Origin: Marsupella aquatica
Lineage: Eukaryota; Plantae; Marchantiophyta
Direction of reading: 5' to 3'
Length of the DNA: 64,000 bases
Assembly (NCBI GenBank): GCA_973895155.1
Contig: OZ316899.1
Coordinates: 5,087,241 to 5,151,240 of the forward strand
The notes under the pieces were generated by a model. That model was not told the origin of the DNA, searched no databases, and saw only the letters and a list, made by a program, of their open reading frames with translations. Each line of letters starts with the position of its first letter. Position 1 is the first letter of the stretch. The position numbers and the translations under genes are program-made. Shown in pieces: positions 1 to 64,000 of the stretch.

Positions 1-1574
1 CCATTTTTGGATGCGACACTTACCATCAACCTCCAAGCCGTAGACAATGACTCACAACATTCAGACTTCAACTCACAAGTAAATATTGTGCAGAGGGCAC
101 GGATATTATGATCATAAACGTGCGCACTAAATGTCAGCCAGCCAGTAGTAATCCGATGCATAACATCAAAACTAACCCATGATCCTTCCAGAGAACCCCA
201 TTTTCTCATTCTTTGAAGAATATCCAATCCAGAACCCGGACCTTTGATGCTCATCTTGAAAACATGAGCTCGATCAGTAATAGAGCCTTGACCGGGGAAG
301 AGAAATCTTTGGATGTAAGGAAAATGAATGTTCCTTTGCATGTCCCGAATCGAGTCAAACTCCCTTTAATTTCAAGGGATTCTTCATTTTCACATTCTGC
401 AAGATGGCTTGGAACTTCTCTTTGGACGCAAGAGCACTCAATGAGCTCCAAATATCCTAAATGTCCTGGACAGAAATCCCAGTGGCACTCTCCGGAGCCA
501 AGTGTGACATCAATGACTCCATTGCATCAATTTTTAGTTGAGCTGGTGTGTCCAGGGGGTTCACTAAATGATGGTCTCGGATGACCGACTCTACAGCAAT
601 CATGGCCTCCCTCAAAACAAAACTATTCGGTGGGTGGACGTGGTATCCGACATGCATTGCAAGCCTCGACATGAATCTCACATTTCCCTTATCCACCGAG
701 GAAAGTGGTACATGTAAAACATTAAGGCGGGACACGTCTCCACACATATAGGCGGTTGGTCACAATGAAAACACACTATTCCTCCGAGAGAATCTGCTTC
801 ACCAGTCTTGTGGACTCGGTCTCCTTTTGCCCTTCCAGCCCAGGACACTCGATTCCTTCCTTTGCCCTTTTCTAAGAATGCACACTTCCCATTTTGACAT
901 TCAATGGACCCAGAGCATCAGACTTTTGCGAACTGATACAAATCTTTTGGAAAGACATTCGCAGAAGTTGGAATAATTCTAGTCCAACGATAGCAATCAT
1001 TCTCTCGATCCATGTATCTGAGCCCAAATCCTCTTTTAGTGGATGAATCAACTGGAGGAAGCTCAAAAATTGAGTCCCCATTGTAATCTTTGGGAAGACA
1101 TTGAACATGTTTGACATCCTCTCCCGACTCCAAGAACTTACGGACAAAGCGAGATATCTCACTGGAGCCTTTAACCCTCAATATCATGTCACACGCACTC
1201 ACTCAATAAACTGGAGAAACTTTATCGGGAGACTCAGTTTTGATTTCACAAACATCAATGTTTGCTTCTACTCTCTCCGGTGATGGGTCAATTTTTGTAA
1301 CTAGAAAGTACACAAAACCACTTTTCAAGCTCCAATGTCGAACGCTATGGACACTCAAAGGCTCAATTTGTGCAGGACTCAAAATTGAATCCTCCCTCCT
1401 CCCGAGTACATCTTGGATGAATGGTCCCTCACATCCAAGTCGTTGACCTAGATAAGTTTCACTCACAATTTGGTCTCTAGTCAATGAAAAAACAGGAAGA
1501 AATATCACATCTCCAGTAGACTCCCGCACAATTCTGATTTGGGATGCCATTTGGAAAACATACATTGAGTGCAA
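1..1574 (-). pseudogene. MULE DDE transposase with a GCM-like zinc-binding domain; stops and frameshifts; runs off the left edge
   Basis: Manual translation of - strand ~1-350 gives FPYIQRFLFPGQGSITDRAHVFKMSIKGPGSGLDILQRMRKWGSLEGSWVSFDVMHRITTGWLTFSAHVYDHNIRALCTIFTCELKSE, which fits the first catalytic-Asp block of MULE transposases. Upstream (~620-1010) RWTRIIPTS..V*CSGSIECQNGKCAF..VCFHCDQPPICVETCPALMFY..RLAMHVGYHVHP fits a WRKY/GCM-type finger. Confidence 0.72.
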
Positions 1575-1847
1575 TGGAAATGTTGGACAATGTCACAAAA
1601 TGAAAGGGGTGTTCCTCAACCCTAAATTGGTAATCATTGTCCATTGAAACCTCGAACGACTCTCAGATTTTGAAACGGTAACAATCGTGGCATTAAATAT
1701 TTTGTCATTTGTTTTGTATCCGTTAGGATGTCCAATTGATACACAAAGACAAGTTAATTTAAAACTCTTTATATATTCCGTGGAAAAAACATACACTGGA
1801 TGCTAGCAAAGATCGCTACCAAAATTGTCACAGTATCTTAACCTAAA

Positions 1848-2379
1848 TTATGCCTCACTAGAGATGAAGAATCTGCCAGTATTGATCCTACTCCTTCTGG
1901 TCAGGATCGGGACGGGACTTTGCCAAATTAGAAGACATCTCTTCGTCCGGGACACCAGTTGCTCGACGGTATATGTCTTGGGTGAAACCATGCTCCCTCC
2001 TCTAACTAAATGCTCGTATTGGGGCTCTGTAGACAGGCCTTCGGCTGCTCCCGCTCGCAAAATTTGAATCCTGAAAATCAGGAGATCCCAACACCTTGTG
2101 CTTTCAAAGCTCTAGACGATGGGGCCAAATTGTGGCAGGATCAGACGGAACATGGAAGAAGAACCGATCTTCGAATAGAAGAGCGGACTCATCCTTGAGC
2201 CATGGAATGTTCCTCTCCCTTGGACTCATTCCCTCATTTGGTGGGAGGCTATTCCTATTTCGGATGTCTGAAGTGGCAAAAACATACGTCTCAGACTCCT
2301 GCTCCGTGGTCTCCTCTTCCTCTACAATGGGACACTTCCCATTATCGGGCATCATCCTCTGCATACCGTCCATGAGCAA
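1848..2379 (-). pseudogene. Possible upstream exon or ORF remnant of the MULE transposase gene
   Basis: ORF 2104-2379 continues past a stop as coding-like sequence, on the same strand just upstream of the transposase. No recognisable domain. Confidence 0.3.
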
Positions 2380-4689
2380 AGATGATAGTGATACAAGTAA
2401 GAGATATCACAGAGCTCCTGGAGAATCACCGAGAGAATCACCAACAGTAGGCGTCTGGTATAACCAAGATCAAGCGCCTATAGCACCAAGAGAGATAGTG
2501 ATTGAATTCCCGAGAGCGAGAGACAAGAATCACCAAGGGCGAGCCCTAAACCCTGAATAGACCGAGAGCAAGTGAATCACCGAGATCAAGCAAATACCGA
2601 TTGAATCACCGATCACAGAATAGACATCTCAAATAGTTTACCCCTCAAGGTGTGGACCTACCCTCCATGGAGAACGTAAGATAGGCAAAAAACGCCAGAA
2701 ACCTTCATAGACGGTCGACCAACTAACCTTAACCCGACCGATGACCCCAAAGAAAGCCGACCAACTGTACATATCCATCGGATTCTCGGTCATCAATTTA
2801 CACGTACAGTAACGGATAGATTCTTCCAACGGGTATACAACGGTAATAAAGAACGATAACTTTTGCTAGCGATCATCGCTACCATTAACTATTCTTAACA
2901 ATATTCACATTGAACCTCATATCACTGAAATATCCTATAAATTTAGAGAAAGTGATAACGTCTTTTGATAGCGACCTTTGCTATCAAAAATTAGAGTTTC
3001 TAACATCCAGTTCTGGAGGTCATTTGACCTAAATTTAACCATGTTGTTGGCTTCATCTCACTGATATAAATATGGAGTAGTTTTGATAGCAAGGGTCGCT
3101 ACCAAAAGTTACCGTTTAACGGTAACTTGAATTGTCAAATGTTCGCCTTATGTGTTCTAAAATATTCCGAATTTGTTGTGGAACATCCGTGCATTCAGGC
3201 TAGGTTCCGTTAAACCATCTGTAATTAAGTAGACATTGTTGTTAATTAATCCGTTGGTACAACCAAATATTTGTTGTATATTATTCCTATTACCGTATGA
3301 CACGTTCCAAAATCCAATTGCTTTCGATATGGATGATAGTATTATATCCCATTTAGAAACGGATGACGGTATTACAAACGTTCCATTGTACTTTGCACGG
3401 CTTGGTCAGTCAAGGTGCGGAGGCTGGTACGGTGTCTTTGTACGTGGAGTGTCATCCGTACCCAACGGCGGTCACTCTTTGGAGTAGTCGTGCAAAAGTT
3501 TTGCAGGGGTATCAAGCCCAGTGGTGAACCAAAGGATCATTCTTCTTTGCCGCGCTCCCAAACTTCTTTCTCCACCTCCTCTCTACAGACTACAAACTCA
3601 AGCAGACGAGTGACTCGGTCGACAGCTGAGAGGCAAATTCTTTTCACAGGCCTGAAAATGTAGAGTAGGGTTTAAGGAAATATGAACTACTTTCCTCTTA
3701 AACAACCAAAATTCGTTCCCGTTAAGAGCTTGTGAGACCTAAAAGATTGTATTAACATACTTTGAGATAGTTAAGCTAACCTATCTCAGATTTTAAGCCT
3801 TTACCGACATGCTTAGGTCAAGTGGAAGGAGTTTTTAATACATCCTCAGGTATTGTGATGTTTGCATCATCAATAGTGCAATAATTAATTCTAAAACTAT
3901 AACAAAACAACCAAAAGCCGGAGGCGTAAAGAGAGGATTAGGCGAGCCTTAAATGTCTCATCTCCTCTCGCCACTTAGCAATCTATGACTAAGTTAGGCA
4001 CGATTAAGAGTCAACAGAGAGTCTGACTAAATTAGGCTGATGCCTAAAGCTCATCCTTAAAGCCAACCATCTAAGAATTTGTAAAAGATGTATATAAGAC
4101 AGCCCGTATTAACTTTCTGACCTATGTCAACGCAAAGGTGGTACTGATTACTCCGAACTAACTTATTCTTCTATTCAATCCTTCAGATTGCTCTTTTAGG
4201 ACTACGCAATTTGTGAGTTCTCGTATGGTGCTTCTTCCACTAATACTTAATAAGCCATAAGTATTCCATAGTCAACATGAATCTTTAGACCTTTGCATGG
4301 TCTCAGGCATACATTTCCAGTCAGCCTAAAGGTTAACTATGACATTGCTAGTCACTTTCTATAGATTTTCTAGCAAGAATGGTCACACACTAATGTCCAA
4401 ACACAAAGCATAGATCACCAAAATTATGAATCTATTACTTCTCTTCAAAGAAGGAGACTTTCACAAGTGAAATGCAAGTCTGAGTAAAATGGTGGAAACT
4501 TTCACTCTTATACTTAGGGACAAGTTTCTTCTATACAAAAGTTGAAGAGGTATGCCCCTTCAATTCCTAACCTAAGTGTAAAAGTAAAAAGTAATGCTAA
4601 ATTCTGAAACTAGACTATGAGATAAAGTGCTCAGCAAAAATTCAAAGTCTAATTCTTCCTATACTAAGTTTTATAGGGCTTCAAACACG

Positions 4690-5435
4690 AAACCGGATCA
4701 AAAACCGGGTGGGAAACCGGATGGGAAGCCGATTCAACTTCCGGATGGAATAACTTTTTACTCTTCAGGAGTTGAAGTGTCAGGCTTCACCGATGTGGAG
4801 TCTACTGCTGGATCAATGGAGTTGAGAGGGTTTGGCATGAAAGTGATACCTCCAAAGGTAGTAGTAAAATAGGAAGCAATTAGTACATTTCTTGGTTTCA
4901 AAGTGAAAGGTTTTGCAAAAATGAGGTCTTGAGATAATGTCTATTGGTGTAAGTAAAATATAGGAGTGCCAGAGTAATAAGAATTTGACTATCGAGTCTC
5001 TCCATCTTCCAATGAATGGGTATATCTTTTCATAGTATCCTTTCATACTTATCCAACCATTTTGATTGGTTAAGATCTTTAGCCATGGATCATGCTTCCT
5101 ATTGGTCCAAAGTCAGACATCTTGAAGGTCAAATGGTGTGGAAACAACGCTTCAAATCTTCATTCCATTATTTGTCCGGAAATCTCGGATATCTCTTGGT
5201 TGCACCAGTTGGAGTCTCATAATATTAAGTGGGTCATTTCGAGTCCATTTTCAGACTTCTTTATATATATCTTAACCGCATCGGAAAGAGCTTTCCAACA
5301 CACTTTACAGATCTTGATTTGGATAAATGGTTTGAGAGTTATAGTAATTTTTCTACCGGATGGTATGTCCAAACCGGATCAAAAACCGTCTCAAAAACCG
5401 GATGGAAATCGCTTCAAATTCCGGATGGAATAACT
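4690..5435. repeat. Imperfect ~65-bp direct repeat (AAACCGGATCAAAAACCG...TTCCGGATGGAATAACT) in an unclassified ~2.3 kb non-coding segment
   Basis: Copies at ~4690-4755 and ~5371-5435. Confidence 0.7.
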
Positions 5436-5895
5436 CCTCAATTTCCATCACTTAGTTGGTGTAATTTTTTCCATGAACTACTGGAAGGTGGGGTAACACA
5501 ACCTTGATAAAAGATTGAGCTACTTGTTGCTAAAATGCACTGATTAATTCACCTTAGAATTAGCCGTCTAACTCAAATTTGTGAAAAGTTGGATCTCAAT
5601 TCCAAAGTTAAACCTTTGCTTGAGGGGTTGAAGTAGGTCTCTCCTCGCTATCAGATTTTCCCAATACCAATCCATTTATGGTTTTATTTCTCTTTCACTA
5701 TTGAGTCGGATAAGGGACCATAACATCTTTATATGCACCTTGGCATGATTCAAGCTTAATATACTCACAGATGCTTAAATAGTCATTCAAGGTCCTCAAC
5801 ATGGTCATTGAAAACTATTTTTTTCACATAAGATAACTTTTCTATCCTTAAGGGCTTAACCCCTCTATTACAGAAAAACACCGAGAAGAGCAGTC

Positions 5896-8800
5896 ATGTC
5901 TCAAGACACACACGGTGTTCCGATGGGAGGCAGAAAAATTCCGGATGCGTTCTCCAAGGTGCTTGCTCGTCACTCTCTTTTGTTTGGGTTGAACAAAAGG
6001 GGGGACATGCAAGAACCTCCTAGGATTCCACTTTGTCGACTCATGAACATGGACTTGGTGAGGTTGCTCCAGGTGCAACGGGAGCTATCGACAATCTTGT
6101 CTCCAAGTTCAGGACGAATGGATACGTTGACGAGTTGGCCAACTTTTATGTTTCCGTCTGTGATGCGGAAGGTGCTGAGATTCTGGTCACCGAAGATATT
6201 CGAGCAACTTGGGACGATGTTTGGGTTCAGCAGAATGTCGGGTATGAAGCCGAATGTGACAAAAATCCGGAATTCTTGTGCCTTAAGGACAAGATGTTTT
6301 CAATTTTTGATGGGAACCATCGTCTATATTCATGGATGATAGTTGCTAAGCAGTTCCCCGATGACAAAAAGTATCATCCAGGGTGATATGTCACATTTTG
6401 AAGGGGAAACGTGATTTGTTCATTGAGATTGAGTCGGCGATGCATGGCTCAACAAGTAAGTTTTCTGGCTTTGTTTCACTTTTGTGCAAGTGGTTTAGGT
6501 TCCCTAAGTGATTGCTTAATATGCTGATATCCTTTTCCTTTGCGGGTCCAGGCTTGGGCAGTGTGTTGTGGAGAATTCTTGGATTTTGGATGCAGACCGG
6601 GTGAAGAAAATCCTCCAATATGATCTGTCTTACTATGAGAAGATCATCGATCCTGCTAGCTACAAGATCTTTGAAACTAGGATGGCGAATGTGAAGAATA
6701 AGGCGTGGTACTAAAAAAAATGAGTTGGGATGCACTCACATACATTTTGTGCTCTGCAAACATCATTGCGGGTCTAGAAGATTTGCGGGTTCGTGAAGAG
6801 AGAGCCATTCAAATGAATGTGCCGTGGTCAGATGTTGAGAGGAAGAGGCTTCATGACGAGATGTTTGCCTTGCAGCTAAAAGAATGGTCTGTCCGCAACA
6901 GTAAATTAGCAGTTGTTTTGAATCCAGAATACGGGGGTTTTCTTGTCAAATGCTCAGAGTTGTATGAGTATTGCGAAAGGGAGAAGCGAGAAGGGCGTCA
7001 AACATTGGGTTGTGGATTGGATCGGGCTCGAATGTACACTGCTGTCTCAACTCTAGATCCACTTCTTCGATGCCAATTGATTGAGGAACAGTGTAAGCCA
7101 GAATTGAGGAAGCAATGGTTTCATCCAACGGGATTTTCCGAGAATGAGACCAAGCAATGGTGCCATACATGGTCCATGTGGTCATCGGTTGAATCCATTT
7201 CTAAGCATTTGCTGATAGCTTGTTTGGATGAGATTGGATTAAGTGCTCCTCAAGATCGTTTAGAGTCAGTACCTCAAAAAGATCTTGAATCTTTGAAGGA
7301 GCAGATCCTCGATGATTTCAAGGATTATGCATTTCGTGTGAGATCTAAGTTTTTTTGAGCAATTTGGATAACCAAGTCTGGTGACAAATTTGATGTTGAT
7401 GTAATTCGTTGAAGGGCTAAGCAATATGTTTATCACTTCTTTGTAGATCGGAAAATTAGTAGTGATTCGTATTTTTGGTGTTACCCCCTTTGTTTTGCTG
7501 GATGGGCAAGCATTGGGCGAGATGCAGACGGGAATGTTACGTATCCTCAGTTTTCAATGTATCCTGTGGATGCTTCTCACCCCAAAAGAGACCTTATTGC
7601 GTGGGAAGTTTTTAATTGTCCCTGGTATCTCGATAGTGATCAATGGTCAACTACTTTTGACCAAACGAAAAGATCGGCTTACACCAAGATTGTGAAGGGC
7701 AAGGAGCCCAAGTATATTTTGTTTGAGATCAAATTTGGTCCAGTGGAGAGGGAAGAAATGGCTTGTGCCATGATGGAGGAAGTATGTTTGAGGCAAGAGG
7801 TGAATGTCGACCGCACTCAAAATTCAAGAGTGAAAGTCGGGGCCCTTGAAAAGGCAGATTTTCAAAAGGTTTCCGCTTCCCAGCGGTCTCTCAGAACAAG
7901 TAAGTATTGCTAGCGAACCTCGCTATCAAAATAAGTGATATTTTGATCGTGTATTCCTGAAGTTTACATTCTGACCTCCGAGTGCTTTTTCAGAAAAGAG
8001 GCACTCATTGAGTTCACACAACCAACCGGGAGAGGAAGCCAGTCCAAACACAGATGAGGAAGCATCTCCTGAGGAAACTAGTAAGAAGAAAAAGTCAAAG
8101 AAGGTGGCAGATTTGGGGAGCTCCAAGAAAACAAAGAAGAAACGCAATTTTGTTGACTTGGATGAGGAGGCCGAATTTTATTCAAGATTAAATTCTGGTT
8201 TGGAGAGGAAAGGAATAGAGTTTATTGCATGGGAAAATAGACATATTTCCTCAAGTCAAGTTTGCTTGACTCCGCCAACTCAATTGTCAACCAAAGGAAG
8301 AAACCATCATGGGTTCGAGAGTGTGACATTTGGATGAAGAGCCTCCTGTCGAGAGGCCTTAGGGAATCTCCGATAGTTTTGGACAAAAAGTCTCTTCTGG
8401 GAACATGTTTTGATTTAGGTTTTGTCTATCTTCCTACAGGACTCCGTCCCCTCATTACTGACAAAACGGTTCCAGAGTGGAATGTTTGGGACAAATCCCT
8501 CCCCACACATTTTTTCAATATCTCCAAACAGTATCTTGTTGATAATGGATTCCTTGCTGTTCTTCATAGTGATGATTTTAATCACACCTCAGCCGTATAT
8601 AGTGCTGCTCAAGCTCGTGGTTTTTTCAAGCATGCACTGTCGTACACAATTCTGCTTCCGGCTCCTTTGTGGAAAGAGAATATTGACTTTAATGTAAGTT
8701 CACTTTTATTTTGATAGCGACCCTCGGTAGCAATCACCTTTTGGAAAAAGTTCTTCAAGATTTGGGTTCATTTTCTAAATCGTTGTTCTATTTTCCCTCC

Positions 8801-9795
8801 AGGTTTTCAATCTTGTTCTCGATGTCTTCTGTAAGACGTCTTTGGACGGGATAGTTCCAAAGGATAAGAAGTTTCAGGCACTCTCTTCTTTGGAGGATCC
8901 CTCTGTGTCATCTTTGATTAGCCTCTCTATTCCCAAAGAGAGTGGATTGTTGGATATGGGTTTTGTGGGGTTGGCTCGTGTTTCTGTAGGTTTCATGCAG
9001 AAAGTCATCGAATTGTTGACAAATCCGGGGGATGTAGTTTTTGATTGGACTATGGGTGAAGGTTGGAGTTATTTGCCAGGGATTACTCCGGGAGACATGT
9101 CATTGGGCTAGAGGATTGTCCGGATTTTGGGGAATCAGCTGCGGATGCTTTGCGAGCAGTCCATGGGAGGAAAGTTCAAGTGGAAACAGTTTCAGACTTT
9201 TTGGATAAAGGGAAAAAGTATGTGGTTGACTTGGGTGATGAAGAGGAGGACCCGTATGCGATTCTTGGTGATGATGATCTCCAGACTCCATCACCTTCAA
9301 AGGAAGATTCTCAGTAATGATCGTAAGCTTCTTCCCTAAATCTCGACCTTTAATTCCTTTTTGACTCTCTTTGCGAAATAAAAATTCACACATCTCAGTT
9401 CAGTCTTGCTTCATTTCCACAGAGAAGGGAGTTTGGAATGGAAGCAGGAGGAACAATTTCAACTACGTCGCAAAATTAAGGAGGCGTTTCTGGATACTCC
9501 CGAAAAGCCTTGGAACCTCCCTGAGTATATACAGAAAGGAATGAAGGATGTCGACAAGAGTCCCATAGTGACTTGGGAAATGAAGGGGCGATGATTGTTG
9601 AGGGGATCTGATAGGAAGTTTTTGAGGCATCCTCTGATTGATAATGAGGCTGTGCGTGCCTCAAGATTTGTAGATGAGGAGGCTAAGTCAACATCGACCT
9701 CTGAGAGTAGTGAAGTATCTACTAGCGAGGAAAGCACAAAGAATTCAGGTTCTGATAGTTCTGTTGATGTTCAGTCAGGATTAGATGACTATTGA
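5896..9795 (+). pseudogene. ParB/Srx-like domain fused to a beta-class DNA amino-methyltransferase-like domain (copy 1); multi-exon, frameshifted
   Basis: ParB-like: RIPLCRL..VRLL..IDNLVSKFRTNGY..MFSIFDGNHRLYSW. MTase: motif IV-like FDLGFVYLPTG, then FFNISKQYLVDNGFLAVLH, then SVGFMQKVIELLTNPGDVVFDWTMGEG..SGRHVIGLED (motifs X, I, II), which is the beta order. GT-AG introns at ~6456-6551, 7900-7993 and 8694-8802; the last joins in frame (KENIDFN|VFNLVLDVF). Confidence 0.8.
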
Positions 9796-10156
9796 TTTTG
9801 TCCAAATCTTCTTGATATTTCCTCATCCTGGTGGATAAATATCACTTTAGAAAGAAGTGGTACTTTTTATGTATTTGAGAATGGAAAATTAGTTATGTAT
9901 CACCTCAAGTCATCTCAATAAAATACTATTGGTACTATTTTGGTTCATAGGGTTTTGGATATGAAGAAACAATTTTTGCTGGCGAGGTTCGCTAGCAACT
10001 CTCACGATGGATTGAAATTGTTGATATTAGTTTTTTTCTCCCAAATAGTGAAGTTAAATGTGAGGTTTTGCTTCGCTAGCAATGTCTGTCTCGCTATCAA
10101 TATGAGTTTTTCCTATCTGCTTTCTCTTTTTTACTAACATTGTTAAAAGCCCCGAT

Positions 10157-13100
10157 GTGGAGGTCCATCTCACGGCAAAACAAATTGAAGAGGCCATACA
10201 CACAGACGTCAATGTGGATCAATACACAAAGGCACAAGCCTTGGTACTACTGAGACATCACTTAGTCGATCCTCTCAAACGCCAGTATAAGATTGTATAC
10301 AATCCTAGATTACTCTGGGATGCATTGAAATCGAGATTCAAGCATATCACTACAATAAATTTGCCAAATGCTCTACAAGCTTGGGTTACTCTACGAGTAT
10401 AAGATTTCAAATCAGTAGATTTATACAATAGTGAGATGTTTAGAATCTCAAATGAACTCCAAATGTGTGGAGAACCAGTCAGTGATAAACAGCAAATCGA
10501 AAAGACATTAGCCACATTTCACCCAACTAACTTGGTGATTTCAAATCAGTACAGGAACATGGCTTTTATGACATACTTGGCGCTCATTGCTCATATGCTT
10601 TTAGCAGAGCAAAATTCCATTCTCCTTATGAATAATGCAAAGGGGAGACCTCCGGGAACACTTCTGGTACCAACTAAAACTGAAACCAACTTAGTTACAC
10701 AGGATATGACAACATAAACAAATATGACAAATACAAATGGATATACATCAAGGGGGAGAGGTTCATATCGTGGCCGAGGAATAATGAGAGGGAGAGGAAA
10801 TTTCTCCCAAAGAGGTGGAAACAGTTCCAACTACAGAGGACGAGGTCGTGGAAGAATGAACAATGCAAATCGAAGCAACTGGAAGAGTGCATGGCAGAGC
10901 AGATCATCAACAACAAAATCGGGAGCGACAACGACCTACCTCAAATTATAAACAAGAGCATCCCATTACATGCAACAGGTGCGGAACTAAAGGGCACACC
11001 AAAAAGGTGTGCCATGCACCTAGCCACCTAGTTCTACTTTATAAGAAGAGCTTGGATGAATCGCAATTCGAAGCACATGGGACTTATTTGGAGTCACCAG
11101 AGATTATACCAGAAATACATATGTTGGATTCATCATTAAATATTGAAGATCCAGATTTTTGCATTGTCGACAGCGACACAACCCATACTATCCTTCGAGA
11201 TAGTAAATATTTCCACAAAATCACCCCTTCACAAAGGAAAATAACAACTATAATGGGACCACATCAAATAGAGGAGGGTCATGGCAAAGCCACAGTAGTT
11301 CTCCCATAAGGAACAATAATCAAAATCACATCAGCGATTTATGCCCCCAAAGCAACAAGAAACCTTCTAAGCTTTAAAGACATAAGAGCAAATAACTTAC
11401 ATATTCATACAGATATTCAAGACTCACGAGAAGTTCTACAAATAGTATCTCACTCATCAAAAGGCAGACTTGTTAAAGAAACTTACAGGCTTACCCTTTA
11501 GGATACTATGCAACTCGAACTCAATGCTACCATGTTCAGACTGAATCACAGAACCTCACAGAGATATGGCATAGACGATTGGGACATCTTGGAACAAGCA
11601 TGTTCCACAGAATTGTCAATATCTCTAAAGGAGTATCAAAAGAAGTACATCCTAGAGCATTCAAAGGACCATGCCTTGCCTGCTCACAGGGCAAGATGAT
11701 TACTGCTCCCTCCAATTCTAAAACCAAAAATCACATACCTGCATTTCTTGAGAGACTTCATGCAGATGTCTGCGGACCCATCAATCCTCCCAGTGGCCCA
11801 TTCCGCTATTTCCTGGTCGTCATAGATGCAAGCTCCAAGTGGTCAAGGGTTTCCCTATTATCAACCCGGAACCTCATTTTCTCAAGGATTCTGGCACACA
11901 TTATACGGCTAACAGCTCAATTCCCAGAATACCCAATTCAAACCCTCGGGGCTAATGGAGCTGGAGAGTTCACATCGAAAACTTTTGATGAATTTTGCCT
12001 CATTAACGAAATTGATTCACAATACAATGTACCTTATGTACATTTCCATAATGGAATGGCCGAGACACTTATTAAACGCATACAGCAAATAGCCCGACCT
12101 TTATTAATGCAATCTTCTCTTAGTCCTACATGTTGCGTCTCTTCTTCTATACAGACCATCAGCCTTCAACAACATTACATCTCATCAGTTGGCATTTGGA
12201 AATTCTCCAGACATTTTGCACTTGAGGATATTCGGATGTCAAGTCCTTGTGCCCATCCTAGGTCCAAACGGACAAAATTAGGACTTCAGAGAAGAAAAGG
12301 CATCTACGTGGGATTCGACTCTACATCAATCATCCGTTACATGGAACCTACCACTGCAGACATATTCAAAGCTCGATTTACCGATTGACATTTTTATGAA
12401 ACCATCTTTCCATCGCGCTCTAACATTACCAGAGGGCAAACAGCAAACATTACCAAAAATATTCACCTGGCAAGCTAGTCCTGAACTCTGTCCATATCCA
12501 CGCACAGATCAAGCTGAATTAGAAGTCAGAAGAATAATTCAACTTACAAAGATTATGGAAGCCATACCTAATTCATTCGCACATACAGCGAATGTTACTA
12601 AATCCCATATCCCAGCAGCAAATACCCCATCCCGGATTCAAATTGGAGCTCAGTTACCTTCTGATCAACAAATAAAACCCAAGAGAGGACGCCCTTTAAG
12701 GGCTGTTGATAAACAACTCAGACAAAGATGAAAACTACCAACATCATCTGAAATGAGACCAGAAACACATACTCACATTTCAGAATCACATCACCCAGAG
12801 ATAGCCATACATTATAATACCATTGGCCACATCTTAGATAGAACCAGAGTAATACCTAATGATCAATTTGCCTTTCATATATCATAGGATATTACTAACT
12901 TACCTAACCTGAAATCTATCAAAGAAGCACAAAACCAAGCAGTTTGGCCTAAATGGAAAATAGCCATGAACTCTGAGTTAGACTCTTTGATCTCTAGAAA
13001 AGTATTTGGTCCTATAACCATTGCTTCCATAGACCAACACCTTACAGGGTACAGAATCATATTTACCAAAAAGATGAATTCCCAAGGAGAAATTGTGAGA

Positions 13101-14661
13101 TATAAAGCTCAACTCGTTGCAAAGGGATATACCCAAATCTATGGCACAGATTATGACCTAACTTATTCACCATTCATGGATGTAACTACTTACCGCTACT
13201 TGATAGCATTTGCAATCCAACACAAACTCTTAATGCATCAACTAGATGTGGTGACCGCTTATCTTTACGGTCAACTTGACACTGTGATCTATATGGAAGC
13301 TCCACCACAACTTATAGAACGTGTCAATTTCCATGCGAATTCAAATCATGATTCAAATATGCATAGTAACAAACATGCATGAATTTGTCTACTTAAATAA
13401 GCTGGTACTCCACAATACCTCTAAAGCAATTTCATTCCAGGAAACTCCTGGAAGTAGAAAGACCCGGTTTGCTATTCAGGTTCTTCGTTCACTCTACGGC
13501 CTAAAACAAAGTGGATGTACCTGGTACCAACGTTTCAAAACAGAGATGATATCCATGGGATACAAAAATTCAGAGATTGCACCTTGTCTATTCATAAAGA
13601 ATCAAGGACCTGAATTCATAATAATTGCTATTTATGTAGATGACCTCAACTTGTTTGGTACAAACAAGATGATGCAAGAATCTATACAAATGCTGAAACG
13701 CATATTCGAAATGCGGGATTTAGGAAGAACTTCTTACTGCATTGGACTTCAATTTGAACATTTACAAATGGGCATTCTCCTACATCAAGAGACTTACACA
13801 AAGAAGGTGTTAAAACATTTCCATATGGACTCGTTAAAACCTGTGAAGTCCCCCATGGATATATGTACCTTGGACATACAGAAAGATATGTTCAGGAAGA
13901 GAGAAGATTTCAAACCTTTACTAGGTTCAGATATGCCATACCTTTTGGCTATCGGTGCTCTTATGTTTCTATCTAATCAAACTCGACCGAACAAACTCGA
14001 CCGAACATTTGCGGTCAACTTACTTGCAAGACACAACGCACAGCCCACAATCAGACACTGGAACGGTATTAAAAGGATATTCTGTTATCTTATTGGTACA
14101 TCAGACTTTGGTTTATACTTTCCTTATGATGCAGATTATAGTTTAACAGGATATGCTGACGCTGGCTATCTATCCGATCCACAAGATGGTAAATCTCAAA
14201 CTGGATATATTTTCTTGATGGGTCCTACACCAATTTCATGGCGCAGCACCAAACAGATACTTACTACTACTTCTTCCAATCACTCCAAAATAATTGCTCT
14301 CTACAAAGCAAGTTGTGAGTGTTTATGGCTACGTAAAGTCTTAGATCATATTCTGATCAACACAGGTAAACCAAAATTAACCAAACCTGCAATACTCTTC
14401 GAAGATAACATGCCTTGCATAACTCAAATCAAAACCGGATTCATCAAAGGCGAACATACAAAACATATTGCGCCTAAATTCTTTTTCTCACACAAACAAG
14501 GAAAAGAAATTGATGTACAATGGATTCCAGGAAGTCAGAACTTGGCAGATATCCTTACGAAGTCACTACCACCGTCCCTCCATCAATCACTAACTTATTC
14601 AATAGGAATACGCAGCATAACAAAGCTTTTGCAGGATACAAAGATTGAGGGGGAGATTTGA
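10157..14661 (+). pseudogene. Copia gag-pol polyprotein (disrupted)
   Basis: Zn knuckle CNRCGTKGHTKKVC, protease IVDSDTTHTI, GAG-pre-integrase/integrase, RT motifs SLYGLKQSG and YVDD, RNase H ADILTK. Several stops and frameshifts. Confidence 0.92.
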
Positions 14662-15243
14662 CTTCCCTGATGAACATTGCAAGAACGAACAACACTAGCC
14701 TGAAAAAACATAAGTCGATCGACTAACCCCTTGCACTCGACTTCCTCAAGAGCCACAGACAAAACTTGATGAATCATCGAGAAGACGCACTGGCATCTCT
14801 CCGATCGACACTATCACAAAGACCCAGGGAAAATGAGTCTCCAACCATTGCGGCTCACCTCGGCATCGACAGTACTTGCGCAAAACAGAACCCGCAATTC
14901 CACTCTCATACAACCAACTTCAACAACACTTACACTCGATGGACTTCTTGCAGAACGACACCGCAACCCAGAATACACACCTAAAAACATATACACAAAA
15001 TGCAATCAGTCCAACGATACTTCTAGAATAGTAAGGAATAGACAAACGCAAATACAGATTACTTTAGAAAGACACAACTTAATTTTAAAACTTAAAGGGA
15101 TGTAGGGTGGCAATACTCTTTCCTTCCACAAAAGAAAGTAGGGAAGGTTTTAATGAGGTTGCACCCCCATCGCCTAACTTGATATACATTGATAGAAGAT
15201 TGGTTGTCACATTTTTCCTAAAATAATAACACCCAAGGGGAAG

Positions 15244-15380
15244 TATTATACCCTAACTATGATTGGGTATACTAACTATAGTTAGAATCCATGGTTAACT
15301 CCAACCAGAGTTACCATATATATATATTCTCTCCTTGGAATAGAAGATCATATCATTGTTGGTGTATTTGGTTTGTAACA
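15244..15380 (+). repeat. Putative 3' LTR of the Copia element (~137 bp)
   Basis: Follows the PPT. Termini are TATTA (from TGTTA) and TAACA. Gypsy B gag begins right after it. No second copy is available for confirmation. Confidence 0.65.
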
Positions 15381-15431
15381 AATTTCACTTTCTTGGGAAA
15401 TAGCTTGTGATGGCCACGTGAAGAGTTTTTT

Positions 15432-16831
15432 GTGAACTCTAGGGGTCAATCTAGGAAAAAGAAAGTAAGAAGGAGGAAGTTGAAGGCTAACCCACTAGCT
15501 ACGGATAACCTTGTAGCTCTTACTGACCAACTACAAGCTATCATAGCAGAGACTAAGCCGAAGAAGAAAGTAGTAGTCGAGGACAGCTCTGTATGGTGTG
15601 CTCTATGTTATAAGACCGGACACCATAAAGATGCCTGTCCTAAACTAAACTCTAGTCATGTCCGGCAAGTTACCAAGACCAGACAAAATCAGGGAGAAGT
15701 AGAGTACTTCCTAGGGGATGCGGCTGATAGCATTTTTGGCATCAGTAGGACGGGAGCACGGGATCTGACCAATTTCCCAACATCCCTCTGGTTGGGATTA
15801 AGAAATAACCCGGGAGAGATGTACCCACAAATCATTCAAAATCCATCTGTTGCTCCTAGGCCAAATGTACAGAGATCTGCGGCATGCTATAACTGTGGTC
15901 AACCTGGACATTTTGCTAGAGAGTGCCCAAACGCAAGGAAACAGGGTGATGGGCAACCAGCTTAGTTGTGTATGGCATGCTGTCCGGAGGGCCACATGCT
16001 GGGACAGTGCCCCACTTGGTTGGTAGGATTGGCCGCTAATAAAAAACTCTTGCCGGTCAAGGTCCTGCCATTGGGCACAACACCAGGGGGAGTTCAAATC
16101 AATCACATTGAACTAGGATGGCAGACAAATGCCGAGGCCAAATTTGGACCATCTGATGATGAGGCTGAGGCCTTATCAACATTCTCAGAAGAAGAACTAG
16201 ACCACGACTGCTACCGGGTTTCTACTCGTTCAACAAGAAGGAAGGAAAGGTGGGATGGTTTGGCCAAGAACAAGGGGAAGACCAAGGGAGAACGGGTCAA
16301 CTCTTCATCAACGGAGGGAGAACGAAGGGCTCTGGGTAACTCAGGTAAGTCCTGAGCCTACCAATGAGCCCAACCCTTCACAAGATAGTGATTTCAACCG
16401 AGACCACCCCAAGCTATTCTACCCGTCCATTACGGCTAGCGTTAAGAAACAACTGCAAGAATTAGAGACACTAGAGAATACCAAAGCTATAGCCAAGGAT
16501 GTTAAGAGGGCCAAGGGGTTGTTTTCTTTAGAAGAACCTACGACCGTGGAACCTAGCGTTCAACAACAAGCCAAAGCCAACAGAGAGAAATTGCCAAAAG
16601 AGAAGCCCGTAGTTCCCTATGACTTGGCTAAAGATGTACTAGAATCTAGAGTCTCGACAACGGTAGGTCAGCTTTTAAGGAATAGCCCATACTTCCAAAA
16701 ATAGTTAAGGAAGGCGATCCTCGGCAAACCAAGATTACCCAAGGTAGCAACCCGATCCGACGTATTGATGATAGAAGAAGATCAGGGAGCCCCAACACTA
16801 CCATTAATGATTTAGGGAGAATTATTGCTAC
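15432..16831 (+). pseudogene. Gypsy B gag (three CCHC knuckles) and start of protease
   Basis: CALCYKTGHHKDAC, CYNCGQPGHFAREC, CMACCPEGHMLGQC; also PYDLAKDV..TVGQLL. Confidence 0.85.
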
Positions 16832-18775
16832 TATAAACCAAGAAAATAATTAAGTAGAATTAGTGGAGAAACGTCAAGCGGAAGATAATAGATCAAGTAT
16901 TTAAGGGGATCAGTGGCAGATAGAGATAGCTTAGTAAGATGGATGGGAGACTAACATTAGAAGGCACGACAATTTTTGCTATTTGGAGTAGTACCGGATT
17001 AGGGTTTTGCTATGAAGGATGCGATACCAAGCTAGGAGACGGCAGAGGTTGCGCTCTGGGGGTGAAAGCAAGACAACGAAGGCAAAGGGGAGAAGAACAA
17101 TCCAATGTTTTCAGTAGGGATCGAGGCACTCATTTTTGCAAGCTTGTAGGAGAGGGGAAGCCCATGTTCCAATTTATGATCCGCCTTAGGGAGGGAGACT
17201 GCCGAGTATGGAATGAAGCAGGGCAGCAGCTTTTCGGCATGAATGGTGAAACTTTCCAACAACAGTTGACTACTCAAGAAGTTGTTGAAGAATTTTGGAG
17301 GGGAGTCATGTCATCAAAGTGGAACCTAACGTTGGGATGAGAACTCGATCAATGACAACGTCACTGCTGGAGGCTAATCGCCGCTGAACGAGTAATTGTT
17401 TTTTGGAACATTAGTGAACCAGAAGATCCATTGAATGTCTATCATGTGACATCAGAATTGAGAAGCTTAACCATTGGCAGTTCAAAAACCATGACTCCAA
17501 CCACCAGTCGCTTACAGAGATGTTCAATGTAGTAGTCTCAGTGGAACAGAGTATACCAACCGGAAACTACGGATTGCGGTTTAGTAACCGCAAAATAGCA
17601 GTTTATTAACTGCTATGCAGTTATGTTCGATTAGTAAGTTAGATAACCATTTTTGTTAATCGGACAGTTGGAAACCGATAATTTTGCTGGAAGATAGTAT
17701 TTAAGGCAGGCAAGAGCGTAGAATAGGGTGTCACTTTTGCAATACGTAATCTGATTGAAAGGCAAAGCCAGACTTTCCTTAAGATGATCAGTAGATCTGT
17801 TTAAGTGTTCCCTACTCAGATGTGAGTAGAATTTTTGATGTTGAGAAGTAAAGAAATCATTATGATATAACCTGATGAATTGTTCGTGGATGAGTACATT
17901 GTTGAGAGAGTCTATAGAAAGAGACGGTGATTGACTACGAGAGTAAGAATTGAAAGTGAAGGGATTTAGAAATTGAGGAGAGGGAAAATTAAAGAGAAGA
18001 TTGAGTAAGACAATCGGAATTATAAAGAAAGTTGAATCTGTTAAAATTATAAACCAAGGATTAGACAAAAGTATGTTAAGACGGTCATAGTCCGACCACA
18101 TGAATGAATGAGGATTAATTCACTCAGAGTGAACACGTTGAAGAGTAACACCTTACGAAATCAATCCAACAGACAACTCATAAGCAGTGGAGTCTGGCTG
18201 AAGTGTGTGTGTTTCGAGAATGACAATCTAATTGTCATACACCTGCAGCATAACGGAGTAATCGTTGAATTGATATTCTACTTACGAATAGCCTTTCTTG
18301 ATCTACTCCATAGCATAAGTAATTGATCGAATTCCTGGTGGGAGCATCAATGAGACGATTGGATCTAATCAGATCACAATCACTGGAAGCATGAATACTA
18401 GCGACGAAGATAGGAAGAATTCCTCACTAATTAGGCTCAGGCCAATTGAACTGTGGATCTGTTCAATTGGTTCGCATCTAATTACTCGTCGGTTAAGGGA
18501 AGAGAGTATTCCAATTTATATTTTTACTTATCGTGAGTGGTTGGATTTATAGAAATTGTATAGAGGGAAGGATTAGTATTAACTGAGTCGATTGACCCAG
18601 GAAGTGGAAAGAAGAAGTAGACATCAAAGAACATTCAGCGGAAATTACATGTTTAGAATATGAAAACGATTTACTAGATTACCTTGTTGTTGGACGATTA
18701 ATCGGTTAATACAAACGCGAATGAATAGAGAAGGGTTAAGTTGAGTTAATCGTAGGGAAGAATTAGTGTTTAACA
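16832..18775 (+). repeat. 5' LTR of Gypsy A
   Basis: TATAAACC...TTTAACA; near-identical to 33799-35743. Confidence 0.95.
16939..17340 (+). pseudogene. RPA1 C-terminal OB-fold-like ORF inside the LTR (second copy at ~33906-34370)
   Basis: FCYEGCDTKL...HFCKL..PMFQFMIRLREGDCRVWNEAGQQLFGMNGETF..WNLTL resembles Rep_fac-A_C (YxxC..K..C..Y.l.i.D.....FnEaaeqllGmsa). The terminal TGA reads CGA in the other LTR. Confidence 0.5.
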
Positions 18776-18778
18776 TTT

Positions 18779-18796
18779 TGGCGACCATACTGGGGA
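18779..18796 (+). other. Primer binding site of Gypsy A
   Basis: TGGCGACCATACTGGGGA lies immediately after the 5' LTR and resembles the Athila/Tat-type PBS. Confidence 0.8.
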
Positions 18797-18901
18797 ATGC
18801 TTGTTTGAAGGGTTCCTAGAGAAGGAAGGTGCTAGTACTTGCAGCCCGAACCAAGAAACGGTTGGAAACAGATCAAGAAGTAAGTTCAACAAAAGAAAAA
18901 C

Positions 18902-21556
18902 ATGAGTGAGAGGAAAGAATTTTGGACATTATTCTATTTTGATGAAGATGCGGAGCTGCTCATTATTACGACGCTGAATGAAGAGGAGTACAAGTGTCAC
19001 GCAATTGACATGGGTCTTAACACCAAAAACGTCACTATGGGTGCCAAAACCATCTCCTTGAACCTGAGGATCACGAAGGGATGTTGTGAAGGTCGGTAAA
19101 CACCAGTTTATGCCCTTAACACCAGACTATCATAGCAAGACTCTGTCACACATCACCCAAACTCAATCCCTAGGAACCAAGGTTGGGAATCAGATCATGT
19201 GCTCATGATAGTTCTGGTGAGAAGGGGTCTTCATATCGGGCCCGTACACATAGGGCCTAGCGCTACTTTGCGCATATGTCTATACGTATGCTTACTATCA
19301 TAGGTATATTTCTATTCCACCGCCGGAATGTACCCATAAACCAGTGACTCCTGACTGATTCCCAACTTAGGGACTTCTAAGCCATTGCCCCATCACTCTG
19401 CCATTCCACTCTCAGCAATCAAAGCTATGATAGCCCTCACCCAACCCACTTCAATGCACCCGGTACACCTCTCAATGGCGCTGCTAGTCCCATCATACAC
19501 TCAGATTGCCTCACACACACACACACATCCATGAGAGAAATGAGGCCTGAGAGGAAAACTCAGTTAGATTCAAAGATGTGCACAATAGTTCACTGAAAAT
19601 ACTTGATCCGAACAATAGGCCCGAAGGCTGTCTCCTCCAGACTGCGATGTGCTTGCCATGCAAGCTCAATCCTGAACCTGAGCCCGGCTCACTCCAGATT
19701 GCGACGGCAGATTGGACTCGAACCAATCCCGTACTTGCCTTGCAAACTCAATCCTTAACTCAACCTCCTTCACTGCACTTCATTCTTGGGGGCACATACA
19801 TATCTCACACCTCCAATTCAGAATGTCAAGTTACACATGCACAGTTGACTCGACTTCAAAGCTGGTACCAGGCCTAACGACGATCTATCCCAGCCTGCAA
19901 TGAGGCCCGGCCTCACGCTTGCCCTGCAAGCTCAGCTCTGGCCATAAATCCCTCAGTGCTCTCTACCAGACAAAGGCCGGGACTCCCCATGGATCACGTA
20001 GCCTTGCCAGACTGAACTGTAAATGCTCCTCCTGTTGCCCCTCAATCAGTGTCTCAGCCTTCCTAATGTGCTCATCACAAATCACATTGAAATCCTCCCC
20101 ACAGTTTACAATCACCAACACATCACCTATCACCAAGGCTCTGTATCGGGGGAAAATAACCCAGTTGTGTTGCCTACTAGAAAGAGCCACAATCTAGCTT
20201 GCAAACCTGGCCAACTATTGTTGTGAACCCGTGGCTGATTACTCCCTGAGTAATAACACAACCAAGCTCTCCCCAACACACAGCTGTTGCTCAGTCTACG
20301 TGAAGGCTCCCCAACCAACACGTCGCAATCGCAACCTTCCCTGTTGCTCAGTCTACGTGAGATCACACAACTGAAGTTCCCCCCCCCATTACCTCTACAG
20401 GGGGCTACTCTATATACTCTCATACTGAGCCCAAATGGGTGGATACTACGCTGCTGGAGCCCCATCCCAGCCCTAACAGAGCCCCCACTATCTCTAACTA
20501 CTAAACCTTAACTCGCGACTTTATTTCTATCTCGAATTGACTATGTACTTCGGATTTGGCCCTCCTCCATGGTTTTTGCGAGCTTGCGCCTCCTCTCCCG
20601 ATTTCTCTATTCAACCATTTGTTGCGTGGATAGCAGCGTTGGAAGCGACTTGAGCTCCTCTTTCCAACGAGGTCAATTATAGCCAATTTGGTCAAATACA
20701 CAGAAAGTTATGCCCCCGTAACCGAGAGGGGGTACTCATTGCTATGCTAACCCGAGTTACATAGCTAACCCAAGTTTGGCTAACCTAGCTATTCTATCTA
20801 ACCCGAGTAGAGCTAACCCATGATCTCGGGTTAGGCCGCTACCCCAGTTTCTCCTTAATGGCCTTGACAATGACTACCTCAATTGTGTCTGCCTTGGTTG
20901 TGCAGTCTTCAAGCTGAAATACCTTTATCCCTACTCTTAATGCCATGATTGCCCTTATCTTGCCAGCTTGCTAATTGTTATGCAATATCAATAGCTACTC
21001 CTTGCATACAACAACCTACTTACTCAGATTATAGAATAAGGACCATGTCATCGGCGTCACAACAAGAACTTGATAAGCGGAGAAAACAACGCTAGAAGAG
21101 GAGATGTCATACTGATCGTGCATACCACCGCGACGCATACCAAACTGGTGATACGAGAAGCACGTAACGGAGTGTGGGGAGTTTGTAGACGCGCAACACA
21201 TCCTCGGCTCAGTCTACACAAGGCTTTCAACAGCAGTGATAATGGTGCCCAGTAACAATCTGCCGAAGTGCTGCATACAAAGTCGACTTCCAAAGAAGAA
21301 AGTTGAGTTAAAGAGAGTGTTGGAGTGGTGTCGATGGAATCGCAACGAGTATCCAATAGCAATCGCACTTCAAATTGGTAGGATTACTAGACGACTGAGT
21401 ATAAAGCTTAAAGAGAACACAAGAGCTTGCAAAAGTTGTATGTTATCGTGTAAGGAGGATAGTTTTGAGTATTATTTGTTAGCACAACTGCTAACAATGT
21501 GCTTCGAGACGGAGTTGATGACTCCGGAGGACAATACACCCACAATTAGCGAATAG
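18902..21556 (+). pseudogene. Extra ORF upstream of gag in Gypsy A, split by a solo LTR
   Basis: Removing 18995-21061 and one TSD joins MSERKEFW..EEEYK|NLISGENNARRG in frame. After a frameshift it continues into 21236-21556. Confidence 0.6.
18995..21061. mobile_element. Solo LTR (~2.07 kb) of another retrotransposon family
   Basis: Termini TGTCACG...CGTCACA. 5-bp TSD ACAAG at 18990-18994 and 21062-21066. The host ORF is restored on removal. Confidence 0.85.
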
Positions 21557-21729
21557 ATGTTGTTCCAATGGAGCACATACTTAGTCTCAATTAAGTAAAG
21601 GAGACGGTATCAATCCTGTATGTACTGAGAACACGGATTATTATTCAGTTGCAACAAATTTTTGGAAATGACTTTACCTTGAAGTTTGTGAATGATGGTT
21701 GATCGATCTTGATTAAGTACGATTGATAG

Positions 21730-23060
21730 ATGGGTAAAACACCGATTAGAGAAGAAGAAATGGAAAGTGAATTTGAAGCCTTTCAAGAAAGTAGGCCAAG
21801 AGTAGAAATCGACGAGAGAATCGAAACATCCAGAGCACAAGAGAGAGAAGAGCAAGTTATAGAAGATACAATGGAGCGACTTAAGATTCAACCTGCAGGC
21901 GGAAGTAACTTGAGAATAGTGCCAACTGCGACGCGGCGAGTTAAAATACCAACTTTTAAAGGAGCATCGGACAAGGATGCAGATACACATTTGGCTCGGT
22001 TTGAGGAGATGCTCAGAGCTAATCATGAACATAACGATACAGCACGATTAGAGCTATTTCTGAGTTCTTTGGACAAGGAAGCATTTGTATGGTACACACA
22101 GTTTTCCGCTTATCACTTTAAAACCTGACCTGATTTTGCAAAAGAGTTTCTAGATCATTATAGGAGAGCAAAAGAAGAGTCAGATCTTTACAGTATACTA
22201 CAGAACATGACACAAAAGAAGGGTGAACCGGTGCAAAATTATATCGGACAATTAAAAGTAACTATGAGACGATTAACAAACAAACCCTCAGATGGTCAAA
22301 GGATTAGTTGGATGAGGAAAGCAGTAAAAGGGAGTCTAGTAACAGTGGTAGAACAAAATCCTACTTCTAACCCAGATGAGTATGAAAAGAGATTACAATT
22401 AGAAGGCATCACTCAAATGTTGAATCAGGAGAAAAATGAAAGTAGTAAAGATGAGGAAAAAGTGAGCCGTAAGGCGGAAACAACTAAAATTGAAAGCAAA
22501 GAGATTAAGGAATGACAGGAAAACAGAGAACGGAATGAGAATAGTAACCGGAAATTTTGCGAAATTGACATGAGGCCAGGGCATACCACTCAAGAATGTA
22601 ACCAAAATCCCTTTAAGAAAAGAACAAACGTGGGAGTCAATCATGTAGGAACAAGTAAACAAGAGGGAGATCGTATAGAGGCTAGCCAAGGTTACTACAA
22701 TCCTGACATAAATCTTAACCGGAGACCGTATAAAGAAGGGGAGTCAACTACCCCCCTATTTGTTTTTACTGTCGACTGACAGGACACATAAGAGGCCCAG
22801 ATTGCGAATTGTGGATGAAACACATGAAGGAAAAGGAAGAAGTTGCAGCAAAACCACCAGCACCGGTAAACACAATAAAGGTAGCAGCTTATGTGGTGAC
22901 CAAATCTCAAGGACAGCTTGGAGAGTCTGCACCAGAAGACCTTCCAACCGGGAATGAGGCCGTTTTTGATTGGCAGCGTATGGACACGACGACACACAAT
23001 GTGGCCGACGGATTTGTCGAGAACAGCAAAACAAGGTATTACCTCAACCAGGACGATTAA
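21730..23060 (+). pseudogene. Gypsy A gag (disrupted)
   Basis: Retrotrans_gag-like IPTFKG..HLARFE..LFLSSLDKEAFVWY and QKKGEPVQNY; degenerate knuckles. Confidence 0.85.
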
Positions 23061-26027
23061 CATGTTTTGAACCTATGCTGAGGTTGAAACCAAGATTTTG
23101 GAAGAACAAGAACCGATTCGCAATTTAAACTCGGATCAATCGTGTGATAACGACAATCTACCAGCAACGCCCGAAGAAGCAAGCAAAAGGATGGCTGACA
23201 AGCTAGTGCAGCTTATATCAAAAACACGGGTAGATCTTACTATAGAAGAACTGTTTCAATTAGCACCACAATGTAAGGAAGCAGTGTTAAGAAAGCTGGA
23301 GGGTAAAACAACCCGGACAACATTGCCAGGAGTACCTTTATATCAAGCTGGAAAAAATTCTTTAATCAATAAAGGAGTAGTAGTCCAAATAAGTGTAAAG
23401 GGAATCAAATTGAAGAATGTTCTATTAGATGGAGGATCTGCAGTAAATCTTATGAGTGAACGGACATATAGAATGTTGGGAAAAGTGAAATTATTACCAG
23501 CACCTTTTAATTTAGTAATGGCTGATCAGAGCAGTTGTTACCCACTAGGCTATGTGCTAGACTTACCTATGTTAATCTTCGACATTAAGTATAATCTGGG
23601 CGTAGTAGTTATGAGGGACGCAAATTCTACCATGGGGCAACCAATGCTGTTGGGACGGCCATGGCTACGGCAGGCCAAGGTTAAGCAACACTGGGGTGAA
23701 GACAAAGATTATATTAAAATTGAACATCGTGGAGAAATATTCAAGATTCATACCAAAGCCATCGATGATAGCACACCGCCCATGGCTAGGGTATGTACAC
23801 TTAATTGGGCTGAAGGGTTGAATGAAGAGGAAGAAGAAACTTATATGAAATGTCGTCCTAACTTAATACCAATTAGTGAAGTGGAAGTGGTTAAATTAGA
23901 TGGCATACAACGGATGACCAGAGAGAAAATGGATCATGATTTGAGAAGTGATTTATTGAATCACATTAACCCACAAGGCATTCAAGATTGCTCTCTAGTA
24001 GAAGAAGAAGCTTCTACGACTTTGAAAAATATTCCAGAAAAAGTCATCAGCTGAGTGCCACTGAAGAAGAACATACTCAAAAGATTAATTTGGGCGAAGA
24101 TGGAAAACCACGAGATGTAAAAATCGGGAAGCAACTGACGCAAGAAATCAAACAACAACTTAATACTCTACTTGAGGAATTCAGGAACGTTTTTGCTTGG
24201 GATTATACCGAGTTAAAAGGAATACCAGAAACGATTGGAGTGCATCGGATAAGGTTGATACTAGGATCGGTACCAGTACAGACGCAATGGTATCGAATGA
24301 ACCCGAATTATGCTGAGAAGGTCAAAGAGGAAATACAAAGATTACTGGATGCAAAATGTATTGAACCCGTTAATTGTTACACATGGTTATCACCCATAGT
24401 AGTAGTACCAAAGAAAAATGGAAACTCAAGGTATGCATTGATTTCCGCAAGCTAAATGCAACAACGATTAAAGATCTATTTCCTGTACCTTTCCTTGAAG
24501 CAGTATTAGACGTCGTAGCGGGGAAATCCACATATTCATTTATGGATGGTTATAGTGGATACAGTTAGGTACGATTAGCTTCGGAAGCTAGAGAATTAAC
24601 AACGTTTATTACGAAATGGGGTGCGTTTCAATGCTTAGTATTACCCTTTGGATTATGTAATGCGCCCACCACATTTCAGAGGCTTATGATGATGCTGTTC
24701 CATGAATACTTAAATCAGTTCATGCAGATCTTTCTTGATGACTTTACAATCTATGGGGAGGAAGAACAACACATTAACCACCTAAGATTATGTCTGTTAA
24801 GATGTAGAGAAGGAGGGGTCAGTTTAAATCCAAACAAATGTACATTTTTTGTACCATCAGGGAAAATATTGGGTCATATCGTATGCAAACAAGGTCTATT
24901 AGTGGATCCTGACAAAATTAAGATTATGAAATAAATGCCAGTACCCACAAGTACAACGCAAGTGAGAAGGTTCTTAGGGAGTGGAGGTTTCTATCGATGA
25001 TACATCAAGGGTTACTTGCAAATCAGCGCTCCTCTAGCGCGATTAACGGGTAATCATCAAACTTTCAATTGGGACGACGACTGTCAAAAGGCTTTTGAGG
25101 AAATCAAGGAGCGACTGTGTCATACGCCAATACTTAATTAAGGAGCCAGATTGGAAGAAGGAGTTCCATCTGCACACCGACGCATCATTGGTGGCAGTTG
25201 GAGCAGTATTAGCGCAAACCGGAGAATAGGGTATTGATTTACCTGTTTACTATGCAAGTAGATTATTGAATGTGCATGAAAAGAATTATACCACCACTGA
25301 GAGAGAAGCATTGGCTATGATTTTCGCTGTGAAGAAATTCAGACACTACTTGTTAGGGAACCGTTTTGTATTCTTCGTAGACCACAACGCTCTGGTTAAC
25401 TTAGTAAACAAACCTCAATTATCAGGAAGAATAGCCAGATGGATTCTTTTATTGGCAGAGTTTGATTACACAATTATTTACAAACCAGGAAAAACACATG
25501 TTATACTAGATTATTTGAGTAGACTAGAATCAGGGGAAGTATCCACCGTGGAAGATGATCAACTACCTGACATGGGATTATTCCAAGAGGAAAGGGAAAA
25601 CTACCTGGTAAAATTGGTTACTCTGGATGATGGAACCAATTTAGAAAGATATTTACGAACAGCTGAGTTCCCAGAAGGATTATCCAGTAAGGAAAGGAAA
25701 ATATATGCATATAAGGCTAAGCCGTACACTTTGATTAATCATACACTTTATTACAAAGGACCCGATGACATACTCAGAAGAGTAGTACCTGAAGACGAGA
25801 AGCAGGAAGCATTAGTAACCGCTCACGAAGGTTTAGGAGGAGGTCATTTTGGTGCAGATATCACATTGAGGAAAATATTGCAACAAGGACAATGGTGGAG
25901 AACAATGCACAAGGATACCCGGGAATTTGTTAAGACTTGTGATTTGTGTCAACGTACAGGGCCGATCAAAGAGAGCATGGAGTTTAGGCCTATTATTGCT
26001 CCTTATATTTTCCAGAAATGGGGATTA

Positions 26028-26169
26028 TGTTGTGGGATAAATGAGACAAAGAGTTGTTCCATCTGTATTCCTGGTAGAATATGTACATGTGGCTACAGCC
26101 TAAGTAGTTAGGGTAGTTACATAGGTAGTTATCCCAAAGGTAGACTTAACTCAGGTATGAGTTACAACA
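26028..26169 (-). repeat. 3' LTR of the non-autonomous element
   Basis: TGTTG...CAACA, identical to 29248-29389. Confidence 0.95.
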
Positions 26170-28142
26170 CTCCCCCTTTGTAACATTGGGGTTTAAATGT
26201 TACAATCAAGAGTCTACTTTGGGCATACTCAGTGGTATACAATAGGTTTTTTTTATGTCTAGCCTATTTTATAAATGGTGTAGCCATCTCAAGTTTATTA
26301 TAAATGAATGTAAAGCTTCTCCTAATAGATGTCTTATAATTCATGTTGCATGGTAAAGTATAAGTGGGGGATGTAACCTCATTAAAACCTCCCCTACTTT
26401 CTTTGTGGGAGGAAAGAGTATTACCATCCCCATGGTTGTAACATAATTGGGTTTAAGAATATAGTGTATGTGTAATTTCTACAAAGTCTCTTAAGGTGTT
26501 TGTCAACACTATAGGCTTGTTGAAGATCCTCCTTGGTTGGTGTTAGCAAAGTTGATGTTGTTTTGTGTCTTTCGTCTCTTCCCGGTCAGGCAATGAAGAT
26601 TCCTCAATGGTCATAGATTACATGCAAGGAAAAAACAAGGTATTAGTTCATAATGAAGATGATATGGTTGATTGAAATCCGTTGGCCTTGGAATCGTTTG
26701 GAGTGTCCAATCCTAGGTCTCATATATCATAGGGATTTCCTATCAAGGTATAGCGTACCATCTGTCATGGTGCCTTACCAAGTCATACCTCACCTGATAG
26801 TACCTTGTAATGTGATACCATACTTCATATGATCATATGATACCTTATTATGGAATGATGTGGGGTCTTTGATATTTCCAATTTAAGTCGTCATGACATG
26901 TCATCCAATATTGGTGATTTAATGCATTTTTCATAATTTGGCCATATGCTTCTAACTCATGGAATGTAGTTCCATTTTTTTAAATATTGATTGTTGTGAA
27001 AAGCACTTGTGCGGTAGGCACATCCCATGGGTTAAATTTCTGGGAGGCAAGTCTTGCTTGAGGTCTCCCCCTCAATTTGTCAAATATTTTTCCTTTCTAG
27101 CTGGGTGTGCAGTAGGCACCCATTTGCTTCCATGTGCAGTAGGCATAGGGCTTTTATGTGTAGTAGGCACCCCTGGGAAAAATATCTCCCCCTGAATTTA
27201 TGAAATTAATTGGTGGAAGTAATCATCATTTGTCGCCATGTAGGTTCTGTACTTTAGCTTCTTTCTTTATGTCCTTACTTCATGCTTTGTTGTTTGGTTT
27301 TTCTTTCCTTTTGAAGAGAAAGTCTCTTTGTTCTTTAGTTCTCCATTCCTTAGTGTAAAATGGTCTTCTTAGAAGAAAAGGTGGAGGGCTTTCCTTTGGT
27401 TTGATGGCTTCTCTTTGTTTGCCTCCTTTGCCCGGCGTCTCGTCTTTAGCTTGTACCACGATCTCCATCTGCACTGGACGTCCTTCTCTCTCCTGGCGTT
27501 CCTCACGTTCTCTCTTTGCTTTTTCGGGTTTGTGCTTCCTTCAATGTTCTTGGATTTATCCTCCTTGGTTTTGGTGCTTATTGTTTCTCTCCTCTGTCTC
27601 GCATTCTTTCCTTCAAAGTTTTCAGTTTCTCCCTTCGCGTTCGATCATGGACTATCTTTATATGTTCGCGATGCTGCCTGCCTTGCTCACGATCTGCGTT
27701 CGATTTTTGTAGTGTCTTCTCTCCTCCTATCTTTTCAATTGGGAATTAGGCGTATGGGTGTTCCTTATGAATCAATCTTCCGTATGAGGTCGCCTTCACG
27801 GACTGGAATTAGGAGGTCTGATGACTCGTTCCAAAACGCAGATCTCCATGAACTTACAAAATACAACAGTATTATATACTTCAAATGTGGAACTCGTGCA
27901 GACGCGTCAGTATAACCATGTATCATCTCGGTAAACGCCCAGTGTGCCTCACTTGGCCCCCGAAACCAAAACATTTTGCGCCTGTTAATTTAAGTCTCTG
28001 ATGTTGTCGCCACAAACTATTTGATCTCAGACTCGACAGCTTGTGGAATGACACCATAAGGCGTTTTTGGAAGGTCTTCAGGATCGAAGCACCTTGGCAG
28101 CATTTTTTTTGTTGCTTTGGATCCGATCGAGCACTTCGAAAT

Positions 28143-28712
28143 ATGAATCATTGGCAGGATGACAGGAAGACGCTGAAAACTATCCTGGAGGACATCGACA
28201 AGGTGCCGTCCCGTAGCGGCGACAGAGAACTCAATTTTGGAGTACCGAATGCTGAAGCCATTCAAGGTGCAGAGCCGACAAGATTTACCGCTGAATTGGG
28301 CCTCGAGTTTGAAGATCTCACGTACACTGTCGTCAAGCAGGAGAAGATCGATGGAAAATGGGAGTCCTATCCCATCGACCTTCTGCAAGGGATTTTGGGA
28401 AAGGCTATCAGAGGCCAATTGACAGGAATCATGGGACCGAGCGGTGCTGGCAAGTCCACCTTCCTGGATGCTCTGGCCGGCCGCATTGAGCAACGGAGTC
28501 TGGGCGAGACAGTGCGGCTGGATGGGCAGCAGGTGACCGGCAGCTATATCAAGCGCAATAGCGCGTACGTGATGCAGGAAGACCTTCTCTTCCCCTTTCT
28601 AACAGTTACTGAGACCTTCATGTTCGCTGCTGAGATGCGCCTCCCCACGAAGCTTTTGCACTCCGAGAAAGCTGACCATGTCCAGGCTCTAATCACGCAG
28701 CTTGGTCTTGAG
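28143..28712 (+). pseudogene. Captured first exon of a half-size ABCG transporter, STR/STR2 (stunted arbuscule)-like
   Basis: GLEFEDLTYTVVKQEKIDGKW..DLL..IMGPSGAGKSTFLDALAGRI..SAYVMQEDLLFPFLTVTETFMFAAEMRL..QLGLE (Walker A, Q-loop). It ends at a GTAAAT donor (28713). The ABC signature and transmembrane domain are absent. Confidence 0.85.
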
Positions 28713-29247
28713 GTAAATTACATGTCAATCTTTCTCTAGCATACAGCTTTGAAATCACAACTAGTACGATTTGAGCCATTACTGCTCCTGTATCTATCGT
28801 TTGAACCATTCTTAAGCGTAAGCTACGTCACATAGCAGGAGGGCAGCGTTTCTCTCCTCATATGCAGCTATTCTCTCCGTGATAGCCGAATTTCACTCCA
28901 AGATAGCTGCATCCCGTGCGGCTATCATTGGCTATCGAGCAAGGCCTGTCCCTATGAGGTCGCAATGTCCTAATCGAATTCTTCTTTTTGCTTTTTGATC
29001 GTCTTCTCTCTATTGCTGTCGTCTTGCTCTTCTTATCCTTTTCACCCTGGAGGGGAATGCTGCTTCTGTTCTTGCTGTCCTTATCGATTCCTCTCGAATG
29101 CCTTATGAATTTCTATGTCCGATTTTCTAAAGAGTGCTCTCTTGTTCGATCTCTCTTCTTCTTCTCTTCCCAAGCGTTTTCAGATTTTAATCGCCATAAC
29201 CTGTTCTCTTCTCTCCGCTCCGCTGGTGAGACAAAGTGCTGATAACG

Positions 29248-29389
29248 TGTTGTGGGATAAATGAGACAAAGAGTTGTTCCATCTGTATTCCTGGTAGAAT
29301 ATGTACATGTGGCTACAGCCTAAGTAGTTAGGGTAGTTACATAGGTAGTTATCCCAAAGGTAGACTTAACTCAGGTATGAGTTACAACA
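29248..29389 (-). repeat. 5' LTR of the non-autonomous element
   Basis: Identical to 26028-26169 and adjacent to the PBS. Confidence 0.95.
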
Positions 29390-30405
29390 GATTAGACTTT
29401 ATTGGGCCGATAACACCACCTTCCAGGTTCAGCCAAAATCATTACATTTTAGCAGCAACAGAATACACCACTAAATGGGTGGAAGCAATAGCAACTCGCA
29501 AAAATACAGCCAAGGTGACTGCAAAGTTTTTATATCAAAATATCATTACAAGGTATGGATTACCCGGAGAGTTAGTAAGCGATCAAGGTACACATTTTTT
29601 GAATAACACTATTCAGGAATTATCGGAAAATTATCAAATCAACCATTGGTTCTCAACCCCTTATTATCCACAATGCAACGGGCAAGCAGAATCTACAAAC
29701 AAAGTTCTACTGAATGTTTTAAGAAAAGTGATTAATGAGCAACAAAATGACTGGGATGTACAACTACCAGTAGCCGTATGGGCATTTTGTACAGCGTATA
29801 AAGTAACCATTTGACACACCCCATTTCAACTTATGTTTGGAGTAGAAGCTTGGATGCCATCAGAATATGAATTACCAAGTCTACAAGTGGCTACAGATTA
29901 TGATATTAACAAAAATTCAAGTTTAACCCAGCGACTAAGAGAGTTGATGGAGCTTACAGAGAAGAGAAGAAACGTAGAAGAACATCTAGAACATGTACAA
30001 GGACAGCAGAAAAGATGGATAGATGAACAGAGAGACATCACAATATTCTCTGAAGGAGAATTAGTGTTGTGGTGTAAGAAAAGGGCTCGTATAAAGAAAG
30101 GAAAATTAAAACTTAAGTGGGAGGGACCATTTATTGTACACAAGGTATGGGGAAATGGAACTTTCAATATCACTAGTCAAGACGGAAGCGAGCGACAACT
30201 GGTAAACGGAAACAAGCTCAAGTCATATCACATTCGGAATGATGTTCACTTAAGAGAGGTGGAATATGTCGTCAATAATCACGATGAGGAGGACGACAGG
30301 GAAGTCGTACAAACATTAATCATCACAACTGATTCTACGGGTTATTCCGAAGATAAGGTGGAAGGTTCCTTCACAAAATGACAAAAGGACGAATTAAGTA
30401 ATTGT

Positions 30406-33400
30406 ATGGTGGCGAGCGTGACTATCACTAATGAAGAGGTAAAGGACAGAAATAGGAAAAAGAAGCTATCACACAAAAGGAAGGCAAAGGGTACAACAGC
30501 ACGAATCGCAGAATGGTTACGATCATATGAAGAGACACGACGATTAACGGGAAAGAAATTAGATGAAACAAACAAGGAAGTGGTAAGGTACATAAATGAG
30601 CCGACATTGGGTTTAAAAACCTTAATCAAACCGTATTAGATACATTCGATTACACTATCTAAAGAGGATTTGTCTGAGATTTTTCACGTTAATGACTGGA
30701 GGTGTTTAGCGACCAATTGGCGGGAAGAAAGAAGAAAGTCGTTTCCCTATCAAGCGGTAGTTATAGGTTGCACAAACGGGTATACTTCAACATGGATAGC
30801 CACAAATACCGTACTCAAACACAATGCCATTCCCTGTATTGAGAATCACTTAACAAGGAAGTTGCATGTTTTGTTGAAAATGCACAGAAGTTGGGCGAAA
30901 GGAAAGAGGAGTGAGACCTTGACAACTATAAGAGTATTACTAAATCAGAGACCTTACTTACGCCTAGCCAGGAAGTTGAGAGCAACAGCGGAGTGGAGTG
31001 GGCATCAGAGAGAGCTGAAGTTCAAGTGGACTAGAGTTGACGCTAATCATTATTCGTTACCAGTGAAAATGAAGATGATCACGTTGAAGAGGTCAGGATC
31101 GTTTGGAGACGATAACCCCCGGAAGAAGTTGATAGTGGCTGAGTTATTGGAGACGCCAGCAATGGAAGGAAGTAACTCACAAGAAGATTTTGGTGCAGAA
31201 GCTATGGAACGCGAGGAAGGGGAGTGTTCCATAGGGATGGAAGAGACAGAGGGTTACGAAGAAGGGGAGAAATTGACTGAAGAACAAGAACCGGAGGAGC
31301 AAATACTGGAGGAAGCAACACCAATACATGAGGACCAGCCTGTAGACTTGCAGGAAGCGATCCTACAACAAAAAATACTTTTAAGGGAAGGAAAGCGAGT
31401 CAAATCACAGGAAGGAGACAATGAAGAAGAATTAGGTGATATGGATGAGAAACTATTAACGAGTAACAAGGAGAAACAAAAGGTGGAGGGATTGGAACCA
31501 GAGGCCGAGATAGAAGACTTGATCGAAGGAGCAAATGTAGATGTCGAGATTGTGGCAGTCAGCAAAGACACACCACCCAACGTTGAAACGGCAATTTCCA
31601 AGAGGTTAAGATTGAGGCAAGCCAAAACGATTAAGGGTAAAGCGCAGAGTCAAGTAAACAAATCAGAGGAAGAGGGAATTGAAGAGGAGTCTACAAAGGA
31701 AGAAGAGGAATTGGTTGCGAAGCGTGGAAACAAAAAGCAAGTAAAGAAAGATCGCAACACGGGGAAGCATGTACTCAAGTTTGAAGGGATGGTACCACAC
31801 ATATTGGAGAACATGAGGAGCGATAGTCATAAATTGTTCTTGAGAAATCAAGGACTCGAAGAGTTTGTATACTCGGAATGGGCAACGACCACCGATCTGG
31901 GATCAAAAGATTACAACAAGTTCATAAACACATGGACGGCTTCAGGAAATCAGGGGCACGGCAGGGGAAAACCAATCAAGACTGACCAGGGAACTTTGCG
32001 AGAACTATTCAAGTTACCAACCAGAGGAGCCAAATTCAAGAAAAGGATGGGGAAAACATGGCAGTCGACTTCGTTCCCCCAACACAAAGAAGTAGATGAT
32101 ACCAGAGGCTACTAGACGCGACAGTGCACCGATGATAAGATCAAGGAAAGATTAGAGTTTGTGACTCATGCTTTGCACTGGAAGTGCCCAAGGTTGGAGT
32201 ACCCACGGTTCATGATAAAGATCGTGGAGGAAGGCGATGGTAAACAAAAGAATTGGGCATCATTTTTCCACGAGGGCCTTCATTCAGCACTTAAACAAGC
32301 GAAGAAACTTATCGCAACCAGAAGCTATCTACCAACAGAAATTGAGTCACATTTTCAGGTTCTAATCGGGGAGCAGCTAAAGAGGACGACCACACGGGTA
32401 CAGAAGAGTAAACCTCGGCTAATGATGGAGAAACCAGGCACGACGGATGACCAAAAGCGCAAGAGTGCAGCTACATAAGAGGAAACAACCAAGGGTGGAG
32501 GAGGATCCCAAATGAAGCAACTTGGGAAAGGGAAGAAGCGAATCATAGAAGCAGCCAAACATAAATCAATGAAGGAAAACCAAGAGGAGAAGGAGGAAAC
32601 ATGGGGTAAATTCTTCAGTGATAGAAACCGGAGAGTAAAAGGTACAAACTTTGACAAAAGCAGTTCCGAGGCCATAGATGATACCGACATTAGATACGCA
32701 ACGGAAACTTGTTCCACACCTGAGGTACAGACGGTACAAAGTGTAATTGGGATCAAGAAGCTGAGAGAAGAGATTGAAAACATTAGAAGAAGCAACATCT
32801 TCACCACCATGACGAGACAGATCATTCGGCAGGTAGCAATCTACCAAGGGATGAGCAACGCACTGGACCAACATTTCTGGAACGGTAGAGAACAGGAATT
32901 CATTGCAGCAAATGCAAAGGCAGAAGAGCTAGAGAAGAAAACATCGAAGAATCAGCAGATTATGGAGAAGCTGTCAATGGAAGTAGAGAGACTACAAAAG
33001 AAAGAGGACAGCATTGCAACTATCGAACGAGGATGGAGGCATATATGAAGAAACTGCCATGGAATCACTGGCAGAGTTTTTAGGCATGGGAACATTCCAA
33101 ACGGGAGGCTTGATGGTAAACTACAGCGATTAGGGCAGCGATTGAAGCAGAGAAGATGGAGAACCGCAAAGCACAGTTGCAATCCAAAGCGAATGCGGAG
33201 TCCTTAAAAGAGGTTAAGAAATTACAGATGCAACTCAAGGATACAGTGGGTAAGCATCAAAAAGAAGCCAGCAAGTGGGAAAAAGAGCGAAAGGAAGTCA
33301 AGGAGATAAAGTTGAACTGGGAAGAATTAGATTCCCAACTCCGTCAAAACATGGGTACAACTCTGCCAGCAGATGTAATGCTAGGGGTACACAAGGAAGC

Positions 33401-33671
33401 GTTCAACACCAAAATTGACCAATTGAGTAAGCAGTTGCACACAGTAAACAAGCGAATTGCAGAATTAGAAGCACAACTAGTGCAAGCGAAGGCTCAGCGA
33501 CCAGGCAATGAAGGGAGAATGGAGGAAGTAGAACAGCTCAGGAATGAGAATGATCAGATTTCTCAGGAATTAGAGGATAAGGAACGGTGCATTCTAGACA
33601 TGAAATCCAAAATCCGGAAGCTGAAGGCGCAAAATCGTACAACAGTAACCCCCAGCAAGAAAATGAGTTAG
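30406..33671 (+). pseudogene. Gypsy A 3' extra ORF (acidic region, globular block, coiled coil), disrupted
   Basis: Chain of same-strand ORFs between integrase and the PPT: 30406-30639, 30670-32115, 32161-32478, 32512-33048, 33156-33671. Confidence 0.7.
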
Positions 33672-33798
33672 CAGTCAAGAATCAAAGGAGAAGAGTTACG
33701 GAAGCTGTGGAGCGAACAACAAACAACGAACAGGAAACGACGGTTGACGGAGTAGTAAACGGATATCGAGGACGAATCCGTAAGTAAGTAAAGGAGAA

Positions 33799-35743
33799 TG
33801 TAAACCAAGAAAATAATTAAGTAGAATTAGTGGAGAAACGTCAAGCGAAAGATAATAGATCAAGTATTTAAGGGATCAGTGGCAGATAGAGATAGCTTAG
33901 TAAGATGGATGGGAGACTAACATTAGAAGGCACGACAATTTTTGCTATTTGGAGTAGTACCGGATTAGGGTTTTGCTATGAAGGATGCGATACCAAGCTA
34001 GGAGACGGTAGAGATTGCGCTCTAGGGGTGAAAGCAAGACAATGAAGGCAAAGGGGAGAAGAACAATCCAACGTTTTCAGTAGGGATCGAGGCACTCATT
34101 TTTGCAAGCTCATAGGAGAGGGGAAGCCCATGTTTTGATTTATGATCCGCCTTAGGGAGGGAGACTGCCGAGTATGGAATGAAGCAGGGCAGTAGCTTTT
34201 CGGCATGAATGGTGAAACTTTTCAACAACAGTTGACTACTCAAGAAGTTGTTGAAGAATTTTGCAGGGGAGTCATGTCATCAAAGTGGAACCTAACGTTG
34301 GGACGAGAACTCGATCAACGACAACGTCACTGCGGGAGGCTAATCGCCGCTGAATGAGTAATTGTTTTTTGGAACAGTAGTGAACCAGAAGATCCATTGA
34401 ATGTCTATCATGTGACATCAGAATTGAGAAGCTTAACCATTGGCAGTTCAGAAACCATGACTCCAACCACCAATCGCTTACAGAGATGTTCGATGCAGTA
34501 GTCTTAGTGGAACAGAGTATACCAACCGGAAACTACGGATTGCGGTTTAGTAACCGCAAAATAGCAGTTTATTAACTGCTATGCAGTTATGTTCGATTAG
34601 TAAGTTAGATAACCATTTTTGTTAGTCGGACAGTTGGAAACCGATAATTTTGCCGGAAGATAGTATTTAAGGCAGGCAAGAGCGTAGAATAGGGTGTCAC
34701 TTTTGCAATTGGTAATCTGATTGAAAGGCGAAGCCAGACTTTCCTTAAGATGATCAGTAGATCTGTTTAAGTGTTCCCTACTCAGATGTGAGTAGAATTT
34801 TTGATGTTGAGAAGTAAAGAAATCATTATGATACAACCTGATGAATTGTTCGTGGATGAGTACATTGTTGAGAGAGTCTACAGAAAGAGACGGTGATTGA
34901 CTACGAGAGTAAGAATTGAAAGTGAAGGGATTTAGAAATTGAGGAGAGGGAAAATTAAAGAGAAGATTGAGTAAGACAATCAGAATTATAAAGAAAGTTG
35001 AATCTGTTAAAATTATAAACCAAGGATTAGACAGAAGTATGTTAAGACGGTCATAGTCCAACCGCAGGAATGAATGAGGATTAATTCACTCAGAGTGAAC
35101 ACGTTGAGGAGTAACACCTTACGAAATCAATCCAACAGACAACTCATAAGCAGTGGAGTCTGGCTGAAGTGTGTGTGTTTCGAGAATGACAATCTAATTG
35201 TCATACACCTGCAGCATAACGGAGTAATCGTTGAATTGATATTCTACTTACGAATAGCCTTTCTTGATCTACTCCGTAGCATAAGTAATTGATCAAACTC
35301 CTGGTGGGAGCATCAATGAGACGATTGGATCTAATCAGATCACAATCACTGGAAGCATGAATACTAGCAACAAAGATAGGAAGAATTCCTCACTAATTAG
35401 GCTCAAGCCAATTGAACTGTGGATCTGTTCGATTGGTTTGCATCTAATTACTCGTCGGTTAAGGGAAGAGAGTATTCCAATTTGTATTTTTACTTATCGT
35501 GAGGGGTGTGGATTTATAGAAATTGTATAGAGGGAAGGATTAGTATTAACTGAGTTGATTGTACCCAGGAAGTGGAAAGAAGAAGTAGACATCAAAGAAC
35601 ATTCAGCGGAAATTACATGTTCATAATATGAAAACGATTTACTAGATTACCCTGTTGTTGGACGAGTAATCGGTTAATACAAACGCGAATGAATAGAGAA
35701 GGGTTAAGTTGAGTTAATCGTAGGGAAGAATTAGTGTTTAACA
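33799..35743 (+). repeat. 3' LTR of Gypsy A
   Basis: TGTAAACC...TTTAACA, followed by TSD GCTAC. Confidence 0.95.
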
Positions 35744-35748
35744 GCTAC

Positions 35749-38700
35749 GTGTACCCATTGATGGAGGATCAGGGGTATGTATTATGATTGATTCAACCGC
35801 AATTGGATGGGGGTTAACACCAGAGAGTACTGGAAGAGTGTTAAATATGGCCAATGCCTATCAGGTCATTCCCACGGGAGTCCTCACCGGCATCAAAACT
35901 GAAATCGGAGGAGTCTTGTTCAATATGATCAACTATGTGGTAATGAGGCCGGTGAACCCCACATCATTTTGGGTACTGGTTGGCAGGCAGTGGCTCTTTA
36001 TAGCCAGGGTGATCGAAGATTGGGGGAAGAAAGAATTTACCTTTGGGACCCCATCTATCATGATATCCTGGGACATCAAGGATGACGAGGTAAAGGTATC
36101 CGAGACATAGACTAATATGACAGTGGGTTAGAATCCGCCAATGACGTACGATGGTTAGAATGCCTCTTAGACCTAACCAAAGAGAGTATCTTTGGACCAG
36201 ATGTACCCCCCAGTGGACTCTGGCAGGAACCAATAGAGAGTAGTAGGGAGGAAGAAAAGGATGAAAACGCCGAGGACTACTTTGCCATTGAGTCTACCTT
36301 TTTAGTTTCAAAATTCCGGAGGAATCACTGGGAGACAATCATGTAGATACATTGACGGATGGGGGAGACGCACCTTGAGTATTGGATTTTCAACAGACGT
36401 TGTGGCAGGGCCGACAGGTTAATTGGCAACCAATTAACTTCCAAGACTCCAGCTTATAGGCCAATCACCAGGGCAGAACAAATAGAAGCACTAATGGAAG
36501 CTGGGCGAGCACAACGGCAACAACAGAAGGGAGCAAGAAGGGAGGAAGTTAAGCCGGAGCAGGATCCAAAGGAAGAAACGACATCTCAACCGCCAAATCT
36601 GTGACCGACCATGATGGAAGAGGGCACGTCCTCAGATAACAAAGAACTGAAGTCAATAGACTTGACTAGCAGCGCCAAGATACCAGTTTATGGTGGGATG
36701 AGACTCAAGAGGTTGGAAGCCAAGCTTGACCCAAATTTGAAAAAACAGATCAACATGATCCAAGCACGGCAATACAAGAAGATCGATATAGGAGAAGGCA
36801 GGGAACTAAACTTGGGCAGGAATTTGGCACCAGAGCTTGAGAAGGAGATCAGTGAATTTACTAGTTGACTTTTAGGACGTGTTTGCATGGAGCCACCAAG
36901 ATCCTAAGGGAGTAGACCCCAAATTAGGAGAGCACCGAATTGATCTGATGCTAGGAGCCAAGTCTCTTAGGTAGACAATTAGAAGGATGAATCCTAAGTA
37001 TTCCCTGATGGTCAAAGCATAGATTGACAAACTAGTGGAAGCAGGATTCATCACCCTAGTCCTACATTCAGACTGGGTGTCCCCAGTTGTAACTGTTCCC
37101 AAGAAGGTTGGACCAGATGGGAAGCCCAGGATACGGGTTTGTCAGGATTACAGGAAGTTGAATGAAGCCACATTAAAGGATCACTTCCCTCTACCCTTCA
37201 CTGATATGGTTCTAGACATGGTAGCAAGTCATGAATTATACTCATTCATGGAAGGGTACTTTGGTTATAACCAAATCAGGATTAGGCAATAGAACCAGAT
37301 CAAGAGTGCCTTCATCACGGAATGGGGAATTTACGTCTTCAATCGTATGCCGTTTGGCCTCTGTAATGCGCTAGCAATGTTCCAAAGGTTGATGGTGAAC
37401 ATTTTTCATGACTACCTGAGAAAGTTCATGGAGATTTTCATTGACGATTTTGCAGTGTTTGGGAAACCATCGAAACATGCTAAATACCTCAAGAAGACTT
37501 TCATGAGATGTAGGGAGGTGGGCCTCAAATTACACCCTGAATAAATGTTTCTTTGGAGTAACGGAGGGGGTGCTACTCGGTCACAAGGTATCAAAGAAAG
37601 GTATTGAGATTGACAAGGGCAAACTTGCAGTATGGCTGGATATGCAACCTAAGAACATAAAGGATGTTCAATCCTTCTTGGGATGCATTGGCTATTATCG
37701 TAGATTCATCAAAGATTTTGCCAAACTAGCATTACCCTTGACAAATATGCTCAAAGTAGGAGCAGACTTTGAACCCACACCAGAGAGAGTGACAGCAGTA
37801 ATTGAATTGAAACAAATGCTAGTTGAGGCCCCAATCATGATAGCTCCAGACTGGAACAAGGAATTTCATGTCTTTGTAGATGTTTCAGGCTTCTGTATCG
37901 GTTCAGTACTAAGTCAATTGGATGAGAAAGGAAGGGATCATCCCATATACTATGTGAGCCGCCAGCTTGCCGATGCCGAGAGAAATTACTCAACCACAGA
38001 AAGGGAAGCTTTAGGAGTCATTTACTCTTGCAAAAAGTTTAGGCATTATCTACTAGGTTATAAGGTAATCTTTCATACCGATCATGAAAGTTTAAAGTAC
38101 CTAGTGAATAAACCAGATCTTACGGGCAGAGTGGCAAGATGGATACTACTATTATAGGAATTTGACTATGAGTTAAAAATCAAGCCGGGGAAACTCATGC
38201 CAATGCCAACTTCTTTTCAAGAATTGCAGGAGAACCACCTACGGATTGCATCGACGACCAATTTCCAGACGAAGAGCTATTCATAGTGGAAGTTACAAAT
38301 ACCTGGTACCCCAATATATTACGATTTCTCAGTACATCAAGGTTACAAGTAGGGGTAAGCCAAGAACACGCCACAGTTTTTTTACGGAAGGTCAGGCAGT
38401 ATCAGTGCATTAAAGGCATCTTACACAAGCATGGAGTCAATGGAAAAATTCAAAGGTGTTTGGAACAGGGTGAAGTGAAGAGGGTCTTACAGGCTATGCA
38501 TGGAGAAGAGGCCGGGGGACATTTTGCACCAGTAACCACGTCTAAAAAAAAATTAGATGTCGGCTACTGGTGGCCGACCCTACATAAGGATGTACACCAG
38601 TTCATCAAGCAATGTGATCCTTGCCAGAGAGCGGGAGGGCCAAGGGCAGCCACTAGACATCCACTACACCCCATTCTACCTTTGGCCCATTTGAGAAGTG

Positions 38701-39600
38701 GGGTATTGATTACATTGGGCCCCTGAAACCCATAACTCATCCTCGAAGAAACAAATACATCATCTTGGCTACGGATTATGCAACTAAGTGGGTGGAGGCC
38801 AGGCCAACGACAAAAGACGATGCAGTCACCATGGCTCAGTTTATGTATGAGCAAATCTTTACAAGGTATGGAGCACCCCTAGAATTAGTAAGTGATAGAG
38901 GAACTCATTTCTTGAATGATATAGTCAACCGTTTAAATGAGCAATACCTAGTACGTCATCGGCCTACCACCCCTTACCACCCAAAGGCAAATGGGCTAAC
39001 CAAACAAGCAAATGGCATCATGGGTAAGATCTTAAACAAAATTGATTGGGATGACAATGAAATTGTTTGCTGCTGTCTTTGCTTACAATTTAGCCTACAA
39101 ATCCACCACAGGCCATACACCCTTCTTTTTAACTTTTGGACAGGAAGCCTTAGTACCCATACAACTTGAGATTCCTACATTTCAGGTTACAATTAAGGAA
39201 AGATCATCAGAGGAAGAAAGCTTAATAGAGCAAGAATATAAACTAGAAGCCTTAGAGGAGGAAAGAATGATTTCCGCAAAAAGAGTATAACATAGGCAGA
39301 ATACCATGAAGCAACAATACGACAAAGGGTTGAAACCAGTTAGTATTGAGACCGGAGACCTAGTATTACTCTATGACACTTGGTATAGTAAATTCCCAGG
39401 TAAACTTTACACTCGATGGCTAGGGCCCTTTAGGGTAAACATGAAGTTCTCCAACGGCTCTGTCAAGCTGGCTAACATCACAGGGTAGGTATACCCAGTT
39501 CGCATACATTACGACAGCCTAAAAAGATACTACATGGATGAAGATAAAGTTGTTCACGAGGACGCTTCACAATTAAGTGGGGAGCTATGTGATGCCTATC
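35749..39600 (+). pseudogene. Gypsy B pol (PR, RT, RNase H, integrase), heavily disrupted
   Basis: IDGGSG, RVCQDYRKLN, IFIDDF, NYSTTEREALG, ATDYATKWVEA, SDRGTHF, WLGPF. Confidence 0.92.
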
Positions 39601-39855
39601 CAGGAATCACTAGGCCATATTAGGAGTAAAAATAGGAGGGTATACAATAAACCATTAGTACGAGGGCAGAAAACCAGGGAAAACCATAAACAATTAAGGG
39701 CATACATGGAACCGGAGCCAAGGCCGAAAGAGGAGTAACGGTCACTAGGTCAAGATTAGGGTTAAGGCACGTAACCCTGGCGGCTGCCGGTAATCAATAC
39801 CAAGACATACAGCGCAGGCCGAAAGGAAGGGGGGGTAAGTCAAGGCAACCCAGGA

Positions 39856-42080
39856 GTGACGGCTCACATTCGCACCTCGAGCAAGCAGAGTGCAAGCAGA
39901 AGCCAACAACTGTCAGTTGCGGAGGAGAACACGGGGGGCATAAGCAGCTACCGAGCAATGCGAGAGAAGGGAATGAGCAACATCAATCAAACAACACATT
40001 TTTGGGGATGCTTGTTCGAATGGGCAAGTGAGTACGTCGGGACTTACGAGGAGGAAGAATCAATAAGAGCAGCCTGCGAGCGACAGAAACTTGCTCGACT
40101 GTGGGAATTGCAGAAGACGGCCTTCTTAGGAGGAGAATTCATCAAGGCTGAATTCCTGTGGATACCTACTGGCGACAAGCTTGACAACCTTCTAATTTGA
40201 GACAACAAAATTGTCAGCATCGAACAAGCCATCAACAATTGCAACAACAAACATTGGGACCTGAAAGGTTGCATGGTGGCGTGGACGAAAGCAACAGTGT
40301 TGGGAGAATCGTCAAGTGCGACTAAAATGAAGAGGAAAATGGCCAACAATGAAGAAAACACACCGTCCAAGAGGATGAGGTTGGCAGTATCAAGGAAGCT
40401 AGCCGAACAAGGGAGGAAAAGAGAGGAGGAAGCCAAGGAACAAGAAGTCGACCCAGTCAATGCCGTCCCTACCCAAGATGACACCTGGAAGGGCTGGGCA
40501 ACAATAATACCACTGGCAGGGCAGCTACATTTTGCACGAGAAGAGGATGCATGCTTTACAGCCATGCAAACCAAGAAGTACCAGGGCTTCATGGCCGGAT
40601 CAGGCTTGGAGACCTTTGTAAGACTACCATGGCTGAAAAGGGAAGTGTCAGAATCAAACTTGTTTGGTTATCACATGCCGTTGGTATGCCGGTATGCCTG
40701 GAGTCAAATCTTTGCCCCGATCATTCCTCTGTAGGCTAGAGCGCCAAAAGAGGAATCAAAACCAAGGCCGGCAGCAAAGCAACCCAACCCGCCCGACACC
40801 CTCATGATAGCTCAGGTCTTTCGATAGGTGCCGGAAGCCGGGCCGATGCAACAACCGGCCATGCAGAGCCTCCTGCACATATTGAACAAGGAGAAGGCGG
40901 CTCTAGCACCAGAGGCAACAGTAGCAGGCACCAAAAGAGCCGCTAGAGGAGAACCCATGGCCGGGGCCATAAAACCAAGTAGGCCAGAAAACAAGCCAGG
41001 GGTGCGGATGTATGTAGGAGCCTCTAGTGAAGAATCAGAGGAATTGGAACCCAGGGTTCCCAGTCCTGAAAAGGAGTGTGGAAGTCAGGTGCGAGAGCCA
41101 AAAGGGCAAGCCGCACGCATGTATAATCCCCGGCAGGAGGCCAGGTTTACGGCTAGTCCTAGAGAGGACAAGCAGGCACCAGGATGCCCGAAGGCCGGGG
41201 AATACGTGGAGGAATACCATGAGGACTTGGGTTACGGGTCGGATCGCTCGGTACTAGGGGTGCAGACCTGCGGCTGTTTTATCCCCAGACTACCAAGAGT
41301 GGTGCGTGGGGATCCACAATAGTAGAGGAGCCCGGAGTCTTCCCCACCGGACGCACCTCAACCAATTTTTTATGGAAGACAACACGCCGATCAGGAGTTG
41401 CAGTAGCAATTCAATGACCTCGAGGAAGCAACCCTGGCCAAGGAGAAGGACTTGCCAGGCGATGGATGGCCGGAGGACATTTGGCAACTGGCAGGGACTC
41501 AAGCCGGGCCTTTGCCCACGTTTGAGGAGATATGGAGGGCGGCTTGGGAAAGAAGGCCACATTGGGAGATGCCAACATCTCCTAACCACTCCACCTATGC
41601 ATGTTCCAAAGCCCTGGAATATGGGAGGATGTGCGAGCTCCTCGCCCTTGGCATCTTTGGGGACGAGTTAGAGAGGGGAGCCTTCATCCATAAGGAGATG
41701 TTGGAGAAAATCCAATTGGAGGACGCATTGGCCTTGGAGAGGATGAAGAAGGAGGAAGTCATCCGACGGCTAAGAGAGAAGGAAGCCAAGGCCGGAGAGT
41801 TAAAGGTGGCCAAGCAGGCCCAGGACGAGCTTTGAGTTAGGAAGCATGAAATAAGTATCATGCAGGGGCAACTAGCCCAGACTCAAGAAGACTTGGCCGA
41901 AGCCCTCAAGGAAAAGGAGAAGTGGAAGTAGGAGCTGAAGAAGGTAAAGGCAGCTCACACAACGACCTGCAACAGAGCCATGATCGAGGCCCAGAGGAAG
42001 GAGCGGGCACTGAAGGATGAAATCAAAGGATGCCGCAAGGCCATTCAGCAGAAACAAGCCAAACTTGATGAGACCTATAG
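39856..42080 (+). pseudogene. Gypsy B 3' extra ORF, first part (continues at 54952-55942)
   Basis: Same-strand ORF remnants after the integrase with a coiled-coil end. The frame continues across the Sola insertion. Confidence 0.65.
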
Positions 42081-42096
42081 ATCAGCCTATTCATTA

Positions 42097-42440
42097 AAAG
42101 TGTATTATTATTTGATTTATATACATTTGGGCAATGAAAAGTGTACTTTTGGGCTTGAAAAAGTGTACATTTGGCCAATGAAAAGTGTACATTTGGGGAT
42201 AGAAAAATGTACAATTGGCCTAAAGAGTGTATATTTGGGCAATGAAAAGTGTATATTTGAACATCAAAATAGGTACATTTGGCTTTAAAAGTGTACATTT
42301 GAGTACATTTGGCCTAGAAAGTGTACATTTGAGTGAAAAAAACATACATTTGGCTTAAAAAGTGTACATTTAAGTGCATTTGGTCTAGAAAGTGTAGCAT
42401 TGAGTGCAACAAAGTGTACATTTGGCCTAAAAAGTGTACC
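42097..42440. repeat. Left subterminal array of AAAGTGTACATTT(GG)
   Basis: More than 10 copies spaced roughly 20-30 bp apart. Confidence 0.9.
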
Positions 42441-42686
42441 AACTCTTATTATAATCATTTAAAAGAAAGGAATGAATAGAAAAATATTTTTAATTATGCA
42501 AAAAAAACAAACATTCATATTCATAACGATCAAAAGTTTAGAAAATGAGGAGATAGTATGACTAACACTCAATGGCATGGTCTCACATTAAAACTATTAA
42601 AATAGTAAATAACTAGTAGGTACTTGTTACTATCTAAGTAACTATCTATTTAATAATTATTATAGCTTCGCAAGTAACAACTAAGT

Positions 42687-45600
42687 CTACTTGTCCATCC
42701 TTTGGAGATAACTTTGGACAGTTTGTAGAACATTTCGAGGAATCTTCAAACCTCTGCCCGCCATGTTTTCTTCTTTCATGCCAGATTTAAAACCATACAT
42801 TGCAGAATTTGCATACTGCCAATGTTGAGCGTTCTCACCAAACCCTGGATCTCGTTCCCATGTCTTAGTGGACATGAAGCAGTTTAGATACCGTGCACTC
42901 TCAATCACATCAAGTTTAGAGTGTTTAGGCCTCCACCATTTGACTGGAAACATTGGAGCATATTGTTGAGGCAGAGGAGGGTTTGTTGGAGATGTAGTTG
43001 GGACTTCATGCTTAGGGTCAACCGAACCCAAAGCTCTCACCAACCAGAAATGACCTCCACCATTTTTATTCTCCCAATCATCCTCGGGTCGAAGAAATAC
43101 AAAGTTCCCTTCACAAATATCCTGTAGGGGAATCCACCGTCCTTGTTCTCTCTCAGCTCGAGATCCAACAAATGGTGCCGCTTGATCTTCCATCTCTTCC
43201 AAGACCTCATTTTGAAGAGCCGTCATCTCCGCATTCTCCTCATCTTCACTTGGAGGACCACTTTGTTCCGGTTGGTTGACCTTGTAACCAGTGCCATGGT
43301 TAGTCTTAGGCCAAAATCCGTTTTTCAAGGGAAATTGAGTACTTCCCTCCCCTTCTAGTGCAAGCCCATTTGTCAACAACTCCACAATTCTCTCCCAATA
43401 TTTCACAAGAGGAAATCTTTCCTTATATGCTATAGATGTCTCATCAGTGCAACTCCTTCTCAAAAAATCAAGGTACTTGGTAAGAAATGGGATAATCTCT
43501 TCAGATTTTTTGTGTATCTCTCCCATGGATTTAGCTAAGGGCTCTCCACTAGGTAAAAGAAGAGAATTTGTTGTCAGATCTGTTGCCCAAATGCACCTTC
43601 CACCAACTGGAGTCCAAGCTTGCTTTACATGGGACTTATACTGAAATATTGGTACATTATCTCTCATAGAGAAAAAAAAATGATACGGGTTTTGAGTGAC
43701 CTTGAATATCTTTAACTTTGAAAGTTTGAAGATATTCTTTGTAAGATGCAACTTCTTGTATCAATTTGGGAACTGGATGAATGCTCTCACATTCCCAAAC
43801 CTCTGCCATAAGAGCAAGGAGAGTTGCAACTTCCTTGTGCTGAACTTGATATGATACCTTCGAAAAGAGTGCATCAACATCTTTGTGCATATGACCAACC
43901 ATAAGAAAAGACATTTGAACAGTTTCAAATACTCCTCTACTCACAAACTCACTACAAAATGCCATGACAGTCTGGTTTTTGTTATCCTTTGTTGAGTTAT
44001 CCATTTGCAATGTTAGGTGCCTTGGCAAGGGCTTGAAAGATGGACTGCCTTGTTCCCCATGCATGTCACCTCCTTGATCCTCACCATGTTGGGTGGAGAC
44101 CGTCTCCGTCTGACTCTCGGCTGCATCTTCAGAACCAATATACCTATTCATTGGAATACTCTTTGGTTCCAAATATCCCTTAAAAAATGCATCAAAGTCA
44201 AGAAGGGCTTGAAAGAAAGGTCTATGAGGTTCCAAATAAAGGCCATCCAACATGTCACCTGTCTTGTCTCCATTGTACTCTTCAAGGTCTTGAAGACACT
44301 TAGCCAAGGATGTCACCGTGAAATTGGCATCTCCTGGCCAAAGGCCAGTGACACTAAAGTGTGCATAGACTCCTGGATCCCTTCCGTGGGTCAACATCCC
44401 TGTGAGAGCAATAGGTAGAGGCATCCCATGACCCGAAAGTGATTTAGGAGTACTGACCATTTTTGGAATCCACGTCTTTGCTTGATCCATCTTGTCATGA
44501 ATGATGCAAAGATATTCCCCTGGATGTTGCTTAGCCATCACTCGATGAGCATTGTAAACATATCTATGTGACATTTGCTCACAAAGATGTTGCGCTCGTT
44601 TTTCTTCAATTTCAGCACGTTCTTTTTTCCTTCTTTCTCGCATCAAACTATCTTTGTATTCACAACAAAGAGTACACTTGGCAAATACACCATCTTTATG
44701 GAAACTGAAGTTTGCGAATGATTTGCTCCAAATCTTGTACAGAGTATTCTCTGTAACTGGAGGAAGCCCCTCTTCCTTCATCTTTGTTCTCACATCTTCC
44801 AAAATCTCCAGCTTCTTGTAACATGTTGGAAGACGATATTCAGTGGAGTCTGTCCCATGAGCCCCAGCATAAGGTATATGAGGCATGGACTCTGCATTTC
44901 GAGTCAAAAAATCCTCCAACAGAGCTCGTGCATGCAAGGTATTTGACCTTGTTTTCATGGAGCCCGAGTTTCCATGGAACCCAATTTTGCAGCCCTCCAC
45001 ATATCTCCTTTTGTAGTCATAATATTTTGTGTGGCTAAAGCCATGGATGATTGCAAATGCAAGACACATACGACCATACCCTTGAGAACATGGTGCCCCT
45101 TATCACGAACATCATCTTCTCTATAGTGGAAGAGGTTGAAAATGTGTGATGTTTTTGACTCACTAGACATCCCGTGAAATTCTATCCGAATATCTTCTAT
45201 GTCTTCTCTTGGCATAGTCAGACAACATTTCTGCTTGTAACAATTCTCTCTTTTAATTTCATCAATCGAAGCTTCCGTTGTTTTTGAAACTGTCTTGGTT
45301 TCCAACAGCCTTCTCTTCTTTTCAATCGGATCTACATGAGTCCTCTTGTTGAAATTGTATGGCCTTGTGCGCAGCATTCCCCTATCATTTACATTTGGAT
45401 AGAGATCATCCCTATCCACCGACTCCATCCTCTCTGAACCTTCAACCAAAATGTCCGACAAAAATTTCCCATTTGCAAGTAGTTTTGTTGAATCAATTTG
45501 CCACCGAACCAAAGTAATTACTCCCCTGTGGAAGTTGGGAAAGTATTGTGATTCCACCACATCTTTCACAGCAATCCCTACATGGTCCTCACCAAGCATT

Positions 45601-46430
45601 TCATCGTCAACCGCTGCCATTTCTTGAGGCAAAGTGATGGTCCCCGTGGCAACCCTATTGGTTCGATCTGAACCGATGTATAGTTTGACCAACTCTGACA
45701 TCCAATTTGACCGTTGGAAATAGTCACAATTAGTTTTAGAAATTTCAGCTGAGGGAGACTCCACAACAAAACTCCGCTCTATGTTGATATCATCACCCAC
45801 ATCCTTCTTTGAGAAACTCTTTCTACTTCGGACATCTGCCACGTCCCAGAGAACCCATGAGTCTTTTGTCTCGTCAATTGTTTCAACCCCACTGTGTTTG
45901 TAAGGTAAAACCGTACTCCCATGAATGACATCAGTGACCCTCACACTGATCCGTGATTCACCAAGTAAAATGTTGTGACATCTTTCCATTGGATTTGTAT
46001 TGAAAACAACTCCAAGGGCTACACAACACCCAAAGATAAACATTTCAACCTCATCCCCTTGCCTCGGAGTGGTCGATGAGTCCTCCTCTACAATTGGATT
46101 TTTCTCCAAATTACTCTCGGGTCTATTTGAACAACTACCTACACTAATGCGTTTTTGAGAATTTGTTGTCATTGATAGATATGCGCAAGACAAATCCCAA
46201 ATAACGCAAGAATCAATGGCATCAAAAAGGTTTTCTGCCCGAGGCATCGGAAATGGTAGTTTTGTGGTTCGGTCAAAAACTTTCTCAATGAGAACTCCCA
46301 TTCGATTCTCTCTCAACAATATCTTTTGAACACTATCTTGCGGGTTGACTTTTTGAAATGTCCCGCTCGCAACATCGTAACCATCATTTGTCAATATCAC
46401 ATTGTCTCCTCTCAAAAATAATCCGGTCAT
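42687..46430 (-). pseudogene. Sola-like DDE/D transposase, ~1240 aa, with two frameshifts
   Basis: FAKCTLCCEYK, CIIHDKMDQAKT, LTLQMDNSTKDNKN, FLMVGHMHKDVDALFS. Frameshifts at ~45065 and at the A9 run ~43672 join ORFs 44955-46430, 43657-45069 and 42687-43751. Confidence 0.85.
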
Positions 46431-48170
46431 TCCTACAACGTATTCACCTGCACAATTTTAAATGTAAAGTATTAGTTAAGAATGGTCCCAACTAGGAAGC
46501 ACATAGGTGTCAACCCTCTCCAAGGACAGTGCGCATATCGGGATTATCCCCATCAAGCAAAATAATAGGTCCCCAAAAAATTCCTATCTAGCCCTAAGAT
46601 CCCTGATCCCAATTTAGACATAGGATAGGGATGATCCCTGTCCAAACAATGGATAGGGTCTGTCAGTGTCCAAACGGCGAACAAGGATCATCCCTGCCTA
46701 AACGGCGGATAGTGTCTGTCACTGTCCAAAAGGCGGACACGCCTGATCCCTGTCCACATGGTGGATTGGGTCTATTCCCTGTCCAAACAACGGACAGGGA
46801 TGATTCAAGGAAACTTTTCATATTGGGGTCCAATCAAGAAAATACCTCAAACGGCGGACAGGGAGCATCTGAAGAATGACCGCGGACACGGATCCCTATT
46901 GAAAGGGTAGATAGGGATCATCCCTATCAAAACGGCAGACAGGGACCACCCCTATCCAAACGGTGGACAGAGATCATCCCTATCCAAATGGTGGACAGGG
47001 ATCATCCCCATCCAAATGGCGAATACGGATCATTATCCAACCAGAGGATCCAAACTGTAGAGGATCCAATAAAGTGTTGTAGTTCATATGGTCCTCTACA
47101 GTCCTCTACGGTGGACAGGGATCATCCCTATCCAAATATTGGACAGGGATCATCCCTATCCAAACAGCAGATAGAGATGATCCCTATCCAGATAGCAAAC
47201 AGGGATGACCCCTGTACGGACAATTGACTCTACACAGTAATTTAATGTTTGAGCAAAGAATGGTTGGATTGAGATGATCCCAATCGTGAGTTGGGCTGGG
47301 ATTTTTTCACTTCAACCTTAACTTAGATATAGTAATTCCTAAATTTGCGGATATCAATGGAATATGCTACAATTCTATAATTAGGTTTAAAGTTACCTGT
47401 AATGGAAATGATTCTTGAACCCAAAACTCAATTTAGTTTATGTTGCAAACCAAGGATTAAAATACTGTGTTGAAGGGGTAGTTATCAGTAACCTGGTAAA
47501 CTAAATGCTTCAGGGGTGTTGAAGAAATTAAAACTAGATGTTCTATCTGGAAAACAAGAGTGTCTCAATGGGGCTCCATAATCAACGGACCTGGTTGAGG
47601 AACTGAACAAAAATCTAGAAATGAAAATACCAAATGAGGACCAGCCGGACAAGTATCTTATACCAGTTGAAGATCGCCCTTATGGATAAGGTGATGCGTG
47701 ATCAGCCTTAAGCAATGGCGAGTGGATTAGGTCGGGCGAGTGGATTAGGTCGGGCGGCGCACTTTAGGGCAGCCGTGCATTTAGGGTTTTCCACTCGCCT
47801 CGGCCTCCCACGTGTTCAGTGTGCCTTGCCTTGCCTCGGGGGGGGGGTAAAGGAGGCAGGAGGTCCCACTTGGGCCTCATTCTTCATTCCCTCCTCGCTC
47901 CTCGCTTGCTCTCCTCCTCGCTTGCTCTCCTCCTCGCTCGCTCTCCTCCCTCCTCCCTCCTCCGTCCGCTCCTCCTCTTCTCTACTCCTGCTCTTGCGCT
48001 CCTTCGCTCGCTCCTCCGCCTCATTCGCTTCCAATCTCCTTCGCTCTGACGCCTCCGCACTCCTCCGCTCTGCCTCCGCACTAAAGGTTATCCCCATAGC
48101 CGCCACGTTAATTGCCCTAGATCTAACACTCTGCAATCCTCCACGTGTCCATAAGGCCACGTGTCACACG

Positions 48171-51100
48171 ATGAAGCCATCCAGACCTATTCCAGTGTGT
48201 CTCGTTAGTGAGCCAATAGAGGAGACAGACCTCTCATCCATTGAGGACGTGGTAGAGACGGCCCTCGACGATTCCAGAGCCTTTCAATCGCTCAATCCAA
48301 GTGAGTATCCCAGTAACAAGTTGAATATTTGTGTGGTGGACAGAGATGATCCCTGTCCAAGTAGAGTCCAAATAGAAGATAGTGATCTTTATTAGGAATT
48401 GGACAGAGATGATCTCTATCCAAATGGATGGAGATCATCCCTGTCCAATTGCATAGATATCATTTATTTCCAAACTGACGATAGAGGATGTCCTATCAGA
48501 CGATGCTGAGGACCTTTATTAGGAATTGGATAGAGATAATCCCTGTCCAAGTAGAGGATAGAGATGATCCTTGTCCAATTCATAATAACGATTGTCAGTA
48601 TCCTCTCATTGAACAGAGATGATCTTTATTACAAATTGGACAGAGATGATCCCTGTCCAATTCGTAATAACGATCGTCAGCATCCTCTCATCGAACAGAG
48701 ATGATCTTTATTACAAATTGGACAGAGATGATCCCTGTCCAATTCGTAATAATGATCGTCAGTATCCTCTCATCGAACAGAGATGATCTTTATTACAAAT
48801 TGGACAGAGATGATCCCTGTCCAATTCGTAATAATGATTGTCAGTATCCTCTCATCGAACAGAGATGATCTTTATTACAAATTGGACAGAGATGATTCCT
48901 GTCCAAGTAGAGGATAGAGATGATCCCTGTCCAATTTTTGTCAATTACGAAAGTAAGATTTACAAACTAATATGCCTGGATGGGACTATTGCAGGGAGCT
49001 ATCTAAATGCATTGAAACCATAGATTTTAGACGCAGATTGCTCCGAGGGAGTCTTGTTGGAGCAGAGCAGAGAAGATTTTCATTGGGGCCTTGAGTTCTC
49101 CAGAGTTGATTTTGATTTCCTTAGCACGTCAACGAGACGGGATCCCATTTTGTGCATAAAGGTCAGAACTACAGATCAGGAGACTCTTGTACTCGGACCT
49201 GTAGTCTTCATTGGAATTGAAGGAAGAGGGTTTGTTTCCGTCATTCTTGAGCTCCATGAAAGGATACAATGGGTTAAACTACATCTACCATCAAAATCAT
49301 ATTCTTCAGAATTCAATGTTGAGTGGTCTGCAGCTGGAGAACTTGGCGTGTTGGCAATGGGATTTTTCCCTAAGTCGTATTCAACTCAAAAGGTGACTGC
49401 TGGAGTGAAGGGGATTCTTCCACTTGACATCATGTATGGGTTTCAATATGTGAAGCTGAATATGCATAAACACCAAGGGAATTGTACATTTCCGGTGACA
49501 TGGATTTTAAATAATTTGCTTGACAAGGCAGGATTCCTATCTTCAAAATCAGGTGTTTTCCTAACTTGACAAGAAAATTGCATTTGCGGAGGAGTTTGCA
49601 ATGGATAATGCAAAAAAGTGGGTAGAATCATTACCCAAGCCTACAAGTGTTGCACCAGTAGTGGTGAACAAGCCTACAAATGTTGCACCAGTAGTGGTGA
49701 ACAAGCCTCCAGTAGTTGTTAACAAAGAAGTTCCGAAGCCTAGAAAAATATCTCAGGAGACAACAACCGGGACTGCAGGAACAACGGCCAGGATAGCCTC
49801 CAAACAAGTGGTAGGGAAGCGAAGATAAAGAGAGAGGAAGGAGCGCAAGAAAACTTAGACACTGCCAAAGGAACCCGAGAAGAAGCCAGTAAAGAAGAAA
49901 CAGAAAACTGACAAGACTATTGCGCGATCAACTCCGACGGACGTACAGATGCTCCCAGAGGATGAGGGAGACAAACTTGATGCCCCGGAGGAGAAGAAGG
50001 TCTTAGAAGGGAATGATGTTCTCCAAAGAATAGAGCAGTACTATACTTTTGGGATAAATGAAATATTTTCTATTCCAGTGGAGAAAATTTATCCTGCTCC
50101 GGCAAGGTTATGTTACAGGATGCTCAACAGTGCCCATGTGAAGCACATAGCCGAATCCATGGTGAAAAACCCTGGACATGAACCTCATGTTGCGGACCTT
50201 CTTCCTTACAATCCGAAGCTTAGAAAGTTGTTTCATTTTGACAGCACGGAGAACGACCGCAAAGACCTTCTTGCAGGAGTGAAGAAAGGCGAGATTGTTT
50301 TCCTTGCCGTCAGTGGGCAACATTCTGCTAGGGCGGCCAAATGGGTTCTTGAGTGGGCCGAAACTGATGCCAAGCTCACAGTTTTGGCAAAAAAGTTAAA
50401 ATATAGGAAGGCTAGATTATTGTCAGACCTTACGCCATCGGCTATAATGGTTGAGCACTCAATGAGATCAAATGCCATCAATTCTTCGATGGTGTTTCAA
50501 TCGTGCTTCAAAGATACAATTGTTCATGCAAGAAAACAATTCCTTGAAACTGGAGACCAAGAAAGCCAAAGCACGGGGACAACAAATCAAACGCCCAAGA
50601 CAATCAGAAATTTCAGGTGAGTTCTTGTTTGGACAGAGATGGTCTCTGTCCAAGAGTGTGACCTTTGGTTACGTTGATTTTTGTTCAATATATTTTGGGT
50701 TATGACTTGGATGGAGATGGTCTCTGTCCAAGAGTGAGACCTTCCATTCTGTAGATTTTACTTCATTCTACTTTTGGTTATGGCTTGGACGGAGATGGTC
50801 TCTGTCCAAGCAAGGGATTGTGTGTTGTCAAATCTCATTGATTGTAGATAACTTACAACATTCTCCCTAATTTTTGACTGTAGGATTATCTGGCATTGGC
50901 AAGGATGACCATGGGGAGAAAAGACTTGAAAAATGTATACTGGTTACTTTTTGCCGGCAATGATCTTTTCGAGTTATGGCGGTTAGTGTGCCAGATGTGG
51001 ATGGATGGAAAACTTCCTGATGGGGCAGGTACACAGGGAAACAAAAGGTCCAAAAAGGCAATAACCGTCGCCATGTTTCGTTGTTTTGATGGTGAAATCT

Positions 51101-53253
51101 CAAATAGAGATGTGACCAGAATTTTGAACAAGGTGAAGTCGGGTCAGATTTTATTGAAGAAAGATCCGACTAATAAGTCAGATGTTCCAATGATGGAGGA
51201 GTTTGCAAAGGAGGTGAAGATATTGATCAAATTGAAGTCTCCTATTGGAGATTACTACTTCAAGAAGGATCCAAAACACTTCCCAGCAGATACTGATTGG
51301 GCTAAAGTGATTGAAGCCCTCCCATTATTAGGTCCCGATTCGGAGTTGAACAGGTGCCAAAGAGCAGCTGGCGATGTATGGTTGACAAATTTGTTGAAGT
51401 CGAATCATACAAAGGAGAGTGAGATATTGCCAATGACATTGGTGATGCGTCTAGATGATATTTACTGTCAAAAGTTTGGCGGTGGGACAAGTTCTCGGAC
51501 CCAGCCATGGGTCACATTTTTTAGTAACAACCTAATGAAGACTGTGGATCCGAAGTCGTTGGAAGAACAATCTCCAACATGCCCTCTTGCAATTGTTGAA
51601 TTCAGCCGACTTCAGCAAAAAGAGTGGACTGAAGTAGAGATTTTGGTCCTCTTCCAATATATAGTAGAGCTACCATAGAATCCTACCATTGTTGTGATGA
51701 TAACTGTCCATCCGGGTTATCTTGTACTGAATGTCCTAAGCGCTCTTTGTAAATTAGGACATTCAAAAACTCTGAGTATTCACATTGAGTATGGGAGTTA
51801 TTACCGAGATGATCAACCTCACCCTCAAGACTCATGTTGGAAGGGAGGAATAGAAGAAGTTATCTTTGCCGGAATTTCTCGCGAGGAGAACGTCAGCTGG
51901 GATGAAGTGTTCAAGCCCAACCAAATGAACCCAAAATGGGTGTACGGTGAAAAGGATACTGATTTCGTGGTTGAGAAGGTCAAGGGAAAGGGAAAGGCCA
52001 AGGACGCGGACGAGGAGTCATTGCATGAAGATCTAAAAAATATGATGACCCCAGAAGAGGCGGCAATCCTTCTGCACATGGCACCTCGATTTGAGACTGT
52101 CGGCGCTCGGGGTGGGTGGGTGAATCCTCACGCCAAACCCACACGGATGATCCAAAAGATCATCCAAACACTGTCCGAGCCGGGGGATTTGATTCTTGAC
52201 TTTTTCTCTGGCAGTCAAGTGATGGAGGCATCCCTTTTTTCTCAACGTGAATGTTTTGTTTATTGTGACTCTCAACATGAGAGACATTTTTTGGAAGCAT
52301 ACGCTTTGTTCCTTTGTGAGAAGGTTCCCACCATCAAAGATCGTTATGATCGCTATGTCGGTGGAAGTTCTAGACATTGGGAACCCTCTTTTGCCGCTGT
52401 TGCTATTGAGGATGAATCAGATGGTGATCAAGAAGATGGAGCTGACCAATCAGTCAAAGACGATGGGCCATCGGAGGCATACGTGAAGAATTTGGATGAC
52501 TGAGTTGGCGAGGGTGAAAATATTGACCTTGTGGAAGACGATATGATTGTTGGATCTGCACCTTGCAGTTCACCAATTACAGATGTTGCCCCCATGGGCC
52601 CCAACGAGGGCCAATATGATGATAACTTGGATAGAGATGGTCTCCATCCACAAGTGCCTGAACAAGAGATGGAAGTTGATACTTTTGAAAAACTTTCTTC
52701 AAACAACCTTCTCAATCAAGGTGCGGAGAGGCATGGTGAGTCCAATGAACTTGACACATTGGGATTGAGACCACAGCCCATCCAAATAGCTGACATTCCC
52801 ATGAATGAAGCAAGTGCATCCACGACTGCTGACAACCAGGCAGGTGCTTCAATTTGTCCCGATACACTCTTTTCCGCTTTTGATGACAAATTGGTGTTTG
52901 TTTGATCACAATCAAGAAGTCCCGTTATCCTTCCACTCTCAAAAAAGAAAGGGAAGAGAGTAGGATCAACTGGATATAAGTCACTTGAATATGATTGTCG
53001 ATGTTACGTGTGGAAAAGTGGACCCGATGTAGGAACTGAAGTTGCATTGGATGCTGCTCAATCAATTTTGACCAATGACTCGTACAAAAAGCACAAGAAA
53101 GATCCAACTTATAGAAGTGGAGAATTGGGATTGATAACTCCAGTTTGGTCTGCACCTTATTGGGTAGAGGAGAGTACCTCCGATGTCAATTATGAGATCC
53201 AACAAGAACTCGGTGATGATATCTTGATTGATGAATATGGATCGCATTGTTAG
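48171..53253 (+). pseudogene. ParB-like domain fused to a beta-class DNA amino-methyltransferase-like domain (copy 2), ~1350 aa, two introns, several stops and frameshifts
   Basis: Exon 1 (48171-48300) joins in frame to 49037 (GTGAGT..CAG); intron 2 is 50617-50883. ParB-like: FSIPVEKIYPAP..YRMLNSAHVKHIAESM..FLAVSGQHSARA..MRSNAIN. MTase C-terminal motifs: VNPHAKPTRMIQKIIQTLSEPGDLILDFFSGS..SLFSQRECFVYCD. Confidence 0.82.
48556..48904. repeat. 82-bp tandem repeat (~4.3 units) in intron 1; each unit has one full and one degenerate palindrome
   Basis: Palindrome starts at 48556, 48638, 48720, 48802 and 48884; the sequences between them are near-identical. Confidence 0.95.
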
Positions 53254-53509
53254 CCAAGGTCTAGATTGAGCAATGTGACCTTATCAATTTGATATAATAT
53301 AGTCTGTATAATTATACTTCAAGTTTAACAATTAGAGCATCAGTATCAATAAGTATCCATCTCCTCTTTATGGTTTCTCAATGAATCTGATCAGTATGCA
53401 AATATATTTTCTTTGTGGTTGGCTACTTGTGTTGGATTGACAGAGATGATCTCTATCCAAACTTCAAATGTGGTTTTATCTCTAAGATTGGTATTTGTTG
53501 CACTTGCAG

Positions 53510-54546
53510 AACCAAGACCTTGTTCCATCAAGCGCAAATTGTTGATTTTGGATCTTAACAAAATACTTTGGGATTCAGTTGAATTCCAAAGCAAGGGCAA
53601 ATCCAGAAATGTTGTGATCCCAAGTGGAGTGCATTGGGATAGAAAAAATGGAGTTAGTCGCATGTACACAGAAAGGCCAGGGCTCCATGAGTTTCTAAAG
53701 TTGGTTTTTGACCGATTTGACGTTGCAATTTGGACATGTGCTGGGGTACATCGAACAGTGAAAATGCTGAACATGATGTTCACTGCTGAGGAGCGGTTGA
53801 AACTTAAGTTTGTATTCACACAAGTGGAAGCCTTTGACACAGGCATTCAAAGGCGTGACATTACAAACGGAAAGGCAAATGTGCTACTGAAGGATTTTTG
53901 GGTGGTATGGAGTGGATTTGGAAATCTATATGATGAAACCAACACCCTCCTTGTGGATGACTCCCCCCTTAAGGCATTTGCCAACCCAAGCATGACCGGA
54001 CTATTTCCAGTGCCCTACACGCATGCCAATGGTGGAGATAATTTTCTTCTAACAATTCTTTGGCCTTGTCTTGAGAAACTATCCCATGCAAGTGACATTA
54101 GATGTTATCTTCTTCTTAACTCTCCACTGTGGTCTCTATTGCACATAAAGAGAGACAAGGTAAAAAATGATATTACTTATGATCAACTTAGTAAGAGATG
54201 TGCAACAAAAATTTGGAAGTCACAGTTTACGCATAGTGTGTTGGACCTCAATAGCAATGAGATTCCTTGGAACGTGAAGCATCGTATATGTAGTTTATGT
54301 CCTGAGGCAGAACTTGATGATGCACTTGTCACGTCACTTGCTAAAGCATTTGTAGGAAGGGACTATTCAGGTCCGCATAGAGAAAATCCCAGACACTTTT
54401 TGCGGGAGATTATAGCCATTAGGAACAACACCACCAAGTTTCAGCTCCCTGAAGATAAAGGGACTTGCAACCGTGACACTAGGGTAGATAGTAAAGGAGA
54501 TAGGGACACGTGCTCAAATACACATTGTAAGGAGCACTTTGTTTAG
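53510..54546 (+). CDS. FCP1/SCP (NIF) HAD-family phosphatase-like cargo; true start or upstream exon unresolved
   Basis: KLLILDLNKIL, ERPGLHEFL..FDVAIWTCA, LLKDFWVVW, NTLLVDDSPLKAFANP. The ORF is uninterrupted. Likely splice acceptor TTGCAG at 53509. Confidence 0.85.
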
Positions 54547-54821
54547 AGATATGACTCATGTTAAGCCCCCTAGATAGAAGAAATACATTGTAAATTTGGA
54601 GATAATTGTATATTATTTTATAATCTATTTGGAGTTATGTCATTTTGTTCACACATATTCAAGGGTTTATTTGTGCTGAAATGTTTTTATAAGTATGATC
54701 TCTATCCTACTATTCTTTGTGAAGTCATAAATAATGATCTCTATCCTATTATTCTTTGTGAATCAATAAATGATATAATATGTATTATTTATTAATATAA
54801 TACTAATATGATTTGGCCTAT

Positions 54822-54900
54822 AAAGTGTACATTTAGAGACCAAAAAGTGTACATTTGGGTTTTTTAAAGTGTACATTTGGGGACATGAAAGTGTACATTT
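54822..54900. repeat. Right subterminal array of AAAGTGTACATTT
   Basis: Four copies next to the right TIR. Confidence 0.9.
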
Positions 54901-54951
54901 CAAGACTGATTTGTGAACAAAAGAAAATACACTTTTAAGGAATAGGCTGAT

Positions 54952-55942
54952 ATAGGGGCATTGACAAGTTGAAGGGAGACCTCGAGGACCTGTCGGCCAA
55001 CTTTCAAGCCGAGCTATGGAAAAAGGACATCATGCTCGATGAAACCGACGACAAAATGAATAAGATTGAGTTTGATGTTGTCCATGAGCTCAACGCAGAG
55101 CTAAAGGCAACCCAGGAGGAGAGGGCGGCCTTATAGAAGGAGTTGGACGAGAACCTAGCCGAGTTGGAGCAAGCCGTGGGGATTTAGACGAAACCCTGGT
55201 GGAGTTGGAGGACGCCACCCAGAAGATGGAGAATCTGCAAAGGCGGGCGAACAACCAAACTGAGCGGTTGAGGAAGCAGTCCGAGGAGCTAAATTAGCTG
55301 ACCGCAACAGGTGGACCCCCGGTAGCGGCAATAGGGTTGCAGGGTGTGGTACCCTTCCCCTTGCCGGAAGTAAGTGGCAAGGGGAAGGCACCAGCTGCTT
55401 GGGTGGGGAAGGACAAAAAGTGGAAGCCTTCTGGGTCAAGGAGCCACACAGTTTGTCAGGCCACCGTGGCTGAGGTGGAGAGCATGGCACCAACCTTATG
55501 CAAGGTTGTGGCCGTCAAGGAAGCAGTCCGGGAGGTAGGCCAAGAAGACCGGTTGGGGGAGGCCATGATAGGCACCGACCCAAGGTTGCCAACCATTGAT
55601 CGACATCAACCGCAACCTTGGGAGGACAAGACAACCCAACTCATAGAACAAGCCTATGAGGAGGACCACTACGGCAAGGTAGCCGATGCCGGGAAGGAGA
55701 GAATAGAAGCCGCACGGGTGGGACCCCCACAGATGGAAGTCGGGCAGACAGAAGCCGGGGTGGCGGAAGCCGGACAGGCAGAAGCCGATGAAGCCGAGGC
55801 CAAAGTAGTGGTGGGGCCCAAACATGCCAAGGATGGGTTGACCAGGTCAGGAGCGGGTAACCTGTCAGAGAACAGGAGGCCTACATTGGCTGTCGAGGAA
55901 GGATTGGGGGCGTCCATTGAGGACCAGCCACCGGTGTCGTGA
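54952..55942 (+). pseudogene. Gypsy B 3' extra ORF, second part
   Basis: Reads GIDKLKGDLEDLSANFQAEL.. in frame with the sequence before 42080. Confidence 0.65.
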
Positions 55943-56655
55943 CGGTGTAAGGGCGCACTAGAAGAATCCAAGCTCATCTAAGACCGCAATATGACTCATT
56001 TTGGCTCATGTGACTTCATTGTGACTCAACGTGACGTGACCCAGGCTGTGACCCTTGGAGTTGCAAAAGTTGAGACCCAAAAATAGTAGTCACTATTGAT
56101 ACATGGACTTCATGCGACTTGCTTGATACCCATAGACTCATATGCTTGATACCCATTTGTGACTCTTCTATGACTCTATCATGGAGTCTAGCCTTGTTTA
56201 TAAGTGACTATAATGTGACTTTAATTAGTCACAGGGTAAGTCACATCCGTGACTTACTTGCCATTAATAACAACTACCTTGTGGCATTTTAGTGTCACAA
56301 AATAGACCAAGGGAGACCCTGGTCCGGTCACACTACACAACCATTTGGGTCTCTACATAGTCATTCTTATAACTAATAAGGTTGAGATGGAATTTAGGGA
56401 AGTTATAACCATAACTAATCCATAACAACATATGATATAAGCAGATCGAACATAGTATGTACTCATTCATAAGAATTGAACAGAATGACAATATTGCTGA
56501 AACATGAGCATCAATTCAATTACAATAGAACTGTTTACATTGTCATCAAGATAATTCAAAGAAAACAAGAACTTGTAAACTGATAATTGTTTGAAATAAT
56601 TGAAAGTAAATGCATTGAATTCTAAAATCTACAAAGCATGACTCACACTACATTG

Positions 56656-59600
56656 TTATGGATGCTCTATGTACTTGCTTGGCCATAATACCAAAGAACC
56701 TGCAGCATCTCCAAGTGTCTTCTGAGGAGGATCATCATTTGTGTTTGGAATGGGAAGGACAGCTTTAGGTTTCACTAGTGACGTGATTAACACTACTGAA
56801 TAACCTGGTGGGATCCTCTTGCCATGGAACGTTGTAGAACCGACTTGCACTCTGCCAAATCCTACTCGTGTTCCACTTTCATCAACAGCTAACAAGCCAC
56901 TTTGTCCCTCTGCATTAGCTGCCTTCCCTACCTCCACCTTAGATGTTTCTGCCAGCACCAATCTTGGAGGTTTGTATGAAACCTTTGACATGGCTCTACT
57001 CCCAGCAGACATGCTTCGTGTACGCATGCTTCCTCTCTTCACAGTAGTGAAGCTAGGCTCAGTAGGTTCCTCTGTTGGGACTCTCACAGTAGCAGGTTCC
57101 TCACCTGGGAGTGCCATACCAACTAACTCTTTGGTTGGATGTATCGCAACAAGAGGCACACCTATCATTGACAATGAGACATTCTGCAAATCATTTATCT
57201 CTGCAATGGTATCAAGATTTACATAGCATAAACTTTGCTCCACATGACATGAATCTAGCCCAATGGTATCATTGTCACGCTTGCTGATATCCTCCTTTGC
57301 CCCAACATTGATATCATCCAATCCCTTGCCAATCCCATCCTCCACCAAACATGGTTCACTGCCCTTTGTCAAATTAGTTGCATGTACAAACTGCAACTTT
57401 GTTGCCTCTAAATTGTAGCGACTCTTTGCCAAGTGATCATACTTCTTCTCTACAGCACCTGTCATATTCTCTATGGGTACAACAACCACAATATATGATA
57501 CTGAAAATAACACATTCAACAAACTATGTCAATACAAACTATAGATTTTATAATCATATCCCACAAAGTTATAAGGGCCTTACCTTGAAGCCTAGATGTT
57601 GTTGGCATGTCAAAAGAGTGCATAGACTTTGCCACCTCAAGTGGTGATGGTGGAACTCCTGCAGAATTGGAATCAATTTTATCTCTCACTGACATAACGG
57701 CTTCCATTAATGTCTTGAAGTTCACATGGAACAAGTCAATCAATGAATTCAAACATTCATTGATCTCTTGAAGACATGTTTCCACAGCCTTCAAACGATC
57801 ACTTATCTCTGTAAGTGAAGATCCACCTCCCTACATGACACAAGGCAATAGTCAATCACTCCATATGAAATGTTGGGCAATATATGCACAATCAATGATA
57901 TGTGTACACCTGAAATTCAACGCAGGTCATTCAATTACCAATCAGAACTTACATGCTTGGAGGATTCAGATGCCTCACATGCCCTGTTGTTCACAATTTC
58001 AGCCCTCAACTCTTCTTTTGAAGGGCTTTGCCCCAATTGGGCTTTCTGCACATGCATGGCAAACACAAGTTTTCATTTTCCAATGAACACTGAAAAACAA
58101 AGTCAACAGGTCGACATAGTGTAATATGAATTACATAACTTGCCATTGATTCTTACCAAGCGTTTTGCTATCGGTGCAGTGTCAATCCTTCCTGTCAAAT
58201 TAGGATTATGAACACTCAACCTGGCCTTGGTCATCTGTGAACTCTTCTTTTTTGTAGCATCAGTTACAAAATAAGTTACTAGTTTTGCCCACACTTTATC
58301 ATCACAACTTGCTGGCGGAGGCATATCTGGCTTCTCCCCACCTTCCTTCCAAGCCTTATGCATTCTCCATCTCTCTTGCTTGATGATTTTACCTGCTGTA
58401 CTTTTCAAACAATCTATGTTCACGCCATCATCACTGCCCACATAACTCCATTTGGCAGTAACATTTTCACATACAGTCTTCCAATCTTTTGGATGTTGCT
58501 TTTTAAAATTAATAACACTCACATCTAACCAGCACAATACTTCAGCTTTCAAATCAGCATGCCATCGGTTTTTGCAAGGACACTCAGCATCCACCCATTG
58601 TCTGTCATTCAACTTTACTCTCCCTTTCTTCGTCACCTCCCCTTGTGCACTGCTCTCTGCAATAATGGGCGATGTTATATTAATGGGTAGCCCCCGATTC
58701 ACCCTACCTGGGGTTCTAAAGTCACCTGGGAAAATACAATGCCATTCATGCTTGAGAACTATATACACCGGAGCTATTTATTACAAACATCTATAGGCAC
58801 CATTCAATACATCTCTTTAACAAACATTGAACCAACATATATACCTGTAGCTCTGCCAGTAGACATTTGTGTAGGGACTGCAATCTGGAATTGTTGCGAC
58901 CTTGGACCACCTGTCCAACCTAGTACAGGGCACAAATGTTGTTACTTTCTAGCTAGGCATGTGCAAATATATGTACTGATAACTTAGTAAATCAGTCAAC
59001 TGTAGGGAAACAAGTCAACATTCCAAAATACCTGCCCCCCTTCTGTGTTGCATCTGCATGGGGGCATTAGTGAATACTTGCGTCAATGGTTTGACTGTCC
59101 AACGGTTTGCGTACACATACATTTGCTATCATTGTACATGTACATAGTATACTCACATGACTGGACTGCAGATAAAATGAGTTCTTCCATTGCAAACTAC
59201 TTCATACATTACCTGCCCCTCTTTCGGCATTGTAGGTACTGTATTCTGAAAGCCTTGCCAATTACCTTCACCACCTTCCCAGCCTTGTTGATTCCAGGAC
59301 CCATCACCATCCTCCCAACCTGGTTCAATCCATGTCTGTCCTGGTGGACATTGAAACTCATCATTACCAGCATTTGCCCAATCAGGTTGGGCGGAAGCTG
59401 CATGCAATGGCAGGTGGAATGAATTTCATGTTGTATGAATCCAATCCCAAACAAAGTCAAACATTTCTATGCAATCTGAAATTCACAAGTGCTACTAATT
59501 AACAAAGAACTGACATATAGATATACTCACATCCCCATGGTTGAGGTGGACATCCGTACCTACGAGATTGTGGGTTTGGACTTGCTCTACCTCTACTATG

Positions 59601-60090
59601 GGCATAACTGCTACTCTGCCCCCTGTCATAGTATTGGGCACCAGCCTGGGATCTATTGCTACTACCACCTTGCCAACCTTGATCAGAGGTCAGCCCCCCT
59701 TGCTGGTATGGTGCATGCACAGGCTTTGCAGGCAAAACAGAACTCATAGGACGCGGCATCACATCACCAACTACAATGTCACAAACTAAGCATTGTACAT
59801 ATGTGTAAGGGAGTCATGAAACCTCTAAAGAAGAGAATTTAACTCAGTATCTTGTCGGGAAAATTACCTATTTCTTTTTGGGCTGCTCTACAATGTATTC
59901 ATCTTCATAACCCCCGTCCTCATCTATTTCCTCTGGAAAATACTCATCATCTGCATCTTCTTGTCTGGTGTCTGCACCCACCTATGCAGGATCCATGTCA
60001 TCTCCACATTCTACCATTGTAGGTACGACCTTCTTGCTCAACCTTTCACTCCGATGCACAGGCCCAAAGATAGTGCTCGTCACCCTTCTT
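56656..60090 (-). CDS. CACTA TnpA-like (Ptta/En/Spm ORF2), multi-exon; 5' boundary approximate
   Basis: KQERWRMHKAW..PPPASCDDKVWAKLVTYF..KKKSSQMTKAR..NPNLTGR (Transposase_24-like) and VGFGRV..FHGKRIPPGYSVVLI..LPIP..TLGDAAGSLVLWP (Tnp1/En/Spm-like C-terminal domain). Confidence 0.78.
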
Positions 60091-61169
60091 GCCTACTCCT
60101 TTTGTTTCTTTGAAAATTTTGTGGTTCTATGACGACTTTAGGGAAGTGACATGGTGCAACTCCACAAGGTGCAATGAATTGTTGTTGTTTTGTTTCTGCA
60201 GTCAAACGCTAACAACAGGGCAGACCGATAAGTGCACGGTTCTTGGGCTAGGACCCTACCTCCGTCCAAAGATGTATTTTCCTATCTCCCTTTCCATGCT
60301 GCTATATTTGGTATGGAAAAAGCGCAAAAGTGAGTTTCAATTAAGAGTAACGGTGATCTTTCAAGAATGCAATGGTCTTAGAATATATGGAAATAAATGT
60401 GAGAGGCATGTCCAGGTAGATAAAAAAATCTATATACTCATTCATAAACAATACCCTGTGATACAACATGGATCCTATTTTCTTGTCTCCCTGGCTTCGA
60501 TGTGATCGTTGGTACAGAAAACTCGCAAAAGTTATATTCCTCCTTTTCAATTGAGAGTAACGGCTATCTGTCAAGAATGCAATGATCTTAGAATAGAATG
60601 ACCGTAATGATCTTAGAATAGAATATTGAAATAATTGTGAAAGGCATATCCAGGTAGCTCAAGTATCAATAAGCTCCTTCATACTCTGGTATTTCACTGT
60701 AAGGACAGAGTCAAGAGCCTATCGAGCTGGCACCAAAATAACTCATGCGGTCACATGTCCTTGGGTTGTGTACAGGATAGACTCTTAGGGCACCTTGACA
60801 GGCGTTCATTTGTAAGTTGCCTACACTGTCCTTTCACAAATCAGAAAGGCAGGTTTTTGACAAGAGATTACAATTCACAAATAAAGCCTAGCCAGCGTTT
60901 GTAGATTGGCTCCATAGAATCCACTGAGATTAGATGGAATCCTATATACTCTATATACTCGTTCACACTCCAGTACACTTTGCTGTCCTGGCCATATGGA
61001 ACTACAGGGAAATCATTGTTTGGCAACTCGGTGATCACTGGATCAATGATGCCAGCGTTGGCCATATCCACATCTACACGTGAGGGTGTAAAATTCAAAT
61101 ACAAGAAAAATTCCAATGATAGGCATCAAGAAGAGTTGACTCATCCACAACTTTTGGGAAATTAACAAC

Positions 61170-61229
61170 TGAAATAAAATAAGGAGATATGTGACCTCGG
61201 TCAAGCTTCATGCCTTCCACTACTTCTAG
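61170..61229 (-). pseudogene. Short captured fragment of chaperonin Cpn60/HSP60
   Basis: LEVVEGMKLDRGHISPYFIS closely matches the Cpn60 motif LEVVEGMKLDRGYISPYF. Confidence 0.75.
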
Positions 61230-64000
61230 GAGATTCCTACAACTTCCACCATCCTGATGAGCATTGTGTTGGGCAAGGACCATATTTGTTGTCTAAATTT
61301 TTTGCAGAATTGCATGACAAGACCAACCTGTGATGGCAAAAGGGCCATGTGCGCAAAGAGTGTCTAAGCAAGGCACGTTGTTTTCTTCGTCAACCACAGC
61401 ACCAGGTGGTCCACCATCATTGTACAACATTATGGCGGCCCCTGGATCATACAGTTCTGGGTATAGTTATGGTCGCATGCAAAGATCCTGGACCCCTGGC
61501 GTTGAAAGAGAGAGCGAGAGAGATCCGATTGCGCCCTTACAACATTCTTTCATTTCGTTCCTTTGGTGCCTAATTGATTATCCCACTGCCGCCCACCCAT
61601 CAACGTGACACGAATAATTTGCTCACATCATTGCTGCACTGATTTGCAGCACTGTGCTATAACTGGGGAGGGGGAGACAACAGTTGGAAGCAATCAAGAG
61701 CACCTGGGGGACCGCGCCGATCCGATGTGGAATGAACTCGGGAACAAACCATGGTTTGTGCCATGACAAAGTATGCAACTCCCACAAACACCATCCCAAG
61801 TCATCCAACATCTCCCAAGAGAAGAGACAAAGCACCATCTCCCACCATGATAGTTCTGCTGATGGAGCCCGTCCCACTCAACAAGAGGAAGGTGCACGCA
61901 CTGTATGCCAAAGTTGCTCACATCCTCCAATGTATCCTTATGAACAAATTAATTCTTATTCTCTAAAGTCCTCCAATCGATTGCAAACTAAGGCTTTCTC
62001 AGCCAAGCAAGATCCAAGATCCCATTCCAAGAAAAGCACAAGCCAACACCATTCATCCTTGCCCTAGAAGAATCGACAAACATACATTGTAAAGTCCCCG
62101 TGGACGCCTCCATCCAAGCAGCAAGATTGAACTAGCCTCATTTCTCTAGTACATCAAAATCCAACGCAATCCCACTTCCAATACATGTCCCATCAGCTCA
62201 ATCCATCAAGAAATGGCTGCAAAATCCCTCCCAAAAACCATCGTAACTCCTTCACCAACGCAGTCTCAGCTCTACCCAAGCACTCACAACACACGCAACT
62301 CCGCCTTGCAATGGGACAGCCCTCAATGCAACCTCAGTAGGCATCCAGTATATGCTCAGTTCTTGGCAAGAGGAATCTCAGAAAATCTGGCCTCAATGCC
62401 CCAAGAAGCCACCAAAGCCCCCCCCCCCAAAAAAAATCTCTGCACGATGGGAGAAGAGTCTCAAAATGTTCCATGCTCATCCCCAAGTCGAGGACACCAC
62501 TTGATGTACAGCTTAGGCCTCAATTCATGAACATTTGATAGCACAGTCTCCATAGATCTCTCCAGCAATAGCACAACCAAAGATCTCCACTCCTTTCACT
62601 AGAGTCAATAAATCTTTTCAGCCAGACCCAATATCAGGGTTGAGTGTCCCCGGTCTCCATTCTGCAGCATGTACAAGTCCCCCCATCTCAATTCACTTAA
62701 CAGCACCAAATTGATCAGCAAGCTTGCTTCTTGCTAATCAACAAATGGCAGCGTGAATGACAAGTCGAATCTATCAGGTAACAGAATTATAGTTGTGCAC
62801 CACCAAGATTTTCCAACAAGCTCTTACATCTCAGCACTCATGCCCTACAGCTCCCTCAGCGCCATCCCTCGGCAGGAGGGCCAAGCCCACTATGCCTTGA
62901 TCTCTCAATCTGTGCCATGCAACGACACTCCTGAGCCACCTTAAAAGTGCCTCCATAATCAAATTGAATAAGCCTAGCTTCTCATGATCAATCCACATAG
63001 CTCTCATAGTTATGCATAGCTCTTGTGCGCAACACCCCAACTGAAAACCTTGTGTTCTCTTCCTGCCTAGCCAAATTCTGTAAAACTGCCAGCAAGATAG
63101 TTGCAAGCCACCAAGATCTAATCCAACGCCCTTGCGCCCGTAGTTGCAACCAGGATGCTCGTATAAACTTGTGCTTTTGTCTAATTCAAAGGAACTCCAT
63201 CTCAAGGAAGGATAAATGATTTGCTCCTGCCAAGTTTGGCCCGCACTCAAAATAAATCGCGATCAGGATCCATAAAAAGCCGGATTCAGCCATCATAGCC
63301 AGCCTTGGGTTCAAGCTCTGTTAATTCAAACATCATTGTTACAATTGAGTATCCTGCGTAGAGCCCATTGTTGTCAAAGTAGAACTCACCTTCTCAAGTG
63401 GGAAAGAGCCCAAGCTAGCCATCCCGCCGCAAATCTTGTTGAGACAAATGAGCCTTTCCAGTAGACATGATTTGTCCAGGCCTTAGGCACTCAAGCCGTA
63501 ACGCTTTCCAAGCAATTGCATGCTTAATCATCTAGGTTTCAAGTGAACACAACTCCGCTTACAGCTCAAAACAAAGAAACCCTTCTACCGCAAGTAACCA
63601 AATCTGAACAAAACTCAGCTTCAATGCATTTTGCAGATAGCTCTCGCCCTCCCGATCATGAAGCATGGAAGAAATCCTTTTATCAGCCATAGCACAGAAA
63701 GAGAAGGGATCCCTAACAAGAAGCTCTCAGTTCTCAACATTCTCCCAGCTCCGTTCAGCGCCCATTTGCCGGAAACATTATCCTTTGGTTTCCAAAAACT
63801 GCCAAGTTCTAAATAAGGGCCACACAATATTAGTGGTGAAGTGCCTCCCTCAATACAACAACAGCTCCTCACCAAGACATTCTATGGTAGAACACGTGCA
63901 TGACAAAGACTCATCAGCAAGTAATCTAATTTTGGGCATTCACATGGAGGTTGCAATTTGACACGACAATCCCACTTCAATATTTCCTGATCTAACGTAT

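Follow-up and report, generated by a model that had tools for sequence, protein, structure and literature searches.

A probable Sola1-type liverwort transposon with a conserved accessory gene module and family-specific palindromes

Positions 42081-54951 of the 64-kb window, as we call the whole stretch of Marsupella aquatica DNA analyzed here, are a single 12.9-kb insertion of a cut-and-paste DNA transposon with terminal inverted repeats (TIRs) at both ends; we are highly confident of the identity of the element and of the conservation of the accessory gene module that it carries. The best overall explanation of our results, to which we give slightly better than even chances, is that the insertion belongs to a Sola1-type family of liverwort transposons in which cargo genes and palindromes would serve self-recognition, the copy in the window being dead.

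Read inward from 42081 and, on the opposite strand, from 54951, the two ends agree at 25 of their first 26 bases, with one mismatch, and a 4-bp duplication, ATAG, lies on each side (Table 1), confirming the TIRs and target site duplication (TSD) claimed in a preliminary description of this DNA. The terminus ATCA.....ATTCATTAAAAGTG is common to the window element and to elements of Calypogeia, where a motif resembling AAAGTGTACATTTGG is also found at the element end; three further insertions with the same type of terminus in Calypogeia fissa show 4-bp duplications of ATAG, CACG, and ATAA (L007, L008, and L009, respectively). When the element and one ATAG are deleted in silico, the flanking frame runs on (..AKLDETYR joined to GIDKLKGDLEDL..), so that the reported in-frame restoration of a host open reading frame (ORF) holds as far as the frame is concerned; however, because this ORF is interrupted by stops farther on and matches nothing in Pfam, it is a relic rather than an intact gene. 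No paralogous empty site was found within the 64-kb window, and tblastn with the element ORFs detected no second copy in the rest of it.

Table 1. Features of the element and its insertion site (window coordinates)
Feature	Positions	Strand	Description
Left TSD copy, ATAG	42077..42080		4 bp
Left TIR	42081..42106	+	ATCAGCCTATTC..AAAAGTGTATT; terminus type also in Calypogeia
Left subterminal array	42122..42439	+	10 copies of AAAGTGTACATTTGG-like motif, 22-bp period
Transposase pseudogene	42690..46430	-	~1220 codons, DUF7869 core, DDD blocks IHDKMD / MDNSTKDNKN / GHMHKDVD
Palindrome cluster A	46622..47190		7 sites, 28-bp period, ~190 bp upstream of transposase start
Palindrome cluster B	48337..48933		10 sites, 82-bp period, ~100 bp upstream of accessory gene
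Accessory gene exon 1, N-terminal domain	49024..49566	+	weak PH/PTB-like fold, predicted model pLDDT 89, best Z 5.6
Lys/Pro-rich linker	49565..49858	+	frame change at ~49566; stops at 49826, 49856
ParB/Srx-like domain	49859..50616	+	near-invariant GQHS..AA; splice donor with 1-nt deletion
Intron 1	50617..50883	+	three palindromes, 78-bp period
Accessory gene exon 2	50884..53253	+	helical middle region, beta-class methylase-like domain, acidic stretch, conserved tail
Single palindrome	53437..53459		overlaps probable NIF start codon (ATG 53446)
NIF/FCP1-like HAD gene	53446..54546	+	open frame of 366 codons, motif I DLNKI
Right subterminal array	54822..54900	+	4 copies of AAAGTGTACATTTGG-like motif, orientation as in left array
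Right TIR	54926..54951	-	pairs with left end
Right TSD copy, ATAG	54952..54955		4 bp

The transposase gene contains two frameshifts, with frame switches at ~45063 and ~43680, and was broken in every copy sampled, both in the window and in Calypogeia. Four blocks of its product (IHDKMD, GVYAHF..PGDANFTVTSLAKCL, MDNSTKDNKN, and FLMVGHMH), whose residues are invariant among 15 homologues, agree in order and content with those of Sola1-1_AP (FDLEKV, GYCYMW..KRGSNEIGTCLLKFI, SDNCGGQNRN, and FLERGHTQ; Majorek 2014 supplement) in a motif comparison made by eye, without profile statistics, in which Sola2 (DGCAGQYKN..SHG) and Sola3 (SDNASSYHGN) fit less well. At the motif level, the DDD transposase (Pfam DUF7869) thus seems closer to Sola1 (class E.10 in the RNase H-like scheme of Majorek et al. 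2014) than to Sola2 or Sola3, and the earlier label "Sola-like" can be kept and tentatively narrowed to the Sola1 type, with which the 4-bp duplication agrees. The resemblance, judged by motifs alone, is accompanied by TIRs and a large size (Sola elements are reported to measure 2-9 kb, and some to exceed 15 kb; PMC10741241); in contrast, the published summaries of Sola that we consulted describe neither a multigene accessory module nor internal palindrome arrays. Our literature searches returned no paper naming DUF7869 and none on Sola in Marchantia. The Sola superfamily of DNA transposons reportedly goes back to Bao, Jurka, and Kapitonov in 2009.

The accessory gene has two exons, which encode a PH-like domain, a Lys-rich linker, and a ParB/Srx-like domain before the intron and a beta-class DNA-methylase-like domain with a conserved tail after it. 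The canonical GT..AG sites of this intron are conserved in Calypogeia, in which gene model P0077 joins both exons across it (..RFQ to DWQ..). In the window copy, the fusion gene carries seven lesions, and exon 2 has in-frame stops at 51676, 52501, and 52903 before the natural stop at 53251; a short intron that would remove the stop at 51676 was rejected, since the sole GT..AG pair at that place is 15 nt long and the Calypogeia sequence is open across it. The window copy is structurally complete, but with these seven lesions and the two transposase frameshifts it is dead, and its genes are not "full length" as had been stated. The companion statement that the cargo genes have introns of their own holding the palindromes of the element is correct for intron 1, but the NIF gene is probably intronless.

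The name ParB, given in the preliminary description, is justified in the form "ParB-like" by the predicted fold. Foldseek searches with the AF2 model of the domain (pLDDT 91.5) returned only ParB, Noc, PadC, Srx, and KorB as top matches, and with VIA-align 15 of 48,161 chains reached a Z of at least 2, the top eight all belonging to the ParB/Srx superfamily (PadC, 7.4 over 98 aa at 3.1 Å; KorB, 7.3; pNOB8 ParB-N, 7.2; Srx, 5.6). With all Z values below 8, we propose with moderate confidence that the accessory protein has the fold of the ParB/Srx N-terminal domain. At the sequence level, no ParB match to this region was obtained in Pfam at E values up to 10, in NCBIfam, with PDB-sequence profiles, or by tblastn against phages. 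The box II motif GERRxRAA is absent; a near-invariant GQHS..AA (SGQHSARAAKW in the window) lies at a strand-to-helix junction and, from its position in the predicted model, may be the equivalent of GERR. The region has only 80 relatives among 1.84 billion representatives, those with a named source all being from liverworts, and no host orthologue was identified among the 80. For the N-terminal domain, which had no match in Foldseek, the PH/PTB-like resemblance of the model is a weak lead that falls short of an assignment. A MULE at 1-10150 of the window showed no clear relative of the element ORFs by tblastn, and profile comparison with its ORFs gave weak, nonsignificant matches only, at the two ParB-like motifs (E values of 0.09 and 0.74).

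The remaining two domains have significant counterparts among enzymes. The methylase-like domain matches PF01555 (30.4 bits; cutoff, 26.7), and its family profile aligns with residues 223-266 of M.RsrI over motifs X and I (2.9e-5), both motif X and the SAM-binding motif I being conserved; the protein had no match among phage sequences. The NIF gene product matches the entire Pfam NIF profile (PF03031; 1.5e-14, positions 1-160 of 160), has UBLCP1 (3shq) as its closest solved structure (4.3e-8), and retains HAD motifs II to IV, including VDDSP. These features would suit a cargo of active enzymes, in which a Pol II CTD phosphatase would accompany a DNA N6A/N4C methyltransferase that modifies the element as a mark and may be a relative of MpDN4MT1, the N4C methylases of Marchantia sperm, and liverworts do have functional prokaryote-type N4C methylases with a TSPPY motif (bioRxiv 10.1101/2021.02.12.428880). 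We nevertheless consider active enzymes improbable. Catalytic motif IV, (D/S/N)PP(Y/F/W), is missing; where it would be expected, ~180 residues N-terminal to motif I, the family has TIVVxIxVLPGxLF (ITVHPGYLV in the window), which is neither (D/S/N)PP(Y/F) nor TSPPY. HAD motif I, DxDx(T/V), is without its second Asp, reading DLNKI in the window and in Calypogeia instead of DLDET or DLDxT, and D(L/V)(N/E)G in relatives that include flowering-plant genes (DxNGxL in the wider plant subfamily). The element protein also differs from UBLCP1 and the FCP1/SCP phosphatases in having no ubiquitin-like or BRCT domain and in being encoded by a transposon. Canonical motifs are thus missing from all three enzyme-like domains (GQHS for GERR, LPGxLF for DPPY, and DLNKI for DLDET), and for this reason neither methyltransferase nor phosphatase activity should be assumed; the earlier labels "MTase" and "CTD-phosphatase-like" are borne out by the Pfam matches but not as statements of catalysis.

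In Calypogeia (L002, L003, L006, and L009) and Riccia sorocarpa (L011), the gene order is that of the window element: the transposase points one way, and the PH-like/ParB-like/methylase-like gene, followed by the NIF gene, points the opposite way. This order, the intron position, and the palindrome topology are shared in at least three liverwort genomes. Gene models of Riccia fuse the ParB-like with the methylase-like region (P0127) and the methylase motif I region with NIF (P0174/5/8). Between families, dS is saturated, dN is 0.24-0.8, and omega is 0.07-0.39 for the cargo, as for the transposase; within families, omega is 0.48-0.67, only mildly below 1. Because elements of Calypogeia and Riccia have the same gene order and dN/dS between families is well below 1, which is not neutral, we regard the cargo genes as an accessory module that has been conserved. 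The preliminary description had likewise preferred such a module to Pack-type fragments; the reason that it gave, full-length genes, was the wrong evidence, and the right one is the conservation across elements, other copies in Calypogeia fissa and Riccia sorocarpa having proved to carry the cargo. We found no literature on ParB-methylase transposons in liverworts.

With up to 5 mismatches allowed, the 23-bp palindrome has 22 copies, where shuffled sequence would give 0.02; every copy falls within the element, and none was found in the remainder of the 64 kb. The array noted earlier is therefore real but the count of ~25-30 was too high at this threshold; likewise, the three genes and the palindromes do form a single mobile unit, with 22 palindromes in it. 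The arrays are tandem duplications with periods of 28, 82, and 78 bp. Five families have five different palindromes (~20-23 bp), without cross-occurrence, in topologically equivalent places: the promoter region ahead of each gene and intron 1.

We propose that the palindromes are putative sites for the ParB-like protein of the element itself, in the manner of parS for ParB or of the motif arrays for VANC; by this analogy, binding by an element-encoded protein seems probable. The putative complex would mark cognate copies and thereby permit self-specific control of transcription or silencing, in which the methylase-like and phosphatase-like parts may have binding or regulatory functions instead of canonical enzyme activity. 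We infer a chromatin or transcription role for the cargo; a specific role in anti-silencing or transcription control is a tentative suggestion, somewhat below an even chance. Alternatively, the accessory proteins and palindromes could serve transposition (synapsis, target choice, or the tethering or partition of the excised element, as with MuB/TnsC-type helpers and ParB-parS) and have no part in transcription or silencing control. DNA is bridged and condensed by ParB proteins, the module is conserved as much as the transposase, and the palindromes are element specific, all of which would agree with a transposition helper. We give it little chance, however, as the palindromes are central, at promoters and in the intron and away from the ends; the ends have another repeat (AAAGTGTACATTTGG) that is similar in the window and in Calypogeia and is of the sort that transposases usually bind; and the palindromes are wholly different between families whose termini are alike. 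That the extra genes are passengers of Pack-type host-gene capture with no role for the element would be in line with the degenerate window copy and with NIF-like genes with a DxNG motif outside any evident element in flowering plants, but it is very improbable and contradicted by the present data, given a layout shared by elements with saturated synonymous sites and low omega in three genomes and a ParB-like region whose few relatives of named source are all from liverworts. It also follows for the annotation of liverwort genomes that many "hypothetical" gene models of the DUF7869, NIF ("TIM50-like"), and PF01555-like kinds are transposon genes.

Few transposons are, to our knowledge, known to encode machinery for recognizing their own DNA besides the transposase, VANC being the main plant example. 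If binding and function as proposed here are true, transposons would have arrived at lineage-specific self-recognition a second time, by an independent route, and the logic of ParB-parS would be in use in a eukaryote; Marchantia-type model systems allow this reading to be tested directly. In phage ParB-terminase loci, fusions of ParB with a DNA methylase (Iyer et al. 2016, PMC4738411) likewise place a ParB/Srx-fold domain before an amino-methylase-like domain of the beta class within a single protein, and, as in the ParB-parS systems of bacteria, phages, and plasmids, palindromic sites of parS-like size are clustered on the same DNA as the gene. In contrast, the liverwort version is eukaryotic, spliced, and transposon borne, with GQHS in place of GERR and methylase motif IV lost; it has no sequence-level match to phage genes, and it adds a PH-like N-terminal domain and a partner NIF gene. 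VANC is the anti-silencing protein of the Arabidopsis VANDAL (Mutator-like) elements, for which binding and loss of methylation have been demonstrated (Hosaka et al. 2017, PMC5735166). In both systems, the element encodes an accessory protein and the motifs differ among related families, and the liverwort element has family-specific motif arrays that arose by tandem duplication in noncoding parts; a different superfamily (Sola1 type) in a different lineage (liverworts) thus shows the evolutionary signature of VANDAL elements, in which the accessory module is conserved while the tandemly amplified motif arrays change rapidly. The proteins are unrelated (ParB/Srx-like, methylase-like, and NIF-like in liverworts), and the VANDAL motifs are direct and 8-9 bp long, whereas those of liverworts, as putative binding sites, are 20-23-bp palindromes. 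In its furthest form, which we regard as doubtful, our proposal would make the liverwort element a eukaryotic transposon with a ParB/parS-like system, in which a degenerate ParB-fold protein, fused to a pseudo-methylase and with a pseudo-phosphatase as its partner, would load on family-specific palindromes, giving each lineage a private address with which to escape or steer plant silencing and transcription; phage-type parts would then have given rise independently to an equivalent of VANC.

The element is complete, as the preliminary description had it. It begins ATCAGCCTATTCATTAAAAGTGTATT, the reverse complement of its right end agrees with its left end at 25 of the first 26 bases, and the same four bases stand beside both ends. 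When the element and one ATAG are removed, the flanking frame runs on (AKLDETYR/GIDKLKGDLEDL), so that the reported in-frame restoration stood; the same frame has stops further along and matched no family in Pfam, however, indicating that the supposed host ORF is a relic, and it probably derives from another repeat rather than from a host gene. The landing site carries a coiled-coil-like frame with stops, at a GC content (0.53) above that of its surroundings. No paralogous empty site was found within the 64-kb window. The two subterminal arrays of a AAAGTGTACATTTGG-like motif share one orientation, unlike the inverted arrangement that could be anticipated in an element with terminal inverted repeats (TIRs); the motif core is itself near-palindromic. 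The terminus ATCA.....ATTCATTAAAAGTG is common to the window element and three Calypogeia fissa insertions (L007, L008, and L009), and the subterminal motif is likewise similar in the elements of both species. Alignment between them is lost outside the coding regions and termini.

Several results support the assignment of the element as Sola-like. Its transposase consists of three overlapping ORFs of jointly about 1,220 codons, the middle one matching Pfam DUF7869 (1.8e-40); DUF7869 proteins from two liverworts, Riccia sorocarpa and C. fissa, are related to it. The motifs IHD-MD and Q-DN..KDNKN are invariant in 15 homologues and GHTHEDxD is their consensus, which together give a DDD arrangement. 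Majorek et al. 2014 (PMC3985635) print the RNase H-like cores of the three Sola reference elements in their supplement. In a comparison by eye, four blocks of the window transposase matched those of Sola1-1_AP in order (IIHDKMDQ with VFDLEKVL, GVYAHF..PGDANFTVTSLAKCL with GYCYMW..KRGSNEIGTCLLKFI, QMDNSTKDNKN with YSDNCGGQNRN, and FLMVGHMH with FLERGHTQ), and the fit to Sola2 (DGCAGQYKN..SHG) and Sola3 (SDNASSYHGN) was poorer. A 4-bp target duplication defines Sola elements, which have already been recorded in bryophytes (PMC10741241); such a duplication was seen in four insertions, namely, the window element and the three from Calypogeia.

The cargo genes form a module that is conserved and evolves under purifying selection, in line with its earlier reading as accessory genes. 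When the window ORFs were mapped onto loci around Calypogeia transposase genes, the layout recurred in L002 (the same locus as L008), L003, L006 (the same as L007), and L009, with the transposase on one strand and the N-terminal domain, ParB-like, middle, methylase-like, and NIF-like parts on the opposite strand, at 29 to 66% amino acid identity to the window. The R. sorocarpa locus L011 retains the transposase and the ParB-like, methylase-like, and NIF-like parts in this order (22 to 46% identity). At L005, another Calypogeia locus, what is left of the cargo is the ParB-like exon together with the first part of exon 2; at L004 there is none within 8.5 kb. Internal-deletion derivatives therefore exist. 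Nei-Gojobori estimates between families show saturation at synonymous sites (pS, 0.63 to 0.87) and a dN of 0.24 to 0.83; omega is 0.15 to 0.39 in the window comparisons where it is computable and 0.07 between Calypogeia families 1 and 2, for transposase and cargo alike. The two outcomes named beforehand as refuting the interpretation, cargo missing from other copies and a dN/dS near 1, are therefore not what was observed. Inside one Calypogeia family (95 to 97% DNA identity), omega is 0.48 to 0.67, as would be expected if decay after insertion were mixed with selection in the active lineage.

The exons of the cargo were searched separately. In the Calypogeia copy C7, exon 1 ends TTC CAG/GTACTC and exon 2 starts TTTTCAG/GAT TGG, the gene model P0077 joins them as SRFQ/DWQVLAK, and the window splice sites (TTCAG/GTGAGT and CTGTAG/GATTAT) match; the ParB-like and methylase-like parts therefore form one gene with a palindrome-bearing intron. 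Both parts also lie within a single Riccia model (KAL3695087.1; 820 amino acids), and an ENA contig, L010, has the two exons as intact frames of 572 and 771 amino acids. The NIF gene is probably intronless, because its frame is about as long as standalone homologues (332 to 388 amino acids).

The cargo had also been called full length, which does not hold for this copy. Judged against the uninterrupted fusion-gene frames of L010, L007, and L009 and the single transposase frame of L007, the fusion gene has a frame change, five stops before its natural one, and a 1-nucleotide deletion at the splice donor, where one C of the last exon 1 codon is gone and the frame is shifted. The transposase switches frame twice; the second switch could be an assembly error, because it lies inside a run of about ten T, and the first is not in such a run. 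Every Calypogeia transposase frame sampled has at least three stops. Decay is uneven: across 2.4 kb, exon 2 has three in-frame stops but is free of frameshifts, and the adjoining NIF gene has no lesions. The preliminary interpretation, in which a Sola-like element bears an accessory module that looks functional, is nevertheless right in substance; its error lay in taking the genes of this copy to be intact.

Coordinates of features of the element and related loci (window positions unless a locus is named)
Feature	Position	Remarks
MULE stretches	5896-6386	within the MULE at the start of the window
Landing site	41452-42080; 54956-55140	
Target duplication	42077-42080; 54952-54955	ATAG
Element	42081-54951	
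Left subterminal array	42138-42411	ten copies
Right subterminal array	54822-54888	four copies
Transposase ORFs	42687-46430	minus strand
First transposase frame switch	45066/45060	versus L007
Second transposase frame switch	43688/43672	versus L007
Single palindromes	45396; 52628	
Seven palindromes	46622-47190	~190 bp upstream of transposase start
Low-complexity region	47715-48395	
Ten palindromes	48337-48933	~100 bp upstream of accessory gene
N-terminal domain	49024-49566	
Fusion gene, frame change	~49566	
Fusion gene, stops	49826; 49856	TAA; TAG
Fusion gene, intron	50617-50883	three palindromes
Exon 2, stop	51676	TAG; ECGGKT in Calypogeia
Exon 2, stops	52501; 52903	TGA; TGA
Fusion gene, natural stop	53251	
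Single palindrome	53437	overlaps probable NIF start codon
NIF gene	53446-54546	open frame
Calypogeia insertion, L007	1514-14336	duplication ATAG
Calypogeia insertion, L008	615-13660	duplication CACG
Calypogeia insertion, L009	1267-15178	duplication ATAA
Riccia methylase-NIF models, L012	10001-12334	P0174, P0175, P0178

Palindrome arrays specific to each family lie at the promoters and in the intron of this mobile unit. The 23-bp window palindrome (TGGACAGAGAT-S-ATCTCTGTCCA) occurs 22 times with at most 5 mismatches, fewer than the 25 to 30 copies first estimated; all lie within the element, as had been stated, with none in the other 51 kb of the window and 0.02 in shuffled sequence. The arrays arose by tandem duplication, and their periods are 28, 82, and 78 bp. 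Other families have different palindromes: AGCCTCGATAC-S-GTATCGAGGCT in Calypogeia family 1 (29 to 30 sites), CGCCTCGAGAT-S-ATCTCGAGGCG in Calypogeia family 2 (L009; about 15), AGCCTCGATCC-AGG-GATCGAGGCT in the ENA contig (at least 6), and CTTCGGGACGCGTCCCGAAG in Riccia L011 (at least 6). The window palindrome does not occur in the family 1 element, nor the converse. In all five families, palindromes adjoin the transposase start and the accessory-gene start and also lie in the intron that follows the ParB-like exon; in the window and in Calypogeia families 1 and 2, they precede the NIF gene as well. The palindromes thus change by family, whereas the termini and subterminal motif stay alike between window and Calypogeia. 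The region between the two large palindrome clusters is GC rich and of low complexity; it contains short tandem repeats rich in CT as well as a compositionally simple ORF of 226 codons, and it is only weakly similar to the corresponding Calypogeia position.

Sequence searches with the ParB-like domain (Pfam, PDB profiles, and phage tblastn) detected nothing, and HMMER found only 80 relatives among 1.84 billion representatives, those with a named source being liverwort proteins and the others short unnamed contigs. An AlphaFold2 model from a 46-sequence alignment (pLDDT, 91.5; pTM, 0.85) moderately supports a ParB/Srx fold, because the top matches in Foldseek and in a second structure search are all of this type. 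The best Foldseek matches were all Noc, ParB, PadC, sulfiredoxin, KorB, or SbnI (best E value, 1.6e-3; probabilities, 0.92 to 0.99). In the second search, just 15 of 48,161 chains reached a Z of at least 2; the top eight all had the ParB/Srx fold (PadC, 7.4; KorB, 7.3; pNOB8 ParB-N, 7.2; serine kinase, 6.6; SbnI and Atu1540, 5.6 each; sulfiredoxins, 5.6 and 4.4), with SspE, Osa, Spo0J, and BrxU ranking below. Where ParB proteins have box II (GERRxRAA), at a strand-to-helix junction, this family has a near-invariant GQHS..AA. The N-terminal domain, confidently modeled as a beta-sandwich plus helix (pLDDT, 89.4), matches PH/PTB-like folds only weakly (Z at most 5.6) and could be a specificity-determining or protein-binding part; it is the most divergent part of the accessory protein between families (about 29% identity). 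Separately, two adjacent frames of a MULE contain weak counterparts of both signature stretches of the ParB-like domain (PPRIPLCRLMN and FDGNHRLYSW) with order kept; their hhalign E values, 0.09 and 0.74, are not significant. Here another transposon superfamily may harbor a version of the same accessory gene that is very remote or has decayed.

The palindromes may be read by a protein that the element itself encodes. Since the parS sites to which ParB proteins bind, and from which they spread, are palindromic, the fusion protein with its ParB-like domain is the obvious candidate. We tentatively regard self-specific control of silencing or transcription as the most likely role of the module.

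True enzymatic marking by the cargo appears less likely than such control, and improbable overall; the active-site motifs of the cargo are noncanonical. The methylase-like domain scores 30.4 bits against PF01555 (threshold, 26.7), and its family profile aligns to motifs X and I of M.RsrI (2.9e-5). About 180 residues upstream, the beta-class (D/S/N)PP(Y/F) is replaced by TIVVxIxVLPGxLF in the family and by ITVHPGYLV in the window, unlike Marchantia sperm N4C methylases, which have TSPPY (bioRxiv 10.1101/2021.02.12.428880). The NIF-like protein matches the entire Pfam NIF profile (1.5e-14), with UBLCP1 as the nearest solved structure (4.3e-8). It retains motif IV (VDDSP); motif I reads DLNKI in the window and Calypogeia, and relatives, among them genes of flowering plants, have D(L/V)(N/E)G, so that its second aspartate is absent throughout. 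In three Riccia models, a NIF domain directly adjoins the methylase motif X/I region (STILDFFSGG) within one protein, a hint that the two parts act together; these models may link the two cargo genes in the Rosetta-stone sense, or they may be artifacts of gene prediction. That the module assists transposition or tethering is as doubtful as enzymatic marking, and this reading likewise ranks below control of silencing or transcription.

A literature search, incomplete in coverage, found no paper describing this transposon accessory module. ParB-methylase fusions are known in phage ParB-terminase loci, and algae and chytrids have received some of these fusions by transfer (PMC4738411). The closest functional precedent for the module is VANC of the Arabidopsis VANDAL elements, which binds short motifs repeated in tandem upstream of and in introns of VANDAL's own genes; these motifs vary between related VANDAL families, and silencing is lifted when VANC binds (PMC5735166).
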